Program-made: the position numbers and the translations under genes
Source: a virus
UHGV virus genome: UHGV-0085204
Length of the DNA stretch: 38,284 nucleotides
Direction: 5' to 3' (one strand)
Shown here: piece after piece, positions 1 to 38,284 of the stretch
Position numbering within the stretch: position 1 is the stretch's first letter
How the letters are laid out: each line of letters opens with the position of its first letter
The notes under the pieces: generated by a model
Told to the model about the DNA's origin: nothing
The model's input: the letters and a program-made list of their open reading frames with translations, nothing else
Databases searched by the model: none

Positions 1-37
1 GAAGGTCGTAGGTTCGACTCCTATTATCGGCACCATT
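1..37 (+). tRNA. 3' portion of a tRNA gene (tRNA-Thr thrW-like), truncated by the window start; ends in CCA
   Basis: Sequence GGTTCGACTCC (T-loop) followed by acceptor stem and CACCA at 33-37; matches my memory of the thrW 3' end, the known P22 attachment site. Confidence 0.6.
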
Positions 38-49
38 TAAATCAATAAG

Positions 50-1210
50 TTACCTAGCATTTAAGTAAACCACGTTCTCCTCTTGTGCCGTATTTGTGCC
101 ATTGCGACTTATAATCGCATCGATTTTGCTCGCGTGCTCGGTGAGATGCCCGGCTGAAAGGTGGGCGTATCTTTGAACCATTTCGAGAGTTTCCCATCCT
201 CCCATCTCTTTAAGCGCAAGAAGAGAGACACCGGACTGAACCAGCCAGCTTGCCCAGGTATGCCTCAGGTCATGGAAGCGGAAGTTGCTAATGCCTGCCC
301 GCTTTAACGCTCCCTTCCATGCCTTGTTGCTGTCGGTTCTCATCTTCCTTACCGCTGCTGTTTTTGTTCCGTCGCTTCGGTAGGCAGGTTTGGTGTGGAC
401 AAATACCCATCTCTTATGGAGCCCCTGCTGTTTTCTTAATATCTGGCATGCGGTTTCGTTAAGAGGAACTCCGATCGCATTGCCAGCTTTTGTTTCATCA
501 GGGTGCATCCATGCCATTTTCTTATCCAGATCGACCTGTGACCACTCAAGGTCTGTAACGTTGGAACGGCGAAGGCCTGTCGTGATTGCAAACATGACCA
601 CAGGGAAGAAATGAGGAGCAATTTCTGCAAACAGGCGCTTCGATTCCTCCTCTGTAAGCCATCTGATTCTTCCATTCTTAACGCGTGGTGTTGATATTTT
701 GGGCGCCCTGTCAAGCCATCCCCATTCAACAGCCATATTGAGAATAGCGCGAAGTATTGCCAGATGCCGCGTCTTCGTTCCTTTGCTTGCCAGCTTTGGT
801 TTATACTCCGGCACTGGCTTGCCAAGCCGCAAACACCTGTCCCGGCTCATTTCCCAGTTCAGGCGATGGCGGCGGTTTTCCATCCCGTCTACCGCCTCCA
901 TTATTTTTTCTGTTGTTATGTCTGAGAGAATGGTTTCTCTGAAGTGCAACATCCAGAACGATATAATGCTCTTGTCATCATCAATGGACTTCTTATCCGA
1001 TTTCTCACGCAGCCACCGTATGCAGGCTTCCTTGAATAGCTTTTTCGGTGATTCCCCGAGATTTTTTACTCTCCACGCTTCTGCTTTCAGACGATCGTGA
1101 AGTTCTTGCGCTTGCCTTTTGTCCGATGTTTCAAGAGAACGTCTAACTCTTGATCCATCTGGCGCGACGAAATCGCAGTGCCACGTGCCACCGCGTAGTT
1201 TGATTGACAT
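50..1210 (-). CDS. int: Tyrosine-type site-specific integrase (P22 Int-like)
   Basis: 386 aa; ATG with AGGAGG RBS upstream; C-terminal HDLRHTWASW and RYAHL motifs typical of tyrosine recombinases; adjacent to tRNA 3' end. Confidence 0.95.
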   Translation of the reverse strand: MSIKLRGGTWHCDFVAPDGSRVRRSLETSDKRQAQELHDRLKAEAWRVKNLGESPKKLFKEACIRWLREKSDKKSIDDDKSIISFWMLHFRETILSDITTEKIMEAVDGMENRRHRLNWEMSRDRCLRLGKPVPEYKPKLASKGTKTRHLAILRAILNMAVEWGWLDRAPKISTPRVKNGRIRWLTEEESKRLFAEIAPHFFPVVMFAITTGLRRSNVTDLEWSQVDLDKKMAWMHPDETKAGNAIGVPLNETACQILRKQQGLHKRWVFVHTKPAYRSDGTKTAAVRKMRTDSNKAWKGALKRAGISNFRFHDLRHTWASWLVQSGVSLLALKEMGGWETLEMVQRYAHLSAGHLTEHASKIDAIISRNGTNTAQEENVVYLNAR

Positions 1211-1434
1211 GCTTTAACCTCCTGCACATCAACCGCATTCACCGCGCTATTGTGTCTCACAGACTTAAGCGCCGCAATGCAGTCTGACTTGCAAATGCGA
1301 TATGGGCTTTTAGGTTTATCTGGATTTATCTTTGCGGCTTGAAGTCGTCCACTTCGTATCCACTGCGTGATAGTGCCTTTGTCTACCTTCAGATACGACG
1401 CAGCCTCTTCACGAGTGAAGATTTCTTCTTCCAC
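1087..1434 (-). CDS. xis: Excisionase (helix-turn-helix, Xis-like); start uncertain (GTG at 1434 with GGAGA RBS, or ATG at 1506)
   Basis: ORF immediately upstream of and overlapping int; motif FTREEAASYLKVDKGTITQWIRSGRL resembles excisionase/MerR-type HTH. Confidence 0.65.
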   Translation of the reverse strand: MEEEIFTREEAASYLKVDKGTITQWIRSGRLQAAKINPDKPKSPYRICKSDCIAALKSVRHNSAVNAVDVQEVKACQSNYAVARGTAISSRQMDQELDVLLKHRTKGKRKNFTIV

Positions 1435-1523
1435 CTGGAATCTCCATTTATTGGATTGACATGATTGCTGTAGGTCTGGATATCTTGAGAAGCTGGCAGG
1501 CCTCATCGAGTGTGAGACTGTGG

Positions 1524-1868
1524 TTAGTCCTTGCGTAGCTTGCTGATTCTTCTGTAAGTCTCTGGTGCTTTGTTTCCGTGTATCTTCATTTCAGACTTCA
1601 ACAGAGCAACGAGAGAATCCCATTCGTTGAGGATGCCTTTGAATGCCGGAACGCGCTTTGCAACCTTGTCGAATGAATCTCTGATTTCTGGAATCTGCTC
1701 AACAAGTGCAACGCATCGCCGGAAGTCTGCTGCGTCATGGGGAGCGCCGAAGTGATGACCATAGATATTCTTTTTCAGTCCACATGCGATTGAGGCAAGA
1801 GTTGCGCTACTGATGCCAACATCGCCAGTCGATTGCCATTTCAAAACCTTCATAGCCAAATCTGACAT
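1524..1868 (-). CDS. Hypothetical early-left protein (start taken at MSDLAMKV ATG)
   Basis: ORF with GGAGA-like RBS; the longer ORF-track start would run into an upstream terminator hairpin. Confidence 0.45.
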   Translation of the reverse strand: MSDLAMKVLKWQSTGDVGISSATLASIACGLKKNIYGHHFGAPHDAADFRRCVALVEQIPEIRDSFDKVAKRVPAFKGILNEWDSLVALLKSEMKIHGNKAPETYRRISKLRKD

Positions 1869-1882
1869 TTCTTGTCTCCAAT

Positions 1883-1905
1883 AAAAAACCGCCATCAGGC
1901 GGCTT
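1883..1905 (-). terminator. Rho-independent terminator-like hairpin on minus strand (GCCGCC..GGCGG stem followed by T7)
   Basis: Plus-strand AAAAAACCGCCATCAGGCGGCTTGG reads on minus strand as stem-loop plus U-run. Confidence 0.5.
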
Positions 1906-1968
1906 GGTGTTCTTTCAGTTCTTCAATTCGAATATTGGTTACATTGTTTTCATATATGAATAAATAAA

Positions 1969-2148
1969 TTAGCTTTTTTCGTTGCCTTCGCGTTCTTTAT
2001 TAATTTTAACAAACTCGTTTTTACCACGCTCTCCAAATGCGTCTTTAGATTCGTTGTATCCGCAATCGCAGCACACATAATCACCAGACCATCCACGCAT
2101 TGTTTTTTCTTTTGCAATATTTCCAGAACCGCATTTTGGACAAGACAT
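1969..2148 (-). CDS. Small zinc-ribbon protein (CxxC...CxxC)
   Basis: MSCPKCGSG...VCCDCGY with two CxxC pairs; GGAGG RBS before the ATG at 2148. Confidence 0.55.
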   Translation of the reverse strand: MSCPKCGSGNIAKEKTMRGWSGDYVCCDCGYNESKDAFGERGKNEFVKINKEREGNEKS

Positions 2149-2244
2149 ATCACTACCTCCAAAGCATGAGTGAGATGACAACGTAACATTGATTGGAGAT
2201 TAACAATAGATTGCTGATGTAAAAGATATGCATAAGCTTCGCTT

Positions 2245-2898
2245 TCAAAGTGGAGGTTCTGGTAGCGGCATCCAGTGTGACGGTTTCCACGACGCACCAG
2301 GAATTATCCACCCATCATTAGCGTCAGGATGACCCGGGATGTAAGTCGCCCATTTCATTCGCCAGTCACCTTTCCTGTCAAACTCCACGGCAACAAGAAC
2401 GGCTGTTTTGGTATCCGGCATTCGCTCACTACAGCTTATCCAACCATCCGGAGTTGCCGGAGAGTTGCCTGGTTCTTTAATGTGCAAGCGAGGCTCACCA
2501 TCTTTTGGCTCAGGCCACTGGCGCTCCATGTTAATCTTCAATTTATCTTCCATAGCAACGGTAATTTCAGCATCGCTGATGCCAGCACGGCGCTGTGCAT
2601 CCCACAACAGAAACTGCATATCAGCCCACTCGCTAAGATCGTCTGGTTCGGCTGCGGCTTCCAGTGCCTCTTTTGAGAGATGTTTCAGCGGACCAATGGG
2701 GCCAACGCAGCCAAATGTGGAGTCAGACCATTTGGCATGCTCGTGGCGAATCTGTTCGCGTTCCAGCGATGCCAGTGCAATTTTTAATGCGGTAAGCATG
2801 TTGTTTTGATCTTCATCGAGTCCGAACGGTATTTCATCCCGTGCTGACTCAATGCTGGTAATCGTGTTCTGTAACCATTCTTTGGTAATAGTGGTCAT
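2245..2898 (-). CDS. Phage protein with DUF551-like C-terminal domain (from memory)
   Basis: 217 aa ORF, ATG start with RBS; C-terminal tryptophan-rich region typical of DUF551 proteins of lambdoid ea regions. Confidence 0.5.
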   Translation of the reverse strand: MTTITKEWLQNTITSIESARDEIPFGLDEDQNNMLTALKIALASLEREQIRHEHAKWSDSTFGCVGPIGPLKHLSKEALEAAAEPDDLSEWADMQFLLWDAQRRAGISDAEITVAMEDKLKINMERQWPEPKDGEPRLHIKEPGNSPATPDGWISCSERMPDTKTAVLVAVEFDRKGDWRMKWATYIPGHPDANDGWIIPGASWKPSHWMPLPEPPL

Positions 2899-2900
2899 AG

Positions 2901-3092
2901 CTATTTCACCTTAATCTCAACATTTCTCAGCTTTAGCTCTACTGGCAGGTCTGACTTTCCTGTTAATGCTAATGCGAGATTTTCAGGAGTAATGAGAGCA
3001 GTTATTGTTTTCCCCCTTGCCAGACGAATAATCATTCGTATCTCGCGATCGTCACATGCTCCCGGTCGAACAATTGATATTTGTCCGATCAT
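2901..3092 (-). CDS. Hypothetical small protein
   Basis: 63 aa from internal ATG (MIGQISIV), abutting the upstream gene stop. Confidence 0.4.
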   Translation of the reverse strand: MIGQISIVRPGACDDREIRMIIRLARGKTITALITPENLALALTGKSDLPVELKLRNVEIKVK

Positions 3093-3093
3093 C

Positions 3094-3789
3094 TCACTCT
3101 CCTTTGATGCGAATGCCTGCGGCGCGTGGCACATTAACTTCCACGATGCGCACTGTTGGTTTGTACATCTCAATCGCTGTCAACCAGTCAGCTCCTGTCA
3201 TGCGCTTTTCCGCATCGCCATTAGTCCACTGAACCGGTACACCAATAGCCTTCATCGCGATTTCTATTTCCCCGGCAATGGCGCTTTTTCCGCAACCAGT
3301 AAAACCAGAAACAACGACAAGAACTTCACCTTTGGCTGGTTTTATTTCCCGTGCTTCCAGTTCTGCAATGCGCTTACTTCCATCCGAGATAACACCTTCG
3401 TAATACTCACGCTGCTCGTTGAGTTTTGATTTTGCTGCTTCAAGCTCAACGCGCAGCTTCCCAACCGTAAGCGCAATATCCTCGTTCTCCTTGTCGCGGC
3501 GTTTGATGTATTGCTGGTTTCTTTCCCGTTCATCCAGTAGTGCCAGCGCAACATTTGGATTAAAAGCAGCAATAAATTCAGCGTTTGCATAAGCCTGAAC
3601 ATCTGTTTCAACCAGGCAGTTAACATGACATTCCGCAATCACACCACCGGGTTCTCCTTTCCATTTTTGGCAAACAAAAACTCCTGTTAAATTGCCGTGC
3701 TGGTTAACAGATGTATGCCCTACGATGTAGCTTCCTTTAGTTGCTTTCTCTGCCTTTTCACGCAGTGCCTGATAATTAATTTCGCTCAC
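3094..3789 (-). CDS. Ea22-like coiled-coil protein
   Basis: 231 aa; central heptad/charged coiled-coil segment; position equivalent to lambda ea22. Confidence 0.55.
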   Translation of the reverse strand: MSEINYQALREKAEKATKGSYIVGHTSVNQHGNLTGVFVCQKWKGEPGGVIAECHVNCLVETDVQAYANAEFIAAFNPNVALALLDERERNQQYIKRRDKENEDIALTVGKLRVELEAAKSKLNEQREYYEGVISDGSKRIAELEAREIKPAKGEVLVVVSGFTGCGKSAIAGEIEIAMKAIGVPVQWTNGDAEKRMTGADWLTAIEMYKPTVRIVEVNVPRAAGIRIKGE

Positions 3790-4007
3790 TTCGAACCTCT
3801 CTGTTTACTGATAAGCTCCAGATCCTCCTGGCAACTTGCACAAGTCCGACAACCCTGAACTGCCAGGCGTCTTCGTTCATCTATCGGATCGCCACACTCA
3901 CAACAATGAGTTGCGGATACAGTCTGGTAGTTCAGGCGACGCATTTTTATTGCTGTATTGCGCTGTAATTCTTCAATTTCTGATGCTGAATCAATGATAT
4001 CTGCCAT
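3786..4007 (-). CDS. TraR/DksA-family C4 zinc-finger protein
   Basis: 73 aa; CCECGDPIDERRRLAVQGCRTCASC matches the C4 zinc finger of the DksA/TraR family. Confidence 0.8.
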   Translation of the reverse strand: MADIIDSASEIEELQRNTAIKMRRLNYQTVSATHCCECGDPIDERRRLAVQGCRTCASCQEDLELISKQRGSK

Positions 4008-4105
4008 CTTTCATTAATCCCTGAATTGTTGGTTAATACGCTTGAGGGTGAATGCGAATAATAAAAAAGGAGCCTGTAGCTCCCTGATGATTTTGCTTTT
4101 CATGT

Positions 4106-4387
4106 TCACCGTTCCTTAAAGACGCCGTTTAACATACCGATTGCCAGACTTAAGTGAGTCGGTGTGAATCCCATCAGCGTTACCGTTTCGCGGTGCTTCT
4201 TCAGTACGCTACGGCAAATGTCATCGACGTTTTTATCCGGAAACTGCTGTCTGGCTTTTTTGATTTCAGAATTAGCCTGACGGGCAATACTGCGAAGGGC
4301 GTTTTCTTGCTGAGGTGTCATTGAACAAGTCCCATGTCGGCAAGCATAAGCACACAGAATATGAAGCCCGCTGCCAGAAAAATGCAT
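4106..4387 (-). CDS. Hypothetical protein (lambda orf61 position); start uncertain, may be the internal ATG at 4321
   Basis: ORF in the exo-distal small-gene cluster; no clear RBS. Confidence 0.35.
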   Translation of the reverse strand: MHFSGSGLHILCAYACRHGTCSMTPQQENALRSIARQANSEIKKARQQFPDKNVDDICRSVLKKHRETVTLMGFTPTHLSLAIGMLNGVFKER

Positions 4388-4397
4388 TCAGTGGTTG

Positions 4398-4589
4398 TCA
4401 TACCTGGTCTCTCTCATCTGCTTCTGCTTTCGCCACCATCATTTCCAGCTTTTGTGAAAGGGATGCGGCTAACGTATGAAATTCTTCGTCTGTTTCTACT
4501 GGTATTGGCACAAACCTGACTCCAATTTGAGCAAGGCTATGTGCAATCTCAATGCTCGTTCTTAACTCAACAGGAGATGCTTTGTGCAT
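4398..4589 (-). CDS. Small protein at the lambda orf63 position
   Basis: 63 aa ORF; position and length match lambda orf63. Confidence 0.5.
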   Translation of the reverse strand: MHKASPVELRTSIEIAHSLAQIGVRFVPIPVETDEEFHTLAASLSQKLEMMVAKAEADERDQV

Positions 4590-4750
4590 ACAGCCCCTCG
4601 TTTATTATTTATCTCCTCAGCCAGCCGCTGGGCTTTCAGCGGATTTCGGATAACAGAAAGGCCGGGAAATACCCAGCCTCGCTTTGTAACGGAGTAGACG
4701 AAAGTGATCGCGCCTACCCGGATATTATCGTGAGGATGCTTCATCGCCAT
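4562..4750 (-). CDS. Small protein at the lambda orf60a position
   Basis: 62 aa, ATG start overlapping exo stop. Confidence 0.45.
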
Positions 4751-5421
4751 TGCTCCCCAAATACAAAACCAATTTCAGCCAGTGCCTCGTCCATTTTTTC
4801 GATGAACTCCGGCACCATCTCGTCAAAACTCGCCATGTACTTTTCATCCCGCTCAACCACGACATAATGCAGGCCTTCACGCTTCATACGCGGGTCATAG
4901 TTGGCAAAGTACCAGGCATCTTTTCGCGTCACCCACATGCTGTACTGCACCTGGGCCATGTAAGCCGATTTTATGGCCTCGAAACCACCGAGCCGGAACT
5001 TCATGAAATCGCGGGAGGTAAACGGGCATTTCAGTTCAAGGCCGTTGCCGTCACTGCATAAACCATCGGGAGAGCAGGCGGTGCGCATACTTTCGTCGCG
5101 ATAGATGATCGGGGATTCAGTAACATTCACGCCGGAAGTGAATTCAAACAGGGTTCTGGCGTCGTTCTCGTACTGTTTTCCCCAGGCCAGCGCCTTGGCA
5201 TTAACTTCCGGAGCCACACCGGTGCAAACCTCGGCAAGCAGGGTGTGGAAGTAGGACATTTTCATATCAGGCCATTTCTTTCCGGATCGGGGTTTTGCTA
5301 TTACGTTATGAACTTCTGAAGCTGTGATGACGCCGAGCCGTAATTTGTGCCACGCATCATCCCCCTGTTCGACAGCTCTCACATCGATCCCGGTACGCTG
5401 CAGGATAATGTCCGGTGTCAT
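4741..5421 (-). CDS. exo: Lambda exonuclease (Red alpha)
   Basis: 226 aa; near-identical to my memory of lambda Exo ([40 protein letters not shown]...). Confidence 0.97.
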
Positions 5422-6203
5422 GCAGCCACCTTCTGCTCAGAGGCTTTCTGTTTCAGGAATCCAAGAGCTTTCACTGCTTCGGCCTGTGTCAGTTCTGACG
5501 ATGCGCGAATGTCGCGGCGAAATATCTGGGAACAGAGCGGCAATAAGTCGTCATCCCATGTTTTGTCCAGGGCAATCAGCAGAGTGTTAATCTCCTGCAT
5601 GGTTTCATCGTTAACCGGAGTAATGTCGCGTTCCGGCTGACATTCTGCGGTGTATGCGGTATTTTCGACAATGCGCTCGGCTTCATCCTTGTCATAGATA
5701 CCAGCAAATCCGAAGGCCAGACGGGCACACTGAATCATGGCTTTATGCCGTAACATCCGTTTGGGATGCGACTGCCACGGGCCGGTGATTTCTCTGCCTT
5801 CGCGGGTTTTGAATGGTTCGCGGCGGCATTCATCCATCCACTCGGTAACGCAGATCGGATGATTACGGTCTTTGCGGTAAATCCGGCATGTACAGGATTC
5901 ATTGTCCTGCTCAAAGTCCATGCCATCAAACTGCTGGTTTTCATTGATGATGCGGGACCAGCCATCAACGCCCACCACCGGAACGATGCCGTTCTGCTTA
6001 TCAGGGAAGGCGTAAATTTCTTTCGTCCACGGATTAAGGCCGTACTGGTTGGCGACGATCAGCAATGCGATGAACTGCGCATCGCTGGCATCACCTTTAA
6101 ATGCCGTCTGGCGAAGAGTGGTGATCAGTTCCTGTGGGTCGACAGAATCCATGCCGACACGTTCAGCTAGCTTCCCAGCCAGCGTTGCGAGTGCTGTACT
6201 CAT
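5418..6203 (-). CDS. bet: Lambda Bet (Red beta) single-strand annealing protein
   Basis: 261 aa; matches lambda Bet length and sequence ([26 protein letters not shown]...). Confidence 0.97.
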
Positions 6204-6208
6204 CCGTT

Positions 6209-6505
6209 TTATACCTCTGAATCAATATCAACCTGGTGGTGAGCAATGGTTTCAACCATGTACCGGATGTGTTCTGCCATGCGCTCCTGAAACTCAACAT
6301 CGTCATCAAACGCACGGGTAATGGCTTTTTTGCTGGCCCCGTGGCGTTGCAAATGATCGATGCATAGCGATTCAAACAGGTGCTGGGGCAGGCCTTTTTC
6401 CATGTCTTCTGCCAGTTCTGCCTCTTTCTCTTCACGGGCGATCTGCTGGTAGTGACGCGCCCAGCTCTGAGCCTCAAGACGATCCTGAATGTAATAAGCG
6501 CTCAT
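6209..6505 (-). CDS. gam: Gam host-nuclease (RecBCD) inhibitor, short form
   Basis: 98 aa; matches C-terminal 98 residues of lambda Gam ([18 protein letters not shown]...[10 protein letters not shown]). Confidence 0.9.
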
Positions 6506-6581
6506 GGCTGAACTCCTGAAAATGGCTGTGAAAATAGCGCCCGCGAAATGCCAGGCTGATTAGGAAAACAGGAAAGGGGGG

Positions 6582-6872
6582 TTAGTGATTCAGGCCGTTA
6601 CCGCGTCCGTCGAGAAAAACTTCCACGAGCAAATCACGGGTATAAGTGCGCTCGATGCCGCGATGCAGATAAAGCCGTCCGCGTAAATTAGCTGATGCAG
6701 TCCAGGTACCATCTTTGTGTTTGACCAGCATTCCTGGCATGACCGCGCCGCGATTAACGGTCTGCGTTCCGTAATGTTGATGAACCATAAAAACTCCTGC
6801 CCGTAAGCTGGGCTGCTGAACATATAGAGACTTCTGCGCGTATTCAGGCGGTGGATGGCCGCCGGTTGTCAT
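6582..6872 (-). CDS. Hypothetical protein at the kil/cIII position (start taken at internal ATG MTTGGH)
   Basis: ORF-track start at 6992 is a TTG; internal ATG at 6872 has a GAGG RBS; position downstream of gam in the leftward operon. Confidence 0.4.
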   Translation of the reverse strand: MTTGGHPPPEYAQKSLYVQQPSLRAGVFMVHQHYGTQTVNRGAVMPGMLVKHKDGTWTASANLRGRLYLHRGIERTYTRDLLVEVFLDGRGNGLNH

Positions 6873-7039
6873 AACTAAGCCGCCTCGTTGAAGCGACTGA
6901 GGTATAAAGTGTTGTGTTGATTTCAGCTGGTCACACCGACGTTCACGCGTCCGCTTCACCCCTCGCACTCCCCGGAGCCTGCTGAAATTCAAGCTGCGGA
7001 TCTAAGCGGTCATCGCAACGGTGAATCAGGTGGTTGCCG

Positions 7040-7130
7040 TATCGTTGTGTTGTTGCGATATGGTGATAATAGCTATTGCTATTGGTGATATCAATACTTA
7101 TTGCTATTGGCTGATGTGTTTTGATATTAA
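7040..7130. promoter_or_regulatory. OL/PL-like operator cluster: repeated TTGCTATTGG motif and AATAGCTATT palindrome
   Basis: Motif copies at about 7072-7085 and 7101-7110; the same motif recurs between the repressor and cro genes. Confidence 0.4.
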
Positions 7131-7235
7131 ATGTTTGATAGCAAAAAGAATTAATTTTGTGACTTGCATCGCATAGCGATAACTGAAGCAGTAGTGTGGT
7201 GGTTTTTTGAGCGGTGTGTGATGAGGGGAGGGGAC

Positions 7236-7264
7236 AAAAGAAAACCCGGCACGGTGGCCGGGTT
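7236..7264 (-). terminator. Rho-independent terminator after the cargo operon (CCCGGC..GCCGGG stem, T-run on minus strand)
   Basis: Plus AAAACCCGGCACGGTGGCCGGGTT; minus-strand reading gives stem plus TTTTCTTTT. Confidence 0.55.
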
Positions 7265-7288
7265 ATTAATTAAATTAGTCAGTTTTTT

Positions 7289-8095
7289 CTACTGTAACAT
7301 AGAGGCAGCATTCAGCATCTTTTCGTAATATGAACGCATGTCTTCTTTGCTATATGCGTTGATAAGATTATCAGCGTGTTTTTCCAGTAGATTTAGCTGC
7401 TGTTTTGCTGACTTTTCTTGTGCTGTCGTTTCAGCGGCAAAAATTACAAATGAATCAATATTTGAATTGTATAATTCGTAGGCTTTAGTAATTGTTAAAA
7501 CACTTATCGCAGCTTCACCCATTTGTTTTTTTATATTTTCAGAACGAAAATCTAATGTTTCTGTAAGATGGTATTTGCCATTTTTTAACAAAAAATCTGC
7601 AACTAACCCTTCTTCATTACTAATTGGATAATTAGCTACGATTTTATGTTGGGAAAGATCTTCAAAATACTTACTGAAAATTCCATGTTGTATAAAGGTG
7701 GATTTTAATTCAGAAAAAACCTTTTTTTTCAACTGCTTATGTGGTTGTTTTTGTGGGTTTACTAACCGATTCATTAGATCAGTAACTTTAGCTTCGTAAT
7801 CTTCGTTGGCTTGAAGAGTGAACATGCCAAATGACGATAACGATAATGCTCCCTTAAAAAGACAAGGAAGAAGTTCAGCATTGTTGATTTTTTGTGACAA
7901 ATCAAAAAGCGAGGTTGAAAGATCCTCTAAGTAATCTAAGGTAAGATCTTTGTCAATCGCTTTAAGTTTTGAAACTGAATTGAGCATACGTACGTCTATG
8001 TCAGAGTCATGGTAAACGATCAAACCAACGTTAATCGTTTCACCTTTCTCTAAGTTCGGTGTAACTCTGATTAAGCTGTATTTGAAAGTTTTCAA
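7289..8095 (-). CDS. DUF3037-like protein (assignment from memory); second gene of cargo operon; TTG start overlapping upstream stop
   Basis: 268 aa; N-terminal YSLIRVTPNLEKGETINVGLIV resembles the conserved DUF3037 N-terminus; GGAGA RBS 7 nt before the TTG; AT-rich by eye. Confidence 0.55.
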   Translation of the reverse strand: MKTFKYSLIRVTPNLEKGETINVGLIVYHDSDIDVRMLNSVSKLKAIDKDLTLDYLEDLSTSLFDLSQKINNAELLPCLFKGALSLSSFGMFTLQANEDYEAKVTDLMNRLVNPQKQPHKQLKKKVFSELKSTFIQHGIFSKYFEDLSQHKIVANYPISNEEGLVADFLLKNGKYHLTETLDFRSENIKKQMGEAAISVLTITKAYELYNSNIDSFVIFAAETTAQEKSAKQQLNLLEKHADNLINAYSKEDMRSYYEKMLNAASMLQ

Positions 8096-8940
8096 GATGT
8101 TATCTCCAGTCTTATGGCATTTAGCCTATCGATTCGCTCCTCGCTATCCCACCACTTCAAAAAATACTCCTTATGCATTGGTGGCATCCATGCTTCAGGC
8201 ATAGAGTTAAGTATATCAGATATAGTCTCAACTCCAATTTTTTCAATTTTGTCAAGGACAGATAATGCGCACTTTCTCAGATCATCAGTGTCGCCAATGA
8301 ATTGTTTAGCAATCGTCCAGTTTGTTGTTGTACTGGAGTCTGTTGGTAGTATATGAGGGGTATTTCGTGGCCAGCCTATAACAAAAGAGTTTAGACTAAA
8401 ATCGAATGTTTTAACTATAACATTGCCTCGGGTGTTTTCCATGTATAAGTAGTTGTTGAGGTGTCTGTCAATGTTATATACAAACTGATCAAATGCATAA
8501 ATTGCCCAGAGTTGCTTCTTTAAGGATTCAGAAGCATTTGAGAGCAAATTTATCCATTGAGGACTATTGAGACCAGATTTCCAGGCTGAAAACTCTATGC
8601 GAGAGCCAAAAACATACTCCCCATTAGCAATACACTTGAGAATTTTGCACACAGGTGTAGCGATGCCGCATTTTTCAGCTAAATTTGTGCAAAACCATTC
8701 CGCTGCCGGTACTTGAGTTGGGTTTTGTACAGGAAAAGGTGGGGTGGAACGCATGCTTTTAACTGCATATTCCATTTCATCAGTGGCAATAGCGAAACCA
8801 GAAAGGTGTGCAGTGCCTAAGCTTGAAGGTGTATATTCATGAAATTCTAATTCAAACAAACTTCCTTGCTCTGGTTTCACTTCATCAGTGTTTGGCTCTT
8901 GTTCTTTCGTCATCAACTTTTTTCCCCAAATCGAAGACAT
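8092..8940 (-). CDS. HipA-C-like / protein-kinase-like fold protein (short, lacks HipA N-terminal domains)
   Basis: 282 aa; catalytic-loop-like NIDRHLNNYLY (DxHxxN) followed about 20 residues later by TFDFS (DFG-like); AGAGG RBS; 46 bp downstream of repressor stop. Confidence 0.55.
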   Translation of the reverse strand: MSSIWGKKLMTKEQEPNTDEVKPEQGSLFELEFHEYTPSSLGTAHLSGFAIATDEMEYAVKSMRSTPPFPVQNPTQVPAAEWFCTNLAEKCGIATPVCKILKCIANGEYVFGSRIEFSAWKSGLNSPQWINLLSNASESLKKQLWAIYAFDQFVYNIDRHLNNYLYMENTRGNVIVKTFDFSLNSFVIGWPRNTPHILPTDSSTTTNWTIAKQFIGDTDDLRKCALSVLDKIEKIGVETISDILNSMPEAWMPPMHKEYFLKWWDSEERIDRLNAIRLEITS

Positions 8941-8986
8941 GCGGACCTCTTAAATTTGAACAACATCATAATGATTAGCTAATCCG

Positions 8987-9679
8987 CTACCCATGCTTCC
9001 TATACGTCTGCGGCATGCTCCCAATAACCTTACCGAAGATGAACACCCGGTTCATCTCGTCTTTCTCGATCGGGTCCCACGGTGAGTAGCTCTTGTTATC
9101 AGAGATAACCAGCAGCTTATCCTTCATCATTTGCAGACGCTTTACATGGGCTGTGTCGTCGTACAGAAACGCATAGATACCATCACCGTCGAAAGATTTA
9201 ACCGTGATATCAACGAACAGCAGATCACCTGGTTCGATCGTTCCTGACATGCTGTCACCACGCACGTTAATGATGCGGATATTTTCCGCCTTCCTGCCAT
9301 CGAACATGTGACGAGCATCGTCAAACGAGTACTCAACCGAGCGTAGAACTTCTACAAACTCACGGTTGATTACACCCGGCCCGGCACTGACTTCTATATC
9401 AAGAACGTCAATTTTGAAGTATTTGGAATGGCTGACAGCAGGCTTCCCTGATTGTTGACCGTCATTTCTCATCGGGCCTATGCCTGATGAGAGCCATTCT
9501 GTTCGAACACCCAATGCATTAGCTATTTCAACAATTTTTGTTGAGCCGCGCGCGTTGCCGCTTGTCAGTCTCCAGATTGTGGGTTGAGCTACGCCAGACG
9601 CCTTTGCAAGAGCGCCTTGAGACATTCCAGATTGTTCCATCGCTAGGTTTAAGCGATCAGCAAGAGTTTCTTTTTTCAT
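8987..9679 (-). CDS. CI/LexA-like prophage repressor (N-terminal HTH, C-terminal S24 peptidase)
   Basis: 230 aa from ATG at 9679; HTH segment MSQGALAKASGVAQPTIWRL; S24 signature GDSMSGT and downstream lysine (VKRL); ORF-track start at 9715 is a TTG. Confidence 0.9.
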   Translation of the reverse strand: MKKETLADRLNLAMEQSGMSQGALAKASGVAQPTIWRLTSGNARGSTKIVEIANALGVRTEWLSSGIGPMRNDGQQSGKPAVSHSKYFKIDVLDIEVSAGPGVINREFVEVLRSVEYSFDDARHMFDGRKAENIRIINVRGDSMSGTIEPGDLLFVDITVKSFDGDGIYAFLYDDTAHVKRLQMMKDKLLVISDNKSYSPWDPIEKDEMNRVFIFGKVIGSMPQTYRKHG

Positions 9680-9715
9680 AAGTTTTAATTTATACGCTTG
9701 CGTATTGATGGTCAA

Positions 9716-9789
9716 AACACGTTTTGCTATTGCTTGGGTTAATACGCATTGCTATTATTCATTCATTGCAATACCAATAGGAATTGATA
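9716..9789. promoter_or_regulatory. OR-like divergent promoter/operator region between repressor and cro
   Basis: Repeats TTGCTATTGC (9724-9733), CATTGCTATT (9748-9757) and palindromic ATTGCAAT..CCAATAGG (9764-9781). Confidence 0.5.
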
Positions 9790-10017
9790 ATGACAAATCA
9801 AACCATTCAACTCGCAATCAGTATTACAGGTAGTCAAAAACGACTGGCAGATCTATGCGGTGTAGCCCAACCCACAGTTTGGCGTTGGCTACACGGTGGC
9901 GGAATTGATGCCCGCTATGTAATGAAAATTGTCTCAGCCACTGGTGGAAAGATTAAACCAGCAGATATTCGTCCCGACCTCGCACCATTGTTTAACGCGA
10001 GTAATTCTGCCGCCTAA
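9790..10017 (+). CDS. Cro-like HTH regulator
   Basis: 75 aa from ATG at 9790; HTH LADLCGVAQPTVWRWL; divergent from the repressor. Confidence 0.7.
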   Translation: MTNQTIQLAISITGSQKRLADLCGVAQPTVWRWLHGGGIDARYVMKIVSATGGKIKPADIRPDLAPLFNASNSAA

Positions 10018-10041
10018 ACTGCGGCGTTAACTGATAAGGCA

Positions 10042-10587
10042 ATGACTATGCAACCACTTACATACCAACAGACTAGCGGATTTAGCCCGACTGCGGTGAT
10101 AAATCGTTCTCAAACAAAACAGGCGCCAGGCCACGAAAAAATCCGTGATGCCGTTCGCGCCTGGTCGGCTGCAGATAATCAGGATGTTGTTGCCGCACTC
10201 ATTGTGAATGAGTATCGGGAGCAGGGCGGCGGCACCATCGATTTCCCTGATGATGTCAGTCGTGCACGCCAGAAGCTGTTCCGCTTCCTCGATAACAAAT
10301 TCGATTCTGAAAAATACCGAAATAACGTGCGTGAACTGACCCCGGCAATTCTGGCGGTACTACCGCTGGAATATCGCGGCCACCTGGTTGAGCAGGATAG
10401 CTACATGGCTCGGCTGGCTGAAATGGAAAAGGAACTCAGTGAGGCAAAACAGGCTGTCATTCTCAACGCACCACGCCACCAGAAACTGAAGGAGATGAGT
10501 GAAGGCATTGTGTCGATGTTTCGTGTGGACCCGGATCTGGCTGGTCCACTGATGGCGATGGTCACCACCATGCTGGGGGCAATATGA
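10042..10587 (+). CDS. CII-position regulatory protein (YdaT-like, from memory)
   Basis: 181 aa between cro and O; no lambda CII similarity, assignment is positional. Confidence 0.4.
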   Translation: MTMQPLTYQQTSGFSPTAVINRSQTKQAPGHEKIRDAVRAWSAADNQDVVAALIVNEYREQGGGTIDFPDDVSRARQKLFRFLDNKFDSEKYRNNVRELTPAILAVLPLEYRGHLVEQDSYMARLAEMEKELSEAKQAVILNAPRHQKLKEMSEGIVSMFRVDPDLAGPLMAMVTTMLGAI

Positions 10588-10673
10588 CAGGTTCGGAAAT
10601 GGCGAAAGCCGGTCTGCGCGAACAGAACCGACTTTCAGGTGCAAATCGTAACACACTCATTGCGGGAGGAATT

Positions 10674-11603
10674 ATGGCAAACACTGCTGAGATATTCAAT
10701 TTTCCAGTGCCGGATGCGGCACAAAAGGAGCCGCGCGTGGCAGATCTCGATGATGGTTATACGCGCATTGCAAATGAGTTGCTGGAAGCTGTGATGCTGG
10801 CCGGATTAACACAGCACCAGCTTCTGGTCTTCCTGGCTGTCATGCGCAAAACATATGGCTTTAATAAAAAACTGGATTGGGTGAGCAACGAGCAACTTTC
10901 CGAGTTGACCGGGATATTGCCGCACAAGTGTTCTGCTGCAAAAAGTGTTCTGGTAAAGCGTGGGATTTTTATTCAGAGCGGGCGGAATATCGGCATTAAT
11001 AATGTGGTCAGTGAATGGTCAACATTACCCGAATCAGGTAAGAAAAATAAAGTTTACCTGAAAGAGGTAAATTTACCTGAATCAGGTAAGAAAAGTTTAC
11101 CCAAATCAGGTAAAGGCACTTACCCGAATCAGGTAAACACAAAAGACAAACTAACAAAAGACAATATAAAACCTTTTTCGTCCGAGAATTCTGGCGAATC
11201 CTCTGACCAGCCAGAAAACGACTTTCCTGTGGAGAAACGGGATGCTGCAATTCAGAGCGGCAGCAAGTGGGGGACAGCAGAAGACCTGACCGCCGCAGAG
11301 TGGATGTTTGACATGGTGAAGACCATCGCGCCCTCAGCCAGAAAACCGAATTTTGCAGGGTGGGCTAACGATATCCGCCTGATGCGTGAACGTGACGGAC
11401 GTAACCACCGCGACATGTGCGTGCTGTTCCGCTGGGCATGCCAGGACAACTTCTGGTCAGGTAACGTGCTGAGTCCGGCCAAACTCCGCGACAAGTGGAC
11501 CCAACTCGAAATCAACCGTAACAAGCAACAGGCTGGCGTGACAGCCGGAAAATCAAAACTCGACCTGACAAACACTGACTGGATTTACGGGGTGGATTTA
11601 TGA
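10674..11603 (+). CDS. O: Replication initiator O (lambda O-like)
   Basis: ATG at 10674 with GGAGG RBS; N-terminus ADLDDGYTRIANELLEA close to lambda O; iterons inside the gene. Confidence 0.9.
   Translation: MANTAEIFNFPVPDAAQKEPRVADLDDGYTRIANELLEAVMLAGLTQHQLLVFLAVMRKTYGFNKKLDWVSNEQLSELTGILPHKCSAAKSVLVKRGIFIQSGRNIGINNVVSEWSTLPESGKKNKVYLKEVNLPESGKKSLPKSGKGTYPNQVNTKDKLTKDNIKPFSSENSGESSDQPENDFPVEKRDAAIQSGSKWGTAEDLTAAEWMFDMVKTIAPSARKPNFAGWANDIRLMRERDGRNHRDMCVLFRWACQDNFWSGNVLSPAKLRDKWTQLEINRNKQQAGVTAGKSKLDLTNTDWIYGVDL
11023..11140 (+). repeat. Replication origin iterons (four copies of about 18 bp CCNRAATCAGGTAAR) inside the O gene
   Basis: Direct repeats read at 11026-11042, 11083-11099, 11101-11116, 11121-11137, followed by A-rich segment ACAAAAGACAAACTAACAAAAGACAATATAAAACC. 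Confidence 0.75.
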
Positions 11604-12301
11604 AAAACATCGCCGCACAGATGGTTAACTTTGACCGTGAGCAGATGCGCCGGATCGCCAACAACATGCCGGAACAGTACGACGAAAAGCCGCAGGTACA
11701 GCAGGTAGCGCAGATCATCAACGGTGTGTTCAGCCAGTTACTGGCAACTTTCCCGGCGAGCCTGGCTAACCGTGACCAGAATGAACTGAACGAAATCCGC
11801 CGCCAGTGGGTTCTGGCTTTCCGGGAAAACGGGATCACCACAATGGAACAGGTTAACGCAGGAATGCGCGTAGCCCGTCGGCAGAATCGACCATTCCTGC
11901 CATCACCCGGGCAGTTTGTCGCCTGGTGCCGGGAAGAAGCATCCGTTAACGCCGGGCTGCCAAACGCCAGCGAGCTGGTTGATATGGTTTACGAGTATTG
12001 CCGGAAGCGTGGCCTTTATCCGGATGCAGAGTCTTATCCATGGAAATCAAACGCGCATTACTGGTTGGTTACCAACCTGTATCAGAACATGCGGGCCAAT
12101 GCGCTGACTGATGCGGAATTACGGCGCAAGGCTGCCGATGAACTGACTTGTATGACCGCGCGAATTAATCGTGGTGAGGCGATACCTGAACCAGTAAAAC
12201 AACTTCCTGTCATGGGCGGTAGACCACTTAACCGGGCTCAGGCTCTGGCGAAGATCGCAGAAATCAAAGCTAAGTTCGGACTGAAAGGAGCCAGTGTATG
12301 A
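11600..12301 (+). CDS. P: Replication protein P (DnaB loader)
   Basis: 233 aa, near-identical to my memory of lambda P (MKNIAAQMVNFDREQMRRIANNMPEQYDEKPQ...). Confidence 0.97.
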   Translation: MKNIAAQMVNFDREQMRRIANNMPEQYDEKPQVQQVAQIINGVFSQLLATFPASLANRDQNELNEIRRQWVLAFRENGITTMEQVNAGMRVARRQNRPFLPSPGQFVAWCREEASVNAGLPNASELVDMVYEYCRKRGLYPDAESYPWKSNAHYWLVTNLYQNMRANALTDAELRRKAADELTCMTARINRGEAIPEPVKQLPVMGGRPLNRAQALAKIAEIKAKFGLKGASV

Positions 12302-12591
12302 CAGGCAAAGAGGCAATTCTTCACTACCTGAAAACGCACCGGACTTTCTGCGCGCCGGATGTAGCTGCGGCAACAGGCGTGACTGTAACCAGCATCAATC
12401 AGGCAGCAGCCAAAATGGCACGGGCAGGAATCCTGGTCGTTGATCGCAAGGTCTGGCGAACGGTGTATTACCGGTTCGCTACCAGGGAGGAGCGGGAAGG
12501 AAAGGTGAGCACGAACCTGATTTTCAAGGAGTGTCGCCAGAGTGCCGTGATGAAACGGGTATTGATGTTTTGGGGGAGGGTAGGGGTATAA
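12298..12591 (+). CDS. ren: Ren exclusion protein
   Basis: 97 aa, matches lambda Ren (MTGKEAI.HYL.TH..FCAPDVAA.TG.TVTSINQAAAKMARAG). Confidence 0.9.
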   Translation: MTGKEAILHYLKTHRTFCAPDVAAATGVTVTSINQAAAKMARAGILVVDRKVWRTVYYRFATREEREGKVSTNLIFKECRQSAVMKRVLMFWGRVGV

Positions 12592-12879
12592 GCGAAACGT
12601 TATGAGTGTGTGGGTATTCGTGCCATTGCGATGTGGTAGAGAGTGCTGAGGGCGTCATGGTTGTGTTGCGAAAACTACGTTGCACTTGAGCAGGATCTTG
12701 CAGAATTTGAGCGCGAGTTCCGTGTTGCTGATGCGACTATACCCTCGATGTAGAGGAACTTAATTAGCTGATTGTAATTCAATATGCCTACTAAGACCGG
12801 TTGGGTATGAACTAGTAAAGGCTGCAAAATCCTATAGAGTGTTAACGCAACCAAAAACGTTAAGCACGGAGAAAAAAAT

Positions 12880-13632
12880 ATGGATCCTAAATTACTGTAT
12901 GCCACGTTTAAACGAAATGACGCACCAGCTTGGCGCTGCCCGAACTGTATGAATGAAACACTGGAGATTGTCGCTGATAGTTTTGTAGAAACTGATTCAA
13001 GCGCAACAACTCAGTTTAGAGATGAAGTATGGTTTGATGAGGAAATGTCGGGAGGAGTATTCAGTTGCGTGCTGCGCTGTACCCGCCAAGCCTGCCAGGA
13101 GAAGGTTGCTTTGTCTGGGCAGGTTGTTGCTGTAGAATGCTTCAATGACGAAATGACGGAGCGTTGGTATGTTTCTGGTTTCCGTCCTAAGTATTTCTAT
13201 CCACCACTTCCTCTATTCCTGTTTCCTGAAAAGTGCCCTGAAGATATAGCTGATCTCTTGGCGGAAGTATCAGCTCTGATCCCCTCGCACCCAGCTTCAG
13301 CGGTGAACACCATGAGAACCATACTGGAGATGATGCTTGATAGTCTTGATGTACCAAGAGAGAAAACAGTTAAAGGCAAGATAATACGTCTTTCTACGCA
13401 TGAAAGAATCACAAATTATTCAGATAAACTGGGACCAAATAAAGATGCATTCATGGCGTTAAAGTGGTTGGGGAATCACGGCAGTCATGGAGGGATTAAA
13501 GTCACAAGGTCCTCTATTAATGATGCCTGCATTCTCATTGGTCATTTGATTGACTTCTTATTCTTAGAAAGCCCGGATGTAACTATTCATATTGAACGGA
13601 TAAACAACGTGTATGCACCCAAAAAGGAGTAA
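12880..13632 (+). CDS. Zinc-ribbon plus DUF4145/HEPN-like domain protein (cargo)
   Basis: 250 aa; N-terminal CPNC...C..C; C-terminal KWLGNHGSHGG fits my memory of the DUF4145 R..GN...HG motif with K for R; AT-rich by eye. Confidence 0.5.
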   Translation: MDPKLLYATFKRNDAPAWRCPNCMNETLEIVADSFVETDSSATTQFRDEVWFDEEMSGGVFSCVLRCTRQACQEKVALSGQVVAVECFNDEMTERWYVSGFRPKYFYPPLPLFLFPEKCPEDIADLLAEVSALIPSHPASAVNTMRTILEMMLDSLDVPREKTVKGKIIRLSTHERITNYSDKLGPNKDAFMALKWLGNHGSHGGIKVTRSSINDACILIGHLIDFLFLESPDVTIHIERINNVYAPKKE

Positions 13633-13643
13633 AACGTAACGCC

Positions 13644-13892
13644 ATGTCGAAGCGGAATATTGCCGCTAAAACACAAGAAGAGCGCGAGAAGGTTAACGTT
13701 GACCTTGCTGTCTCCTGAGTTACCTACAAAGAGCACCTTAATATACCGGTTATTGCCGAAGCGGTGATGCGTGAGCAGCCTGAGCATTTGCGGGACTATT
13801 TTTTGGAGCGGCCACGACATTACCGCGAGCAGAGCATCGCGCTGCCCAAGGCATCCGCTCCTCGACATCTTAAGCAGGAAGGTGAAAAATGA
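13644..13892 (+). pseudogene. Small ORF interrupted by an in-frame TGA (13716-13718); downstream part ends in ATGA overlap with the next gene
   Basis: ATG 13644 ...AVS TGA VTYKEH...MREQPEHL...QEGEK stop at 13890-13892; same frame throughout. Confidence 0.3.
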
Positions 13893-14371
13893 TAAGTGCA
13901 GAAGGACTGCAGCGGTTACTTAATTTATCGGAGCCTCCATCTGATGAACTGATTGATGTTTATCTTCAATTCTGCATGATTTTTCCTAGGGTCGAGCAAA
14001 GTTTTTTTGGTGGCTTTGCTAAGGGGGAAGACAGTTTAAATTATGCGCGAACGTTACTTGACGCCGGGATAAAGGTGCCCAACGAACTTTTTCACGATTT
14101 TAAGCAGAGATACATTTTGAATGGGGATGCGCAGGAAAGACTTGACGCCCTCTGTGTCGGTCGAGAGAGAGATAGGCGGGGAATAGTTAATGGACTTCAA
14201 AATGACGCAGCAACAGATCTAAACACCATGTCTACAGTATTAAAGATAGTTATAAGGATAAGAAATAACCTTTTCCACGGAAATAAAGACGCTTATCTTT
14301 TTGTTGATTCTCAAGAGCAAGCGCAACTATTGAGGTGGTGCGTGAGATTTCTCCAAGGATTATTAAATTAA
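13889..14371 (+). CDS. HEPN-like hypothetical protein (cargo)
   Basis: 160 aa; RBS GGAAGGTG; C-terminal IRIRNNLFHGN contains an R-x4-H (HEPN-type) motif; AT-rich by eye. Confidence 0.45.
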   Translation: MISAEGLQRLLNLSEPPSDELIDVYLQFCMIFPRVEQSFFGGFAKGEDSLNYARTLLDAGIKVPNELFHDFKQRYILNGDAQERLDALCVGRERDRRGIVNGLQNDAATDLNTMSTVLKIVIRIRNNLFHGNKDAYLFVDSQEQAQLLRWCVRFLQGLLN

Positions 14372-14560
14372 TCTACCTTTGATTTTCCATAATCAACCAG
14401 CAATAATAATGTCACCGGAGCCTGAACAACATCGGTGACTTCTGCGCTAAACGGGGACGTTTATGCGCACATACAATCCAAACTCTCTTCTCCCTTCACA
14501 GATGCAGAGATGCACCTGCGATTTTTTGCATCCAGCGTTTGACCTCTGCGGAGGTGAAGC

Positions 14561-15016
14561 GTGAACCTCCCACAAGACGGCATCAAATTGCATCGTGGTA
14601 ACTTCACCGCTATCGGCCAGCAGATCCAGCCTTATCTGGAGGAAGGCAAATGCTTTCGCATGGTGCTTAAACCGTGGCGTGAGAAACGCAGTCTTTCCCA
14701 GAATGCACTCAGCCACATGTGGTACAGCGAAATCAGTGAATACCTCATCAGCAGGGGTAAAACGTTCGCCACTCCAGCTTGGGTAAAAGATGCTCTCAAA
14801 CACACATATCTCGGTTATGAAACCAAAGACCTGGTTGATGTCGTAACCGGTGAGATCACCACTATCCAGTCGTTACGCCATACCTCCGATCTTGATACCG
14901 GAGAGATGTATATCTTCCTGTGTAAGGTTGAAGCCTGGGCGGTGAATATTGGCTGCCACCTGACTATTCCGCAGAGCTGCGAGTTCCAGCTGCTCCGCGA
15001 CAAGCAGGAGGCGTAA
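14561..15016 (+). CDS. NinB-family protein (DLP12 YbcN-like)
   Basis: 151 aa; GTG start with GGAGG RBS; [16 protein letters not shown] motif; position at start of nin region. Confidence 0.7.
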
Positions 15017-15186
15017 TGGCTACACCGCTTATTCGTGTCATGAACGGACACATCTACAGAGTATCAAATCGTCGTAAGCGTAAGCCTGAGCTGAAGCCAT
15101 CCGAAATACCAACACTGCTCGGATATACCGCTAGCCTGGTTGATAAAAAATGGTTGCGACTGGCAGCAAGGAGGAATCATGGCTGA
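15016..15186 (+). CDS. ninE: NinE-like small protein (below ORF-track size cutoff)
   Basis: 56 aa; ATG overlapping upstream TAA (TAATG); C-terminus YTASLVDKKWLRLAARR resembles NinE. Confidence 0.65.
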   Translation: MATPLIRVMNGHIYRVSNRRKRKPELKPSEIPTLLGYTASLVDKKWLRLAARRNHG

Positions 15187-15469
15187 TTTGAGAAAAGCAG
15201 CGCGTGGTCGGGAATGCCAGGTAAGAATCCCAGGCGTATGTAATGGCAACCCTGAAACGTCTGTACTGGCACATATCCGGCTGACTGGATTGTGCGGCAC
15301 CGGTACGAAACCGCCAGACCTGATTGCCACCATTGCATGTTCTGCCTGCCACGACGAAATCGACCGCCGCACGCATTTTGTTGACGCTGGATATGCAAAA
15401 GAATGCGCGCTGGAAGGTATGGCGAGAACGCAGGTTATCTGGCTGAAAGAGGGGGTAATTAAGGCGTGA
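15179..15469 (+). CDS. DUF1364-family protein (DLP12 YbcO-like), cysteine-rich
   Basis: 96 aa from ATG at 15179; cysteine motifs CQVRIPGVC and CSACHDEID. Confidence 0.65.
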
Positions 15470-15828
15470 ATACTTACCACATCACACTACCCTGGCCGCC
15501 GAGCAATAACCGCTACTACCGCCATAATCGAGGGCGCACGCACATCAGCGCAGAAGGGCAGGCATACCGCGATAACGTCGCCCGAATCATTAAAGGCTCA
15601 ATGCTGGATATCGGTCTGGCTATGCCTGTGAAAATCCGCATTGAGTGCCACATGCCGGATCGCCGTCGCCGTGACCTGGATAATCTGCAAAAGGCCGCTT
15701 TTGACGCACTCACCAAAGCGGGTTTCTGGCTGGATGATGCTCAGGTCGTTGATTACCGCGTTGTGAAGATGCCCGTTACCAAAGGTGGAAAGCTGGAGCT
15801 GACCATCACTGAACTGGGAGATGAATGA
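15466..15828 (+). CDS. rusA: Holliday junction resolvase RusA
   Basis: 120 aa; matches RusA of DLP12 ([25 protein letters not shown]). Confidence 0.95.
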
Positions 15829-15965
15829 TGTTTGAGTCTTATATGGCAGAACGTCTTCGCCACCGCTGGATGCGCCTGCGCTTATATCGTTTCCCCGGTT
15901 CTGTTTTGACCGATTACCGAATACTGAAGAATTACGCCAAAACACTGACAGGAGCAGGAGTATGA
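15825..15965 (+). CDS. YlcG-like small basic protein (below ORF-track size cutoff)
   Basis: 46 aa ORF, ATGA overlap with rusA stop; same position and size as DLP12 ylcG. Confidence 0.45.
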
Positions 15966-16050
15966 AGTCAGAGATAACAATCAACTAATACTGTTTTGTT
16001 GATTTTTGCTTGTAATTGGCGTTCTGGTCTGAGTTTTGTGGAGTAAGTTG

Positions 16051-16428
16051 ATGCGTGATATTCAGATGGTTCTTGAGCGTTGGGGAGCGTGGGCGGCTAA
16101 TAATCATGAAGATGTGACCTGGTCGTCCATTGCCGCCGGTTTTAAGGGATTAATTCCTTCAAAAGTAAAATCTCGCCCACAATGTTGTGACGATGACGCG
16201 ATGATCATTTGCGGGTGCATGGCCCGTCTGAAAAAGAACAACAGCGATTTGCATGATTTATTGGTGGACTATTATGTCGGCGGCATGACTTTTATGGCGC
16301 TTGCACGTAAGCATGGGCGATCTGATTGTTGGGTTGGCAGGATGCTCCAGAAAGCTGAGGGCGTAGTGGAGGGTATGCTGATGGTGTTGGATCTCCGATT
16401 GGAGATGGATGCTGATTGTTCGAAATAA
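16051..16428 (+). CDS. Late-gene antiterminator Q (DLP12 QuuD/phage 21-82 type)
   Basis: 125 aa from ATG at 16051 with GGAGTAAG RBS; cysteine cluster [12 protein letters not shown]; followed by terminator tR'. Confidence 0.75.
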
Positions 16429-16429
16429 T

Positions 16430-16526
16430 TAAAGGAAAAGTTGCTGTCTGATTGTCATTAGTCTAACATTTTAAATGTTGGAATCGCAACGTAGTTATTA
16501 TCATATAACAGCTTGTTTCCTGATTT
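16430..16526 (+). promoter_or_regulatory. Candidate late promoter PR' / qut region
   Basis: Between Q stop and a strong terminator; possible -35 TTGCTG and -10 TAACAT with 17-bp spacing (weak match). Confidence 0.3.
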
Positions 16527-16555
16527 AGCCAGCCTCTCCAAAGGCTGGTTTTTTC
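16527..16555 (+). terminator. Rho-independent terminator (tR'-like): AGCCAGCC..GGCTGG stem, T7 run
   Basis: AGCCAGCCTCTCCAAAGGCTGGTTTTTT. Confidence 0.7.
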
Positions 16556-16582
16556 TAATAAGTATTATTTCGAGTAGGGATT

Positions 16583-17107
16583 TTATTGTTTAACCCATAA
16601 TAATTCATTGACATTGAATCCCAACTTTTGAGCGGTTCGCACATAGTCTGCTTTTACTTTATCTGGAATAGTTGGGGTCCTTGCCAGAATCCATAGGTAT
16701 TCTCTGTTCGGACCACTGACAAGAGCATACTTATACTCATCATCCAGTTTGATTACATTATAGCCACCATAGAAGGGGCCAAAAAACGAAACCTTCAACG
16801 CTGCAGTTTTAGTATCTCCAGTAAAGTATGCTTTACCTTCGCTCTCGCTCCATTTATTTTTCGTTGGATCGTATCCACGGTTAAGTACACGAATCCCTCC
16901 GTCGTTCCGTTTTCCATAAGTAGCGCTGACCTGTTCCAGACCACGTTCGAACCGGTTCTCGAGGCGAGCTATTTCATACCATTTTCCGAGGTAGCGGTTG
17001 GCGTCAAAATTTGTAATCGGCTGCACACCTTTAGGTGGTGTCGGGGCCTTACATGCTATAAGAGTGAAAGAGAGTGCAATGCCAGTCAACACAGGCCATA
17101 ACTTCAT
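16583..17107 (-). CDS. Outer-membrane lipocalin lipoprotein, Blc-like (moron)
   Basis: 174 aa; lipobox LIAC after signal peptide; GKWYEIAR and FFGPFYGGYNVI motifs shared with E. coli Blc. Confidence 0.9.
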   Translation of the reverse strand: MKLWPVLTGIALSFTLIACKAPTPPKGVQPITNFDANRYLGKWYEIARLENRFERGLEQVSATYGKRNDGGIRVLNRGYDPTKNKWSESEGKAYFTGDTKTAALKVSFFGPFYGGYNVIKLDDEYKYALVSGPNREYLWILARTPTIPDKVKADYVRTAQKLGFNVNELLWVKQ

Positions 17108-17299
17108 AATAAATCCTGTACTTTTGATAGTTGAGAGTAAGTATGAAAGATAGATGATTACGACCGATCACTTAAAGAACTTTCATACTATATTAGGAAT
17201 AGTCCATAACAGAAAAATTGTCAGTGATGACGCCAGAAAGGCAATTTATTCCGTGCATTACACAGTTTATGTGTTAATGAATTAGTCAAGGGGGAGAAT

Positions 17300-18259
17300 A
17301 TGATAAAAAAACCTGTGATTGGAATCAGCGGTTGTTTGACCGGTTCTGCTGTTCGTTTTGATGGTGGTCACAAAAGAGCTGACTTTTTAATGGACAAATT
17401 AGTGGAATGGGTAACATTCAGACCAGTATGTCCAGAAATGGCTATAGGGCTGCCAGTTCCGCGTCCTGCTCTACGTCTTGTGCGCTCGACGCAAGGAAAT
17501 ATACGGATGTGTTTTAGCCACGACCAGAATGAGGATGTGACAGAGAGAATGACAGAGTTTAGTCGTTCTTATATGAACAAATTAAAGGATGTATCGGGGT
17601 TTGTGGTTTGTGCTAAATCTCCCAGCTGTGGCATGGAGCGCGTGCGTGTCTATGATGAAAATGGTAATCGAGGTCGTAAAGATGGAGTGGGACTATTTAC
17701 GAGCACTTTGATGGAAAAGTTTTCCTGGCTACCGGTTGAAGAGGATGGGCGATTACATGATCCAGTGCTTCGTGAGAATTTTGTTGAAAGAGTTTTTGCT
17801 TTGCATGAGCTCAATCATCTTTACAAGGAGAAATTATCAAGAAGAGAGTTATTAGCTTTTCATAGTCGTTATAAGCTTCAGTTATTGGCGCATAGTCAGG
17901 CAGGCTATAAAGATATGGGACCATTTGTGGCTGCAATACACGAGTGGGCGGACCTTGAATCATACTTTGAGGTGTATCGTGATAAGCTGATGGCGATTCT
18001 CAGAAAACCTGCATCACGTAAAAATCACACGAATGTGCTGATGCATATACAGGGGTATTTTAGTAACTACTTAAGTACACGCCAGCGTAAAGAGTTGAGC
18101 GAGGTTATACTTAACTATCGTTCTGGCACATTACCTCTTCTTGCGCCGTTGACTCTGCTGAAGCATTATCTGGGTGAGTATCCTAATGATTACTTGCTTA
18201 CACAGAATTACTTCGATCCCTATCCGGACGAACTGGCTCTAAGACTGATGGTAAATTAA
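17300..18259 (+). CDS. YbgA-like protein (DUF523 + DUF1722, from memory) (moron)
   Basis: 319 aa; GGGGGAG RBS; N-terminal GISGCLTG cysteine-containing region. Confidence 0.65.
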   Translation: MIKKPVIGISGCLTGSAVRFDGGHKRADFLMDKLVEWVTFRPVCPEMAIGLPVPRPALRLVRSTQGNIRMCFSHDQNEDVTERMTEFSRSYMNKLKDVSGFVVCAKSPSCGMERVRVYDENGNRGRKDGVGLFTSTLMEKFSWLPVEEDGRLHDPVLRENFVERVFALHELNHLYKEKLSRRELLAFHSRYKLQLLAHSQAGYKDMGPFVAAIHEWADLESYFEVYRDKLMAILRKPASRKNHTNVLMHIQGYFSNYLSTRQRKELSEVILNYRSGTLPLLAPLTLLKHYLGEYPNDYLLTQNYFDPYPDELALRLMVN

Positions 18260-18608
18260 TTGTATGCGATATCATCCAAAAGGATGAGTTCCTGCATGCA
18301 GGATATTTACAATCGTAAAAACTACACTATGATACCCAGAGTGTCAGTTTGTATAAAAACTCTGTTTACGCTGAAGAAACCATTGAGATGCAACTTAAAG
18401 TTGGTAAACATGCCAGTCAAAATATAATATTATGATTCCACGCAGCTATATATAATATAACAGATTGGTTTAATAATTTGTCTTTGTGAGTTAAATACAT
18501 AATTTTATACTTGTGATGCAATGAGATTTTCCTTATTGTTGAACTGGCGAATATTGATTTTCCACCTATACTTACCTGGTGTAACCTCAATGATATCAGG
18601 TGGATAAT

Positions 18609-19355
18609 ATGCCATACATATGTTCTATCATTTTGGTGTTGAACTCGTTTGATGCCCGAATTGGTAAAGAAGATATTTTGTTTAAAAAAGGAAGTGCTGT
18701 TCTCATTGATTACAATTTAAAAGATTTTTTTTCATCAAATATAGATCATGTAATGATCGTAGATGTTGAAGAGAAAACAGTTAATGATTTCTTTAAAAGC
18801 AACACACTCTCACCTTTTTCTGTAAGAAGGTTTTATCCGGCATACTTGATGGTGGAATGTGAAGATTTTTCATTGTTAAAGAACTTGATTGCATGCTTGA
18901 ATTGTGATGGCAGAACTGTGGATTTTGTTAGAAATCAAATATCACTTGCATGTCTTGCTATCTTATCTTCAGAGAAAATAGTGCAAAGTTTTTTATTTGG
19001 ATGTCTTAATAGTTTAGGAAGTAAAGTTAAGGCTATTATTCACACGGATATATCTGCAGCATGGAGACTTTGTGATATATCTTCAAGACTGTATCTGAGT
19101 GAAAGTCTGTTAAAAAGAAAATTAAAGCACGAAGGCTTATCATTTAGTAAGTTAATTCTTGAAGAGCGAATGGTGATGGCGGAAAGGTTATTAAGCTACA
19201 ATTTATATTCTGTTGGAAAAGTTGCTGAGATATGCGGTTATGAAAATACGTCATATTTTGTAAGTGTTTTCAGAAGATATTTTGGTGTTCCTCCCCATCA
19301 ATATTCATCAAGATTTTTTTTAGAAAAAGACATGATGTCACGTGATACGTTTTAA
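18609..19355 (+). CDS. AraC/XylS-family transcriptional regulator, AT-rich (moron)
   Basis: 248 aa from ATG 18609 (AGGTGG RBS); C-terminal HTH TSYFVSVFRRYFGVPPHQY typical of AraC family; long AT-rich leader. Confidence 0.85.
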   Translation: MPYICSIILVLNSFDARIGKEDILFKKGSAVLIDYNLKDFFSSNIDHVMIVDVEEKTVNDFFKSNTLSPFSVRRFYPAYLMVECEDFSLLKNLIACLNCDGRTVDFVRNQISLACLAILSSEKIVQSFLFGCLNSLGSKVKAIIHTDISAAWRLCDISSRLYLSESLLKRKLKHEGLSFSKLILEERMVMAERLLSYNLYSVGKVAEICGYENTSYFVSVFRRYFGVPPHQYSSRFFLEKDMMSRDTF

Positions 19356-19402
19356 TGATTTTGTAATTTTCGTATTTGATAATTGTATGATGCTTTCAGC
19401 TA

Positions 19403-19433
19403 CGCCAGAATAATCGCTGGCGTTTTTCTTTTT
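19403..19433 (+). terminator. Rho-independent terminator after AraC gene
   Basis: CGCCAG aataat CTGGCG stem followed by TTTTTCTTTTT. Confidence 0.6.
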
Positions 19434-19528
19434 GAATAGATGTTCAAGCCTTACGCTAATGTAACTTCTATACCTTTCCTCTTCGTTCCGAACCGTGTAC
19501 ACCATCCGTTATTTGCGGAGGTGAGGCT

Positions 19529-19744
19529 ATGAAATCCATGGATAAGTTAACAACGGGCATTGCCTACGGCACCTCCGCAGGCAGTGCTGGCTACTGGTTT
19601 TTACAGCTGCTCGATAAAGTCACGCCCTCACAGTGGGCAGCAATAGGTGTGCTGGGTAGCTTGGTATTTGGCCTGCTGACGTACCTGACAAACCTTTATT
19701 TCAAGATTAAAGAAGATAAGCGCAAGGCTGCGAGAGGTGAATAA
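19529..19744 (+). CDS. Class II holin (phage 21 S21-type pinholin) with dual-start motif
   Basis: 71 aa; MKSMDK dual start (ATG at 19529 and 19538); [16 protein letters not shown] matches S21. Confidence 0.9.
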
Positions 19745-20241
19745 TGCCTCCATCATTACGAAAAGCTGTTGCTGCTGCTATTGGTGGCGGGGCTATTGCT
19801 ATAGCATCTGTGTTAATCACTGGCCCAAGTGGTAACGATGGTCTGGAAGGTGTGAGACATAATCCTTACAAAGACATAGTTGGTGTATGGACTGTATGTT
19901 ACGGACACACCGGAAAAGACATTATGCTCGGTAAAACGTATACCGAAGCAGAATGCAAAGCCCTCCTGAATAAAGACCTTGCCACGGTCGCCAGACAAAT
20001 TAACCCGTACATCAAAGTCGATATACCGGAAACAACGCGCGGCGCTCTTTACTCGTTCGTCTACAACGTGGGTGCTGGCAATTTCAGAACATCGACGCTT
20101 CTTCGCAAAATAAACCAGGGCGATATCAAAGGCGCATGTGATCAGCTACGGCGCTGGACATACGCTGGCGGTAAGCAATGGAAAGGTCTCATGACTCGTC
20201 GTGAGATTGAGCGTGAAATCTGTTTGTGGGGTCAGCAATGA
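19744..20241 (+). CDS. SAR endolysin (lysozyme, R21-like)
   Basis: 165 aa; N-terminal Gly/Ala-rich weakly hydrophobic SAR segment [18 protein letters not shown]; lysozyme core. Confidence 0.9.
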
Positions 20242-20696
20242 ACAGAGTAACCGCGATTATCTCCGCTCTGGTTATCTGCATCATCGTCTGCCTGTCATGG
20301 GCTGTTAATCATTACCGTGATAACGCAATCGCCTACAAAGAGCAGCGCGATAACAAGGCCAGTGAACTGGAGAAGGCGAACGCCACCATCGCTGACATGC
20401 GGAAGCGTCAACGTGATGTAGCAGAACTCGACGCAAGATACACAAAGGAGCTTGCTGATGCTAACGCGACTATCGAAAGTCTCCGTGCTGATGTTTCTGC
20501 TGGGCGTAAGCGCCTGCAAGTCGCCGCCACCTGTGCAAAGTCAACGACCGGAGCCAGCGGCATGGGCGATGGAGAAAGCCCAGGACTTACAGCAGATGCT
20601 GAACTCAATTATTACCGTCTCCGAAGTGGAATCGACAGGATAACCGCGCAGGTTAACTACCTGCAGGAGTACATCAGGACGCAATGTCTGAAATAA
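20238..20696 (+). CDS. Rz i-spanin
   Basis: ATG overlapping endolysin stop (ATGA); N-terminal TM helix then coiled-coil. Confidence 0.8.
20458..20643 (+). CDS. Rz1 o-spanin lipoprotein embedded in +1 frame of Rz
   Basis: Lipobox LLGVSAC followed by proline-rich [13 protein letters not shown]. Confidence 0.7.
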
Positions 20697-20725
20697 TTTT
20701 TTTGCAAATCACAAAGTCCATTTAA

Positions 20726-20787
20726 TGAGCCTCGCGATGCGGGGCTTTTTTGCAATAAATGCGTACCGCAACGCATGTTTTTTTTAC
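20726..20787 (+). terminator. Terminator-like hairpin(s) with T-runs after lysis cassette
   Basis: Imperfect stems each followed by T6-T8 runs. Confidence 0.45.
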
Positions 20788-20900
20788 ACCGAACCTGCCC
20801 CTTTGGAATGGGCCTTTGAGGATACCAGTTAGTGCTGGCGAGCCTCGGTGGGCTGGTTTCCTGTGCGGCAAAGGTTCATTTCAAATGGTAGGTAAACGTT

Positions 20901-21422
20901 ATGAATATCGTGCCACTTAATTACAAAGGTGAAATTGTCAGTTTCAACACTGATGGTTGGATCAACGTCACAGGTGTTGCTGAGAGATTTGGGAAACGCA
21001 TTGATAACTGGATGCGTTTGGCAGAAACGCTTGAATACGTTCGTGCTTTAGACGAAGCGTTGACCGGGAAAGAATCTCAAATTTTACATCCCTCACAATC
21101 GAGGTATGTAAAAACCAGCAAGGCACGAAAGGACAGGGGTGGTGGTACGTGGCTACATCCAAAACTTTCAGTTGCATTTGCCCGTTGGTGTGATGCTCGT
21201 TTTGCTGTGTGGTGCGACCTGCACATTGATAGTCTGCTTCGCGGTGAACTGACTGAGCAGCAGAAATATGAGCAAGCATGTCGCATTCGCGATGACCGGA
21301 AATCAAAAGCCAGCAATGGGGCAAGAGAGATGGCTCGCTGGCGATGGGATAAGCCGGTTATTGAAGCAAATGTTGAGTACTGGCGCGAGCAACTGCAGTT
21401 GACTCTCGATATCGCGTGCTGA
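20901..21422 (+). CDS. KilA-N domain protein
   Basis: 173 aa; GWINVTGVAERFGKR...WLHPKLSVAFARWCDARF typical of KilA-N/APSES-like domain. Confidence 0.6.
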   Translation: MNIVPLNYKGEIVSFNTDGWINVTGVAERFGKRIDNWMRLAETLEYVRALDEALTGKESQILHPSQSRYVKTSKARKDRGGGTWLHPKLSVAFARWCDARFAVWCDLHIDSLLRGELTEQQKYEQACRIRDDRKSKASNGAREMARWRWDKPVIEANVEYWREQLQLTLDIAC

Positions 21423-21584
21423 TGGCAAACGCAAAACTGCGTTATCGAAAAAATCAAAGCATTACTAGAACTGAGCAACGGCTATCCATTACAAAGCCCA
21501 TCTACGGGTGGGCTTGATAATGGCTTATACCCTGCACGGGATAACTTAACTGATATCCCTTTTAACGGATAAACGGAGCCAACA

Positions 21585-21827
21585 ATGGCAGAGATTATTC
21601 CCATGACTGAAGAACAGAAATTCCAGTTAGAGATTTACAAACTGGTCATGAACCAGAACGCAGCTGCAGAGGAAGCATTTCAGTTCATTGGCACTGACGA
21701 ACTGAAGCTTGAGCTATTCAAAATTCACTTCCAGTCAGGCGGCGCTAATTCAGATATCACGACCCGCACTATCGAAGCGGTGCGTAAATCGAAGGAAGCG
21801 TTAGACCTGTTCACTACCGGAGCGTAA
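21585..21827 (+). CDS. Hypothetical small protein upstream of terminase
   Basis: 80 aa ORF with ATG start. Confidence 0.4.
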   Translation: MAEIIPMTEEQKFQLEIYKLVMNQNAAAEEAFQFIGTDELKLELFKIHFQSGGANSDITTRTIEAVRKSKEALDLFTTGA

Positions 21828-21906
21828 ACATGGCAACTCAAGGTTTCGACAACCCATCCAAATTCCGCGATGAATGGGATAAGCAAGCAGAAGGGAAATA
21901 ATCAAT

Positions 21907-22332
21907 ATGGCGACTGAGAAAAAGAAAGGTGGTCGCCCCTCTGATTATATGCCGGAGGTGGCTAATGACATTTGCGCATTGCTTTCCTCCGGTGAGAGTC
22001 TGCGCAAAGTTTGCGAACGCCCAGGAATGCCGAGCAAAACATCAGTTTTTCGCTGGCTGGCTGAACATCAGGAGTTTCGTGACCAGTACGCGAAGGCAAC
22101 AGAGACTCGGGCCGACTCTATTTTCGAAGAGATATTCGAAATTGCTGACGACGTAATCCCTGATGCCGCCGAGGTGGCAAAGGCAAGACTTCGCGTTGAT
22201 ACCCGCAAATGGGCGCTGGCCAGAATGAATCCCCGTAAGTATGGCGACAAGGTAACTAATGAGCTTGTCGGCAAAGACGGAGGCGCAATCCAGATTGAAA
22301 CATCACCGATGAGCACTCTGTTCGGAAAATGA
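21907..22332 (+). CDS. Terminase small subunit (Sf6 gp1-like)
   Basis: 141 aa; GGRPSDYMPEVA..SGESL.KVC.RPGMP...VFRWLA matches my memory of Sf6 TerS. Confidence 0.85.
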   Translation: MATEKKKGGRPSDYMPEVANDICALLSSGESLRKVCERPGMPSKTSVFRWLAEHQEFRDQYAKATETRADSIFEEIFEIADDVIPDAAEVAKARLRVDTRKWALARMNPRKYGDKVTNELVGKDGGAIQIETSPMSTLFGK

Positions 22333-23744
22333 CCTCGATTAATCCTATCTTTGAACCGTTCATTGAGGCGCATCGCTACAAAGTCGCCAAAGGCGGTCGA
22401 GGTAGCGGCAAATCATGGGCAATTGCGAGGCTGCTTGTTGAAGCGGCGCGTCGGCAGCCAGTGCGTATTCTCTGCGCTCGCGAACTGCAAAACAGTATCA
22501 GCGATTCGGTAATCCGGCTGCTTGAAGACACCATAGAGCGTGAAGGGTATACGGCTGAGTTTGAAATTCAGCGTTCCATGATTCGTCATCTCGGAACGAA
22601 TGCTGAGTTCATGTTCTACGGCATCAAAAACAACCCGACGAAGATTAAATCGCTCGAAGGCATTGATATCTGCTGGGTGGAAGAAGCGGAAGCGGTAACA
22701 AAGGAATCGTGGGATATCCTGATGCCAACCATCCGCAAGCCGTTTTCCGAAATATGGGTGAGCTTTAACCCGAAGAACATACTCGACGATACCTATCAGC
22801 GATTCGTTGTAAATCCTCCCGATGATATTTGCCTGCTGACGGTGAACTACACCGACAACCCGCACTTTCCTGAAGTTCTCCGTCTGGAGATGGAAGAGTG
22901 CAAACGCAGAAACCCGACACTGTATCGTCACATCTGGCTTGGTGAGCCAGTAAGCGCAAGTGATATGGCAATCATCAAACGTGAATGGCTTGAAGCCGCA
23001 ACCGATGCGCACAAGAAACTCGGATGGAAAGCGAAAGGCGCTGTTGTCTCTGCGCATGACCCATCAGACACAGGGCCAGATGCTAAAGGTTACGCATCGC
23101 GTCACGGTTCGGTAGTTAAGCGCATTGCCGAAGGCCTGCTGATGGACATCAACGAGGGCGCTGACTGGGCTACTTCTCTGGCGATTGAAGACGGCGCTGA
23201 CCACTACTTGTGGGATGGTGATGGTGTTGGTGCAGGTCTACGCAGACAGACAACGGAAGCGTTCTCCGGTAAGAAAATCACCGCCACGATGTTCAAGGGC
23301 AGCGAATCGCCATTCGATGAGGATGCGCCTTATCAGGCCGGAGCATGGGCTGATGAAGTCGTGCAGGGCGACAACGTTCGCACTATTGGCGATGTATTCC
23401 GCAATAAGCGAGCGCAATTCTATTACGCGCTGGCTGACAGGCTGTATCTGACATATCGGGCGGTTGTTCACGGTGAGTATGCAGACCCCGACGACATGCT
23501 GAGTTTCGACAAAGAAGCAATAGGCGAGAAGATGCTGGAGAAGCTGTTTGCAGAACTTACGCAGATTCAGCGCAAATTCAATAACAACGGGAAGCTGGAG
23601 CTTATGACTAAGGTAGAAATGAAGCAAAAGCTCGGGATCCCATCTCCTAACCTGGCTGATGCGTTGATGATGTGTATGCATTGCCCGGAGTCGGCTGCGC
23701 AACCCGACTATTCCAGTTACTCAATTCCTTGTGGTGTAGGTTGA
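22329..23744 (+). CDS. Terminase large subunit
   Basis: 471 aa; Walker A KGGRGSGKSW; ATGA overlap with TerS. Confidence 0.95.
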   Translation: MTSINPIFEPFIEAHRYKVAKGGRGSGKSWAIARLLVEAARRQPVRILCARELQNSISDSVIRLLEDTIEREGYTAEFEIQRSMIRHLGTNAEFMFYGIKNNPTKIKSLEGIDICWVEEAEAVTKESWDILMPTIRKPFSEIWVSFNPKNILDDTYQRFVVNPPDDICLLTVNYTDNPHFPEVLRLEMEECKRRNPTLYRHIWLGEPVSASDMAIIKREWLEAATDAHKKLGWKAKGAVVSAHDPSDTGPDAKGYASRHGSVVKRIAEGLLMDINEGADWATSLAIEDGADHYLWDGDGVGAGLRRQTTEAFSGKKITATMFKGSESPFDEDAPYQAGAWADEVVQGDNVRTIGDVFRNKRAQFYYALADRLYLTYRAVVHGEYADPDDMLSFDKEAIGEKMLEKLFAELTQIQRKFNNNGKLELMTKVEMKQKLGIPSPNLADALMMCMHCPESAAQPDYSSYSIPCGVG

Positions 23745-23745
23745 T

Positions 23746-25944
23746 ATGGCAGAAAAAAAGATGACTGACTGGCATCGCAAGGTGCTGTGCAACTTTGATA
23801 ATGCCTGGTCAGCAACGCAGGATATGCGTGAGCAGATTATTGAGGCTCAACGTTTCGTCAGGGTGTCCGGCGCACAGTGGGAAGGCAGCACAAACGCTGG
23901 TTACTCATTTGATGAAGGCAGGTTTGAGCATTATCCGCGTTTTGAACTGAATAAGATTGCCCGTGAATGTGATCGCATCATTGGCGAGTATCGACAGAAT
24001 CGCATCAGCGTTAAATTCAGACCGAAGGACGATAAGGCATCGGAAGCGTTAGCCGAAAAGATGAACGGAAAATTCCGCGCTGACTATCAGGAAACATCCG
24101 GTGGCGAAGCGTGTGATAACGCATTTGATGATGCCGTAACGGGTGGATTTGGTTGTTTCCGCATGTGTGCCGATTACGAAGATGAAATGGATCCTAGTAA
24201 TGAGCAGAGGCGCATCAGCCTTCTTCCTGTTTACGACCCGGCGACATGCGTCTTCTTCGATCAGGACAGCAAGCAATATGACCGCTCTGATGCTATGTGG
24301 GCTATGGAAATGTTCTCCATGACGCCTAAAGCGTTCGAGGCTGAATACCCTGATTCCATTGCGGCAAGCCTTTCTCGGGATGACACTGGTACTCAGTATG
24401 ACTGGTCAACGCCCGATGCCATCTATGTTGGACGCTACTACGAAGTTCGCATAGAGAAGGTGAAGCTCACGGCGTGGCGCAACCCTGTTAGCGGAGAAAC
24501 GGCAATCTATGATGAAGAGCAAATCAAAGATATTGTCGACGAGCTGACCGATGGTGCATTCGAACTGATTGGCGAGCGAACGGTGAAGAAGCGCCGCGTT
24601 TATTGCGGTCTTCTGTCTGGCGCTGAATGGCTGGAAGAACCGAAGCGTATTCCGGGCGAACATATTCCTCTCATCCCGGTATATGGGCGTCGCTCATTTG
24701 TTGATAATCAGGAGCGAATAGAAGGCCACGCAGCAAAAGCGATGGATGCACAGCGTCTTGAGAACCTGATGGTTTCTATGATTGCAGATAACGCTACTCA
24801 GGCTGGCGGTGATGGCATTCCTATCGTGGATGTTGATTTCATTCCCGGCCCATTAATGAATCACTGGGCAGAGAGGAATAAGAAAAGACCTGCAGTTCTT
24901 CCCATGACCAGCAAGAAGGACAAAAACGGAACGGTCATTTCAGAGGCTCAGGTTGCTGGCTGGACACCTCCGACACAAATGCCTCCTGCTCTTGCCGGGC
25001 TATTGCAGTACACCGGAACGGCTATTCAGCAAATTACAGGTGCGTCGCAGCTTGAGAACATGCCGAGCAACGTCGCTACCGATACCGTTGATAGCATCTT
25101 TAACCGGATGGACACGCAGTCCTATATCTACATGGACAACATGGCTAAATCCATGCGTCGCGCTGGCGTTGTGTGGCTTTCTATGGCGCGTGAGGTCTAT
25201 GGCAGTGATACGCCGATGCGTATCGTTAATGAGGACGGCAGCGATGACGTGGCGCTGATGACTGGTGAAGTGGTTGACCGTCAGACAGGGCAGGTTATCG
25301 CGCTTAATGACCTTTCGCAGGGTAACTATGAAGTGACTGTCGATGTTGGCCAGTCGTTCGCTACTCGCCGTGATGCAACGGTTAAGTCGTTACTTTCCAT
25401 GCTGGCACTTATCCCACCAGGAACTCCGAAGCACGACCTTGTATCGTCGATGATTCTCGACAATATGGACGGCGAAGGGATGGACGACCTGAAAGAATAC
25501 AACCGCAATCAGTTGCTTCTGTCTGGCGTTATCAAGCCGAGAACGCCTGAAGAGCAGCAGATGGTTGAACAGGCGAAACAACAACAGGCCAGTCAGCCAG
25601 ATCCGGCTATGGTTGCAGCGCAAGGTCAGCTTCTTGCTGGTCAGGCTGAATTGCAGAAAGCGCAGAACGAACAGGCAGCCATTCAGGTTAAAGCATTCCA
25701 GGCACAAACTGATGCTCAGGTTGCAGCGGCAAATGTTGTGAAAATACTCGCATCTGCCGATAGCCAGCAGAAATCTGATATCCGCGAGGCTCTGAAACTG
25801 CTCGGACAGTTCCAGCAACAGCAAGGAGACAATGCCCGTGCTGATGCAGAGCTTGTCCTGAAAAGTCAGGCACAGGGCCATGCGCAGCGCATGGACATCA
25901 GCAGCATCCTGCAAAAATCAACCCGGCAACAACCACAGCAGTAA
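23746..25944 (+). CDS. Portal protein (P22 gp1 family)
   Basis: 732 aa; GEHIPLIPVYG and C-terminal QQDPAMVAAQGQLLAGQAELQKAQN...RMDISSILQ resemble P22 portal. Confidence 0.95.
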   Translation: MAEKKMTDWHRKVLCNFDNAWSATQDMREQIIEAQRFVRVSGAQWEGSTNAGYSFDEGRFEHYPRFELNKIARECDRIIGEYRQNRISVKFRPKDDKASEALAEKMNGKFRADYQETSGGEACDNAFDDAVTGGFGCFRMCADYEDEMDPSNEQRRISLLPVYDPATCVFFDQDSKQYDRSDAMWAMEMFSMTPKAFEAEYPDSIAASLSRDDTGTQYDWSTPDAIYVGRYYEVRIEKVKLTAWRNPVSGETAIYDEEQIKDIVDELTDGAFELIGERTVKKRRVYCGLLSGAEWLEEPKRIPGEHIPLIPVYGRRSFVDNQERIEGHAAKAMDAQRLENLMVSMIADNATQAGGDGIPIVDVDFIPGPLMNHWAERNKKRPAVLPMTSKKDKNGTVISEAQVAGWTPPTQMPPALAGLLQYTGTAIQQITGASQLENMPSNVATDTVDSIFNRMDTQSYIYMDNMAKSMRRAGVVWLSMAREVYGSDTPMRIVNEDGSDDVALMTGEVVDRQTGQVIALNDLSQGNYEVTVDVGQSFATRRDATVKSLLSMLALIPPGTPKHDLVSSMILDNMDGEGMDDLKEYNRNQLLLSGVIKPRTPEEQQMVEQAKQQQASQPDPAMVAAQGQLLAGQAELQKAQNEQAAIQVKAFQAQTDAQVAAANVVKILASADSQQKSDIREALKLLGQFQQQQGDNARADAELVLKSQAQGHAQRMDISSILQKSTRQQPQQ

Positions 25945-26034
25945 TTAACCCATAACGTGCAATGGCTGTCTTTATGAGGCCTGGCACCCTATTGCCTTCC
26001 GATGGGCTGAACATCGAGTAAACAGGGGTAACAA

Positions 26035-26928
26035 ATGGACCAGATGGCAGAAAACACACCAGAAGTTGAAATCGAAACCGACGCGTCAGAGCAGATTCCT
26101 GATGATGTCGAACTGGCTGAAGAAGTCGAAACAGAAGATGGCAGTGAGTCCTCTGGCAATGATGCAGAGGAAGCTACTGAAACTGATGACGACGAATCAG
26201 AACAGGAATTCTACTTTGGTGACGAAAAGCTGGATTCGCCAACCAGCGAAGATAGCGCAGAGCATGGACTGGTAAAACACCTGCGCAAGACGATTAAAGA
26301 GAAAGATCGCGAGCTGAAAGAGCTGATGCGTCAGTCTCAGAAACCCGTCGAGCAGCAGCCGGTAATCACTCAACCACCGCGAATGCCAAAACTGGATGAT
26401 GAGGACATCGGTTTCGATGAAGAAATCTATCAGCAACGCATGGCTAAGTGGGCAGAGGATAACGGAAAGTACCAGCAACAGGAGATGGCTCGCAAGCAGA
26501 AGGAGCAGGAGCTTCAGGCTGCTTATCAAGAGCGATTATCCAAATATCAGCAACGTGTTAAGGCTCTCAAGGTTCCTGGCTATCAGGAAGCAGAACAGGC
26601 CGTACTCGAGGAAATCCCCATCGAGACACAAAACGCGATCCTGTTTGAGTCAGAGAAGCCGGAAATCGTTGTTCTGGCGCTTGGTCGCAACGCTGAACTG
26701 CGCAAGCAACTGGCAGAAGCTACCAACCCCGTAGCAATTGGTCGTCTGCTGGAACGTATCGAATCGAAGGCCAGAATCATGCCAAAAGCAAAAACCACGG
26801 CAGCCACAACCCCGACAGTTAAGGGGAGCAACGGCGCAGTAATCAATAACCTCGACAAACTGAAAGCCAAGGCGCTGGAAACTGGTGACTGGACGCCGTA
26901 TTTCGCCGCTAAAAAGGCAAAAAAATAA
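26035..26928 (+). CDS. Scaffolding protein
   Basis: 297 aa; acidic N-terminus, charged helical middle, basic C-terminal tail; between portal and coat. Confidence 0.8.
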   Translation: MDQMAENTPEVEIETDASEQIPDDVELAEEVETEDGSESSGNDAEEATETDDDESEQEFYFGDEKLDSPTSEDSAEHGLVKHLRKTIKEKDRELKELMRQSQKPVEQQPVITQPPRMPKLDDEDIGFDEEIYQQRMAKWAEDNGKYQQQEMARKQKEQELQAAYQERLSKYQQRVKALKVPGYQEAEQAVLEEIPIETQNAILFESEKPEIVVLALGRNAELRKQLAEATNPVAIGRLLERIESKARIMPKAKTTAATTPTVKGSNGAVINNLDKLKAKALETGDWTPYFAAKKAKK

Positions 26929-26946
26929 CCTATCGGAGCATTAAGC

Positions 26947-28200
26947 ATGGCTAACCAATTAGCAAAAGACCTTGAAATCATGTTCGAAAACTACGTTGAA
27001 GGCTTTGAGGCCGCCTGCGTAGTTTCCCGTAACGCTAAAAAATTCCGTCCCGGTGATACAGCAATGCAGCGAGCAGGTGATGTTCTGTATCGTCCGCAGC
27101 ATTACCACATGAATATTGAGGAAGGCCTCGACCTCAGCAGCAAAACGCCAACAGCACTGGTTCAGCGCCTTGTTCCTTCTGTGTTCAAGGAGCCGAAAAA
27201 CATTCTGTACACTCTGGATGCGCGTGAAATGCGTGACCCGGAACATAAAACTGAAGCTGGTCGCGCCGCAGGTATGCGCCTTGCTGCACAGATTGACTCT
27301 GACCTAATTTCCATGGTTACGCAGCGTGCTACTAACGTGATCACAATGTCTGACTCAACCACTGGTTCACAGGGCCGTGATTTGTGGAACTGTGCGGCAG
27401 GTATTGATGCCACTATGACGGCGATTGGTGTACCGCAGGGTATCAACCGCCGCTCTTTCTGGAACCCCTTCAACTACAAAGACCTTGCTGGCGAGCTTGG
27501 TCACCGTGCCTATGCTCAGGGCGCAACCTTGACAGCATACGAAAAAGCGCAGATCCCTCCGGTTGCGTCCTTCGATAGCTACAAGACCGATATTTCTGGT
27601 CGTGTTCCGAAGGGTACAGCAACTTCCCTGACGCTGGCGGCTGAACCTGCGCACAAGGTTGAAGCGAAAGATGCCAACGATATGCCAGTGGATAACCGAC
27701 AGGGGACCATTACGGTATCTGCATCTGGTTTGCAGGTTGGCGATGCGTTTACCATTGCAGGGGTGAATTCCGTACACCAGATCACCAAAGATACCACCGG
27801 GCAGCTGCAGGTATTCCGCGTTCTGGCAGTAAGCGGAACGACAGTAACTATCTCCCCGAAAATTCTGCCGCCTGACAACGCGGATGTCGCCAGCCGACCA
27901 TATGCAAACGTTGATGCTAACGCGGCAAATGGTGCAGCAATTACCATTCTCAACAAAAATGCCGCACCGGCTAACCTGTTCTGGGCTGATGGTTCTGTTG
28001 AGCTGATGTACGGCAAACTGGCGTTCCCTACTGGTCAGGGGCCACAGGTAATGACAGCAACCACCGAGCAGGGCGCTACGCTGATCATGTCTTACGCCTT
28101 CGACCACATCAAAGGTGTAACCACTGCGCGTTTCACCACCCTGTACGGTTGCTCTGTACTTGTTCCTGAATATACGGGCATCGTTATTGCCGGGCAGTAA
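26947..28200 (+). CDS. Major coat protein (P22 gp5 family)
   Basis: 417 aa; position after scaffold; followed by strong terminator. Confidence 0.9.
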   Translation: MANQLAKDLEIMFENYVEGFEAACVVSRNAKKFRPGDTAMQRAGDVLYRPQHYHMNIEEGLDLSSKTPTALVQRLVPSVFKEPKNILYTLDAREMRDPEHKTEAGRAAGMRLAAQIDSDLISMVTQRATNVITMSDSTTGSQGRDLWNCAAGIDATMTAIGVPQGINRRSFWNPFNYKDLAGELGHRAYAQGATLTAYEKAQIPPVASFDSYKTDISGRVPKGTATSLTLAAEPAHKVEAKDANDMPVDNRQGTITVSASGLQVGDAFTIAGVNSVHQITKDTTGQLQVFRVLAVSGTTVTISPKILPPDNADVASRPYANVDANAANGAAITILNKNAAPANLFWADGSVELMYGKLAFPTGQGPQVMTATTEQGATLIMSYAFDHIKGVTTARFTTLYGCSVLVPEYTGIVIAGQ

Positions 28201-28207
28201 TTTTGGT

Positions 28208-28230
28208 GGGGCTTCGGCCCCATTTTTATT
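28208..28230 (+). terminator. Rho-independent terminator after coat gene
   Basis: GGGGCTTCGGCCCC hairpin followed by ATTTTTATTT. Confidence 0.7.
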
Positions 28231-28241
28231 TGGAGAAGACA

Positions 28242-28430
28242 ATGGCACGAACAATGCTCTATAAGCCTGGCAACATGATCACCTGTGGTCAGTTTGCTGT
28301 CGATTACATCATTGTTGATGACGAAGAAGTTAAATCTCACCTGAAAAAAGGCTGGGTAAAAACTCCTGAAGAAACCGCAACGAAGCATAAAGTGGCTAAG
28401 GCGGAAGAAGATGGCGAAAACGAAGGGTGA
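28242..28430 (+). CDS. Hypothetical small protein between coat and gp4
   Basis: 62 aa from ATG 28242 with GGAGAAGACA RBS. Confidence 0.4.
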   Translation: MARTMLYKPGNMITCGQFAVDYIIVDDEEVKSHLKKGWVKTPEETATKHKVAKAEEDGENEG

Positions 28431-28872
28431 TCTCGTTCTTAAGGCTTTACGAAAAGCCGGGCTGTATTCCAATGCCACGTTGACAGATGCCGACCCTCAG
28501 GCAATAGAAGATGCCATTAATGACCTCGAAGACATGATGGCAGCATGGCAGGCGAAAGGTATCGAGCTTGGATATCAGTTTGCTGATACAGAAAACGGCA
28601 TCATGCCGTTACCTGACGATGATTCAGGTATCCCTGCATGGGCAAATGATGGCGTCGCTTTGAAACTCGCTGTGCAAGTGTGCATGGATAACGTCATTCA
28701 GCCGTCAGATGCTCTCCTTACCGCTGCTGACAGCGCATATCAGACAATCTGCATCGCTTTAACCAAAATACCACCACTTGAGCGGCGAAATGACATGCCT
28801 CGCGGTAGTGGTAACAAAAGCGCGTTTACGTGGAATCGGTTTTACATCGAGAAAGATGATCCGAGTACGTGA
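28411..28872 (+). CDS. Head-tail adaptor / DNA stabilization protein (P22 gp4-like)
   Basis: 153 aa; gene order coat-gp4-gp10-gp26. Confidence 0.8.
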   Translation: MAKTKGDLVLKALRKAGLYSNATLTDADPQAIEDAINDLEDMMAAWQAKGIELGYQFADTENGIMPLPDDDSGIPAWANDGVALKLAVQVCMDNVIQPSDALLTAADSAYQTICIALTKIPPLERRNDMPRGSGNKSAFTWNRFYIEKDDPST

Positions 28873-28881
28873 GGTGAATAA

Positions 28882-30300
28882 ATGCCGATTCAGCAACTTC
28901 CGCTTATGAAAGGTGTCGGCAAAGACTTTCGAAACGCCGACTATATCGACTATCTGCCAGTGAATATGCTGGCTACACCCAAAGAAATCCTCAACAGCAG
29001 CGGATATCTTCGCTCATTCCCGGGCATTGCCAAACGTTCTGATGTGAACGGTGTATCTCGAGGCGTCGAGTACAACATGGCGCAGAATGCTGTCTATCGT
29101 GTGTGTGGCGGCAAGCTCTACAAAGGCGAAAGCGAGGTCGGTGATGTTGCCGGAAGTGGTCGCGTATCAATGGCGCATGGTCGAACATCTCAGGCGGTAG
29201 GCGTTAATGGTCAACTGATCGAGTATCGCTATGATGGCACGGTTAAAACAGTCTCAAACTGGCCTACAGACAGCGGATTCACTCAGTATGAGTTAGGTTC
29301 GGTTCGCGACATTACGCGTTTACGTGGGCGTTATGCGTGGTCAAAAGACGGCACTGATTCATGGTTTATCACTGACCTTGAAGACGAATCGCATCCTGAC
29401 CGTTACAGCGCACAATATCGTGCCGAGTCTCAGCCGGACGGCATCATCGGTATCGGGACATGGCGAGACTTCATCGTCTGCTTTGGTTCATCGACTATTG
29501 AATATTTCTCCCTGACTGGCGCAACCACCGTTGGTGCTGCTTTGTATGTCGCACAGCCATCACTGATGGTGCAAAAAGGCATTGCCGGAACTTACTGTAA
29601 AACGCCGTTTGCTGATTCTTATGCGTTTATCAGCAATCCGGCAACAGGTGCTCCGTCTGTATACATCATCGGCTCCGGTCAGGTGTCACCAATCGCCAGC
29701 GCGAGCATTGAGAAAATCCTCCGCTCCTACACTGCTGATGAACTGGCTGATGGTGTGATGGAATCGCTGCGGTTTGATGCTCATGAGTTGCTGATTATCC
29801 ACCTTCCTCGCCATGTTCTTGTTTACGACGCATCTTCAAGCGCCAATGGTCCGCAATGGTGTGTGTTGAAAACAGGCCTGTATGACGATGTGTACCGCGC
29901 TATCGACTTCATTTACGAAGGCAATCAGATAACGTGCGGCGATAAGCTGGAGTCCGTGACCGGGAAATTGCAATTCGACATCAGCAGCCAGTACGACAAG
30001 CAACAGGAACACCTGCTGTTTACTCCACTGTTCAAAGCGGATAACGCCAGAGTGTTCGACCTTGAGGTTGAATCGTCAACTGGCGTTGCGCAGTATGCTG
30101 ACCGCCTTTTTCTCTCTGCAACCACTGACGGCATCAATTACGGGCGTGAGCAGATGATTGAGCAGAATGAACCGTTCGTTTACGACAAACGCGTTTTGTG
30201 GAAGCGAGTAGGGCGCATCAGGAAAAATGTCGGCTTCAAATTGCGCGTTATCACGAAGTCACCTGTCACTCTGTCTGGCTGCCAGATAAGGATTGAGTAA
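28882..30300 (+). CDS. Tail accessory / DNA stabilization protein (P22 gp10-like)
   Basis: 472 aa, same length as P22 gp10; conserved gene order. Confidence 0.85.
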
Positions 30301-31001
30301 TGGCGGATTCGAATCTCAATACACCTGTTATTGTTCAGGCGACGCGGCTCGATACATCAATCCTTCCACGCAATATCTTCTCGCAGTCATATCTGCTTTA
30401 CGTTATCGCACAGGGTACTGATGTTGGTAACGTGGCGAACAAGGCCAACGAGGCCGGACAGGGCGCTTATGACGCACAAGTCAGGAACGATGAGCAGGAT
30501 GTGATTCTGGTCGATCACGAAGAAAGAATTCGTCAGCTCCGCATTGAAGTAGATGACCATGAAATCCGTATTGCTGCGAATACTGCGGCAATTGCAGAGC
30601 TGGATGTCAGACTAACCACGGCTGAAGGAGAAATAGTCACTTTACAGGCTGACGTCAGCGCTCTTGATGGCCGGGTTACGACTGCTGAGAGCAACATTTC
30701 TGCATTACAGGACGACTATGTATCGAAAACAGCCACTGCAACACAATCGCTGGCATCTCCCCTCAATGTAACAACATCCTATTCGGTCGGCGGCACCAAG
30801 GTTATTGGTGCTCGTCAGACAGGGTGGACAGCAGCCACAGGTACGCCACTTCTTGGCTCATTCAACGCTAACCAGTCATACACTGTCGGCACTACGTACA
30901 CACAATCCGAAGTCGCATCTCTCGCTACAGGTTTGCAGCAGGCGCGGCAGCGTATTCTGGCGCTTGAAACGGCACTTAGATTACATGGGCTGATTGACTG
31001 A
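30300..31001 (+). CDS. Tail needle (P22 gp26-like)
   Basis: 233 aa; N-terminus [41 protein letters not shown] and trimeric coiled-coil heptads match gp26. Confidence 0.9.
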
Positions 31002-31456
31002 TGATTACATTCAAACCAACGCGAAACATTGACCTGATCGAAGCAGTCGGAAATCACCCTGACATTATCGCCGGGAGCAACAACGGTGATGGATACGACT
31101 ACAAACCTGATTGCCGTTACTTTGAGGTGAACGTGCACGGGCAGTTCGGCGGAATTGTTTACTATCAGGAGATTCAGCCTTTGACCTTTGATTGCCACGC
31201 CATGTACCTGCCAGAGATTCGCGGATTCAGCAAGGAAATCGGGCTGGCGTTCTGGCGATACATTCTGACTAACACCACCGTTCAGTGCGTCACATCGTTC
31301 GCTGCACGCAAATTCCGCCACGGGCAGATGTACTGCGCAATGATTGGCCTTAAGCGTGTAGGAACCATCAAGAAATACTTCAAAGGCGTGGATGACGTGA
31401 CGTTTTACAGCGCCACACGCGAAGAACTAATCGACTTCCTGAATCACGGGAGATAG
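31001..31456 (+). CDS. Head assembly protein (P22 gp14-like)
   Basis: 151 aa; position after gp26. Confidence 0.75.
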   Translation: MITFKPTRNIDLIEAVGNHPDIIAGSNNGDGYDYKPDCRYFEVNVHGQFGGIVYYQEIQPLTFDCHAMYLPEIRGFSKEIGLAFWRYILTNTTVQCVTSFAARKFRHGQMYCAMIGLKRVGTIKKYFKGVDDVTFYSATREELIDFLNHGR

Positions 31457-31458
31457 CC

Positions 31459-32151
31459 ATGTTATATGCATTTAAGCTGGGCAGAAAACTGCGCGGTGAG
31501 GAACCTTATTGCCCTGAAAAAGGCGGGAAAGGTGGCAGTTCTGATAAAAGCGCAAAATATGCAGCAGAAGCTCAGAAGTATGCCGCAGACCTGCAAAATC
31601 AGCAGTGGCAGACGATCATGAAAAACCTTGCTCCGTTCACGCCTCTTGCGGAGCAGTATGTTAACCAGCTTCAGAATCTTTCCAGTTTAGAAGGTCAGGG
31701 GAAGGCACTTAATCAGTATTACAATTCTCAGCAGTATAAAGACCTTGCAGGTCAGGCGCGTTACCAGAGTCTTGCTGCTGCGGAGGCGACTGGTGGACTT
31801 GGTTCGACAGCCACAAGCAATCAACTGGCTACGATCGCGCCGACACTCGGTCAGTCTTGGTTATCAAACCAGATGAGCAATTACAACAATCTGGCAAACG
31901 TTGGGCTTGGTGCGCTGCAAGGTCAGGCAAACGCCGGGCAGACGTACGCCAACAACATGAGCAGCATTGCACAGCAAAGCGCAGCTCTTGCCGCTGCTAA
32001 TGCCAACAAACCATCAAGTCTTCAGACAGCAATTAGTGGCGGAACGTCTGGTGCGATTGCCGGTGCAGGTCTTGCCAGCCTTTTGGGAACATCAACACCT
32101 TGGGGCGCTGGCATTGGTGCTGGTATCGGATTGCTTGGCTCGTTGTTTTAA
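31459..32151 (+). CDS. Ejection protein (P22 gp7-like)
   Basis: 230 aa; Q/N-rich then Gly/Ala-rich hydrophobic C-terminus. Confidence 0.8.
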   Translation: MLYAFKLGRKLRGEEPYCPEKGGKGGSSDKSAKYAAEAQKYAADLQNQQWQTIMKNLAPFTPLAEQYVNQLQNLSSLEGQGKALNQYYNSQQYKDLAGQARYQSLAAAEATGGLGSTATSNQLATIAPTLGQSWLSNQMSNYNNLANVGLGALQGQANAGQTYANNMSSIAQQSAALAAANANKPSSLQTAISGGTSGAIAGAGLASLLGTSTPWGAGIGAGIGLLGSLF

Positions 32152-32160
32152 GGGGTAATC

Positions 32161-33456
32161 ATGGCTACTTGGCAAGGAACAAATGGCGGATTGTTGGCTG
32201 GTATCGGTGGTGTCAACTCAAACGCTCCGAACGTAAATGACATCGGCAATACGCTTCAGCTTATCAGGCAGAACAATGATATTGAGCGTTCAGGCGCTAA
32301 CAATGTTGGGCTGACTGCTTTGCAAGGCCTTTCAGGTATTGCGGGGGTGTTTCAGCAGGAAAAGCAGGCTCAGCGGCAGAAAGAATTTCAGCAGGCATAC
32401 GCTAATGCTTATGCGTCTGGTGATCGCGGTGCTTTGCGTCAGTTAGCTACTGAATATCCAGACCAGATTGAATCCGTTCGTAAAGGCATGGGGTTCATTG
32501 ATGAAGACCAGCGCAATTCTATCGGCACCTTAGCGGCTGGCGCCCGCCTTGCATCATCGTCTCCAGAAGCAATGCAATCATGGCTGCAAAACAACGCCAA
32601 GGAACTGACTCGCGTCGGTGTTGACCCTAACAGCGTTGCTCAGATGTATCAGCAGAATCCTTCAGGATTTGGTGAGTTTGTTGATCACCTTGGGATGGCT
32701 GCGCTTGGTCCGATTGACTACTTCAATGTTCAGGACAAGATGGCTGGTCGTGAGATTGACCGAGGCAGGCTGGCAGAGACAATCCGCAGCAATCAGGCAG
32801 GAGAAGCACTAACAGCTCGAGGTCAGGACATCCAGATACGTGGACAGAACATCAGCGCACAGAATGCTGCTCTTTCCCGAGAAATACAAAGAGCAGAATT
32901 ACAAGAAAAGGCTCTGGACAGACAGATAGCCAGAGAAAGCAATCAGTTAAAGCTTGAAGAGCTAAAACAGAAACAGGCAGATGTTCGGCAAAAGGCTGAC
33001 ATAGCCCGCGCTGACAGGCAGGCCGCCGCTCAGGGTGCAGTTGATACGTTCAGCACCGCGCTTGATTCTCTCAACGAGATAGAGCAAAGCCCCGGCCTTT
33101 CAAAAGCAGTAGGAATTCGCTCAGCGTTTCCGACAGTTCCTGGCTCTGATGCGGCTAACTTTGAAGCAAGGCTCGACACCTTTAAAGCTCAAACATTCCT
33201 TCCTATGGTGCAGTCCCTGAAGGGTATGGGCGCTCTTTCAGATGCTGAGGGTAAAAAATTATCCGATGCGGTTGGTGCCCTAAGCCCCAAAATGAGTGAA
33301 AAGGCTTTTCGTGACTCTATCGGAAAGATTAGAAATCAGCTTGAAAGCAAGTTGAGCACTGTTAAAAAACAGTTTGATTATCAGGATCCAGTACAGAATA
33401 CGCCAGGACAACAATCTCCTGCTGGCAGTAACTTTTCTTCACTATGGGGTGATTAA
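32161..33456 (+). CDS. Ejection protein (P22 gp20-like)
   Basis: 431 aa; position between gp7 and gp16. Confidence 0.8.
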   Translation: MATWQGTNGGLLAGIGGVNSNAPNVNDIGNTLQLIRQNNDIERSGANNVGLTALQGLSGIAGVFQQEKQAQRQKEFQQAYANAYASGDRGALRQLATEYPDQIESVRKGMGFIDEDQRNSIGTLAAGARLASSSPEAMQSWLQNNAKELTRVGVDPNSVAQMYQQNPSGFGEFVDHLGMAALGPIDYFNVQDKMAGREIDRGRLAETIRSNQAGEALTARGQDIQIRGQNISAQNAALSREIQRAELQEKALDRQIARESNQLKLEELKQKQADVRQKADIARADRQAAAQGAVDTFSTALDSLNEIEQSPGLSKAVGIRSAFPTVPGSDAANFEARLDTFKAQTFLPMVQSLKGMGALSDAEGKKLSDAVGALSPKMSEKAFRDSIGKIRNQLESKLSTVKKQFDYQDPVQNTPGQQSPAGSNFSSLWGD

Positions 33457-35453
33457 TGGCTAAAGCATGGAAAGATGTTATCGCCTCTCCACAGTATCAG
33501 GCGTTAGCACCAGAACAAAAAGCGCAGGCTCAGGAGCAATACTTCAATGAAGTCGTGGCCCCGAAAGCCGGAGAAAATGCAGAGCAGGCTAAGCAAGCTT
33601 TCTATGCTGCCTATCCATTGCCATCTGTGCATCCAGTGGAGACACAACAACCAGTAGCACAGCAACAACCACAGCAAAGTGGATTTATGTCTGATCTTGG
33701 TGAAGCCGTGAAAGAAACTGGTCGCGGACTGGTGCAGGCTGGCGTGAACGTGGCAAACATACCTGCATCAGTTGCCGATGCTGTAACAAGCGCGGCGGCT
33801 TGGGCTGGCGGTAAACTCGGCATTGGCGATGGTACATATCAACCAGCACCACGAGTAACAACGCAGGGATTAGAGCAGGACTTTGGCCTTCAGCAAGGTG
33901 CGCTGACTCCACAAACGACAGAGGGAAGGGTATTTGCTGAAGCATTGCCTTACCTCACTCCTGCTGGCGTTGAGAGAGCGGCGGTACAGGCACCAACACT
34001 TGCTGGTCGAATTGCTCATGGGGCAACTCGCCTTCTAGCAGAAAACGCAGTTGGATCACTTGCTGCAAATAGTGCGAAAGATGATGCGGAAGCACTCGCT
34101 ACCGATTTAGGTGTTGGAGTTCTGGCAGGCGGCGCTATTAACGCTGCTGGACGTGGATTAGGTGCTGCTTATCGTGGCGTTCGTGGTGCTATTGCGCCAG
34201 AAGCGCAGCAGGCTATCAGATTTGCAGAGCGTGAAGGAGTGCCTCTGCACACCACAGACCTGTTACAACCTACTTCCCGCGTCGGAAAAATGGCGCAGAC
34301 TACAGCAGAAAATATCCCTCTGGCTGGAACAAGCGGAATGAGAGCAACGCAACAGGAAGCGAGAAGCCAGTTGGTGCAGAGATTTGCTGATAAATTCGGG
34401 GAGTATGATCCAGCGGTTGTTATTGACAGCCTTAAAGCGAAAACATCAGGAATTCGTCGTGCCGCCGGTAATCGACTGGAGCAGGTTCAGAATGCTATGG
34501 CTGGAGTAAACATTCAGCCTGCGCGAGCAATTCAGCAGATTGATACAGAAATATCTAACCTGCAGAAGCTTGGTAAGGTGGCTGATAACGAGACAATTTC
34601 AAAACTTCAGTCATATCGTGATGAGCTTGTTCGCAATGCTGGCCCTGATGGTCCGGTAAATCTGGATTTGAAGCAATTAAGCGACCTGCGCAGTCAGTTC
34701 AGAATGGACGTGAAGGGTGAGCGACCAGTGTTACCAAACCGTTCCGATGCTGCCATTCAGCGCGTTTACAAGGCGATGACCGACGATATCAATGGTGCCA
34801 TTGGTCAGAATCTTGGCAACGATACTCTCCGTAAATATCAGCAGGCCAATGCCGTCTACGCTGACGAAGCGGCGAAACTAAAGAATACCAGGCTGAAGAA
34901 TGTTCTCATGAAAGGCGACCTGACGCCGGAAGTTGTCAACAACATGCTATTCAGCAAGAACAAATCGGAAATTAAGACGCTGTATAACTCAGTTGGTCGT
35001 GTTGGCAGGGTGCAAATGCGCAATGGCATCATTGGAAAGGCGATGGAGAAATCTGGCGGATCCCCTGACCAGTTCCTTCGGCAGCTTAACATCCTGCAAA
35101 ACCAGACTGGCATCACATTTAAGGGGCAGGACGCTGCTTATCTGAAAGGATTGAAAAATTACCTTCAGTCCACTCAGCAGGCAGCAAAAGCGGCAGTAAC
35201 AACACCAACAGGGCAGCAAACCATCCCGTTCATTATCGGGTATGGGACGGCAATGAACCCGGCGACAACTGGCGCAGCAGTAAGCTACGGACTTCTTACT
35301 CGCGCCTATGAGAGCGAACCATTCAGAAATGCAATGCTCCGAATGGCAAACACCCCACGCGGATCAACAGCGTTTGAGAAAGCCATGCAGCAGGCGCAAA
35401 AGGCCATTAACGCCCTGACTCAGGGTGCCAAGTCTGATGCGTTGTCAGAATAG
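33456..35453 (+). CDS. Ejection protein (P22 gp16-like)
   Basis: 665 aa; last of the three ejection proteins. Confidence 0.8.
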   Translation: MAKAWKDVIASPQYQALAPEQKAQAQEQYFNEVVAPKAGENAEQAKQAFYAAYPLPSVHPVETQQPVAQQQPQQSGFMSDLGEAVKETGRGLVQAGVNVANIPASVADAVTSAAAWAGGKLGIGDGTYQPAPRVTTQGLEQDFGLQQGALTPQTTEGRVFAEALPYLTPAGVERAAVQAPTLAGRIAHGATRLLAENAVGSLAANSAKDDAEALATDLGVGVLAGGAINAAGRGLGAAYRGVRGAIAPEAQQAIRFAEREGVPLHTTDLLQPTSRVGKMAQTTAENIPLAGTSGMRATQQEARSQLVQRFADKFGEYDPAVVIDSLKAKTSGIRRAAGNRLEQVQNAMAGVNIQPARAIQQIDTEISNLQKLGKVADNETISKLQSYRDELVRNAGPDGPVNLDLKQLSDLRSQFRMDVKGERPVLPNRSDAAIQRVYKAMTDDINGAIGQNLGNDTLRKYQQANAVYADEAAKLKNTRLKNVLMKGDLTPEVVNNMLFSKNKSEIKTLYNSVGRVGRVQMRNGIIGKAMEKSGGSPDQFLRQLNILQNQTGITFKGQDAAYLKGLKNYLQSTQQAAKAAVTTPTGQQTIPFIIGYGTAMNPATTGAAVSYGLLTRAYESEPFRNAMLRMANTPRGSTAFEKAMQQAQKAINALTQGAKSDALSE

Positions 35454-35542
35454 CTTCGCAAACACCAGGAACGTGCAAAAACCAAATATGTAGAACGCAA
35501 TATTCAGCATATCTCTTTGCATAAATCCTCCGTAACTGATGG

Positions 35543-35803
35543 TTAGCTGCTGTCTTTTTTATATAGCTCTTTGAGCGTATCAAAGACAATTTTCTTAACC
35601 ATATCAGATTGTTGTTCTGCCATACGCTCTGCATCGTCAATGTAAACTGATGCAGAGCTTTGTTTAGCCAATGATTCTTCAATCGCTGCAATTATCTCTG
35701 AGTTCAGCGACCTGTTATTCATCTTCGCACGCTGCTTAATTTTCGCGTGGAGTTCATGCGGAAGTCTCAAGTGAAACTGCGCCTCGTCGTATTTGCTGTA
35801 CAT
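35543..35803 (-). CDS. mnt: Mnt-like ribbon-helix-helix repressor (immI remnant)
   Basis: 86 aa from ATG 35803; C-terminus NDAERLAEQQSDMVKKIVFDTLKELYKK close to P22 Mnt. Confidence 0.8.
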   Translation of the reverse strand: MYSKYDEAQFHLRLPHELHAKIKQRAKMNNRSLNSEIIAAIEESLAKQSSASVYIDDAERMAEQQSDMVKKIVFDTLKELYKKDSS

Positions 35804-35876
35804 CCTTGATGCCTCACCAGTTGGGTGGAATGGCATCGTAACCTACTGGATAAATACTCAATAGTACCATTTCGGT

Positions 35877-35899
35877 ATGCAATCACATCATGGTTGCAT
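35877..35899. promoter_or_regulatory. Palindromic element ATGCAA-N11-TTGCAT between mnt and tailspike; candidate operator
   Basis: ATGCAATCACATCATGGTTGCAT just upstream of the tailspike RBS. Confidence 0.35.
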
Positions 35900-35924
35900 C
35901 ATATCATTCGTCTGGAGCAATGAA

Positions 35925-38234
35925 ATGTCAGATATCACCGCAAATGTTGTGGTAAGCATGCCTTCGCAACTCTTCACTATGGCGCGTTCTTTTAAAGCTG
36001 TAGCCAATGGCAAAATTTATATCGGTAAAATTGATACTGACCCTGTAAATCCTGAAAACCAGATTCAGGTTTATGTGGAGAACGAAGACGGCTCTCACGT
36101 TCCTGTTTCGCAGCCAATCATCATTAACGCTGCTGGATATCCTGTATATAACGGACAGATTGCCAAATTCGTTACCGTGCAAGGTCATTCGATGGCTGTT
36201 TACGATGCTTATGGGGTGCAGCAGTTCTATTTCCCAAACGTGCTGAAGTATGACCCTGATCAGTTAGAACGGAGACTTTCTTCTGGCAATGGGGCAGATT
36301 ATATAGGATACCCTGGTTATGACGATTTAACCCAATTCCTACACACTACAATAAGAACTATCGAAGAGTTCAGAGAGCCAGGATACACCGACGCACAAAC
36401 ATTTCAGGCTGCGGTGAATTCAGGTAGTGTAAGAATTCCATCTGGAACAACGATTGAAATCATCGGTAATGTTGATATCACAATCCCGGGAGACAGGATT
36501 ATTCTCGTAGAGAATGGTGGAGTCATTAAATCCAATGGTCGATTCACTGCATACGGAGTAAATAACGTCCATTGGATTGTTAACGGATTGGTTGAATGCA
36601 CTGGAATGGTGCCTGCACCTGCAAAATCAGGATGGCCTAACACTGCCGCTGGAACGCAGTCTGGGGATGAACGAGGATTTATCGAGTTCGGCGGTGTTGT
36701 ATTCGCAGGCAACGATGGATTCTGCTACTCAGTAACTGGTAATGGTAGAATACAAGGATACTGGTCAGGAACTCCAAACAATAGCGATCTGGTTAACCAG
36801 GTAAACCGGAAGGGTATAGCTGCATGGAACTGCTCTCGCTTTACAGTTAAAGGCGTTCACATAGACGGATTTGAAGGTGAGCAAGTATACTGGTTCTCTC
36901 GTAACGCCAACAACCGTGATGCGTTATTCGATAGCGTAACCAGTACTAACGCACGATTTAATGCGCTAAACATGAACGTTTATAGCGCAATGTTTAATAT
37001 AGTAATCCGTGATTGTTATACTAACGTTTCCTATAATGGGGTTGAATCATCTGCGGGAGATATAATTAACACAACACATGATGGAAGTGTGAATAGTGGT
37101 ATTCTTTTTGGTCTTGGTACCGGTGGCGGAAACCGGCTTATTGATAGTAATAAAGTCAATGATTGCCTTGGTACTCCGTATTCTTTGCTGTATAACAAAG
37201 ACTATGAGGGGCGCGGATACGTACCTATTGTTACTATCACAAATAACGTGGCCACAAATCCAGCAAACCATTTCATATGTGTATCTGGTATTTCAGGGTT
37301 AAAAATAGAAAACAACATCTGCTATGGTTTAAAGGCAGGGAAGTTTATACAGGCTACTGTAATTGAAGGTGGTGTGATAAAAAACAACACCAACTACAAA
37401 CCTAATGCTGGTACTCAACATGTATATCAAGCAGCTTGTTATTCCGTGTTTGAATCAGATAATGATCTTATAACGTTAGGAGGATCGTATGCTCCAACGA
37501 AATTGTCAGAACGTGCAATAACAGGTGGGTTAGAGTCGAACATCACCGCGTTCGGTATCAGGGAAAACTTTCATGAGTTAAGGGCAGGTAATCCGCAGCT
37601 TGCATCTGGGCCGGAATACAGATTCTCTTATGATACCGGGGTTAACTTTATAGCTGCATCGATAAGTTCGAATCTTATTGCTTATGATGGCGCAGGTGCA
37701 TCTGCCAATCTTTCTTTTAATAACCTGAAGATCAATAACTCCGACGTACTCGGTCAGTCATGGGAGATGACTACTCGCGGTTATTTATCACCCGGTACTG
37801 ATGGCACACAGGATTTTGGAGCTGCAAGCAGGAGAATAAATTCAAGTTATTTCACCGTATCACCTATTGTTTCATCTGACAAATGCTTAAAGCAACAGGA
37901 GGAGTGGCTTGATGATGCTGAGAAACGTGTGGCTTTAAAAATAAAACGGTTACTAAAAAAATATAAGTTAAATGACTCTGTGTTAAAAAAAGGAAATAAT
38001 GCAAGGATTCATATTGGTGTGATTGCTCAAGATGTAAGAGATGCATTCTTATCGGAAAATCTAGACCCTCATTCTTACGCGCTGTTTTGTTATGATGAAT
38101 GGGATGAATCTCCTGAGATTGTAGAAAGAGATGAACATGGAACATTAACAGTCAAACAACCATATATTGCATCTGGAAGCAGATATAGCATCAGGTATGA
38201 TGAATTATTATGCTTTATAATTGCTGCTATTTAG
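35925..38234 (+). CDS. Tailspike: P22 gp9-like head-binding N-terminus, beta-helix-like receptor-binding body, C-terminal intramolecular chaperone (peptidase S74-like) domain
   Basis: ATG 35925 with GGAG RBS; N-terminus [13 protein letters not shown]...[21 protein letters not shown] matches P22 tailspike; C-terminus SSDKCLK...HIGVIAQDV...[16 protein letters not shown] matches the S74 chaperone domain pattern; 3' end AT-rich by eye. Confidence 0.85.
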
Positions 38235-38284
38235 TGTATTAATCATAAAAATGCAGCCATTTTTATAATGTCAATGCTATTGAT

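What the first reader, a model, noticed from the sequence alone, without database searches (positions are those of the whole stretch)
7289..8940. Two-gene kinase module (HipA-like kinase + DUF3037-like partner) in the rexAB-equivalent slot downstream of the repressor
Seen in sequence: two co-oriented minus-strand genes sit between the cI-like repressor (stop 8987) and the OL-like operator cluster (7040-7130), which is where lambda carries rexA-rexB. The first gene starts 46 bp after the repressor stop with an AGAGG RBS and no intervening terminator. The second starts at a TTG that overlaps the first gene's TGA (TTGA coupling) with its own GGAGA RBS. A hairpin plus T-run terminator follows at 7236-7264. 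Both genes look AT-richer than the flanking lambda-like DNA. The 282-aa protein has NIDRHLNNYLY (DxHxxN) and a downstream FDF, matching the catalytic and Mg-binding loops of HipA/PI3K-type kinases, but it lacks the N-terminal HipA subdomains. The 268-aa partner has an N-terminus YSLIRVTPNLEKGETINVGLIV that I recall as the DUF3037 signature. Inference: a lysogen-expressed kinase-based superinfection-exclusion or abortive-infection module, possibly toxin-antitoxin-like. I do not recognise this pairing at a rex locus as a characterised defence system.
Basis: partly seen in the sequence, partly recalled or inferred. Interest (0 to 1): 0.85.

Follow-up and report, generated by a model that had tools for sequence, protein, structure and literature searches.

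The report
Prophage HipA-like kinase defence pair
Two genes just downstream of a lambda-like prophage's repressor encode a HipA-type kinase and a DUF3037 partner; they are a distant relative of the recently validated HipAD (DS-6) anti-phage system, which sits in the same prophage slot, so this is a real but no longer novel kind of defence module.

Summary
Two translationally coupled minus-strand genes sit between the cI-like repressor stop (8987) and a terminator (7243-7264), upstream of the OL/PL region. They are a kinase (8092-8940, 282 aa) and a partner (7289-8095, 268 aa). GC is 36% against about 50% in the flanks.

The kinase passes Pfam HipA_2, folds like CtkA, HipA and HipT, and keeps K61, D158, H160, N163 and D180. 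The partner passes Pfam DUF3037.

The pairing is already known. It is PADLOC candidate PDC-M66, and it was validated as DS-6, renamed HipAD (DefensePredictor, Science 2026; Brenes & Laub 2025). A retron study showed that the kinase is needed for defence and that losing the DUF3037 gene is toxic.

Our kinase matches DS-6A by profile comparison (96.5%). The partner's N-terminal domain matches DS-6B's (96%). The partner's C-terminal domain does not; it looks like a restriction-endonuclease fold.

DS-6-family pairs occupy the same repressor-downstream slot in E. coli and Klebsiella prophages. Sibling phages with 96-98% identical flanks carry a different two-gene cassette (annotated GevT/GevA) between identical junctions (7262 | 8987).

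Verdict: a divergent new member of a known kind of system, in a known cargo hotspot. It is probably co-transcribed with cI and acts as a kinase toxin/antitoxin-like abortive-infection module. Interest is modest.

The parts
8092..8940 (-). HipA-like (HipA_2/CtkA-type) Ser/Thr kinase, 282 aa. It has a disordered N-terminus (aa 1-26) and lacks the HipA N-terminal subdomains.
   Evidence: ORF. Pfam HipA_2 28.2 bits against cutoff 27. PHROG 3162, E = 1e-66. Invariant K61, E81, D158, H160, N163, D180. AF2 pLDDT 84.7, pTM 0.82. Foldseek PDB hits CtkA, HipA and HipT at E = 1e-7 to 1e-6. hhalign to DS-6A: 96.5%, 172 columns.
7289..8095 (-). Partner protein, 268 aa. It has an N-terminal DUF3037 domain (aa 1 to about 112) and a C-terminal restriction-endonuclease-like alpha/beta domain (aa about 126-264). 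It is the presumed antitoxin or sensor.
8092..8107 (-). Translational-coupling junction: GGAGA (8107..8103), then a TTG start (8095..8093) overlapping the TGA stop (8094..8092).
   Evidence: Sequence. The same 4-bp overlap and gene order occur in DS-6 and in all homologue loci.
8941..8986 (-). 46-nt spacer between the cI stop and the kinase start. It carries AGAGG (8950..8946) and has no terminator.
   Evidence: Sequence. No terminator-like site. Fold z-score 0.01.
7234..7264 (-). Intrinsic terminator ending the cI-kinase-partner transcription unit. It is backbone sequence shared with sibling phages.
   Evidence: Homology to phages 4A7 and PhiR47_2 resumes at 7262.
7263..8986 (.). The exchanged cargo cassette (1,724 bp, 36% GC). 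It is absent from otherwise 96-98% identical phages, which carry a different two-gene cassette here.
   Evidence: blastn junctions against NC_049946 and PV340567. Annotations. GC.
8987..9679 (-). cI-like repressor (HTH_3 + Peptidase_S24), the first gene of the presumed operon. The ATG at 9679 is the likely start.
   Evidence: Pfam. RefSeq annotates 693 nt. 97.6% nucleotide identity to the phage 4A7 cI region.
9687..9715 (-). PRM-like promoter, TTGACC-17-TAAATT. Its -10 hexamer ends 7 nt before the cI ATG, so the mRNA is probably leaderless as in lambda.
   Evidence: and the sequence.
7066..7110 (-). OL/PL-like region: promoter TTGATA-17-TATTAT and two exact CCAATAGCAATA operator-like 12-mers.

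Best explanation
This is a prophage cargo cassette encoding a divergent member of the HipA-like kinase + DUF3037 two-gene anti-phage system (PDC-M66 / DS-6 / HipAD).

Shown here:
- The two genes are translationally coupled.
- They lie directly behind the cI-like repressor with no terminator in between, and are closed by a terminator before OL/PL. This is the position of rexAB in lambda.
- The kinase has an intact active site.
- The pair travels as a unit between prophage slots and chromosomal sites.

Inferred:
- In a lysogen the pair is read through from the repressor promoter, so it is made whenever the prophage is repressed.
- The DUF3037 partner binds and holds the kinase inactive, in the manner of an antitoxin.
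- Infection by another phage perturbs the partner or the complex. The freed kinase then phosphorylates an essential host target, by analogy with HipA acting on GltX and HipT acting on TrpS (established knowledge of those families). Growth of the infected cell and phage production then stop (abortive infection).
- The trigger, the kinase substrate and the role of the partner's nuclease-like C-terminal domain are unknown.
For: Anatomy.

Kinase:
- Passes Pfam HipA_2.
- Invariant catalytic residues.
- Confident AF2 model whose best matches are CtkA, HipA and HipT.
- hhalign to the validated DS-6A gives 96.5%, E = 7.7e-10, over 172 columns. D158 aligns with DS-6A D139, whose D139A mutant loses defence.

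Partner:
- Pfam DUF3037 and PDC-M66B.
- N-terminal domain is 96-98% homologous to the DS-6B family by profile comparison.

Published experiments on homologous pairs:
- DS-6 gives about 10^4-10^5-fold protection against phage Bas1.
- In the Retron-Sda1 cassette, deleting the kinase abolishes defence and deleting the DUF3037 gene is toxic.
- AlphaFold3 predicts a DS-6A/DS-6B complex.

Context:
- The pair, its order and its overlap are conserved in Pectobacterium (same repressor-downstream slot), Vibrio (another prophage slot), Gallaecimonas (chromosomal) and an IS-flanked locus.
- DS-6-family pairs occupy the same slot.
- The cassette is a precise swap against a GevT/GevA-annotated pair in sibling phages.
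- A 541-aa natural fusion of kinase + DUF3037 + C-terminal domain exists.
Against: - No experiment exists on this pair.
- Pairwise identity to DS-6 is almost nil: 16/51 and 8/22 identities in short local alignments.
- PDC-M66A matches only at E = 1.6e-3, so PADLOC would probably not call the system.
- The partner's C-terminal domain shows no profile similarity to that of DS-6B (0.65-2%), so the regulatory or sensing half may work differently.
- Read-through expression from the repressor promoter is inferred from the absence of a terminator, not measured.
- Abortive infection is only hypothesised, even for DS-6.
Confidence: 0.7

Rival explanations
1. The pair is a plain toxin-antitoxin addiction module. 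It stabilises the prophage through post-segregational killing and has no role against other phages.
For: The layout is toxin-like, with coupled genes. Loss of the DUF3037 gene is toxic in a homologous cassette. The pair also occurs as a mobile cassette outside prophages.
Against: Homologous pairs do protect against phage, and that protection needs kinase activity. The slot is used by other exclusion or defence cargo, such as rexAB in lambda and the GevT/GevA-annotated pair in sibling phages. An integrated prophage has little need for segregational stabilisation.
Confidence: 0.1
2. The partner is the effector. Its C-terminal restriction-endonuclease-like domain is an active nuclease, or a DNA sensor. 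The kinase regulates it or acts as a co-effector rather than being the toxin.
Against: There is no canonical PD-(D/E)xK motif. Foldseek finds nothing at E <= 1e-3, and the best hits include non-catalytic ERCC1 and FAAP24 domains. In homologous systems it is loss of the partner that is toxic and loss of the kinase that abolishes defence.
Confidence: 0.1
3. The kinase serves the phage's own biology. It might tune the lysis-lysogeny switch or host physiology, as the Pf-prophage KKP kinase module does. Alternatively it might use the upstream XRE-type repressor as a HipB-like third component.
For: The kinase lies immediately downstream of an XRE-HTH/S24 repressor in E. coli, Klebsiella and Pectobacterium prophages. 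A prophage kinase module that controls lysogeny is known (PMC11341870, listed).
Against: DS-6 works as a two-gene clone without any repressor. Family members occur with no repressor nearby. Sibling phages with the same cI lack the kinase altogether.
Confidence: 0.07

Closest known systems
DS-6 / HipAD (E. coli ECOR prophage system: DS-6A WP_000389051.1 + DS-6B WP_000210934.1; DefensePredictor, Science 2026, PMC13092281; Brenes & Laub, Cell Host Microbe 2025)
   Same: - A short HipA_2-type kinase is followed by a DUF3037 protein of about 270 aa, with a 4-bp overlap.
- The kinases are homologous over about 170 columns, with the catalytic Asp aligned.
- The DUF3037 domains are homologous.
- Family members sit in the same repressor-downstream slot of lambdoid prophages.
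   Different: - The two are barely alignable pairwise.
- Our kinase is 282 aa with a disordered N-terminal extension, against 227-249 aa.
- The partner's C-terminal half has no detectable profile similarity to that of DS-6B.
- The two partner families do not overlap in a 5.8-billion-protein search.
- Our pair is untested.
PADLOC candidate system PDC-M66 and the HipA/DUF3037 cassette next to Retron-Sda1 (PMC12548924)
   Same: It has the same two-domain pairing. Our partner hits PDC-M66B at E = 2.6e-8 over aa 1-190. In the Sda1 cassette the kinase is required for defence and loss of the DUF3037 gene is toxic.
   Different: Our kinase hits PDC-M66A only at E = 1.6e-3 and hits PDC-M03A better, at 7.6e-7. 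DS-6 scores 6e-15 and 3.8e-16. There is no retron next to our pair.
HipBA / HipBST type II toxin-antitoxin kinases (HipA, HipT) and H. pylori CtkA
   Same: It shares the kinase fold and the catalytic D-x-H-x-x-N plus Mg-binding Asp. It is likely toxic unless neutralised by a partner protein.
   Different: It has no HipA N-terminal subdomains. HipA_C is below the Pfam cutoff. There is no HipB or HipS. The partner is encoded downstream and is unrelated to HipB. There is no sequence-level hit to any solved structure.
Lambda rexA-rexB, and by recollection the 933W stk kinase, in the cI-to-PL slot
   Same: It occupies the same position and has the same operon logic: repressor, then cargo, then terminator, then OL/PL. 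It is expected to be expressed in the lysogen and to exclude other phages.
   Different: The proteins are unrelated; there were no Rex family hits in Pfam. 933W Stk is a eukaryote-like kinase without a DUF3037 partner. That comparison rests on my own knowledge and was not tested here.

Membership tests
HipAD / DS-6 | Kinase homologous to DS-6A with the catalytic Asp (DS-6A D139) conserved | tested here: met
   hhalign of A1 against DS-6A gives 96.5%, E = 7.7e-10, 172 columns. D158 aligns with D139. D158 is invariant in 24 homologues.
HipAD / DS-6 | Partner with an N-terminal DUF3037 domain | tested here: met
   Pfam PF11236 scores 38.5 bits against a cutoff of 22.6. hhalign of A2 against the DS-6B family A3 gives 96.1% over 134 columns. 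A larger profile gives 97.7%.
HipAD / DS-6 | Partner C-terminal domain of the DS-6B type (HHpred DUF1829-like in the paper) | tested here: not met
   hhalign of the C-terminal halves gives 0.65% and 2% with 121 sequences. There is no DUF1829 hit in either family. A shared fold is not excluded, because DS-6B could not be folded here.
HipAD / DS-6 | Gene order kinase then partner, with overlapping stop and start | tested here: met
   The TTGA overlap is at 8095..8092. DS-6 genes are at 2415..3164 and 1591..2418.
HipAD / DS-6 | Kinase-dependent protection against phage | not testable with these tools
   This needs plating assays with the wild-type pair and with K61A and D158A mutants.
PADLOC PDC-M66 | Both proteins match the PDC-M66A and PDC-M66B HMMs | tested here: inconclusive
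   M66B matches at E = 2.6e-8 (31.7 bits, aa 1-190). M66A matches only at E = 1.6e-3 (15.7 bits), weaker than PDC-M03A at 26.9 bits. DS-6 scores 53 and 57 bits. PADLOC itself and its thresholds could not be run.
HipBA type II TA (canonical HipA) | HipA_C domain above the Pfam threshold plus the N-terminal HipA subdomains | tested here: not met
   HipA_C scores 24.4 bits, below the cutoff of 30.5, and there is no N-terminal HipA domain hit. TM-score normalised to HipA length is 0.30-0.36, against 0.53 for CtkA.
HipBA type II TA (canonical HipA) | HipB (or HipS) antitoxin partner | tested here: not met
   The partner is a DUF3037 protein with no HTH hit.
Lambda RexAB | Sequence homology to RexA and RexB | tested here: not met
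   Pfam, NCBIfam, PHROG and PADLOC scans returned no Rex family. Only the genomic position is shared.
PD-(D/E)xK nuclease superfamily (partner C-terminal domain) | Restriction-endonuclease-like alpha-beta-beta-beta-alpha-beta core | tested here: inconclusive
PD-(D/E)xK nuclease superfamily (partner C-terminal domain) | Canonical D...(D/E)xK catalytic motif | tested here: not met
   The conserved residues are D/E167, K/R171, N172 and D182. No (D/E)xK lies on the third strand.

The most novel reading that the evidence does not exclude
This lineage may be more than a sequence-diverged HipAD. Its partner carries its own restriction-endonuclease-like C-terminal domain, found in 337 representative clusters and always in this architecture, with near-invariant acidic, His and Asn residues. 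That domain could be a functional nuclease or a nucleic-acid sensor. If so, the system would couple a HipA-type kinase to DNA/RNA sensing or cleavage, a mechanism not described for DS-6/HipAD.
Probability: 0.15. Interest if true: 0.6.

Novelty: new member of a known kind. Interest (0 to 1): 0.3.

Why it matters
This pair extends the HipA-like kinase + DUF3037 defence family to a second, very divergent lineage. That lineage is common in E. coli: the exact partner protein was seen on at least 999 contigs, and the full module is in 24 of 5,426 complete genomes.

It also gives a clean example of cassette exchange at the repressor-downstream slot of lambdoid prophages. Three kinds of cargo are now seen in such a slot: this pair, and a GevT/GevA-annotated pair between the same junctions in 96-98% identical sibling phages; and DS-6-type pairs in the equivalent slot of other E. 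coli and Klebsiella prophages.

Comparing two lineages that share the kinase and the DUF3037 domain but differ in the partner's C-terminal half could help locate the sensing and neutralising functions. It is not a new kind of system.

Tried and rejected
- **Phage records.** Nucleotide and protein searches of 50,697 phage records found no copy of the module. Only the 70-bp left flank matched.
- **Brenes & Laub 2025.** The paper is not in the held library, by DOI or by PubMed id. Its content is cited only through PMC13092281.
- **'HipAD' and 'GevT/GevA' text searches.** Both returned unrelated papers.
- **Accession look-up.** Our RefSeq accessions were not found in the DefensePredictor supplements. 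Those files are truncated, so this is uninformative.
- **PDB sequence searches.** Profiles of the kinase, the partner and the C-terminal domain found nothing significant.
- **Rfam and ARAGORN.** Neither found anything in the window.
- **Internal promoters.** Promoter-like sites within the pair were not more frequent than in shuffled sequence: 5 found against 8.5 expected. I therefore claim no internal promoter.
- **Repressor as a HipB-like third component.** Considered and rejected. DS-6 works as a two-gene clone, and some family members have no repressor nearby.
- **Antisense ORFs.** Plus-strand ORFs inside the region (for example 8114-8356 and 8808-8978) were not examined for homologues or coding support and are not claimed as genes.
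Full report
**Observation**

The region contains two co-oriented minus-strand ORFs. The first is 8092..8940 (282 aa, ATG start). The second is 7289..8095 (268 aa, TTG start).

The upstream gene (stop at 8989..8987) is an HTH_3 + Peptidase_S24 repressor. The 46-nt spacer carries AGAGG five bases before the ATG. It has no terminator-like site, and its fold is no more stable than shuffled sequence (z = 0.01).

The second gene's TTG overlaps the first gene's TGA (cTTGAa), and GGAGA lies seven bases upstream. A G+C-rich hairpin at 7264..7243 followed by a T-run comes 25 nt after the second stop codon. It folds at -14.2 kcal/mol, z = -2.2.

Further left are a PL-like promoter (TTGATA-17-TATTAT, 7094..7066) and two exact CCAATAGCAATA 12-mers (7074-7085 and 7099-7110). 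Related copies lie in the OR region.

GC is 0.398 for the first gene and 0.335 for the second. It is 0.48 for the repressor and about 0.50 for the flanks.

Three minor corrections apply:
- HipA_C is below its Pfam cutoff. HipA_2 is the family that passes.
- RefSeq starts the kinase at M10.
- The repressor probably starts at ATG 9679. That ATG lies 7 nt after the -10 of a PRM-like promoter, so the message is probably leaderless as in lambda.

**What the proteins are**

The 282-aa protein matches Pfam HipA_2 (28.2 bits, cutoff 27) and PHROG 3162 (E = 1e-66, function unknown).

A search of 5.8 billion proteins found 49 clusters, mostly in gamma-proteobacteria such as Enterobacterales and Vibrio. 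In an alignment of 24 of them, K61, E81, D158, H160, N163 and D180 are invariant. These are the ATP-binding lysine, the catalytic loop and the Mg-binding aspartate of HipA/PI3/4K-type kinases.

The AlphaFold2 model is confident (pLDDT 84.7, pTM 0.82; residues 1-26 are disordered). Its best PDB matches are H. pylori CtkA (E = 1.5e-7, TM 0.55), HipA, Legionella and E. coli HipT, and PI4K-II. No solved structure is detectable by sequence.

The 268-aa protein matches Pfam DUF3037 (38.5 bits, cutoff 22.6, aa 6-64), PADLOC PDC-M66B (E = 2.6e-8, aa 1-190) and PHROG 5137. All 25 aligned relatives match DUF3037.

The aligned length and the alpha-beta-beta-beta-alpha-beta topology point to the C-terminal domain, but the tool reports no aligned ranges, so this assignment is an inference. 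Foldseek gives only weak support: NucS at E = 3e-3 and Cdn1 over 118 columns, with nothing at E <= 1e-3.

A profile of this domain finds 337 representative clusters among 1.84 billion proteins. Nearly all are 265-300 aa with the domain at about 128-272, so the domain is essentially confined to this architecture.

Across 121 representatives, D/E167, K/R171, N172 and D182 are 95-99% conserved. H150 and H176 are about 80% conserved. There is no canonical (D/E)xK motif. I read the domain as having a restriction-endonuclease-like fold with an unresolved activity.

**It is a known kind of system**

A full-text search for DUF3037 led to two papers.

The retron paper (PMC12548924) reports that DUF3037 proteins are strongly associated with HipA-like kinases and that PADLOC calls the pair PDC-M66. 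In the cassette next to Retron-Sda1, deleting the kinase abolishes defence, and deleting the DUF3037 gene is toxic.

DefensePredictor (PMC13092281) validated DS-6, a HipA-family kinase (DS-6A) plus a DUF3037 protein (DS-6B) from an ECOR strain. It notes that the same system was found independently and named HipAD by Brenes & Laub (2025), and proposes a HipAB-like toxin-antitoxin acting by abortive infection.

[quoted passage not shown] I could not read Brenes & Laub itself.

**How close is our pair to DS-6?**

Pairwise BLASTP is almost blank. It finds 16/51 identities around the catalytic loop and 8/22 at the DUF3037 N-terminus.

Profiles tell a different story:
- Our kinase family against DS-6A gives 96.5% probability, E = 7.7e-10, over 172 columns, with D158 aligned to D139.
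- Our partner family against a 25-sequence DS-6B family alignment gives 96.1% over aa 2-139.
- The C-terminal halves show no similarity. The probability is 0.65%, or 2% with a 121-sequence profile.

As a calibration, DS-6A and DS-6B hit PDC-M66A and PDC-M66B at 6e-15 and 3.8e-16. Ours hit at 1.6e-3 and 2.6e-8. The two partner families did not overlap in the database searches.

Our pair is therefore a separate, deep lineage of the same architecture. Whether its partner's C-terminal domain shares the DS-6B fold is undetermined.

**The genomic slot**

Compared with phage 4A7 (NC_049946) and PhiR47_2 (PV340567), the window is 96.2% and 93.6% identical over 6001-7262. From 8987 rightward it is 97.6% identical to 4A7 as far as 10600, and 90.2% identical to PhiR47_2 as far as 9543.

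The 1,724 bp at 7263-8986 have no counterpart in those phages. They carry instead a 354-aa protein plus an ASCH protein, annotated GevT toxin and GevA antitoxin in PV340567. The junctions fall exactly at the cI stop codon and inside the shared terminator. This is a clean cassette exchange.

The left flank occurs in 970 of 5,426 complete E. coli genomes. The full module occurs in 24 of them, always on the chromosome.

In strain A11 the prophage carrying the module sits at tRNA-Arg/intD next to fimZ.

More distant relatives of our pair occur in four contexts, always as kinase then partner with an overlap:
- directly behind an S24 repressor in Pectobacterium prophages;
- elsewhere in a Vibrio prophage;
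- in the chromosome of Gallaecimonas;
- next to IS1595 in a metagenome contig.

DS-6-family pairs also occupy the repressor-downstream slot. In Klebsiella the order is repressor, HipA_2, DUF3037, KilR, Gam, RecT. In E. coli it is cI, HipA_2, DUF3037, N, cIII, Kil. So the pairing at a rex-like locus is how the published system itself is found.

**Mechanism**

Shown:
- the operon-like anatomy;
- an intact kinase active site;
- obligate pairing of the two genes;
- mobility of the pair as a cassette;
- a 541-aa natural fusion of kinase, DUF3037 and the C-terminal domain, although a frameshift artefact is possible.

Inferred from homologous systems and from established HipA/HipT biology:
- The pair is read through from the repressor promoter in lysogens.
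- The partner neutralises the kinase.
- Infection releases the kinase, which phosphorylates an essential host protein and aborts the infection.

The trigger and the substrate are unknown.

Rival explanations, with my confidence in each:
- a pure addiction module (0.10);
- a partner that is itself a nuclease or sensor effector (0.10);
- a kinase that serves the phage's own switch (0.07).

**Verdict**

It is now indirectly supported by experiments on relatives. The system type and its location were already published in 2025-2026.

I class the pair as a new, highly divergent member of a known kind. The one open point of interest is the partner's distinct, nuclease-like C-terminal domain. Interest: 0.3.

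Noticed in passing
window 9679-9715 (minus strand): A PRM-like promoter (TTGACC-17-TAAATT, 9715..9687) ends 7 nt before the ATG at 9679. The repressor mRNA is therefore probably leaderless, as for lambda cI. The 242-aa TTG-started ORF from the ORF list is probably too long; RefSeq annotates 693 nt.
   Followed up: partly
window 6789-7065: Only about 277 nt, with no plausible gene, separate the PL-like promoter from the kil homologue (6582-6788). No N-type antiterminator gene is present. Phage 4A7 has the same layout. No Rfam family matches, so how early-left antitermination works here is open.
   Followed up: partly
L013 (NC_049946) 3565-4981; L002 (PV340567) 4070-5498: Sibling lambdoid phages with the same repressor carry a 354-aa protein plus an ASCH-domain protein in the same slot, between identical junctions. 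PV340567 annotates them as GevT toxin and GevA antitoxin. I found no paper describing this pair in the held library.
   Followed up: partly
proteins P0333 (541 aa) and P0022 (326 aa): These are single ORFs that fuse the kinase and the DUF3037 partner. P0333 has HipA_2 at aa 31-134, DUF3037 at 253-322 and the C-terminal domain at 380-519. They are either natural fusions that support a physical complex, or frameshifts at the overlapping stop/start.
   Followed up: partly
window 1-38284: The window is a mosaic lambdoid genome. Only 3823-16410 and 19514-20507 match the E. coli A11 prophage that carries the same module. No complete E. coli genome covers 80% or more of the first 25 kb. There is no tRNA gene. 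The exact kinase protein is deposited as DAF10974.1, 'MAG TPA: CtkA [Caudoviricetes sp.]'.
   Followed up: partly
window 10042-10587 (plus strand): The gene in the cII position is a YdaT-domain protein (annotated 'toxin YdaT domain-containing protein' in RefSeq, and 'CII-like transcriptional activator' in phage 4A7).
   Followed up: no
window about 12880-13632 (by homology to L001 11681-12433): In the related A11 prophage a DUF4145-domain protein lies in the nin region, next to a local GC dip (0.42-0.46 at 12550-12999). It may be another cargo gene. I did not examine it.
   Followed up: no

Follow-up and report, generated by a model that had tools for sequence, protein, structure and literature searches.

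The region spanning the divergent cI-like and cro-like genes of UHGV virus genome UHGV-0085204 very probably constitutes the lysis/lysogeny switch of a lambdoid prophage, with a repressor of ST104/SE1-type specificity and operators arranged according to the OR/OL design of lambda. As switches go it is an ordinary case of a familiar design, one that conceptually confirms the lambda paradigm without extending it, and its sole mildly unexpected element is a fourth operator-like site located over the cro ribosome-binding site. The window analyzed is the whole stretch of 38,284 nucleotides, within which the following genes and associated elements surround the region:

8987..9679, minus strand: cI-type prophage repressor, 230 aa (Pfam PF01381, HTH_3, and PF00717, Peptidase_S24)
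9790..10017, plus strand: cro-type gene, 75 aa, YdaS family (Pfam PF15943)
10042..10587, plus strand: YdaT-family protein in the cII position (Pfam PF06254, E = 2.4e-29)
7243..8940, minus strand: cargo co-oriented with cI (Pfam and terminator scan)
8092-8940, minus strand: HipA-like kinase within the cargo (Pfam)
7289-8095, minus strand: DUF3037 protein within the cargo (Pfam)
7264..7243, minus strand: intrinsic terminator of the cargo (terminator scan)

The first-pass annotation had assumed that cI-like and cro-like genes flank a 110-bp divergent region, and both parts of this assumption hold, the genes according to Pfam and the gap (9680-9789) by measurement. Together, an HTH+S24 repressor, a Cro-type HTH gene and a gap of this size form the divergent arrangement of a lambdoid CI/Cro immunity region. 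The N-terminal domain of the repressor is a 434-like helix-turn-helix with the recognition helix GVAQPTIWR, and its closest solved structure is the 434 repressor (E ~2e-5, residues 7-66); the same sequence search of solved structures gave no match between the present repressor and lambda CI. The C-terminal S24 autopeptidase domain contains Ala99-Gly100 within SAGPG (residue 98), GDSM at 141 (Ser143) and HVKRL at 178 (Lys180), and both the cleavage site and the Ser/Lys dyad are invariant across homologues, motifs from which autocleavage is predicted. The cI start is the same ATG that RefSeq annotates in a relative. The Cro helix, GVAQPTVWR, is nearly that of cI, and the shared GVAQPT(I/V)WR is recovered when the cI N-terminal domain is compared with Cro by BLASTP (E = 4e-9). 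In databases the exact cI and Cro sequences carry generic names, XRE/HTH regulator and YdaS. The protein downstream belongs to the family of YdaT, the functional CII equivalent in CP-933P (PMC9986795). Among relatives, the content of the cargo slot between cI and OL is variable. Rfam, searched at gathering thresholds, gave no match anywhere in the window.

The predicted binding unit is a 16-bp dyad, AATASS-N4-SSTATT, of which the 10-bp repeat TTGCTATTG is the right half; the proposal that the 10-bp direct repeat itself is the unit is not borne out. Every string cited in the first-pass annotation was nonetheless recovered in place or within a few bases, specifically TTGCTATTGC at 9724-9733, CATTGCTATT at 9747-9756, ATTGCAAT at 9765-9772 and CCAATAGG at 9774-9781, and the motif described on the far side of the cargo operon was found as TTGCTATTGG at 7076-7085 and 7101-7110. 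Within the 38 kb window, TTGCTATTG occurs in 3 copies, all of them in the OR or OL regions, versus 0.61 expected, a count reached by 1 of 100 shuffles. The 16-bp pattern AATASSNNNNSSTATT, allowing at most one mismatch, has 7 matches versus 0.74 expected (0/100 shuffles reached 7), and six of these lie inside OR or OL. The seventh (743-758) was set aside, as it falls inside an integrase-like ORF and about one chance match is expected. When up to two mismatches are allowed the enrichment disappears (18 matches versus 12.4 expected), and the signal is thus confined to near-consensus copies.

In the divergent region, the operator-like sites and the promoters that they overlap are as follows:

9691..9706: OR3, TATACGCTTGCGTATT, whose 14-bp core is perfectly palindromic, between the PRM -35 and -10
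9716..9731: OR2, AACACGTTTTGCTATT, with a weak left half, abutting the PRM -35 and overlapping the PR -35 by 2 bp
9741..9756: OR1, AATACGCATTGCTATT, full consensus, overlapping the PR spacer and extended -10
9770..9785: fourth operator-like site, 'OR4', AATACCAATAGGAATT, left half consensus, right half with one change (a one-mismatch match)
9687..9715, minus strand: PRM-like promoter, -35 TTGACC (9715..9710), 17-nt spacer, -10 TAAATT (9692..9687)
9730..9758, plus strand: PR-like promoter, weak -35 TTGCTT (9730-9735), 17-nt spacer to TATTAT, extended -10 TGcTATTAT (9750-9758)

Three dyad operators, OR3, OR2 and OR1 (starting at 9691, 9716 and 9741), therefore sit on the promoter hexamers of PR and PRM, with centers spaced 25/25 bp. 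OR3, identical in sequence in 17/20 relatives, lies between the PRM -35 and -10, such that its occupancy should shut off cI transcription; since it is also the most symmetric site, the order of CI affinities is unreadable from sequence. Among 20 loci OR2 varies solely at its tenth, central base in 19, and differs more widely in L104, the most distant relative. The predicted PR start lies near A9765, as read from the sequence, and TTGCTATTAT is invariant in 20/21 relatives. PR is absent from the promoter consensus scan because its -35 matches at just 3/6 positions. That scan, which produced 5 promoter-like matches versus 7.7 expected in 3.7 kb and carries no statistical weight alone, was used only together with conservation of the hexamers.

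A second cluster lies about 2.6 kb from OR, beyond the cargo operon, and comprises:

7066..7094, minus strand: PL-like promoter, TTGATA (7094..7089), 17-nt spacer, TATTAT (7071..7066); promoter scan, 10/12 matches
7068..7083: OL1, AATAGCTATTGCTATT, full consensus, overlapping the PL -10 by 4 bp and so mirroring OR1 at PR
7093..7108: OL2, AATACTTATTGCTATT, 25 bp from OL1, overlapping the PL -35 by 2 bp
7113..7128: degenerate OL3, GATGTGTTTTGATATT, 4/12 specified positions off, 20 bp from OL2
7137..7152: lone CI-type half-site, (G)ATAGC then GAATT, kept in relatives

OL1 and OL2 (at 7068 and 7093) are thus placed on a leftward promoter whose -10 is kept in relatives, with the degenerate OL3 following at 7113, and a full-consensus OL3 occupies the equivalent position in many relatives (OL alignment, site table). 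The suggestion that two operator clusters bracket the cargo operon as in lambda is well supported, with OL lying here over TTGATA-17-TATTAT and being present in essentially every relative, whatever cargo separates it from cI. In the case of the lone half-site, the adjacent GAATT(T)ATTTT is also present in a heterologous-immunity phage, and for this reason only the half-site is considered immunity-specific; a 'site 4 class' uniting this OL-side element with OR4 by means of GAATT was rejected, GAATT(T)ATTTT being a common flank. Folding of the PL leader (7060-6900, minus strand) in search of an HK022 put-like antiterminator RNA gave a structure no better than shuffles (z = -0.5).

Conservation in about 20 enterobacterial species gives this reading good support. 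Measured from the cI ATG, the offsets of the dyad sites are +12, +37 and +62 in phages of Klebsiella and Salmonella and likewise in 19 genomes from other species. Compared with the window, the operator bases of 18 relatives belonging to other species show 97.8% identity, versus 49.9% for cI third-codon positions and 50.3% for the OR spacers. In 80 viral contigs with an identical repressor (636 kb), 457 of 464 operator matches fall in OR or in the OL pair, and the cI-to-OL distance in these contigs takes at least 28 length classes. One reading of the repeats is that they are chance reiterations of A+T-rich hexamers (TATTGC/TATTGG) without function, as might be entertained given a short pattern in an A+T-rich region and the absence of enrichment at two mismatches (18 versus 12.4 expected). 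However, no shuffle in 100 reaches the count observed at one mismatch or fewer, operators retain 98% identity across 18 species versus 50% at neutral positions, and fixed spacing is maintained with the same OL pair beside at least 28 different cargo lengths; this reading is effectively refuted by the conservation data.

A domain-swap relative, L005, provides a further control. Its C-terminal domain is identical to that of the present cI and its HTH is different, and its operators, ACAACC-N2-GGTTGT, are set in the same layout, spaced 24/23/31 bp in OR and with an OL pair 24 bp apart. Flanks are identical between L005 and the window while the 16-bp sites change with the repressor/Cro HTH. This co-variation, and the recognition helix shared by the two proteins, lend indirect support to the prediction that CI and Cro bind the OR/OL operators and confer immunity. 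It could instead be argued that the repeats are bound mainly by the cII-like YdaT or by a host nucleoid protein (IHF, Fis), with the CI sites elsewhere. A YdaT-type inverted repeat is indeed present at 9784-9801, at the cro start, with 1 mismatch to the CP-933P consensus, and, read on the minus strand, the OL-proximal sequence at 7131-7143 agrees with the IHF core WATCARNNNNTTR. Yet relatives do not keep the YdaT-like match, several of them also lack the IHF-like one, and sites that change with the HTH between identical flanks are not what is expected of host-factor sites. The sites moreover overlap the -10 and -35 hexamers of PR, PL and PRM in the manner of CI/Cro operators, and binding mainly by such factors is regarded as very improbable. 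Taken together, enrichment and clustering, fixed offsets in about 20 enterobacterial species and the domain-swap control substantiate the earlier proposal that the divergent region contains repressor operators.

The cI mRNA made from PRM is likely leaderless, because 7 nt separate the end of TTGACC-17-TAAATT from the ATG and a Shine-Dalgarno sequence is missing there in every relative. These 7 nt run up to the A of the cI ATG (9679), the predicted transcription start; GGTCAA and AATTTATA are kept in 19-21 of 21 relatives, and the 7-9 nt preceding the ATG vary in sequence and are constant in length. The first-pass annotation had pointed to a TATAAA about 9 nt upstream of the ATG, which is present (minus strand 9694..9689, 9 nt before the ATG at 9679..9677); TAAATT, with a 17-bp spacer to TTGACC compared to 15 bp for TATAAA, is nevertheless the better -10. 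The claim that the ATG has no Shine-Dalgarno sequence was upheld, as anti-SD pairing amounts to -0.1 to -0.4 kcal/mol in 16/16 sequences tested, versus -4.2 to -5.8 kcal/mol for cro in the same comparison. A start without a Shine-Dalgarno sequence next to a -10 is the combination that marks leaderless repressor mRNAs. Counting onward from TAAATT as the -10, base 8 is the A of the ATG, which puts it 1 nt past the modal start, and a 1-nt leader on the cI mRNA is equally possible. Leaderless repressor transcripts have been demonstrated by 5' RACE for paaR2 of CP-933P (PMC8630535) and for cI of PY54 (PMC4488713), and earlier work cited in both reports describes the lambda cI mRNA as leaderless.

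It is also conceivable, if unlikely, that the operators are real and the cI mRNA is not leaderless, starting further upstream either at another OR promoter or solely at a YdaT-dependent establishment promoter, with translation from the ATG despite the lack of a Shine-Dalgarno sequence or from the in-frame TTG at 9715 annotated for phage PhiR30_1. The ORF is open from this TTG (242 aa), a start used in one GenBank record and some 242-aa database entries, and a PRE-type transcript of cI, if one exists, would carry a leader. Against this, the TTG coincides with the start of the conserved -35 hexamer and likewise has no Shine-Dalgarno sequence, the loss of 1 nt from the stretch separating -10 and ATG in L100 creates, as read from its sequence, an in-frame TAA stop upstream of the ATG, and the 230-aa ATG start is that of RefSeq and most database members. 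In addition, the heterologous-immunity homologue has its start at the corresponding MKT, 6 nt downstream of a -10-like TACATT, and the conserved -10/-35 pair is held at a fixed distance from the cI ATG. A leaderless cI mRNA from PRM is therefore the preferred reading. Given a PRM -35 near consensus, activation of PRM by OR2-bound repressor may be unnecessary or absent. The OR2 center lies at -44.5 from the predicted PRM start; in lambda, OR2 lies near -42.

The fourth site, OR4, spans approximately +6 to +21 of PR and contains the cro Shine-Dalgarno sequence AGGAA (9779-9783). Across species and within E. coli, AATAC and AGGAATTG are kept while the central 4 bp vary, and an analogous site covers the cro Shine-Dalgarno sequence in the heterologous-immunity phage L005. 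Of the additional elements proposed by the first-pass annotation, CCAATAGG forms part of this conserved half-consensus site, whereas conservation of ATTGCAAT stops at the E. coli lineage. Such a site appears to be common to the present switch and to the IdasGreatGrand-type immunity group, and possibly to IR4 of CP-933P. That OR4 is a working operator, an extra lock on cro common to YdaS-type switches of unrelated specificity, is proposed tentatively, at somewhat less than an even chance. It might act as a transcriptional roadblock or by promoter occlusion at high repressor or Cro levels. If this reading is true, then together with the near-consensus PRM -35 it would describe a circuit less dependent upon OR2 activation, and with more added repression, than that of lambda.

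By analogy with lambda, 434 and CP-933P, the switch may be proposed to work as follows. In the lysogen, repressor dimers would fill OR1/OR2 and OL1/OL2 cooperatively, an occupancy that would silence PR and PL; repressor at OR2 would probably stimulate PRM, and at high levels repressor would also fill OR3 and so limit its own synthesis. The PRM-made cI mRNA would most likely start on the A of the AUG or one nucleotide ahead of it, and so be leaderless. Cro, with a recognition helix almost identical to that of cI, would occupy these sites too, probably with a preference for OR3, whose symmetry is perfect, and would thereby turn off cI. Occupancy of OR4 over the cro ribosome-binding site would probably add to the repression of PR and cro, and RecA-stimulated self-cleavage of the repressor at Ala99-Gly100 would lead to prophage induction.

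The ST104/SE1-like immunity type is very common: 719 of the 5,426 complete E. coli genomes carry it, as do 508 IMG/VR contigs, and it extends to Salmonella P22-like phages and a Klebsiella phage. The region is found with 100% identity in E. coli strains such as A11. In a published classification the ST104 type stands as a separate specificity class on which no experiments had been done (PMC2629481). No experimental study of the type was found in the literature; a full-text search for the operator strings returned unrelated primer matches only, and a search for ST104/immC operators returned only the classification of 'ST104' as an unstudied specificity type. The operators of this immunity type seem never to have been defined before. 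The value of their definition is of a practical, not a conceptual, kind: homo- and hetero-immunity groups become predictable from the 16-bp operator and the way its copies are laid out, the operator clusters delimit the cargo (defence-gene) slot between cI and OL, which varies greatly, and the OR/OL sites offer ready targets for footprinting, reporter constructs and the engineering of orthogonal lambda-like switches.

Comparison with lambda reveals several similarities. Both systems have divergent cI and cro genes, three dyad operators over back-to-back promoters, a repressor with a self-cleaving S24 C-terminal domain, a repressor start without a Shine-Dalgarno sequence right behind a -10, and a second three-site cluster at PL, here about 2.6 kb away beyond cargo genes cotranscribed with cI, which occupy the position of lambda rexAB. 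The predicted PR and PRM starts are 86 bp apart, compared to 82 bp in lambda, and operator centers are 25/25 bp apart in OR (lambda 24/23) and 25/20 bp apart in OL (lambda 24/20). Despite these similarities, the operator sequence is unrelated (the best OR match to the lambda consensus has 7/17 mismatches) and the sites are 16 bp rather than 17 bp. Cro is here YdaS-type and a YdaT protein holds the cII position, the PRM -35 is near consensus where lambda PRM is weak, PR has an extended -10, OL3 is degenerate, and the extra site over the cro ribosome-binding site is absent from lambda.

Prophage CP-933P of E. coli O157:H7 likewise combines a YdaS-type Cro, a YdaT-type CII and a divergent gap of about 100 bp (PMC8630535, PMC9986795), with an OL/PL cluster on the far side of a cargo operon that shares a transcript with the repressor, and its OR consists of four repeats, two with only one good half-site (PMC8630535, PMC9986795). 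It differs in its repressor, PaaR2, of about 15 kDa with His tag (PMC8630535) versus the 230-aa HTH+S24 protein here, in its GTTTAGTAA-type operator consensus, to which the best match here has 3/9 mismatches, and in its cargo, a toxin-antitoxin pair. With 434 the present system shares a 14-bp operator core with conserved outer 4-bp arms and a variable center, along with similar CI/Cro recognition helices; the arms, however, are ATAC...GTAT versus ACAA...TTGT, and the best OR match has 2/8 specified positions wrong. For P22, the best OR match has 8 mismatches to the 18-base pattern ATTTAAGANATCTTAAAT (one N), and this is the weakest of the four comparisons. The OR sites, in sum, fit the operator consensus of none of imm-lambda, imm-434, imm-P22 and CP-933P.

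The closest correspondence is with the Salmonella P22-like phages ST104, SE1 and ST160 (immC) and the Klebsiella phage ST11-VIM1phi8.2, which differ in cargo (ParA-like, DUF3024) and, in the ST104/SE1 group, in having P22-like rather than lambda-like backbones, with a fourth site that in SE1 is more degenerate than here. These phages, which are expected to be homo-immune with the present one, share the repressor N-terminal domain (86-88% identity), the same OR3/OR2/OR1 sequences and offsets and the same OL pair, so that the DNA-binding domain and operators are those of the ST104/SE1-type specificity. In SE1 the N-terminal domain is 88% and the whole repressor 86% identical to that of the window, OR3 and OR2 are identical, and OR1 differs by 1 base. 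Villafane et al. used at least 92% whole-protein identity to predict the same specificity (PMC2629481). Because the whole repressor, at 86%, falls below that threshold, it is from the operators only that homo-immunity of the present phage with SE1/ST104 is predicted.

In the window, a lambdoid prophage or phage, the switch genes are arranged around a 110-bp gap from which the repressor (cI) and Cro-type (cro) genes diverge, with a YdaT-family protein encoded next after cro, in the cII position. The cI-HipA-like kinase-DUF3037 gene order mirrors the cI-rexA-rexB order of lambda.

Genes and features of the immunity region and its surroundings
5418-6505, lambda-like bet and gam, read from translations and annotated Bet and Gam in relatives
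7264..7243, good intrinsic terminator after the DUF3037 gene
7289-8095, same strand as the repressor and downstream of it, DUF3037 gene
8092-8940, same strand as the repressor and downstream of it, HipA-like kinase gene
8987-9679, leftward, repressor (cI) gene, 230 aa, HTH_3 and Peptidase_S24
9680-9789, cI/cro gap, 110 bp
9790-10017, rightward, Cro-type gene, 75 aa, YdaS/Cro-type HTH
10584-12301, O/P-like replication genes, from translations and relatives

The first-pass annotation had proposed operator repeats both in this gap (OR) and beyond the cargo genes (OL), and the strings it quoted are all present, at most a few bases from where it placed them. The 38 kb contain three copies of TTGCTATTG (7076, 7101, 9724) where 0.61 would be expected, and a repeat finder returned 18-mers 25 bp apart at 7068 and 7093 as well as 18-mers 50 bp apart in OR (9689-9706 and 9739-9756). 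Since the repeats, when put in register, give a 16-bp dyad, AATASS-N4-SSTATT, the 10-mer originally proposed covers just the right half of this dyad; its repetition and clustering in both regions are real.

Operator sites
7068-7083, OL1, AATAGCTATTGCTATT
7093-7108, OL2, AATACTTATTGCTATT
9691-9706, OR3, TATACGCTTGCGTATT
9716-9731, OR2, AACACGTTTTGCTATT
9741-9756, OR1, AATACGCATTGCTATT

Allowing at most one mismatch, the dyad has seven matches in the window versus 0.74 expected, a number reached by 0 of 100 shuffles; six lie within OR or OL and the seventh inside an integrase-like ORF. The enrichment is gone at two mismatches.

A natural control is provided by the phages IdasGreatGrand and PhiR5_1, whose repressors have a C-terminal domain identical to that of the window but a different HTH domain, as well as a different Cro. 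Their OR contains no AATASS sites and instead carries ACAACC-N2-GGTTGT sites spaced 24 and 23 bp, with a fourth 31 bp further, and their OL has a site pair 24 bp apart within flanking DNA shared with the window. Because the repeats differ with the HTH domain while the OL flanks do not, the repeats follow the DNA-binding domain, as expected of operators. The comparison with these phages (1660-1760 and 4056-4165 of the IdasGreatGrand locus) shows a clean modular exchange of HTH domain and operators between immunity types, with breakpoints visible at ...GTTGTTGCGAT and ATTTTGTGACTTGC.... Within each immunity type the recognition helix is common to both proteins (GVAQPTIWR in cI and GVAQPTVWR in Cro of the window; VSQ(A/Q)A(I/V) in both proteins of the IdasGreatGrand type), which argues that cI and Cro would read the same sites.

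Conservation among relatives points in the same direction. Near-identical OL and cI-OR-cro segments surround different cargo in the E. coli phages PhiR30_1, PhiR68_2, 4A7, Lambda_4C10, D2, 1W, 3W and Perceval, and the region is found in 719 of 5,426 complete E. coli genomes. At a lower identity of about 76-77%, the repressor gene and OR recur in Klebsiella phage ST11-VIM1phi8.2 and in the Salmonella P22-like phages SE1, ST160 and ST104. Scanning genomes with the N-terminal domain as query added another 19 loci from other species, whose proteins are 66-95% identical to that query (85-95% for 18 of the loci), in genera including Kluyvera, Citrobacter, Enterobacter, Yokenella, Pluralibacter, Raoultella, Scandinavium, Huaxiibacter and Pantoea. 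In nearly all distant relatives the OR sites stand at +12/+37/+62 from the cI ATG; the second cluster is found 0.9-3.3 kb past cI and has a spacing of 25 bp and then usually 20 bp, and matches elsewhere in the 8-kb loci are almost absent. Aligned OR sequences resolve into four invariant blocks, AATTTATACGCTTGCGTATT, TGGTCAAAACACGTTTnGCTATTGC, AATACgCATTGCTATTAT and AATACt-N4-AGGAATTG, between which the spacers are free to vary. Mean identity to the window across 18 species is 97.8% over the 48 operator bases, 49.9% at cI third-codon positions and 50.3% at OR spacer positions. Sequences particular to single sites are also kept across species, namely the palindromic core of OR3, the weak left half of OR2 (AACACG) and the consensus form of OR1 and OL1. 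Among 80 IMG/VR contigs with an identical repressor (636 kb), 457 of 464 operator matches fall in OR or the OL pair.

Predicted promoters, named after those of lambda
9715..9687, minus strand, PRM (cI), TTGACC-17-TAAATT from the promoter scan, -10 hexamer 7 nt before the cI ATG
7094..7066, minus strand, PL (leftward), TTGATA-17-TATTAT from the promoter scan
9730-9735 and 9750-9758, rightward toward cro, PR, -35 TTGCTT and invariant extended -10 TGcTATTAT

The scan missed PR, the -35 of which matches at only 3/6 positions, and was not significant by itself (5 matches versus 7.7 expected); support for these predicted promoters is hexamer conservation, not the scan. Transcription from PR is predicted to begin near A9765, which puts 86 bp between it and the start predicted for PRM. 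OR1 and OL1 overlap the -10 elements of PR and PL, respectively, by 4 bp, and OR2 and OL2 overlap the corresponding -35 elements by 2 bp; OR2 additionally adjoins the PRM -35, and OR3 occupies the PRM spacer and touches its -10. Operator spacing and promoter overlaps are close to those of lambda, whose values served for the comparison. A 12-bp near-palindrome, AAAAC-AC-GTTTT (9713-9724), covers the weak left half of OR2 together with the PRM -35. Among the relatives it hardly varies, differing only in the most distant one and by one base in one other (L100), and its conservation may reflect constraints beyond OR2 itself.

Sites, conservation, swap control and promoters come from sequence and comparison, and lambda, 434 and CP-933P are the models from which each mechanistic step is inferred. 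Dimers of the repressor on OR1/OR2 and OL1/OL2 would silence PR and PL, repressor at OR2 would possibly help PRM, and OR3 would serve autoregulation and likely be the first target of Cro. Ala99-Gly100, Ser143 and Lys180 predict RecA-dependent induction, and the cargo operon would be expressed together with cI from the prophage.

The suggestion of a leaderless cI transcript also bears on PRM. As had been noted, the start of cI lacks a Shine-Dalgarno (SD) sequence: duplexes with the anti-SD have energies of -0.1 to -0.4 kcal/mol in 16 of 16 sequences, compared with -4.2 to -5.8 kcal/mol for cro. The TATAAA proposed as -10 is present but leaves a 15-bp spacer to the -35, and TAAATT, with 17 bp, fits better. 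The A of the ATG is the eighth base after TAAATT, making a start at that A or 1 nt upstream plausible; the -10-to-ATG length is constant among species whose bases there differ, apart from a 1-nt deletion in one relative. Leaderless expression of cI is judged likely. By 5' RACE the mRNAs of CP-933P paaR2 (PMC8630535) and PY54 cI (PMC4488713) are leaderless, a property for which the two papers also cite lambda cI. The deposited cI of PhiR30_1 (PV340558.1, 3357-4085) is given a TTG start codon 36 nt ahead of the ATG, and 242-aa versions also occur in protein databases; this is probably a start-codon mis-annotation. The in-frame TTG falls at 9715, where the conserved PRM -35 hexamer begins, L100 has an in-frame stop between it and the ATG, and RefSeq uses the ATG.

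ATTGCAAT (9765-9772), earlier listed as an element, shows no conservation beyond the E. coli lineage, and CCAATAGG lies inside a one-mismatch operator match.

Fourth operator-like site
9770-9785, one-mismatch operator match, AATACCAATAGGAATT

Here the left arm and the AGGAATTG part, which contains the cro SD, are kept, and the central 4 bp vary between species and within E. coli. A half-consensus site over the cro SD also occurs in the heterologous-immunity phage, and the CP-933P OR has four repeats, two with only one good half-site (PMC8630535). A weak fourth operator is the best reading, at about even confidence, with cro SD conservation adding to the signal. OL3 (7113-7128) is degenerate in this phage, and many relatives have a consensus OL3 there. 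To its right lies a conserved lone half-site, (G)ATAGC (7137-7142); the adjacent GAATT(T)ATTTT also occurs in a phage of different immunity, and TATCAAACATTTA (minus strand, within 7131-7152) fits the IHF core consensus, a fit lost in several relatives. The CP-933P YdaT inverted repeat, TTGATTN6AATCAA, occurs with one mismatch over the cro start codon (9784-9801), where it is not conserved in relatives. A perfect copy (14379-14396) lies between ORF 13889-14371 and ORF 14561-15016, the latter taken as ninB-like by position and sequence, and could be a real YdaT target.

The claim that a second cluster brackets the cargo as in lambda was borne out by the OL pair over the predicted PL and by the slot between cI stop codon and OL, which is variable in relatives: among the 80 contigs, cI-to-OL1 distance takes at least 28 values from 1392 to 2715 bp. 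The slot holds the HipA-like kinase and DUF3037 protein in the window (7289-8940, minus strand), and a SIR2 protein in an O157:H7 strain with an identical repressor. SE1 and a Klebsiella phage have ParA-like proteins there, and the genes of PhiR phages in this place are annotated as HipA/HipD or GevT/GevA. The slot resembles a hot spot for swapping genes that are probably defence-related and are expressed along with the repressor. In E. coli O157:H7 NE 1092-2, cro (YdaS) is annotated as frameshifted (6151-6373 of its locus) with repressor and operators intact, suggesting that this prophage is locked in lysogeny. Between PL and the kil-like gene (6582-7060, minus strand) no gene for an N-type antiterminator was recognised, and the PL leader folds no better than shuffled sequence. 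The first long ORF after PL (6992..6582) has no Pfam match; an arginine-rich stretch, KRTRERR, lies close to its N-terminus.

With respect to known systems, the DNA-binding domain has 434 repressor as its closest relative of solved structure, and the consensus sequences of lambda, 434, P22 and CP-933P operators all fail to match the sites found here. The predicted operator specificity is that of SE1/ST104, and PMC2629481 treats 'ST104' as a repressor type of its own, without experimental study. A literature string search found no paper with these operator sequences, and the source names of the proteins are generic. From these comparisons, the switch as read from sequence is a well-supported lambda-type one, conceptually ordinary and uncharacterised.

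Follow-up and report, generated by a model that had tools for sequence, protein, structure and literature searches.

What occupies the junction between ren and ninB in this lambdoid prophage, and do its genes act as one machine? The window, by which we mean the whole 38,284-nt stretch analyzed, is a lambdoid prophage with P22-type late genes. A sequence-only reading of it had proposed that two tandem genes at this junction, here called A and B, together encode a heteromeric HEPN RNase. The open reading frames, their motifs, their low GC content and their position between ren and ninB are as that reading described, but it overlooked a third gene. A and B are not directly tandem: the 256-bp 'gap' between them is a pseudogene for the theta subunit of DNA polymerase III. 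The interval and its flanks are laid out as follows.

12298-12591: ren-like gene, left flank of the interval
12592-12879: 288-bp spacer from the ren-like gene to gene A, no ORF with homologs
12880-13632, plus strand: gene A, 250 aa (WP_000371307.1), Cys-rich zinc-ribbon-like region and DUF4145 (HEPN clan)
13644-13892, plus strand: DNA polymerase III theta (HolE / P1 HOT-like) pseudogene with an in-frame TGA
13889-14371, plus strand: gene B, 160 aa (WP_000622057.1), predicted all-helical, member of a large unannotated family
14372-14560: right junction, a conserved segment upstream of ninB from about 14374 on
14463-14564: 33-aa ORF within the right-junction segment, annotated in locus L001
14561-15016: NinB/YbcN-like gene, right flank of the interval

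We consider it reasonably probable that the ren-ninB junction holds three separately acquired items, namely gene A, a decayed theta gene and gene B, and that A and B are each a putative HEPN-type RNase. GC content is 0.39-0.50 across the interval versus 0.52-0.58 in the O/P/ren flank. Both A and B have homologs at E values of 1e-50 to 1e-167 and dN/dS ratios of 0.10-0.16 across genera (0.12-0.16 for A, 0.10-0.16 for B), hence they are real, constrained genes and not chance ORFs. The 288-bp spacer differs from that of the NC101 cassette at 2 of 288 positions, similar to gene A itself, and by sequence comparison it appears to travel together with A. Neither the spacer nor the cassette contained a sigma-70 or terminator consensus above shuffled expectation, Rfam matched no RNA family (spacer included), and a search for flanking repeats that might hint at an insertion mechanism found none at the cassette. 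When the cassette was compared with phage records by megablast, only the conserved downstream 180 bp matched. Matches of this right junction, to lambdoid phages including the orf33 region of phage 82 and to 2760 E. coli records, start at about window position 14374-14378 (query position 1775-1779).

Gene B belongs to a family of about 165-aa proteins (174 representatives, 966 clusters) and matches PHROG 27260 ('unknown function') at E 1.8e-93. Its motif IRIRNNLFHGN (R123-I-R125-N-N127-L-F-H130-G-N-K133, nt 14255-14287) contains the R-x4-H pair that had been picked out from the sequence, and that observation was borne out: across 82 relatives averaging 27% identity, R125 and H130 are invariant, together with E36, R74, R123, N127 and K133. 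HEPN domains are described as having an Rx4-6H motif that ends core helix 3, a loop before helix 4, and a conserved acidic residue upstream (PMC3710099). In B, R125-N-N-L-F-H130 has this spacing and a polar residue after the Arg. An AF2 model built from the 82 diverse sequences (pLDDT 94, pTM 0.90; nine close homologs gave a pLDDT of 44) is all-helical. Its penultimate helix, residues 110-130, runs up to H130, with the motif at the C-terminal end; a loop and a short turn then lead to the last helix, 141-159. E36 is an invariant upstream acidic residue, but not in an Ex3[KR] context.

Pfam, NCBIfam, and PADLOC scans of gene B itself gave no match. The motifs of A and B had both been taken to fit the DUF4145 pattern; this stands for A, with Lys as the basic residue instead of Arg, but not for B, since Pfam assigned DUF4145 neither to B nor to any of the 82 family members, and an hhalign comparison of the A and B families gave a probability of 0.2%. 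None of the 82 members reached the gathering threshold of any HEPN family in Pfam. Their sub-threshold matches were mainly to HEPN families (RiboL-PSP twice, best E 1e-4; DUF3644 twice; DUF4209 once), and the HEPN matches fell on the motif region. Foldseek of the B model against PDB and BFVD returned no significant match, the best structural matches being generic helical proteins; the B profile had no meaningful match among PDB sequences, and tblastn of B found none in 50,697 phage records. Small stand-alone HEPN families (RiboL-PSP-HEPN, PF18735; DUF3644/EC042_2821; PMC3710099) resemble B in that R-[N]-x3-H ends the penultimate core helix, in the upstream Glu, in being all-helical with an insert between helix pairs, and in their conflict-system contexts. 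Unlike these families as described, B has the invariant R74, R123, and K133 and an eight-helix layout.

B-related loci were gathered with a 16-sequence alignment; species-representative genomes gave two loci. The enteric branch occurs in prophages and viral contigs, in the early operon near replication genes and methylases. Elsewhere, family members lie at the 3′ end of defense-island-type operons: B follows AAA_21/SMC_N, TauD and T5orf172 in Ensifer, is the last gene of an ORC/Cdc6-like operon in Loktanella, and in Cupriavidus sits beside E1/E2/JAB and ImmA-XRE genes.

The HEPN-like nature of B, proposed earlier, thus holds for the motif, which is invariant and placed as in HEPN domains, but the HEPN profile matches are sub-threshold and structure searches gave no convincing match; we regard it as plausible but unproven. 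Because of the invariant R-x4-H, the Asn after the Arg, the location where the penultimate helix ends, and the invariant upstream Glu, B is predicted to be a HEPN-like RNase, which we picture as an independent small protein, metal-independent and acting as a homodimer. It is rather unlikely that B is instead a helical phage early protein (a regulator, inhibitor, or nucleotide-binding adaptor) whose Arg/His motif binds a ligand. Such a role would fit the profile matches that stay short of any HEPN threshold, the generic helical proteins among the structural matches, the position of the enteric branch in the early operon, and the lack of a visible promoter for B itself. Nevertheless, the R-N-x3-H of B, canonically placed and preceded by an invariant Glu, is the HEPN signature, the matches below threshold point jointly to HEPN families and to the motif region, and the non-enteric members end defense-like operons. 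With its textbook HEPN-type motif, its defense-island contexts, no name in the databases searched, and a confidently predicted fold that has no close solved relative, the B family is a candidate new HEPN family, and at about 1000 clusters it is worth curating and testing as such.

Gene A, by comparison, could be placed in a known family, as had been proposed. It matched Pfam DUF4145 (PF13643), in the HEPN clan, at E 7.9e-12 (45.5 bits, gathering cutoff 23.1) over aa 132-216 (nt 13273-13527, profile positions 5-83 of 88), and PF13643 is precomputed for 16 of its 17 homologs. The N-terminal region (about nt 12880-13179) is rich in cysteines (C20, C23 in CPNC, C63, C67, C72), and the arrangement C20-x2-C23 plus C63-x3-C67-x4-C72 is invariant in 14 A homologs and in gp49 of phage SEN8. 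Of the zinc ribbon suggested earlier, a Cys-rich, zinc-ribbon-like N-terminus with five invariant Cys is supported; no zinc-ribbon profile matched this region. The C-terminal motif KWLGNHGSHGG includes K195-x2-G-N-x2-S-H203 (nt 13462-13488). N143, R146, E150, K195, G198, N199, S202, and H203 are likewise invariant in the family, and the Cys and K..GN..SH residues are so down to 32% identity. Of the Arg and His that make up the HEPN dyad, the His (H203) is invariant, and the Arg is replaced by a Lys (K195) that is equally invariant.

Scans of A with NCBIfam and with PADLOC gave no match (for PADLOC no model at E ≤ 1, in a release that may be without a PD-T7-4 model). A matches PHROG 1305 ('DNA binding protein') at E 8.7e-45. 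The sole tblastn match among phage records was Salmonella phage SEN8, where the relative adjoins gpA/dinI and is annotated 'DNA binding protein', and a literature search found no paper mentioning WP_000371307. Relatives of A are lone genes in cargo sites: one lies among the tail genes of a P2-like prophage, where an AAA_21+HNH pair adjoins it, others are next to integrase/DinI or beside umuDC, and one is carried by a 117-kb contig with ParA and integrase genes as neighbors. By its sequence, gene A encodes a true DUF4145 protein that forms what appears to be a distinct branch of zinc-finger/HEPN defense-type proteins.

The closest described system is RAZR/PD-T7-4, a ring-activated zinc-finger RNase (Zhang et al., Nature 2026, PMC13017515; structure entries 9Y9C/9Y6U are cited there as deposited). 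RAZR acts alone as an abortive-infection RNase, assembles around ring-shaped phage proteins, cleaves ssRNA nonspecifically, and needs R146 and H154 of an R-x7-H motif (PMC13017515). A resembles RAZR in its single-protein layout, in which a linker joins a Cys-rich, zinc-ribbon-like N-terminal region to a DUF4145/HEPN domain at the C-terminus; the His follows the basic residue at the same distance of eight positions (K195/H203; R146/H154 in RAZR), and A too is a lone gene on mobile elements. Unlike RAZR, which has a 65-residue zinc-finger domain and a 14-residue linker, A has about 130 residues before its DUF4145 match, five invariant Cys in another arrangement, and Lys for the catalytic Arg. 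No sequence homology between the two was detected beyond the shared Pfam domain in the PADLOC and PDB chain searches; in the latter, neither the A-family profile nor the HEPN domain of A found anything at E ≤ 10, and RAZR was not retrieved. DS-38, a validated single E. coli defense protein, also combines HEPN with a zinc finger; this zinc finger and the one of PD-T7-4 do not align (bioRxiv 10.1101/2025.01.08.631726). Compared by description only, DS-38 and A stand in the same relation to RAZR, with the HEPN shared and the zinc finger different.

We propose that gene A is a self-contained, single-protein defense candidate of the zinc-finger plus DUF4145/HEPN type. By analogy with RAZR/PD-T7-4 and DS-38, its N-terminal zinc domain would sense a protein of the infecting phage, and its C-terminal HEPN domains would pair up, in a dimer or a higher oligomer, cut RNA and so abort infection; the catalytic His would be kept and the Arg replaced by Lys. 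Given this Lys and the larger zinc-finger region, A offers a natural test of sensor-domain diversification and of whether the Arg is dispensable. The same Lys, invariant where RAZR has its essential R146, could mean that A is catalytically dead and serves as a nucleic-acid-binding or regulatory protein, in line with the 'DNA binding protein' labels of PHROG 1305 and SEN8 and with the approximately 20% of DUF4145 members that are without the full motif (PMC3710099 Table 1). We think this unlikely: invariance of H203, N199, and N143/R146/E150 is the pattern expected of a selected active site, with Lys the position stays positively charged and alternative basic residues occur in other HEPN families, the annotation as 'DNA binding' is unverified, and the distribution over cargo sites fits a defense gene.

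Between A and B, the theta ORF translates as MSKRNIAAKTQEEREKVNVDLAVS*VTYKEHLNIPVIAEAV..., with the in-frame TGA at 13716-13718 (codon 25). Theta (HolE) is a replisome accessory subunit of DNA polymerase III. The ORF aligns full-length with PF06440-carrying prophage theta genes in loci L003 and L006, here interrupted, and PGAP labels it 'DNA polymerase III subunit theta, internal stop', a pseudogene. We agree with that label in view of the in-frame TGA, which is common to all E. coli cassette copies examined, and of an additional frameshift in a cassette type that is 98.6-98.7% identical.

Among dereplicated B lineages, theta adjoins B in 12 of 27, whereas none of 80 theta-sampled loci has B and the gene next to theta there comes from more than 25 unrelated families, which argues that theta flanks a variable cargo slot. 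In the preferred reading of three separate items, theta would be the remnant of an accessory replication gene and would mark where this slot begins on the left. The occupants of the same junction in related prophages do vary and are unrelated to one another: a PRTase+NADAR pair occupies the place of A in another E. coli prophage (L161), and in other relatives the slot is filled by methylases, by a NACHT protein, or by numerous small, unrelated genes. This bears out the earlier view of the replication-nin junction as a recurrent cargo site. A Pfam scan of ten post-theta genes yielded DUF1367 only. The slot, bordered by conserved core on both sides (P, ren and theta to the left, ninB to the right), resembles prophage moron and defense hotspots (lambda rexAB, P2) in that unrelated, differing genes occupy a fixed position; unlike them, it lies inside the early lytic operon. 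It could be mined in lambdoid phages for more defense and counter-defense genes.

Theta and B could also be a two-gene unit, in which theta or host HolE is an antitoxin-like regulator or B acts on, or monitors, the Pol III epsilon-theta core. The two genes do have a small-upstream/larger-downstream layout like that of type II toxin-antitoxin pairs; in Klebsiella, Salmonella, and Enterobacter prophages as well, theta leads straight into B through a 4-nt ATGA overlap (13889-13892 here, where the theta stop overlaps the ATG of B), and adjacency, with theta the neighbor in those 12 lineages, is kept in B relatives of 24-41% identity and in both gene orders. Still, we hold such a unit to be very unlikely, as ATGA overlaps are usual between adjacent nin-region genes, the gene after theta is hypervariable, 15 of the 27 B lineages and all non-enteric members are without theta, every E. 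coli cassette copy examined has a theta pseudogene, most of them together with an intact B, and a recombination junction falls inside theta. An obligate, reciprocal linkage with both genes intact is not what the loci show (12/27 against 0/80, with theta decayed). Narrower, and most improbable in our judgment, is a functional tie of the enterobacterial-phage B branch alone to theta or the Pol III epsilon-theta core, for instance as a HEPN-like effector held by or monitoring theta. Four unrelated theta copies beside B carry stops in one six-codon stretch; were such a tie real, repeated independent decay of theta beside B would reflect selection, not neglect, and a replisome accessory subunit would be linked to an RNase-type conflict system.

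The distribution of A and B separates them. The two occur together in 48 of 5426 genomes, all of them complete E. coli genomes and all with this one cassette; A is nearby in 1 of the 27 dereplicated B lineages, and neither B nor theta was near any of 11 loci of four A relatives (P0011, P0012, P0015, P0018; 47-72% identical to A). Conversely, B at 97-98% identity is found without A at loci L032-L034 and L161, where similarity begins inside the theta 3′ end. Two cassette types differ at 0 of 753 nt in A and at 16 of 732 in theta+B (P about 7e-8), and the recombination junction falls inside theta; on these comparisons a mosaic boundary separates A from B. A heteromeric HEPN RNase, one two-subunit defense or exclusion module, is extremely unlikely even though A and B lie on the same strand 256 bp apart, share a motif of a basic residue and a His, and carry domains of a type that acts as dimers (PMC13017515), given that their co-occurrence is confined to one near-identical cassette, that a pseudogene and the mosaic boundary lie between them, that B is found without A, that the two families have no profile similarity, that RAZR-type proteins work alone (PMC13017515), and that B is inactivated beside an intact A in several genomes. 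Although a HEPN RNase of two subunits would have been a novelty, we find no support for such a module, and our verdict from these genome comparisons is that A and B are stacked, independent cargo genes, not a two-part machine. The inactivated copies of B, with nonsense or frameshift mutations, are in NC101, A11, L030, and L031. The B stop E93* is assigned to the NC101 lineage within the 98.6-98.7% cassette type (18 genomes); two genomes of that type that were checked have an intact B, which rules out this stop throughout the type.

The interval between the ren-like and NinB/YbcN-like genes of this prophage, whose early region is of lambda type and whose late genes are of P22 type, is laid out as follows:

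12298-12591, ren-like gene, left neighbour of the A-theta-B interval
12880-13632, + strand, gene A, 250 aa
13644-13892, DNA polymerase III theta homologue, interrupted by an in-frame TGA (13716-13718)
13889-14371, + strand, gene B, 160 aa
14561-15016, NinB/YbcN-like gene, right neighbour of the interval

Both A and B were confirmed on the + strand with the coordinates, lengths and motifs described in the sequence-only reading (C20-P-N-C23 and KWLGNHGSHGG in A; IRIRNNLFHGN in B), as were their position and their low GC content (0.39-0.50 vs 0.52-0.58 in the O/P/ren genes to the left). The 256-bp "gap" between them, however, is occupied by the theta homologue, which that reading had overlooked. 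Its stop codon overlaps the B start codon (ATGA), and the PGAP annotations of E. coli TUM11353 and A11 list it as a pseudogene containing an internal stop.

Gene A and gene B are not a pair. The heteromeric HEPN RNase module that had been proposed for them is contradicted by their distribution, by a mosaic boundary, and by knockouts of B beside an intact A. Near A relatives of 47-72% identity (11 loci, four relatives), theta and B were absent and A stood alone: one site is a tail-gene hotspot of P2-like prophages, adjoining an AAA_21 and HNH pair, and others lie next to integrase and DinI genes, beside umuDC, and beside ParA/integrase genes on a 117-kb contig. When B lineages were dereplicated at 80% identity (n = 27), only one had A, namely the A-theta-B cassette of E. 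coli, and comparison loci L032-L034 carry B at 97-98% identity without A. In E. coli OkiPb01694 (L161:647-2280), a PRTase-like and NADAR pair, with the same gene composition as the DS-32 system (bioRxiv 10.1101/2025.01.08.631726), takes A's place and is followed by a theta remnant and an intact B. Compared with the NC101 cassette, the window differs at 0 of 753 nt in A and at 16 of 732 in theta plus B (Poisson P about 7e-8), indicating a recombination boundary between A and theta. B has been knocked out independently more than once: with A intact, it is interrupted by E93* in NC101 and by K45* in A11/L030/L031; in L034, B has a T-run frameshift. Of the 18 genomes with the 98.6-98.7% cassette type, the two checked for E93* have an intact B, as do most of the 48 complete genomes that carry the cassette. 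The cassette is 99.9% identical in the window and in TUM11353 despite differing late regions: window positions 20900-38284 hold P22-type genes (a 732-aa portal-sized ORF, and a tailspike with a P22 head-binding domain and an S74 chaperone), and the TUM11353 prophage, integrated beside ybhC, has lambda-type head/tail genes. In comparisons between genera, purifying selection acts on both A and B (omega 0.10-0.16). The locus is a stack of independent cargo genes of known kinds.

The assignment of A to DUF4145, a HEPN-clan family frequently fused to zinc ribbons (PMC3710099), held: residues 132-216 matched the Pfam profile at 45.5 bits (cutoff 23.1; E = 7.9e-12). A also matched PHROG 1305, and had no match in the PADLOC or NCBIfam scans. 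Some recent RefSeq records (NZ_CP104526.1, NZ_CM176495.1, NZ_CM149569.1 and NZ_CM185171.1) label gene A "DUF8608 domain-containing protein", not DUF4145, pointing to a newer family model that the Pfam and NCBIfam versions scanned do not include. Across 14 homologues (down to 32% identity) and gp49 of Salmonella phage SEN8, the invariant residues were C20, C23 and the further cysteines C63, C67 and C72; N143, R146 and E150; and the motif K195-x2-G198-N199-x2-S202-H203. SEN8 gp49 (L170:272-1012; 33% identity to A; labelled "DNA binding protein") is the sole A-family member among 50,697 phage records, and keeps the invariant cysteines and K..GN..SH; its neighbours in this P2-like phage are dinI and the replication gene gpA.

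A shares its architecture, a putative zinc-finger region plus DUF4145, with RAZR (PD-T7-4), a single-protein abortive-infection RNase whose zinc-finger domain binds ring-shaped phage proteins and whose DUF4145 domain requires R146 and H154 (PMC13017515). The spacing of these two residues equals that of K195 and H203, but A has an invariant Lys, not Arg, at the basic position of the predicted RNase motif. Because the sequence of A matched none of the PDB chains, though RAZR entries are cited as deposited, A is an architectural relative of RAZR rather than a demonstrated member. DS-38, a validated E. coli HEPN and zinc-finger protein from the RAZR laboratory, has a zinc finger that does not align with that of PD-T7-4 (bioRxiv 10.1101/2025.01.08.631726). 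By analogy with RAZR, A may act as a sensor-effector: the putative zinc domain would sense a phage protein, and RNA cleavage by the HEPN domains would abort the infection.

Gene B had no match in the Pfam, NCBIfam or PADLOC scans and falls in a PHROG of unknown function. Word-indexed searching returned only 8 close relatives, exhaustive profile searching 174 representatives, and a profile search of a large collection 966 clusters, all of ~165 aa, every one named "hypothetical" and none with a Pfam domain. Among 82 B sequences (27% mean identity), E36, R74, R123, R125, N127, H130 and K133 are invariant and the consensus motif is RLRNNLFHGxK. An AlphaFold2 model built from this alignment is all-helical (pLDDT 94, pTM 0.90), with the motif at the end of helix 110-130, ahead of a loop and the final helix. 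This predicted placement matches the published description of HEPN domains, in which Rx4-6H ends helix 3, the Arg is followed by a polar residue, and an acidic residue is conserved upstream (PMC3710099). Sub-threshold profile matches of B members were mostly to HEPN families (RiboL-PSP, two; DUF3644, two; DUF4209, one) and ended at the motif; hhalign of the B family against the A family was negative (probability 0.2%), and Foldseek with the B model gave no significant match in PDB or BFVD. On these grounds we consider B probably HEPN-like, as had been suggested from its R-x4-H motif, but not a DUF4145 protein.

B may be a small, homodimeric HEPN-like RNase, acting alone or, elsewhere, as the terminal effector of larger operons. 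Its Ensifer member lies in an AAA_21/SMC_N-TauD-T5orf172 operon, the Loktanella member in an ORC/Cdc6-like operon, and the Cupriavidus member in an island with E1/E2/JAB and ImmA-XRE. In an Enterobacter mori prophage, a 633-aa NACHT-domain protein (L009:5875-7776) is encoded directly 3' of the B homologue, before the nin genes. No promoter is evident in the cassette, which forms part of the early lytic operon, so these genes, chiefly B, may instead serve the lytic cycle or counter-defence. The novelty is modest: a Lys-bearing branch of putative zinc-finger/HEPN proteins whose zinc-finger region is distinct, and a large, unnamed, probably HEPN-like family.

The simplest reading of the theta homologue is that it bounds on the left, and ninB on the right, a cargo slot whose contents are exchanged by recombination and often include B-family genes. 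A functional link between theta and B could account for their adjacency in 12 of the 27 B lineages, which persists in B relatives of 24-41% identity (theta sometimes being downstream) and includes Klebsiella, Salmonella and Enterobacter prophages with B directly after theta and the ATGA overlap. Such a link is nevertheless very unlikely. Theta was missing from the other 15 lineages and from the vicinity of the three non-enteric chromosomal members examined (Ensifer, Loktanella, Cupriavidus). In the reciprocal test, none of the best 80 of at least 516 theta loci in viral contigs contained a B-family ORF (positive controls worked), and the gene directly after theta in these 80 came from >25 unrelated families, supporting the cargo hotspot claimed for the replication/nin junction. 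Moreover, none of the E. coli cassette copies examined has an unbroken theta, and B-adjacent copies have often been broken independently (window 13644-13892, L040, L070, L076, L009, L032, L036, L066, L073, L075); four unrelated copies have stops inside one six-codon stretch (ASGVAY, codons about 23-28), and the Enterobacter copy (L009) has a stop near the C-terminus. Klebsiella and Salmonella have a full-length B-adjacent theta (77-84 aa), and purifying selection on intact copies is strong (omega 0.08). The E. coli loci that carry B without A resemble the window only from a point within the theta 3' end onward. The exchanged slot between theta and ninB also seems to receive HEPN-type genes recurrently. 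At L082, a 211-aa Pfam-less protein with an IRNKYAH motif (R-N-x3-H) starts 9 bp after theta.

Elsewhere in the window, directly downstream of the S24/HTH repressor gene (8987-9715, - strand), at the position of lambda rexAB, lie genes for a HipA-like kinase (8092-8940, - strand) and a DUF3037 protein (7289-8095, - strand), a pair with the same domain composition as the validated two-gene system DS-6 (bioRxiv 10.1101/2025.01.08.631726); PADLOC matches in this region (PDC-M03A and PDC-M66B) were weak. A low-GC cargo block (16583-19355; 0.29-0.44) separates the Q-like antiterminator from the lysis genes and encodes a lipocalin (- strand), a 2-thiouracil desulfurase/DUF1722 protein and an AraC-family regulator.

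Follow-up and report, generated by a model that had tools for sequence, protein, structure and literature searches.

A probable mosaic moron module of blc-type lipocalin, rudS and araC-family genes between Q and the holin of a P22-like lambdoid prophage

The stretch of DNA analysed here (UHGV virus genome UHGV-0085204, 38,284 nucleotides; in the following, the window) carries three intact genes within positions 16411-19517, between antiterminator gene Q and an S21-type holin gene. Are these genes cargo which the prophage brings to its host, or do they belong to the phage itself, and what might they do? The original prediction saw a moron island in them, and its elements, that is, the lipocalin gene, the 319-aa gene, the 248-aa AraC gene with its leader and the terminator, all lie where it had placed them. 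We suggest, with a probability of about three in four, that 16411-19517 is a mosaic lysogenic-conversion (moron) module which occupies the Q-to-holin slot of a P22-like lambdoid prophage of E. coli and consists of two sub-units of different origins. The cassette is real and has mostly been described before; a blc moron in lambdoid phages of the infant gut was reported previously, and nothing in the cassette amounts to a new kind of system.

The borders of the cassette are typical phage genes. Upstream lies Q on the plus strand (16051-16428 with the RefSeq-style start, 125 aa; the mechanical open reading frame starts at TTG 16036). The protein, a member of the Q21 family, matches Pfam Phage_antitermQ (E = 2.5e-51) as well as the Q21 chains in the PDB (E = 1.9e-8), and shares 87.5% identity with QuuD of DLP12. 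Downstream the lysis cassette begins with a holin of the S21/EssD type, also called P21-type (19529-19744, plus strand; Pfam Phage_holin_2_1), which is 98.6% identical to K-12 EssD. It is followed by a lysozyme (19744-20241, Pfam Phage_lysozyme) and by Rz (20226-20696, Pfam Phage_lysis).

When the window is compared by blastn with DLP12 and phage ev243, homology extends over 14378/15800-16410 and over 19518-20507, and nothing is shared between. The flanks are 91-94% identical, and between the identical breakpoints 16410 and 19518 both DLP12 and ev243 hold the porin gene nmpC/ompD. The last 18 nucleotides of Q are thus already inside the exchangeable module. Since DLP12 and ev243, the latter a cultured phage, have nmpC/ompD in this slot, the three genes are not core to this phage lineage; the moron reading is thereby strengthened, and the objection which the original prediction had raised against itself, namely that the genes could be conserved core genes, does not apply. 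The module itself is found in phages of different types: the P22-like phage of the window, the lambda-like phage 1H12, a Qin-like prophage and a degraded thrW prophage. The nmpC/ompD moron of DLP12 and related phages is therefore like the cassette in that cargo sits in the Q-to-holin interval with exactly the same breakpoints, but the genes and their functions differ. The stx genes of the Stx phages are likewise cargo between Q and the holin, with other genes and functions. For stx the dependence on pR' and Q has been demonstrated, whereas the late promoter of the cassette was not located by k-mer comparison and consensus scan.

The first cargo gene codes for a lipocalin of 174 aa (16583-17107, minus strand) and is oriented antisense to late transcription. 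The protein matches Pfam Lipocalin_2 (E = 7e-44), scores 316 bits with the NCBIfam model "outer membrane lipoprotein Blc" (cutoff 267) and is matched by E. coli Blc in the PDB at E = 3.5e-69. The N-terminus, MKLWPVLTGIALSFTLIAC-K, has a hydrophobic signal segment followed by the lipobox L16-I-A-C19, so that the minus-strand Blc-like lipoprotein with the lipobox LIAC is confirmed. The +2 residue, read from the sequence without a dedicated predictor, is Lys20 and not Asp, as expected for sorting to the outer membrane. From this lipobox and the 60% identity to E. coli Blc we infer that the protein is probably an outer-membrane lipoprotein. E. coli Blc (b4149, PDB 1QWD/2ACO/3MBT) has the fold family Lipocalin_2, the lipobox, a similar length and a score above the Blc cutoff in common with the phage protein. 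Its gene, however, is linked to ampC and that of the phage lipocalin is not, and the phage lipocalin is only 59.8% identical to K-12 Blc compared with 80-82% to lipocalins of Enterobacter cloacae and Citrobacter sedlakii that are linked to rudS. The suspected prophage paralogue of E. coli blc can hence be ruled out, and the gene does not qualify as an orthologue of the ampC-linked chromosomal blc either. Judged by these identities, the phage lipocalin is the orthologue of a second lipocalin, which is rudS-linked in Enterobacter, Leclercia and C. sedlakii.

The second gene (17300-18259, plus strand, 319 aa) is sense to late transcription and codes for a single polypeptide in which a Pfam 2-thiour_desulf domain (DUF523, residues 7-149, E = 3.6e-40) is fused to DUF1722 (residues 192-309, E = 1.8e-40). 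Cys12, Cys44 and Cys110 are present with the same numbering as the [4Fe-4S]-binding cysteines of RudS_vir and RudS_ST (PMC11417400, Table 1), and the first two align to Cys10 and Cys43 of TudS. C44-P-E46, S107-P-S109-C110 and R55 stand at the same offsets, mapped by eye, as the catalytic residues Glu51, Ser111, Ser113 and Arg60 of RudS_KT (PMC11417400). The protein is 92.8% identical to RudS_vir, gp66 of phage 1H12 (NC_049947), from which it differs at 23 residues. RudS_vir shares with it the length of 319 aa, the DUF523-DUF1722 fusion and the three cysteines, and its gene likewise sits between blc and an AraC gene in the Q-S interval, although the cassettes of the window and of 1H12 fall into different allele groups (90% DNA identity). 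By its domains and residues the protein is RudS, a TudS+DUF1722 fusion and predicted tRNA 4-thiouridine desulfidase. The former designation as YbgA-like falls short of this: similarity to YbgA is confined to the C-terminal half (49% identity, 152 aa aligned), and the protein reaches 191 bits with the NCBIfam YbgA model, whose cutoff is 237.

RudS is a [4Fe-4S] desulfidase which converts s4U at tRNA position 8 to uridine (PMC11417400). Overexpressed in E. coli, RudS_vir lowers the s4U content of tRNA (Jamontas 2024, PMC11417400); its tRNA activity, assayed under overexpression only, was below that of other RudS enzymes despite good expression (PMC11417400). The same paper states that E. coli is without RudS, whereas a prophage copy is present in about one fifth of the complete genomes. 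The statement is true of K-12 and not of E. coli as a species. Annotations reading "YbgA family protein" in some 1000 complete genomes of E. coli would thus appear to hide an eraser of a tRNA modification, whose 92.8%-identical orthologue has been assayed.

Where does the pair come from? In other Enterobacteriaceae a blc homologue lies divergently upstream of rudS at 42 of 62 chromosomal loci, and this divergent pair is conserved in the chromosomes of Enterobacter, Citrobacter and Leclercia. The two genes are 192 bp apart in the window (17108-17299, 33% GC) and 188 bp in C. sedlakii; the intergenic region is conserved among the phage alleles but cannot be aligned to that of C. sedlakii. None of these loci has an AraC homologue. 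The chromosomal pair is accompanied by a regulator of the MerR/MlrA type, which the phage pair lacks. We suggest that blc-rudS was captured as a divergent pair from an enterobacterial chromosome, that the MerR/MlrA-type regulator was left behind and that the AT-rich araC gene was acquired separately. A recent donor was not found, as the closest chromosomal RudS, that of Citrobacter amalonaticus, has 77% identity, the linked lipocalins reach 82% at most, and the intergenic DNA of C. sedlakii does not align.

In the lysogen RudS would render the tRNA less sensitive to near-UV and the growth arrest under UVA milder; a Pseudomonas RudS shortens the UVA growth delay (PMC11417400). It is a rather doubtful conjecture that blc-rudS is a light or near-UV stress module which a UV-inducible prophage picked up while its repressor was left behind. 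Should it be correct, the pair would be constitutively on in lysogens, and in about one fifth of the E. coli strains UVA would less readily cause the s4U-dependent growth arrest. On induction, read-through by Q would boost RudS, whereby tRNA would stay chargeable and the stringent response would be suppressed during late protein synthesis. The linkage of lipocalin, rudS and an MlrA-like MerR gene would then point to a photoprotective regulon of the Enterobacteriaceae that has yet to be described.

We suggest that expression of the cassette proceeds in two ways. In the lysogen transcription of the three genes would start at their own promoters. Once the prophage is induced, polymerase modified by Q would read through to the lysis genes and on the way also transcribe rudS and araC as sense and blc as antisense. 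The region 17108-17299 presumably holds the promoters of both blc and rudS; the consensus scan gave a single weak promoter-like site (17131-17158), on the plus strand, and none on the minus strand for blc. The leader of araC (18260-18608, plus strand, 349 nucleotides) contains a promoter-like block, TTTACA-16-TATGAT, at 18306-18333 on the plus strand, which matches the consensus at 10 of 12 positions and is invariant in four alleles. As a whole, promoter-like sites are not enriched in the region (14 versus 12.2 ± 3.7 in shuffled sequences). Just after Q the scan revealed nothing convincing as a late promoter, and neither a Q-binding element nor a late promoter could be located by comparison with the nmpC/ompD modules next to near-identical Q genes, with which the module shares no 12-mer or longer word (ev243) or a single 12-mer (DLP12). 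We therefore assume by analogy to lambda and the Stx phages that the cassette lies downstream of pR'. Immediately 3' of Q we found an intrinsic terminator-like hairpin with a T-run (16527-16556, plus strand; 9-bp stem with 5 GC pairs, TTTTCT tail). The segment 16470-16560 folds with -24.7 kcal/mol (z = -4.33), and the hairpin is a candidate for tR', where a short late leader RNA would end. A second hairpin of this kind follows araC (19402-19433, plus strand; 7-bp stem with 5 GC pairs, TTTTCTTTTT tail). No RNA family came up when the entire window was scanned against Rfam with gathering thresholds; neither the AT-rich leader nor the hairpin behind Q therefore corresponds to a curated RNA.

It could be argued that rudS and araC are mainly auxiliary genes of the lytic cycle. 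RudS, made late under Q antitermination, would then erase s4U from the host tRNA, and after the inducing UV translation would be kept up and the stringent response damped. Both genes do lie between Q and the lysis genes in the same orientation, and RudS overexpression diminishes the UVA growth delay (PMC11417400). Moreover, the prophage is probably SOS- or UV-inducible because its repressor has an S24 autocleavage domain. However, erasing s4U does not repair tRNA which is already cross-linked, blc is antisense to late transcription, and araC is equipped with a conserved promoter-like block and a terminator-like hairpin of its own. In addition, the porin gene replaces the module without loss of viability, phages of the ev243 and DLP12 types having been cultured. 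In our view a mainly lytic role is unlikely, and we prefer the lysogenic-conversion module.

The third gene codes for a regulator of the AraC/XylS family (18609-19355, plus strand). The mechanical reading frame starts at GTG 18600 and would give 251 aa; we chose ATG 18609 (248 aa), which has the Shine-Dalgarno sequence AGGTGG 5 nucleotides upstream and yields an N-terminus that agrees with the MPYICS/MPCICS of the homologues. The gene has 32% GC (GC3 26%) and its leader 32%, compared with 47% in the entire window. The predicted AT-rich leader, the 248-aa regulator and, as a terminator-like hairpin, the terminator of its own are all recovered. The original prediction noted that prophage-borne AraC regulators of enteric bacteria are typically silenced by H-NS, and this may be so here. 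The C-terminus has the double helix-turn-helix of the family (Pfam HTH_18, E = 1.2e-14; HTH_AraC, E = 2.2e-11) and is matched by the DNA-binding domain of GadX in the PDB at E = 1.7e-20. Its identity with P0013 is 64%; with PatE it is 53% (235 aa aligned) and with PsrA 48% (159 aa aligned), so the guess of a PatE/Psr-type regulator was a good one. Homology to YdeO, AppY and GadW extends over the full length from residue 1 at 32-34% identity. In an alignment of 12 sequences Cys5 is invariant and Ser6 nearly so. The protein is no equivalog of YdeO or GadX (130 bits with the YdeO model versus a cutoff of 348; 86 versus 500 for GadX). By sequence it is a hitherto uncharacterised regulator from the PatE/Psr/GadW/YdeO/AppY clade.

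PatE (Z0321/ECs_0287, CP-933H/Sp1) and PsrA/PsrB (ECs_1087 etc.) are prophage-borne AraC-like activators of GAD acid resistance in E. coli O157:H7. They activate gadE and hdeA (PMC10877973), as does AppY, which activates gadE directly (PMC10057817). PatE and PsrA have the same size and architecture as the regulator of the window and the N-terminal motif M-x-x-x-C-S-[VI]-I. The first recognition helix, SESLLKRKLK, is identical in PatE. Judging from this helix and the 53% identity to PatE, the protein most likely acts as an activator of acid resistance and binds AT-rich promoters in the acid-fitness island of the host (gadE, hdeA). Its regulon may differ from that of PatE, as the identity to PatE is only 53% and the YdeO score is far below the cutoff. 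The protein represents a lineage distinct from PatE and Psr, and the K-12 proteins AppY, YdeO and GadW belong to the same clade but are much more distant than PatE. As to position, psrA lies between Q and the lysis genes in the Sakai prophage Sp4, just like the araC gene of the window, whereas patE is found at the right end of its prophage. The appY gene is also AT-rich and carried by DLP12, but at the far end, away from Q.

AraC relatives directly follow Q genes of other types, too (PsrA, P0013), so that such regulators adjoin Q in three independent lineages. This recurrence, and the position of araC beside a blc-rudS pair that has lost its native MerR/MlrA-type regulator, could mean that the protein acts locally, on the cassette or on the late and lysis genes of the phage, rather than on the acid-resistance genes of the host. 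We consider this quite improbable: homologues of the regulator adjoin Q where blc-rudS is absent (PsrA in Sp4; P0013), all characterised members of the clade (PatE, PsrA, PsrB, AppY, YdeO, GadW/X) act on gadE/hdeA-type promoters of the host (PMC10877973, PMC10057817), and the first recognition helix is that of PatE. With the cassette, the PatE/Psr-like regulators gain a third lineage, and regulators of this kind repeatedly adjoin Q genes. The regulator could affect how well many strains, commensal as well as clinical, resist acid.

A defence system was considered as well and dropped because none of the three proteins matches a model of known anti-phage defence in PADLOC. In PHROGs the proteins fall into phrog_2809, 3275 and 1450, all families of unknown function, which confirms their recurrence in phages and adds no function.

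The cassette is widespread. A match is present in 1156 out of 5426 complete genomes of E. coli; 992 of them cover at least 80% of the cassette. Among phage records, twelve cover 80% or more of a query of 3.8 kb that comprises the cassette with its Q and holin flanks. The carriers include cultured phages, the copy of IdasGreatGrand being 98% identical. All three genes are under purifying selection in a comparison of four alleles (dN/dS of 0.07-0.29 for blc, 0.11-0.22 for rudS and 0.19-0.26 for araC). That the cassette is inert hitch-hiking DNA which decays in prophage remnants is very improbable, since reading frames that are intact in four alleles at dS up to 0.6, dN/dS values of 0.07-0.29, plaque-forming carriers and an active RudS_vir protein (PMC11417400) outweigh the frequent insertions of IS1, IS2, IS3 and IS5, the truncated copies in BL21(DE3) and SRY149 and the many carriers that are degraded prophages. 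The frequent interruption by IS elements suggests that the cassette is dispensable in many hosts. SRY149 has a form with blc and rudS only, which might be taken as an ancestral state and as evidence for modular assembly; we reject this, as IS1 stands in place of the missing araC and the variant is a secondary loss. BL21(DE3), the host of the RudS assays, itself still has the lipocalin gene of the phage and, of rudS, a stump from the 5' end.

The window represents a P22-like prophage, nearly complete, whose nin-Q-lysis block resembles that of DLP12, a cryptic prophage of K-12. An integrase (50-1210) and an S24-peptidase repressor (8987-9715) are encoded on the minus strand, and the other recognised parts are the replication O protein, a KilA-N protein, the terminase, the P22 portal, the P22 coat protein and a tailspike head-binding domain. 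All three open reading frames which the original prediction had placed between the antiterminator Q and the holin were found. A blc-type lipocalin of 174 amino acids is encoded on the minus strand (16583-17107). It matches Pfam Lipocalin_2 and the NCBIfam model of outer-membrane lipoprotein Blc (316 bits, cutoff 267), and its N-terminus MKLWPVLTGIALSFTLIAC-K contains a lipobox. The plus strand holds a gene for 319 amino acids (17300-18259), assigned to rudS below, with the Pfam domains 2-thiour_desulf (DUF523, residues 7-149) and DUF1722 (residues 192-309), followed by an araC-family gene for 248 amino acids whose C-terminus comprises HTH_18 and HTH_AraC. Mechanically the latter reading frame begins with a GTG at 18600. 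We place the start at the ATG at 18609, which is preceded by the Shine-Dalgarno sequence AGGTGG, because the homologues begin with MPYICS or MPCICS. The GC content of araC together with its 349-nt leader is 32%, against 43% for rudS, 44% for blc and 47% for the whole window. Terminator-like hairpins with a T-run follow Q (16527-16550) and araC (19402-19423), and the fold of the region after Q far exceeds shuffled controls (z = -4.33). The cassette is flanked upstream by the Q21-family antiterminator (Pfam Phage_antitermQ; PDB Q21) and downstream by an S21/EssD holin, lysozyme and Rz. There was no Rfam match in the window and no match of the three cassette proteins to a PADLOC defence model.

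DLP12 and the cultured phage ev243 share the nin-Q and lysis blocks with the window at 91-94% identity. This homology ends at 16410, 18 nt short of the stop codon of Q, and restarts at 19518, 11 nt ahead of the holin start. In the space between these breakpoints DLP12 and ev243 have a minus-strand porin gene (nmpC/ompD); with the window module, ev243 has no stretch of 12 nt or more in common and DLP12 a single 12-mer. The cassette is therefore exchangeable cargo and not core of the phage lineage, which supports the moron island originally proposed. The complete module of Q, blc, rudS, araC and holin occurs in the P22-like element of the window, in the lambda-like Jouyvirus 1H12, in a Qin-like prophage, where it is flanked by hokD-rem-ydfU and essD-ydfR-rrrQ, and in a degraded prophage at thrW. 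A match to the cassette was present in 1156 of 5426 complete E. coli genomes, with at least 80% of the cassette covered in 992. For a 3.8-kb query consisting of the cassette with its Q and holin flanks, twelve phage records reach a coverage of at least 80%, namely IdasGreatGrand at 98.1% and eleven infant-gut lambdoid phage records at about 90%. A blc moron is found in more than half of the lambdoid phages listed by Mathieu et al. 2020 (PMC6969025). Two short contigs (L060, L065) binned as a 'Candidatus Nanosynbacter' MAG (JARKOR01) also encode Q, blc, rudS, araC and holin at 94-100% protein identity; here the cassette is almost certainly a binning contamination.

From its sequence the middle gene is identified as RudS, in which DUF1722 is joined to a TudS [4Fe-4S] desulfidase (Jamontas et al. 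2024, PMC11417400). RudS removes sulfur from tRNA 4-thiouridine (s4U); overexpression in E. coli decreased tRNA s4U 4.7- to 26-fold, and overexpression of Pseudomonas RudS lessened the UVA-induced growth delay (PMC11417400). Among the six enzymes of that study is RudS_vir, the gp66 protein of Escherichia phage 1H12 (PMC11417400); its gene has the same location in the cassette, and it shares 92.8% identity with the protein of the window. The latter has all cluster cysteines (Cys12, Cys44, Cys110), and its E46, S107, S109 and R55 correspond to the published catalytic Glu51, Ser111, Ser113 and Arg60. The original prediction had called this protein YbgA-like, which holds only for the C-terminal half (49% identity over 152 amino acids to E. 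coli YbgA) but overlooks the catalytic half, since stand-alone YbgA has no effect on s4U (PMC11417400). The protein also scores under the cutoff of the NCBIfam YbgA model. E. coli is said to be without RudS (PMC11417400). This is true for K-12 but not for the approximately one fifth of genomes with the prophage module.

Where could the cassette come from? With one genome per species scanned, chromosomal RudS homologues (67-77% identical) were found in genera including Citrobacter, Enterobacter, Kluyvera, Leclercia, Klebsiella, Pectobacterium and relatives. Among 62 rudS loci on the chromosomes of other Enterobacteriaceae, 42 have a homologue of the phage lipocalin upstream, encoded on the opposite strand. 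The two genes are spaced by about 1.4 kb in most loci of Enterobacter and Leclercia; the one such locus annotated, from E. cloacae (L033, 4021-6960), has genes for an MlrA-like MerR regulator and a transthyretin-family protein in this space. In Citrobacter sedlakii (L014, 5292-6960) both genes are directly divergent with a gap of 188 bp, compared with 192 bp in the window. The lipocalin of the phage shares 80-82% identity with the rudS-linked ones but only 60% with the ampC-linked Blc of E. coli. We therefore conclude that blc and rudS were captured as one unit without the regulator. The intergenic DNA no longer aligns to C. sedlakii, and the scan did not reveal a close donor of the pair. As none of the chromosomal rudS loci has an AraC homologue and the GC content of araC is much lower, the sequences indicate a separate acquisition of araC. 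The linkage of lipocalin and rudS appears not to be mentioned in the RudS paper, whose text does not contain the word "lipocalin" (PMC11417400).

PatE/Psr-type proteins had been named as possible relatives of the regulator, and this was borne out. It is 53% identical to PatE (Sakai ECs_0287) over 235 amino acids and 48% to PsrA (ECs_1087, as annotated) over 159, or 39% over 235 when PsrA is extended to an upstream in-frame start. Identity to GadW, YdeO and AppY is 32-34% over the full length. In an alignment of 12 sequences the N-terminal Cys5 is invariant and Ser6 nearly so, and the first recognition helix SESLLKRKLK is the same as in PatE. The protein stays below the equivalog cutoff of every named regulator (130 versus 348 bits for the YdeO model). 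By sequence it is classified as a distinct, uncharacterised lineage, the third that is PatE/Psr-like. The PsrA gene lies 3' of the Sp4 antiterminator and 5' of the ileZ-argN-argO tRNA genes and the lysis genes, and a homologue with 64% identity (P0013) directly follows a lambda-type Q (PF03589). A Q-adjacent position thus appears to be a theme of these regulators. PatE and PsrB activate hdeA and gadE, and PsrA induces gadE, so that type III secretion is repressed (reviewed in PMC10877973); AppY directly activates gadE, gadY and nhaR (PMC10057817). Judged by homology, the window protein would most likely activate the host acid-fitness island. A block of the leader with TTTACA-16-TATGAT (18306-18333) is invariant in four of four alleles, and a second promoter-like site (18401-18428) is absent from 1H12. 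If the conserved block is the promoter, araC has a 5' UTR of about 270 nt.

Four alleles (window, IdasGreatGrand, YZ3E2001 and 1H12) were compared for selection. The dN/dS ratios are 0.07-0.29 for blc, 0.11-0.22 for rudS and 0.19-0.26 for araC at a synonymous divergence of up to 0.6. The genes are under purifying selection, which speaks against inert, decaying DNA. The cassette is also often truncated or hit by insertions of IS1, IS2, IS3 and IS5.

We suggest that the cassette works as follows. In the lysogen blc, rudS and araC would be expressed from their own promoters. RudS could shrink the s4U pool of the tRNAs and thereby make the growth arrest under near-UV milder, and the regulator could counter-silence AT-rich acid-resistance promoters. 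After induction the Q-modified polymerase would pass both terminators en route to the lysis genes, and this read-through would yield sense transcripts of rudS and araC and an antisense transcript of blc. A late promoter was not located when the module was compared with the DLP12 and ev243 modules for shared 12-mers, and this is the weakest link of the proposal. Established here are the gene content, the exchangeable slot, purifying selection, the chromosomal blc-rudS counterpart, the clade of the regulator and a close RudS orthologue which has been assayed. Little of this is new, because deposited phages already contain the cassette and there are published mentions or assays for two of the three genes. 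The main additions are the synteny of blc and rudS on chromosomes, exact limits of the module, its prevalence and the position of the regulator among its relatives. The uncharacterised regulator still merits an experiment, as does the part that a prophage-borne tRNA eraser plays in physiology.

Some carriers deserve a separate description. The ES9 prophage (L072, 4648-31863) sits at thrW, the site of the PatE-encoding Sakai Sp1/CP-933H (L002, 9984-19845). Both have pinE and a 257-amino acid protein (ECs_0285 in Sakai) at the right end, the latter annotated in ES9 as a LEM-3-like GIY-YIG domain protein, and IS5/IS1 is found in ES9 where PatE would come next. Strain SRY149 (L079, 4992-5689) has IS1 in place of araC, between rudS and essD. 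BL21(DE3), the expression host of the RudS study, contains a Qin-type remnant (L074, NZ_CP081489.1, 4622-6168) in which Q is the same and the phage lipocalin is intact, but rudS is cut to about its first 49 codons; O-antigen genes (wbbD etc.) come directly after the stump. The C-terminal tail of AraC (19341-19355 in the window; L001, 6330-6344) varies by allele: the window protein of 248 amino acids ends with EKDMMSRDTF, those of IdasGreatGrand and 1H12 are five residues shorter at the end (243 amino acids) and that of YZ3E2001 has 237.

Two further genes of the prophage lie outside the cassette. A KilA-N domain protein of 173 amino acids (20901-21422) is encoded directly 3' of Rz; its counterpart in IdasGreatGrand is annotated as anti-repressor, and DLP12 has bor in opposite orientation at this position. 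A DUF4145 protein of 250 amino acids (12880-13632) is encoded between the replication genes and the nin region, where accessory and defence genes are frequent in lambdoid phages.

Follow-up and report, generated by a model that had tools for sequence, protein, structure and literature searches.

In UHGV-0085204, a virus genome of 38,284 nt (the whole stretch analysed, referred to below as the window), the segment upstream of the tailspike gene appears to be an immI region of the P22 kind trimmed to a minimal, mnt-only "ant moron". We lean moderately toward the view that it still provides a functional repressor with its own operator and its own promoter (Pmnt), next to a tailspike gene whose expression would be independent of Mnt. 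Comparative sequence analysis supports this view at several levels, namely the homology and domain content of the mnt product, the purifying selection acting on it, the co-variation of its recognition ribbon with the adjoining operator, the loss of the opposing promoter Pant and the absence of arc and ant. The features discussed are collected in Table 1.

Table 1. Features of the mnt cassette and its surroundings in the window.
Feature	Position	Strand	Details
25-aa hydrophobic ORF (MQRDMLNIAFYIFGFCTFLVFAKLF)	35445..35522	-	20 nt downstream of the mnt stop; from the ORF list
mnt cassette relative to Sf6	35524..35880	.	Sf6 homology (96%) ends at 35523
mnt-like gene	35543..35803	-	86 aa (MYSKYDEAQFHLRLP...); N-terminal ribbon-helix-helix and C-terminal Mnt tetramerisation helix
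mnt 5' leader	35804..35836	-	Shine-Dalgarno GGTGAGG (reverse complement of 35812-35818); non-conserved in-frame upstream ATG 35834-35836, giving a 97-aa ORF
Pant remnant	35830..35858	+	ATGGCA-17-AATACT (P22: TTGACA-17-TATATT); column-for-column alignment
Pmnt-like leftward promoter	35835..35861	-	-35 TTGAGT (reverse complement of 35856-35861), 15-nt spacer, -10 TACGAT (reverse complement of 35835-35840)
Predicted Mnt operator (AGTACCATTTCGGTATG)	35863..35879	.	Core GTACC-N5-GGTAT, 35864-35878; same position and symmetry centre as P22 Omnt (AGGTCCACGGTGGACCT)
ATGCAA-N11-TTGCAT palindrome/hairpin	35877..35899	+	9-bp RNA stem AUGCAAUCA / UGGUUGCAU, loop CAUCA; in the tailspike leader
Tailspike Shine-Dalgarno and start codon	35914..35927	+	GGAG 35914-35917; start codon 35925-35927
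Tailspike gene	35925..38234	+	769 aa; Pfam Head_binding 5e-67, Peptidase_S74 2.6e-5

Identity of the mnt gene and its product

The minus-strand ORF 35543-35836 (97 aa) matches the Pfam family Arc (PF03869; 1e-14, residues 18-60), the family Repressor_Mnt (PF11423; 3.3e-14), which represents the C-terminal tetramerisation helix, and the solved Mnt structures (PDB 1mnt, 3e-19 over residues 6-79; 1qey, 1.7e-8). On these matches its product is assigned as a two-domain protein of the Mnt family, predicted to be tetrameric, and it shares 49% identity and the same two-domain architecture with P22 Mnt. The DNA-binding fold is that of Arc and other ribbon-helix-helix autoregulators, and an operator abutting or overlapping the repressor's own promoter, as found in the window, is the typical layout of autoregulation in this group. 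Arc itself differs in being a 53-aa dimer-of-dimers devoid of the Mnt C-terminal coiled coil, with its operator placed between the -35 and -10 elements of Pant.

The true start of the gene is most likely the ATG at 35801-35803, which is preceded at 8 nt by the Shine-Dalgarno sequence, aligns with the start of P22 Mnt and gives the 86-aa form annotated by RefSeq in E. coli genomes. The 97-aa form was rejected as the true protein: in Gally its upstream ATG lies in another frame, and a stop codon immediately precedes the 86-aa start in E1V33 (Escherichia sp.). With the shorter form the distance between the leftward mnt gene and the rightward tailspike gene is 121 bp, as originally predicted (about 120 bp). 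Within the mnt 5' leader a GATGCCT block is found unchanged in organisms ranging from E. coli to Serratia and Buttiauxella. Homologues of the gene have been misnamed: the Sf101 copy goes under "partition protein ATPase" or "chromosome segregation ATPase", and those in E. coli under "partition protein ATPase" or a generic "Arc family" protein. The copy in IME10 is unannotated.

Remains of the immI region

The mnt gene of the window occupies the same slot as the P22 immI region, between the ejection-protein gene 16 and the tailspike gene 9, where P22-like phages have their variable ant moron, and is likewise divergent from the rightward genes. The segment from mnt to the operator aligns column for column with Pmnt, Pant and Omnt of P22, including a symmetric 17-bp site with the same centre, and the original prediction of a degenerate immI region is thus borne out: the promoter/operator homology is retained, whereas arc, sar, ant, Tant, sieA and orf59a are missing and Pant has decayed. 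The predicted absence of arc, ant and sieA was confirmed by tblastn, P22 Arc, Ant and SieA finding no match in the 38-kb window, nor did Rha/KilA of JEP4. Between 35300 and 36100 neither sar RNA (at E<=1) nor any other Rfam family was matched, and the arc-ant junction that would host sar is also missing, the operator being followed directly by the tailspike leader instead of arc.

The leftward promoter is homologous by alignment to the annotated P22 Pmnt (TTGAGA-17-TATCAT), and both its -10 block (GCATCGT) and its -35 block (CAAT) are conserved across genera. Scored with a position weight matrix of hexamer frequencies, checked against the two annotated P22 promoters only, Pmnt reaches 8.5 in the window, 9.2-11.7 in relatives and 14.3 in P22. 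The short 15-nt spacer is a weak point of the window subtype, and its score is no better than that of another leftward match at the tailspike start (CTGACA-17-AATGAT, 8.7); the latter was rejected as probably fortuitous, since it is conserved neither in other leader types nor in Sf6. Pant has fared far worse. Its remnant scores 6.8 versus 16.7 for P22 Pant, which is background level, no plus-strand promoter was found by a consensus scan, and the strong rightward promoter that overlaps Pmnt in immI is therefore lacking. The same holds for all mnt-only loci examined (<=7.3 versus 16.7 in P22), with the reservation that the 128 loci retrieved from DNA were collected with a search pattern that included the decayed -35, which biased that set against an intact Pant, a bias partly corrected by the protein-retrieved sets.

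The predicted operator and the recognition ribbon

A single 17-bp site of two-fold symmetry is present beside the mnt promoter, and its sequence has no other exact match in the window. Like P22 Omnt, it directly follows the common CTCAATAG anchor. The site is imperfect in the window, where 4 of the 8 pairs in the 17-mer are symmetric and the final arm base is a T instead of a C; Buttiauxella (GTACCATTTTGGTAC) and Rahnella (GTACCTTAACGGTAC) have perfect arms. An operator occurs at the homologous position in 119 of the 128 loci. Elsewhere in 1.26 Mb of related loci, TACC-N5-GGTA was found only inside coding regions and lacking the flanking G/C. On this evidence, GTACC-N5-GGTA(C/T) at 35864-35878 is likely the cognate Mnt site.

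The N-terminal residues reportedly set the specificity of Mnt and Arc (Knight and Sauer, 1989, as cited in PMC3413123). In this part of the protein the window carries the ribbon DEAQFHLRL, with QFHLRL in place of the HFNFRM of P22, and the operator reads GTACC-N5-GGTAT versus GGTCCACGGTGGACC; the P22 combination (HFNFRM with AGGTCCACGGTGGACCT) is not found, and the two operators share just the central CC/GG of each arm. An operator of the GTACC-N5-GGTAC type always co-occurs with the DEAQFHLRL ribbon (E. coli, Buttiauxella, Serratia, Rahnella). Likewise, ARDDPHFNFRMP pairs with AGGTCCACGGTGGACCT (P22 and epsilon34, with differences in the last 1-3 bases in Pluralibacter and Pectobacterium), GRDDPQFNLRLP with AAGACCAC-N-GTGGTCTT (L and Gally) and ARDDPQFNFRMPH with ATATCACGGTGATAT (Phlomobacter). 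Judged by these pairings, the window Mnt belongs to a different specificity class within the Mnt family, and the co-variation of ribbon and operator across four classes suggests that Mnt would bind the operator. The original prediction that Mnt may bind upstream of the tailspike gene holds in part: a candidate site lies 46 bp upstream of the tailspike ATG, though it is not the ATGCAA-N11-TTGCAT palindrome noted at the time.

Selection, distribution and extent of the cassette

Of about 125 related loci, 119 have an undamaged mnt ORF. Over codons 1-45, encoding the DNA-binding domain, pN/pS is 0.086 with a pS of 0.40; synonymous divergence is near saturation between subtypes, and so the 119 loci do not represent a single very recent clone. 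The ORF is likewise intact in 213 protein clusters from several genera. The C-terminal domain is mosaic and the ribbon invariant, and the Shine-Dalgarno, -10, -35 and operator blocks are kept despite a third-codon-position identity in mnt of only 0.38-0.57. One clear pseudogene, with both a stop codon and a mutated operator arm, was found in Citrobacter.

Between the homologues of gene 16 (33456-35453) and gene 9, mnt is the only recognisable immI gene, an architecture identical to that of the mnt-only "ant morons" of the Salmonella phages L, ST64T, ST104 and SE1 and of Gally (E. coli). In these phages, gene 16 is followed by an opposite-strand mnt, a palindromic operator and then, within about 135-145 bp, the tailspike leader; arc and ant are lacking. 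The arrangement has been published for L, ST64T and ST104, where the function was left open as "another function or a remnant" (PMC2629481, PMC8022706). The L-type phages differ from the window in their ribbon (GRDDPQFNLRLP) and operator (AAGACCAC-N-GTGGTCTT), in the C-terminal mosaic and, in some cases, in an extra small gene beside mnt (orf62 or orf59a-like), while the window type has no annotated neighbour. The same module, operator and hairpin included, is present at 94-96% nucleotide identity in Sf101, IME10 (Lederbergvirus) and E. coli prophages, with differing tailspike bodies. It matches 417 of 5426 complete E. coli genomes (~8%, roughly one in thirteen).

The boundaries of the cassette can be drawn by comparison with Sf6, in which the tailspike leader follows gene 13/16 without interruption. 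The right mosaic junction falls immediately after the operator, as E. coli prophages with other leaders lose homology at about 35879-35882. On the left, the cassette supplies the Shine-Dalgarno sequence (GGAGG, reverse complement of 35527-35531) of the 25-aa hydrophobic ORF. This ORF is intact in about 120 loci and shows a pN/pS of 0.24 in frame versus 0.86 and 2.06 in the other frames (36 polymorphic sites); it has no PHROG match. These values are suggestive only of a possible second gene of a leftward unit. In relatives mnt stands at the head of leftward operons with cargo genes, being followed by a Rap1a gene, a ClpP-like gene or a lipoprotein gene, and in P22 by orf59a. In the window the minus strand showed no terminator-like site in the interval from mnt to gene 16; a terminator stands right after mnt in L256 and, as annotated, in phages L and epsilon34.

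The tailspike gene and its leader

The tailspike has a P22-type head-binding domain; its receptor-binding body is different, its C-terminal domain is a Peptidase_S74 chaperone, and the CTGGAGCAA...ATG segment at its start is conserved in P22, Sf6, Gally and JEP4. The ATGCAA-N11-TTGCAT palindrome lies exactly where the original prediction placed it, at 35877-35899. A 6-bp arm with an 11-nt gap is unremarkable by itself (28 of 100 shuffles of the window match with at most one mismatch). As a hairpin, it is paired in 94% of cells across 10 variants found in relatives; E1V33 carries one G-C to U-A double change, and five one-sided changes preserve pairing, either G-U or Watson-Crick, only on the plus strand. 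The palindrome was rejected as the Mnt operator: loci that combine the same Mnt with another type of tailspike leader lack it, it is present in Sf6, a phage devoid of mnt, and its variation fits a plus-strand RNA hairpin. By these comparisons it is part of one tailspike-leader variant and independent of Mnt.

Possible roles of a solitary Mnt

In the reading that we favour, trimming of immI would have left three co-adapted pieces, mnt, Pmnt and the 17-bp operator abutting the Pmnt -35, and removed the strong opposing Pant together with arc, sar and ant. In a lysogen, Mnt made from Pmnt would bind the predicted operator, set the level of its own leftward transcription unit and also silence any residual rightward initiation. 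This unit carries prophage-expressed cargo genes in relatives; here it would comprise just the 25-aa ORF, beyond which the transcript would continue antisense to the final part of gene 16. The tailspike gene would be expressed by read-through of the antiterminated late transcript, as in P22, and ATGCAA...TTGCAT would form a hairpin in the leader of that transcript with no involvement of Mnt. Binding to DNA, the direction of regulation and the benefit to the phage are all inferred here. A purely self-regulating cassette has no obvious selective value, which counts against this explanation.

A variant that we entertain only tentatively is that the DEAQFHLRL Mnt and its GTACC-N5-GGTAC operator constitute a previously undescribed specificity class kept by selection, in prophages devoid of ant, for a role of its own, either immunity in trans against antirepressor-carrying relatives or control of a leftward unit expressed in the lysogen. 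The latter could, as a possibility, deliver a 25-aa membrane peptide and/or an RNA antisense to the gene 16/tailspike junction that would exclude superinfecting phages.

Immunity in trans, taken as the main role, seems rather unlikely. A prophage Mnt with no ant of its own would repress ant in P22-like phages, incoming or co-resident, with the same operator type and so spare its own C2-type repressor from the antirepressor, with the local operator serving autoregulation only. In P22 lysogens, Mnt classically serves to uphold lysogeny by repression of ant (PMC2629481, PMC7380047), and antirepressors are known to act across prophages (PMC7380047). Such a role would explain both the strong selection on the DNA-binding domain in a gene with no local target and the existence of several discrete specificity classes. 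However, our narrow searches revealed no phage or prophage in which this operator type or a DEAQFHLRL Mnt adjoins arc or ant: not one appeared among the 128 loci retrieved from DNA, 76 viral loci retrieved by protein or 7 contexts taken from other genera or metagenomes, nor in the phage database matches. The protein-based search of viral contigs for distant Mnt types returned only near-identical copies, which provide an unbiased check of context and no added diversity. The pattern TTGACA-N27-35-GTACCNTTTNGGTA, representing an intact -35 upstream of the operator, gave 28 matches in viral contigs, which were discarded as chance because none encodes an Mnt- or Arc-like protein, and no match came from a narrow pattern placing an arc-like coding start after the operator.

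We regard as improbable the original suggestion that Mnt regulates the tailspike gene, whether by repressing a promoter that reads into gene 9 or as a roadblock tuning late read-through. The closeness of the predicted operator to the tailspike ATG, with no terminator found between them, would suit such a role, and the P22 immI region is thought to influence the amount of late transcription reaching gene 9, possibly with the participation of Mnt and Arc (PMC2629481, citing earlier work). On the other hand, this control is unsupported, given that Pant has been lost and the blocks of the leftward Pmnt remain conserved: a credible rightward promoter is lacking, the Pant equivalent was at background in two promoter scans, and its -35/-10 are decayed in every mnt-only locus examined. 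Moreover, the palindrome has no link to Mnt, at least four unrelated tailspike leaders are found beside this Mnt and operator, a terminator (Serratia) or an HNH endonuclease gene (Rahnella) intervenes between mnt/operator and the tail gene, and Sf6 expresses the same kind of tailspike with no mnt at all.

It is very improbable that the main product is an RNA, with a Pmnt transcript antisense to the gene 16/tailspike junction excluding superinfecting relatives and Mnt as a mere autoregulator. The precedent is STnc6030 of the Salmonella prophage BTP1, a prophage-expressed leftward transcript of the same gene 16/tailspike interval with a role in superinfection immunity, where the RNA alone confers immunity to BTP1 (PMC7067206); the lack of a minus-strand terminator-like site downstream of mnt in the window would also fit. 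Yet STnc6030 is non-coding, starts inside the tailspike gene and involves no Mnt, and an RNA of this kind is hypothetical here; a Pmnt transcript would miss the tailspike gene's 5' end, some relatives terminate transcription right after mnt, and the strong protein-level constraint on mnt indicates that the Mnt protein itself matters. Finally, the original alternative of Mnt as a functionless relic, decaying after deletion of immI, which the loss of arc, ant and Pant might suggest and which the authors of the phage L study did not close for the mnt homologue of that phage (PMC8022706), is scarcely credible, being contradicted by the ORF intact in 119 loci and 213 protein clusters, the pN/pS of 0.086, the invariant ribbon and the conserved operator and promoter blocks.

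Overall, the mnt-only layout is real, common and already described; it is largely ordinary and reveals no novel type of system. Mnt and Arc serve as textbook examples of DNA recognition by a beta-sheet, while their biology outside P22 has barely been studied, and the reason why mnt survives in phages lacking ant was left open in the phage L study (PMC8022706). What the present analysis adds is that a solo mnt is strongly constrained, that it is accompanied by a predictable operator of a new specificity, that Pant is gone and that in relatives the cassette drives prophage cargo. The choice between a relic and a new function is thereby reduced to a few simple experiments.

Identity and setting of the mnt gene

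The window comprises the genome of a P22-like (Lederbergvirus-type) phage, extending from an integrase-sized ORF to the tailspike, the last gene at its right end. The minus-strand ORF preceding the tailspike matches the Pfam families Arc (1e-14) and Repressor_Mnt (3e-14), its product aligns with both solved Mnt domains (N-terminal 1mnt, 3e-19; C-terminal 1qey, 2e-8), and its identity to P22 Mnt is 49%. The true start is almost certainly the ATG that yields 86 aa, since GGTGAGG stands 8 nt ahead of it, it lines up with the start in P22, and the RefSeq E. coli annotation uses it; besides, in Gally the upstream ATG falls out of frame, and Escherichia sp. E1V33 has a stop codon immediately before the 86-aa start. 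The resulting gap of 121 bp to the tailspike start agrees with the ∼120 bp of the original prediction. No match elsewhere came from tblastn of the whole 38 kb window, queried with the P22 proteins Arc, Ant, SieA and orf59a plus Rha/KilA of JEP4. Together with the Pfam and PDB matches, this confirms an Mnt-like gene divergent from the tailspike, with arc, ant and sieA absent. No Rfam match to the sar RNA was found. The names "partition protein ATPase" and "chromosome segregation ATPase" are widespread for Mnt homologues, as in Sf101 (NC_027398), P22 RefSeq (NC_002371) and PHROG 795; they are a propagated annotation, which the Pfam and PDB matches contradict.

Features of the window around and beyond the mnt locus
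Feature	Position	Strand	Remark
Integrase-sized ORF	50-1210	minus	
P22 gene 20 homologue	32161-33456		
P22 gene 16 homologue	33456-35453		
25-aa hydrophobic ORF	35445-35522	minus	MQRDMLNIAFYIFGFCTFLVFAKLF; 20 nt downstream of mnt stop
End of Sf6 homology	35523		
Shine-Dalgarno of 25-aa ORF	35527-35531	minus	GGAGG (reverse complement)
mnt, longest ORF	35543-35836	minus	
mnt, 86-aa start ATG	35801-35803	minus	
Pant -35 counterpart	35830-35835		ATGGCA (P22 TTGACA)
mnt, upstream ATG	35834-35836	minus	
Candidate operator	35863-35879		AGTACCATTTCGGTATG
Palindrome ATGCAA-N11-TTGCAT	35877-35899		
Tailspike, longest ORF	35877-38234	plus	
Tailspike	35925-38234	plus	
Tailspike start region with MSDIT| break	35925-35940		

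The mnt-only arrangement is already known and abundant. Villafane et al. 2008 (PMC2629481) refer to the gene 16 / gene 9 interval as the "ant moron", with only mnt and one unknown gene in ST64T, ST104 and Para1. The module is found in phages IME10 (96% identity) and Sf101 (94%), unannotated or named "partition protein ATPase", and matched 417 of 5426 complete E. coli genomes, the tailspike being adjacent in each match inspected. Retrieval by an intergenic 18-mer yielded 128 IMG/VR loci; an independent, protein-based retrieval gave 76 assessable loci, with the tail-gene start 121-135 nt from the mnt start in all but one (75/76). Other P22-like phages (Gally, SE1 and L) share this layout but carry another type of Mnt. 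In Sf6, which lacks the mnt cassette, homology to the window breaks off and picks up again in the tailspike leader.

A genome labelled E. coli DH5alpha (NZ_CP026085.1) carries, at argW (1.47 Mb), a P22-like prophage with an mnt module 99.8% identical to that of the window; such a prophage is unexpected in a K-12 laboratory strain, suggesting a mislabelled or lysogenised isolate. In VSe13 (locus L003), a 96-aa ORF (2511-2801) annotated "antirepressor protein" lies on the gene 16 side, convergent with mnt. Visual inspection suggests the C-terminal part of an Ant/KilAC-type protein; if so, the ORF would represent a degraded ant lying to the "wrong" side of mnt.

Operator and specificity of Mnt

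Alignment to the annotated P22 sequence bears out the proposed degenerate immI region: the window follows the P22 control region, arc and ant being gone, and as judged by this alignment it is a trimmed immI control region. Past a common anchor, CTCAATAG, the candidate operator shares its symmetry centre with P22 Omnt (AGGTCCACGGTGGACCT), and the changes between them keep the symmetry (positions 3/15, G..C to T..A; 4/14, T..A to A..T). Relatives with perfect arms, GTACCATTTTGGTAC (Buttiauxella), GTACCTTAACGGTAC (Rahnella-type loci) and CGTACCGTTTCGGTATG (JEP4), define the consensus GTACC-N5-GGTAC, from which the window departs by one arm base; its version, GTACC-N5-GGTAT, occurs once in the window.

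Arc/Mnt specificity is reportedly set by N-terminal residues (Knight and Sauer 1989, as cited in PMC3413123). The N-terminal ribbon and the operator co-vary, the (Y/E)DEAQFHLRL ribbon staying with its operator across at least five types of attached C-terminal domain.

Mnt ribbons and the operators found with them
Ribbon	Operator	Where	Followed by
ARDDPHFNFRMP	AGGTCCACGGTGGACCT (last 1-3 bases differ in Pluralibacter, Pectobacterium)	P22, epsilon34, Pluralibacter, Pectobacterium	arc + ant
GRDDPQFNLRLP	AAGACCAC-N-GTGGTCTT	L, Gally	tailspike
ARDDPQFNFRMPH	ATATCACGGTGATAT	Phlomobacter	arc
(Y/E)DEAQFHLRL	GTACC-N5-GGTAC	several genera	tail gene

This co-variation is the strongest computational argument for the candidate operator as the predicted cognate Mnt site. 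The expectation of an Mnt site upstream of the tailspike stands as a prediction, at a place other than the ATGCAA-N11-TTGCAT palindrome.

The palindrome lies exactly where it had been placed. It is ruled out as an Mnt site: Sf6, without mnt, has UGCAA-N11-UUGCA in the same place, and the palindrome is absent where the same Mnt goes with the "CCGTAGCCATGCTGCGG" leader. Folded as RNA, it forms a 9-bp hairpin (AUGCAAUCA / UGGUUGCAU, loop CAUCA), with 94% of cells paired across ten leader variants. One change is a compensatory double (G-C to U-A, in E1V33) and five are one-sided, keeping G-U or Watson-Crick pairing on the plus strand only. Its presence in Sf6, its absence with the same Mnt and this paired variation assign it to one tailspike-leader variant rather than to Mnt, most likely as an mRNA hairpin. 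Statistical support is modest owing to the few, related sequences, and the 80-nt fold z-score is only -1.0. Other leader types have another hairpin, either CCGTAGC-CAT-GCTGCGG or, where T-G has changed to C-G, CCGCAGC-TCT-GCTGTGG, which appears to be the "boundary sequence" present twice upstream of gene 9 in P22.

Promoters and the tailspike gene

Promoters were scored with a simple sigma-70 PWM (checked on the two annotated P22 promoters only: Pant 16.7, Pmnt 14.3). The Pant -10 (TATATT in P22) corresponds to the TAAATA / AATACT region of the window. In every mnt-only locus examined the top rightward match scored 5-7, the background level, and a consensus scan found no plus-strand promoter in the mnt-tailspike gap, whereas the leftward Pmnt homologue scored 8.5-11.7 (TTGTTG-17-TACGAT in JEP4, Serratia and Buttiauxella; TTGTGG-17-TATGAT in phage L; TTGAGT-15-TACGAT in the window, whose subtype has the short 15-nt spacer). 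Hence Pant is lost and Pmnt retained. The candidate operator adjoins the Pmnt -35 with a gap of 1 bp, a position more in keeping with autoregulation than with regulation of a rightward gene.

The tailspike joins a P22 head-binding domain (5e-67) to a Peptidase_S74 chaperone domain (endosialidase-type, intramolecular) at its C-terminus. Late read-through, with no part for Mnt, is the most likely route of its expression. The longest tailspike ORF adds 16 codons before the real start, opening at an in-frame ATG within the leader hairpin. At several loci (L028, L042, L050, L133 and JEP4), homology ends right after the first five tailspike codons (MSDIT|), followed by unrelated sequence and, further along, a second complete head-binding start, which is indicative of a recombination junction at the extreme start of the gene. 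In the Rahnella-type loci L253 and L255, the mnt control region and the tailspike are separated by an inserted HNH_3/AP2 homing-endonuclease-like gene, which lies on the mnt strand some 150-660 nt upstream of mnt.

Selection on mnt and its leftward operon

The suggestion that mnt is a relic did not hold. Over codons 1-45 of 119 complete copies, pS is 0.40 and pN 0.034 (ratio 0.086), and between the two main subtypes 23 of 25.5 synonymous sites differ, against only 9 non-synonymous changes. Despite a third-codon-position identity of 0.38, the window and Buttiauxella share the Shine-Dalgarno block, GCATCGT (the Pmnt -10, TACGAT on the mnt strand), CAAT (-35) and the operator core. For comparison, the copy in Citrobacter sp. 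is genuinely decaying: codon 5 of mnt is an in-frame stop, and the adjacent operator arm is mutated (TACT).

Trans-immunity against phages that carry an antirepressor, the classical proposal, is made less likely, as pattern searches, phage database matches and distant-relative contexts revealed no ant-type gene under GTACC-N5-GGTAC.

In more distant relatives, a leftward operon starts with mnt, and the second gene, overlapping or abutting mnt, encodes a Rap1a-family (T6SS immunity-like) protein (L253, L254), a ClpP-like protease (L258), an unknown 106-aa protein (Rahnella) or a lipoprotein (E. coli JNE132847; a homologous gene occupies the same interval in VSe13 and Gally); in P22 it is orf59a. 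Varied cargo was seen at L253/L254, L258 and L011, with a SIEA-family gene near the L258 mnt. The window has no annotated gene after mnt. The 25-aa ORF there, with a Shine-Dalgarno supplied by the mnt cassette, is unbroken in Sf6 as well as in about 120 related loci. No PHROG matched this ORF, and its pN/pS (0.24 in frame versus 0.86 and 2.06 in the other frames) is no more than suggestive. No terminator-like site was found between mnt and gene 16, so the mnt transcript may also extend antisense into the late operon. In BTP1, prophage RNA antisense to the same gene 16 / tailspike junction gives superinfection immunity (PMC7067206).

Overall, the new points are the loss of Pant in mnt-only loci, the predicted operator and non-P22 specificity of the window Mnt, the evidence for selection on solo mnt, and its link to leftward cargo operons. 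The window locus is probably a functional, autoregulated mnt-only remnant of immI.

Follow-up and report, generated by a model that had tools for sequence, protein, structure and literature searches.

There is ample documentation that phages exchange tailspike bodies as modules. The direct architectural precedent for the gene analyzed here is the tailspike of CUS-3 (siaK1; E. coli K1 prophage, CP000711), which on a P22-like prophage follows the same plan of a Head_binding domain, a foreign, receptor-destroying body and a Peptidase_S74 domain. The Head_binding domain of CUS-3 is 90% identical over 125 aa to the present adaptor, and its S74 chaperone is 28% identical to the present one and carries the same S-D-x-x-x-K motif. 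The two spikes differ in the body. That of CUS-3, a beta-propeller sialidase, has a stalk of its own (End_beta_propel, End_tail_spike) and is directed at the K1 capsule, whereas the present body is an uncharacterised beta-helix with a probable O-antigen target. They also differ downstream. In the CUS-3 record the next annotated feature after the tailspike is neuO, whereas here it is a membrane acyltransferase of the Acyl_transf_3 family, not NeuO. The neuO gene encodes an O-acetyltransferase that modifies the polysialic acid receptor of K1. The chimeric plan was thus already known, and the present gene is a real but well-precedented phage mosaic; the general understanding of tailspikes, whose chimeric architecture CUS-3 established, is unchanged by it.

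Three further groups of proteins are related to parts of the spike. The tailspikes of P22 (gp9), Sf6 (gp14) and HK620 have in common with it the gene position, the head-binding domain and the right-handed beta-helix fold class, but sequence similarity ends at about residue 115. These three spikes trimerise through C-terminal domains of their own and are not known to have a cleavable chaperone. The K1F endosialidase and T5 pb1 (3gw6 and 4uw8; MEROPS S74) bear a homologous chaperone that follows a trimeric stalk at the very C-terminal end, with the catalytic serine, a lysine five residues later and upstream arginine and aspartate sensors all common to the present spike. Unlike in K1F and T5 pb1, the present chaperone belongs to a podovirus tailspike with a beta-helix and a P22 adaptor, in which its cleavage is predicted from sequence. 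The closest relative over the body, stalk, chaperone and downstream acyltransferase is an E. coli prophage tail fibre of the epsilon15/phiV10/SPN1S type (WP_338918928.1, NZ_CP148445), whose gene is 96% identical to the present one at the nucleotide level overall and 99-100% identical from aa ~240 on. Its N-terminal adaptor of ~220 aa differs from the P22-type adaptor of 114 aa found here, so the receptor-binding module is mounted on a different virion.

The window, the whole stretch of viral DNA that was analyzed, is 38,284 nucleotides long. The tailspike gene lies near its 3' end, within an open reading frame spanning 35877-38234. We placed the start at the ATG at 35925 (MSDITANVV...), which is preceded 8 nt upstream by a GGAG Shine-Dalgarno sequence and agrees with the N-termini of the P22 and Sf6 tailspikes, giving a protein of 769 aa followed by a stop codon. 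The features of the locus are as follows.

35543..35836, minus strand: Arc/Mnt-family repressor gene, divergent and directly 5' of the tailspike gene (open reading frame list; its counterpart in L004-L007 has Pfam Arc and Repressor_Mnt)
35925..38234, plus strand: tailspike gene (gp9 homologue), 769 aa and stop (open reading frame list, Shine-Dalgarno sequence, Pfam Head_binding and Peptidase_S74)
35925..36266, plus strand: head-binding (virion adaptor) domain, aa 1-114 (PF09008, Sf6 and P22 matches, DNA identity to a P22-like prophage)
36267..36290, plus strand: recombination junction or linker, aa 115-122 (ERRLSSGN), within a 25-nt stretch that aligns to neither parent
36291..36404, plus strand: helical cap at the N-terminal end of the receptor-binding module, aa 123-160 (the AF2 models place helices at aa 135-166)
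36405..37484, plus strand: predicted right-handed parallel beta-helix body, aa 161-520, putative domain for O-antigen binding and cleavage (AF2 models compared with solved structures)
37485..37874, plus strand: C-terminal stalk ahead of the cleavage site, aa 521-650 (aa 564-623 modelled as beta strands, at low monomer confidence; homologous to the pre-chaperone region of 9vvr, 7y5s and 4uw8)
37875..38231, plus strand: Peptidase S74 C-terminal intramolecular chaperone, aa 651-769 (PF13884, solved chaperone homologues, Ser/Lys dyad)
38235..38284, plus strand: 3' flank, the first 50 nt of the spacer towards the acyltransferase gene beyond the window (similarity to the epsilon15-like prophage extends across the stop codon as far as the window end)

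The genes upstream encode homologues of the P22 portal, coat, gp4, gp10, gp7, gp20 and gp16, and the gene takes the place of the tailspike gene in a P22-like late operon. The exact protein was found on nine public contigs, always 3' of P22-type gp7/gp20/gp16 genes and the Arc/Mnt gene; none of these contigs contains the galF-gnd region. An Rfam scan of both strands of 35000-38284 gave no match, and a promoter scan gave matches at chance level only. We conclude that 35925-38234 encodes the tailspike of a temperate, P22/Sf6-like phage (Lederbergvirus-type) that is integrated in E. coli. An explanation in three modules (adaptor, beta-helix body with stalk, and S74 chaperone), with a swapped cassette that includes the acyltransferase and with an O antigen as target, is in our judgment probably correct as a whole.

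The original prediction assigned the first ~110 residues to the P22 capsid-binding domain, and this assignment was confirmed. Pfam PF09008 (Head_binding) matched residues 1-113 over the full model (positions 1-113 of 113) with an E-value of 5.2e-67 and 223.6 bits (cutoff 24). Matches to Sf6 gp14 (7sg7, E = 9e-64) and P22 gp9 (E = 2e-49; 8tvr and 2xc1, ~1e-49; 1lkt, 2e-44) covered residues 1-115 only. This adaptor, residues 1-114, would plug the spike trimer into the tail hub.

The DNA changes its affiliation directly behind the adaptor. Up to 36265 it is 98.4% identical to the tailspike gene of another P22-like E. coli prophage and beyond that point unrelated to it; from 36291, shortly ahead of a shared IGYPGYD motif, to the window end it is 96% identical to an epsilon15-like prophage's tail-fibre gene. 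The crossover thus lies right after the adaptor domain, at the boundary between adaptor and body, and marks a site at which a chaperone-dependent spike can accept a head-binding adaptor. Compared with L001, nucleotide identity is 75-81% across 36291-36590 and 99-100% further 3' (aa ~240 to the end), and this jump indicates a second crossover near 36590-36740. The N-terminus of the donor-type protein is epsilon15/phiV10/SPN1S-like (81-90% aa identity), and the same body was found behind four adaptors, namely Head_binding, Tail_spike_N, Phage_T7_tail and the epsilon15 type. These results show that the receptor-binding part was acquired horizontally, as had been proposed from the sequence of the gene.

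The shared block runs past the stop codon into the adjoining acyltransferase gene, which lies outside the window and was seen in the source contigs. In all four source contigs shown, two of which (L004 and L007) are identical to the window, an Acyl_transf_3 gene follows 100-155 nt after the stop. The P22-like and epsilon15-like prophage types share, at 95% identity, a block of 3141 nt that contains the receptor-binding domain, the chaperone and the acyltransferase. Acyltransferase and body are strictly co-inherited, occurring in exactly the same 8 of 5426 E. coli genomes. The acquired unit is therefore larger than the window shows and includes the acyltransferase gene. Body, stalk, chaperone and acyltransferase together form one low-GC cassette, which epsilon15-like and P22-like prophages have exchanged very recently. 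With near-identical copies in these two unrelated podovirus lineages, the cassette provides a clean, datable example of temperate phage retargeting. From its Pfam family and its position, the acyltransferase may act on the polysaccharide recognized by the spike; like NeuO of CUS-3 and Oac of Sf6, it would alter that polysaccharide in lysogens, with lysogenic conversion and superinfection exclusion as the outcome.

The body was examined for a beta-helix, a check that had been suggested with the original prediction, and the AF2 models superposed on solved beta-helix carbohydrate-active proteins. The predicted fold is a right-handed parallel beta-helix of the pectate-lyase-like kind. At the sequence level the body is rare: the helix was matched by only 56 cluster representatives among 1.84 billion proteins, no member of the family carried an informative name, and a family profile run against the PDB returned, for the body, only two weak tailspike matches (E = 0.0045). 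A Pfam scan of the protein gave no match to a GH or PL family. A tblastn search of 50,697 phage records matched the C-terminal part (stalk and chaperone) only, with no match for aa ~116-540, and so far the body is known only from prophages and metagenomes. The body and its short stalk (residues ~123-650) would bind, and probably hydrolyse, an O-antigen polysaccharide.

The distribution of the cassette is suggestive, though not proof, of the E. coli O123/O186 O antigen as the likely receptor. Half of the eight carriers fall among the only 10 of the 5426 E. coli genomes that have an O123/O186-type O-antigen cluster (Fisher p = 4e-10; 1e-7 with one likely clonal pair collapsed), so that the cassette is present in 40% of O123/O186-type genomes against 0.07% of the others. 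The host of the nearest relative of the present allele (CP148445, ~100% identical from aa 240) is of the O123/O186 type. In the NCBI naming, one homologue with 84% identity belongs to Salmonella enterica, and the O123/O186 O antigen is structurally related to Salmonella enterica O58. An independent, large-scale survey associated one prophage tailspike cluster with E. coli O123 and O186 and Salmonella O58 (PMC10370184); we liken that cluster to the present family by this unusual pairing of E. coli with Salmonella, which the membership of the family repeats. The earlier expectation of a polysaccharide other than the Salmonella O antigen was thus right insofar as the target is not the O antigen of P22, but an O antigen is nonetheless the most promising candidate, and one related to Salmonella O58.

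These associations might instead reflect the shared ancestry of chicken-associated strains, with another O antigen or surface glycan as the receptor. The other four carriers (CP148426, CP148461, CP148463 and CP158447) lack the O123/O186 cluster, and one of these, CS6L, has a clearly different O-antigen locus with an rfbBC/glf-type cluster. Moreover, all eight carriers came from poultry and are therefore not independent samples. Against such an origin stand the enrichment of the cassette in O123/O186-type genomes, the host of the nearest allele and the matching species pair in the literature, and we regard a different receptor as a substantial possibility, but not the favored one. The gene nominates a putative depolymerase and a candidate receptor (O123/O186) for serotype-specific diagnostics or phage engineering. 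Its practical value is modest, and it gives a testable lead on the split between O123 and O186. The O-antigen gene clusters of these two serogroups are 98-99.9% identical, which leaves the serological distinction between them without a known chromosomal basis (PMC4732683). A far-reaching version, in which the body founds a new endoglycosidase family for the O123/O186/O58 O antigen (L-QuiNAcyl, alanyl-acylated Qui4N) and the linked acyltransferase is the factor that separates O186 from O123, is speculative and we consider it doubtful.

The candidate active-site residues of the body that we propose are E254, D288, E319 and E374. Across relatives down to 24% identity, three glutamates are invariant and one aspartate is nearly so, and E254, D288 and E319 follow one another at intervals of 31-34 residues. 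The acidic catalytic residues of the P22 and HK620 tailspikes have a similar spacing. The beta-helix, however, matched a non-enzymatic adhesin (PfbA) about as well as it matched hydrolases, lyases and epimerases, a result compatible with more than one chemistry or with no catalysis at all. The body could accordingly be a module for binding alone, or one with a non-hydrolytic chemistry (lyase or esterase), rather than an endoglycosidase. Both the conserved acidic residues and their resemblance in spacing to the P22 and HK620 sites argue against this reading. The sugars named for O123 in the literature consulted, which are named sugars and not the full repeat unit, are L-QuiNAc(yl), GlcNAc and acylated Qui4N, all amino or deoxy sugars with uronic acid unmentioned among them, and this argues against beta-elimination. 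A binding-only or non-hydrolytic body thus appears unlikely, if by no means negligible, and a hydrolytic body is the reading that we prefer.

The third module was identified through PF13884 (Peptidase_S74), which matched residues 651-708 with 24.9 bits in a search with the single sequence. Since this score is marginal (cutoff 22), confidence in the assignment rests on profile and residue evidence. In phmmer searches, the protein matched the solved chaperones 3gw6 (9e-12), 4uw8 (1e-11) and 3gud (9e-11), and the family profile improved these matches to 2e-26, 7.5e-26 and 7e-30, respectively; altogether it reached six solved chaperone-bearing proteins at E-values of about 1e-26 to 1e-39. A Pfam census of the family showed S74 matches in 35 of 41 members. 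Ser651 (37875-37877) aligns with the position mutated to alanine in the uncleavable variants 3gw6 and 4uw8, and Lys656 (37890-37892) aligns with the lysine of both; the corresponding dyad in the K1F endosialidase is Ser911/Lys916. Both residues were invariant in all 36 relatives that have the chaperone domain. These results bear out the C-terminal S74 chaperone that had been recognized originally, and the domain search proposed at that time found it.

In T5 pb1, the catalytic residues are Ser1264 and Lys1269, Arg1250 and Asp1239 act as folding-sensor residues, and the scissile bond is Thr1263-Ser1264, N-terminal to the catalytic serine, as is also reported for K1F (PMC4690869). In the present spike, Arg637 aligns with Arg1250 (kept in 29 of 41 family members) and Asp626 with Asp1239 (kept in 32 of 41). 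Because the cut precedes the catalytic serine in both T5 pb1 and K1F, the predicted cut here is S650|S651. Of the autocleavage previously placed at SS|DKCLK, the involvement of the conserved serine stood but the position of the cut did not: by analogy, the released fragment would be 119 aa long (651-769), one residue more than the 118 aa that SS|DK would give. The chaperone would nucleate trimerisation and folding of the stalk and would then cut itself off at Ser650|Ser651 through the Ser651/Lys656 dyad, with Arg637 and Asp626 licensing cleavage only once the trimer is correctly folded, and the mature spike would be ~650 aa. Autoproteolytic release of the C-terminal domain is what these homologies suggest. 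The domain might alternatively be kept in the mature spike, either because it has degenerated and no longer cleaves or because it serves in binding at the distal end, a reading to which the marginal single-sequence Pfam score and the low confidence of the monomer AF2 model around the cleavage site (aa 627-646) lend something. The dyad and both sensor residues are all present and conserved, however, and the family profile matches the six solved proteins at about 1e-26 or better, which makes retention quite improbable.

The idea that the body is a diverged P22-type endorhamnosidase can be dismissed with near certainty, in keeping with the original view that the remainder of the protein is unlike that enzyme: P22 gp9 aligns to residues 1-115 only, with no sequence similarity of the P22 gp9 or Sf6 chains past residue 115 even with the family profile, structure-based identity is 9-12% and dozens of unrelated beta-helix enzymes score higher, gp9 lacks an S74 domain, and the DNA of the body is common to epsilon15-like, not P22-like, prophages.

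Base composition varied along the locus. The 3' end is AT-rich, as had been noted originally, with a GC content of 0.345 over residues 652-769, compared with 0.424 in the body and 0.473 in the whole window.

The tailspike gene lies in a P22/Sf6-like setting, with homologues of the portal, coat, gp4, gp10, gp7, gp20 and gp16 genes upstream and an Arc/Mnt-family gene divergent from it, an arrangement like that of the P22 immI region. L006, a related contig, has an additional 161-aa gene between the Arc/Mnt-family gene and gp16. ATG 35925 was preferred as the start codon, with GGAG 8 nt upstream and an N-terminus (MSDITANVV...) collinear with those of the P22 and Sf6 tailspikes, which gives a product of 769 aa. 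An Rfam scan of both strands of the tailspike region found no family match, and the antisense ORFs there were short, with nothing notable.

Features of the prophage (window positions unless a contig is named)
1-53: tRNA 3' end and att core (GAAGGTCGTAGGTTCGACTCCTATTATCGGCACCATTTAAATCAATAAGTTAC), opening the window and adjoining the integrase gene
50-1210, minus strand: integrase gene, beside the tRNA 3' end and att core
35543-35836, minus strand: repressor gene of the Arc/Mnt ribbon-helix-helix family, divergently oriented to the tailspike gene and lying after the gp16 homologue
35877-38234, plus strand: tailspike ORF, from the ORF list
12413-13537 of L004/L005, beyond the window end: Acyl_transf_3 gene, from Pfam

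The head-binding domain occupies residues 1-113, which gave a full-length Pfam Head_binding match (223.6 bits; cutoff 24) and matched the solved head-binding domains of Sf6 gp14 (E 9e-64) and P22 gp9 (E ~1e-49), confirming the ~110-residue P22 capsid-binding N-terminus of the original prediction. The claim that the remainder is not of P22 type also held, as the P22 and Sf6 chains showed no alignment past residue 115 and the P22-type body was absent from the matches of a family-profile search. The AT-rich 3' end was likewise found, the GC content of 0.345 over residues 652-769 lying below the 0.424 of the body, the 0.436 of the head-binding domain and the 0.473 of the window. The observation behind the original prediction was thus real, and its interpretation was largely right.

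Horizontal acquisition of the body, which had been proposed, was demonstrated at the nucleotide level by a junction between two prophage types. L003, another P22-like E. coli prophage, was 98.4% identical to the window from upstream of the tailspike gene to 36265 and unrelated beyond. The body is shared with a tail-fibre protein of L001, an epsilon15-like E. coli prophage, the first ~200 aa of which are the adaptor of the epsilon15/phiV10/SPN1S tailspikes (81-90% amino acid identity). The 25-nt gap between the P22-like and epsilon15-like similarities codes for ERRLSSGN, and a shared IGYPGYD motif follows directly. Nucleotide identity to L001 was 75-81% over 36291-36590, which encodes residues 123-222, 95% over 36591-36740 and 99-100% thereafter; by residue number, the 99-100% level holds from residue ~240 onwards to the C-terminus. 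This step shows that a second crossover, also very recent, took place within the beta-helix, with a mosaic boundary within 36291-36740. Against L002, conservation was lowest over 36441-36890 (66-73%), a stretch that may form the part of the groove setting specificity. Within its family the body is mounted on four virion adaptors, namely Head_binding (7 members), Tail_spike_N (PF18668; 7), Phage_T7_tail (4) and the epsilon15 type, and it was not found in any isolated phage among 50,697 records.

The body family is small, with 42 clusters in an indexed search of 5.8 billion proteins and 56 representatives in an exhaustive search of 1.84 billion; distant members contain Pfam Beta_helix and NosD. 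Two AlphaFold2 models were built from a 41-sequence alignment, covering the full-length protein (pLDDT 79) and residues 123-651 (pLDDT 83), respectively, and both contained a beta-strand stack at about residues 150-510 with pLDDT >90. All relatives down to 24% identity keep E254, E319 and E374, and nearly all keep D288. Intervals of 31-34 residues separate E254, D288 and E319, and the catalytic acids of the P22 and HK620 spikes lie at about the same rung spacing. Conservation and this spacing are an indication that E254, D288, E319 and E374 constitute a putative glycosidase active site.

The predicted C-terminal S74 chaperone was confirmed. The Pfam Peptidase_S74 match (residues 651-708; 24.9 bits versus a cutoff of 22) is marginal taken alone, but the further evidence is strong. 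A phmmer search with the last 169 aa matched the solved chaperones of K1F endosialidase (3gw6, 9e-12), T5 pb1 (4uw8, 1e-11) and phi29 gp12 (3gud, 9e-11), and the family profile matched them at 2e-26, 7.5e-26 and 7e-30, respectively. In pairwise alignments with K1F and T5, Ser651 aligned with the Ala of the crystallised non-cleaving Ser-to-Ala mutants and Lys656 with the conserved Lys. Of 41 relatives of the body, 36 possess the C-terminal domain, and every one of these has both Ser651 and Lys656. His696, Gly698 and Ala701 are each kept in 36 sequences, and 35 of the 41 relatives matched Peptidase_S74 singly. In T5, Ser1264 is activated by Lys1269, and Arg1250 of the neighbouring chain and Asp1239 act as a sensor that allows cleavage only once the trimeric stalk has folded (PMC4690869). 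The aligned residues of the spike, Arg637 and Asp626, are kept in 29 and 32 of the 41 relatives, respectively. The T5 scissile bond is Thr1263-Ser1264, so that the catalytic Ser departs with the chaperone, as in K1F; in phi29 the Ser was modelled, less convincingly, on the mature side (PMC4690869). Because the T5 and K1F bonds precede the catalytic Ser, we placed the cut at Ser650-Ser651, one residue earlier than the proposed SS-DK site. Cleavage there would yield a mature spike of ~650 aa and a released fragment of 119 aa.

Nine public contigs encode the exact spike protein, among them L004 and L007, which match the final 12.4 kb of the window at 100% identity. An Acyl_transf_3 gene (356-374 aa; Pfam E 3.7e-28; GC 0.345) lies outside the window in each of the four contigs compared, beginning 100-155 nt past the tailspike stop. 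The block common to the epsilon15-like prophage spans 3141 nt, from spike residue 123 nearly to the acyltransferase end, and among 5426 complete E. coli genomes the eight with the acyltransferase are exactly the eight with the body. The acyltransferase gene is split in L001 into two ORFs of 738 and 381 nt and therefore may be inactivated there. The gene product is likely an O-antigen acyltransferase for lysogenic conversion.

A prophage tailspike survey linked one cluster, possibly that of this spike, to E. coli O123 and O186 and Salmonella enterica O58, with a common backbone (PMC10370184). L-QuiNAc(yl), GlcNAc and an alanyl-acylated Qui4N are constituents of the O123 antigen, a relative of Salmonella O58 (PMC7685785). 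By NCBI source name, one body-family member (P0006; 84% identical) is from Salmonella enterica and another (88% identical) from Citrobacter freundii. Counting against an O123/O186 receptor, the O123/O186 gene cluster is missing from four of the eight carrier genomes, the O locus of the carrier CS6L is clearly different, and all carriers were isolated from poultry. We consider the O123/O186 O antigen the likeliest candidate receptor, at somewhat better than even chances. Because the O123 and O186 gene clusters are 98-99.9% identical, the antigens being cross-reacting (PMC4732683), the prophage acyltransferase is a plausible candidate source of the difference between them.

The architecture of the spike is of an already known kind. 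The nearest known parallel is found in the K1 prophage CUS-3, whose tailspike combines Head_binding (90% identical to that of the present spike), endosialidase domains and Peptidase_S74 and is followed by neuO. The neuO product is an acetyltransferase modifying the K1 capsule, which the CUS-3 spike degrades. The layout is alike, but the present body is different and uncharacterised, and the acyltransferase is of another kind. It is well known that phages of different morphotypes exchange tailspike bodies; one example is the solved tailspike of the myovirus Det7, which has been described as podoviral. Added here are the exact junctions, the donor lineage, an exchange unit that includes the acyltransferase outside the window, the corrected cut position and the candidate receptor.

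A near-identical copy of the att core lies ~230 nt past the acyltransferase in L004 (about 13770-13830), and this tRNA-3'-end repeat is the expected attL/attR pair. An ARAGORN scan of the right end yielded no complete tRNA, which is what a partial duplicate would give. The second core implies that the prophage runs ~1.5 kb past the window end at 38284, so that the window lacks the last gene and attR and divides the cassette. The tailspike-acyltransferase spacer contains no terminator-like site; at L004 12356-12383 it has a sigma-70-like site, its -10 extended by TG, with a predicted start at about window 38280, promoter counts overall being at chance level. A terminator-like hairpin with a 13-bp stem directly follows the acyltransferase (L004 13568-13599). 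What adjoins the prophage on its tailspike-acyltransferase side differs from host to host: a P4-like satellite with integrase, Psu, Ogr/Delta and primase at L005 13973-22310, a second integrase at L006 13625-14782 and, in both L004 and L007, the region of the ecp/mat fimbrial operon.
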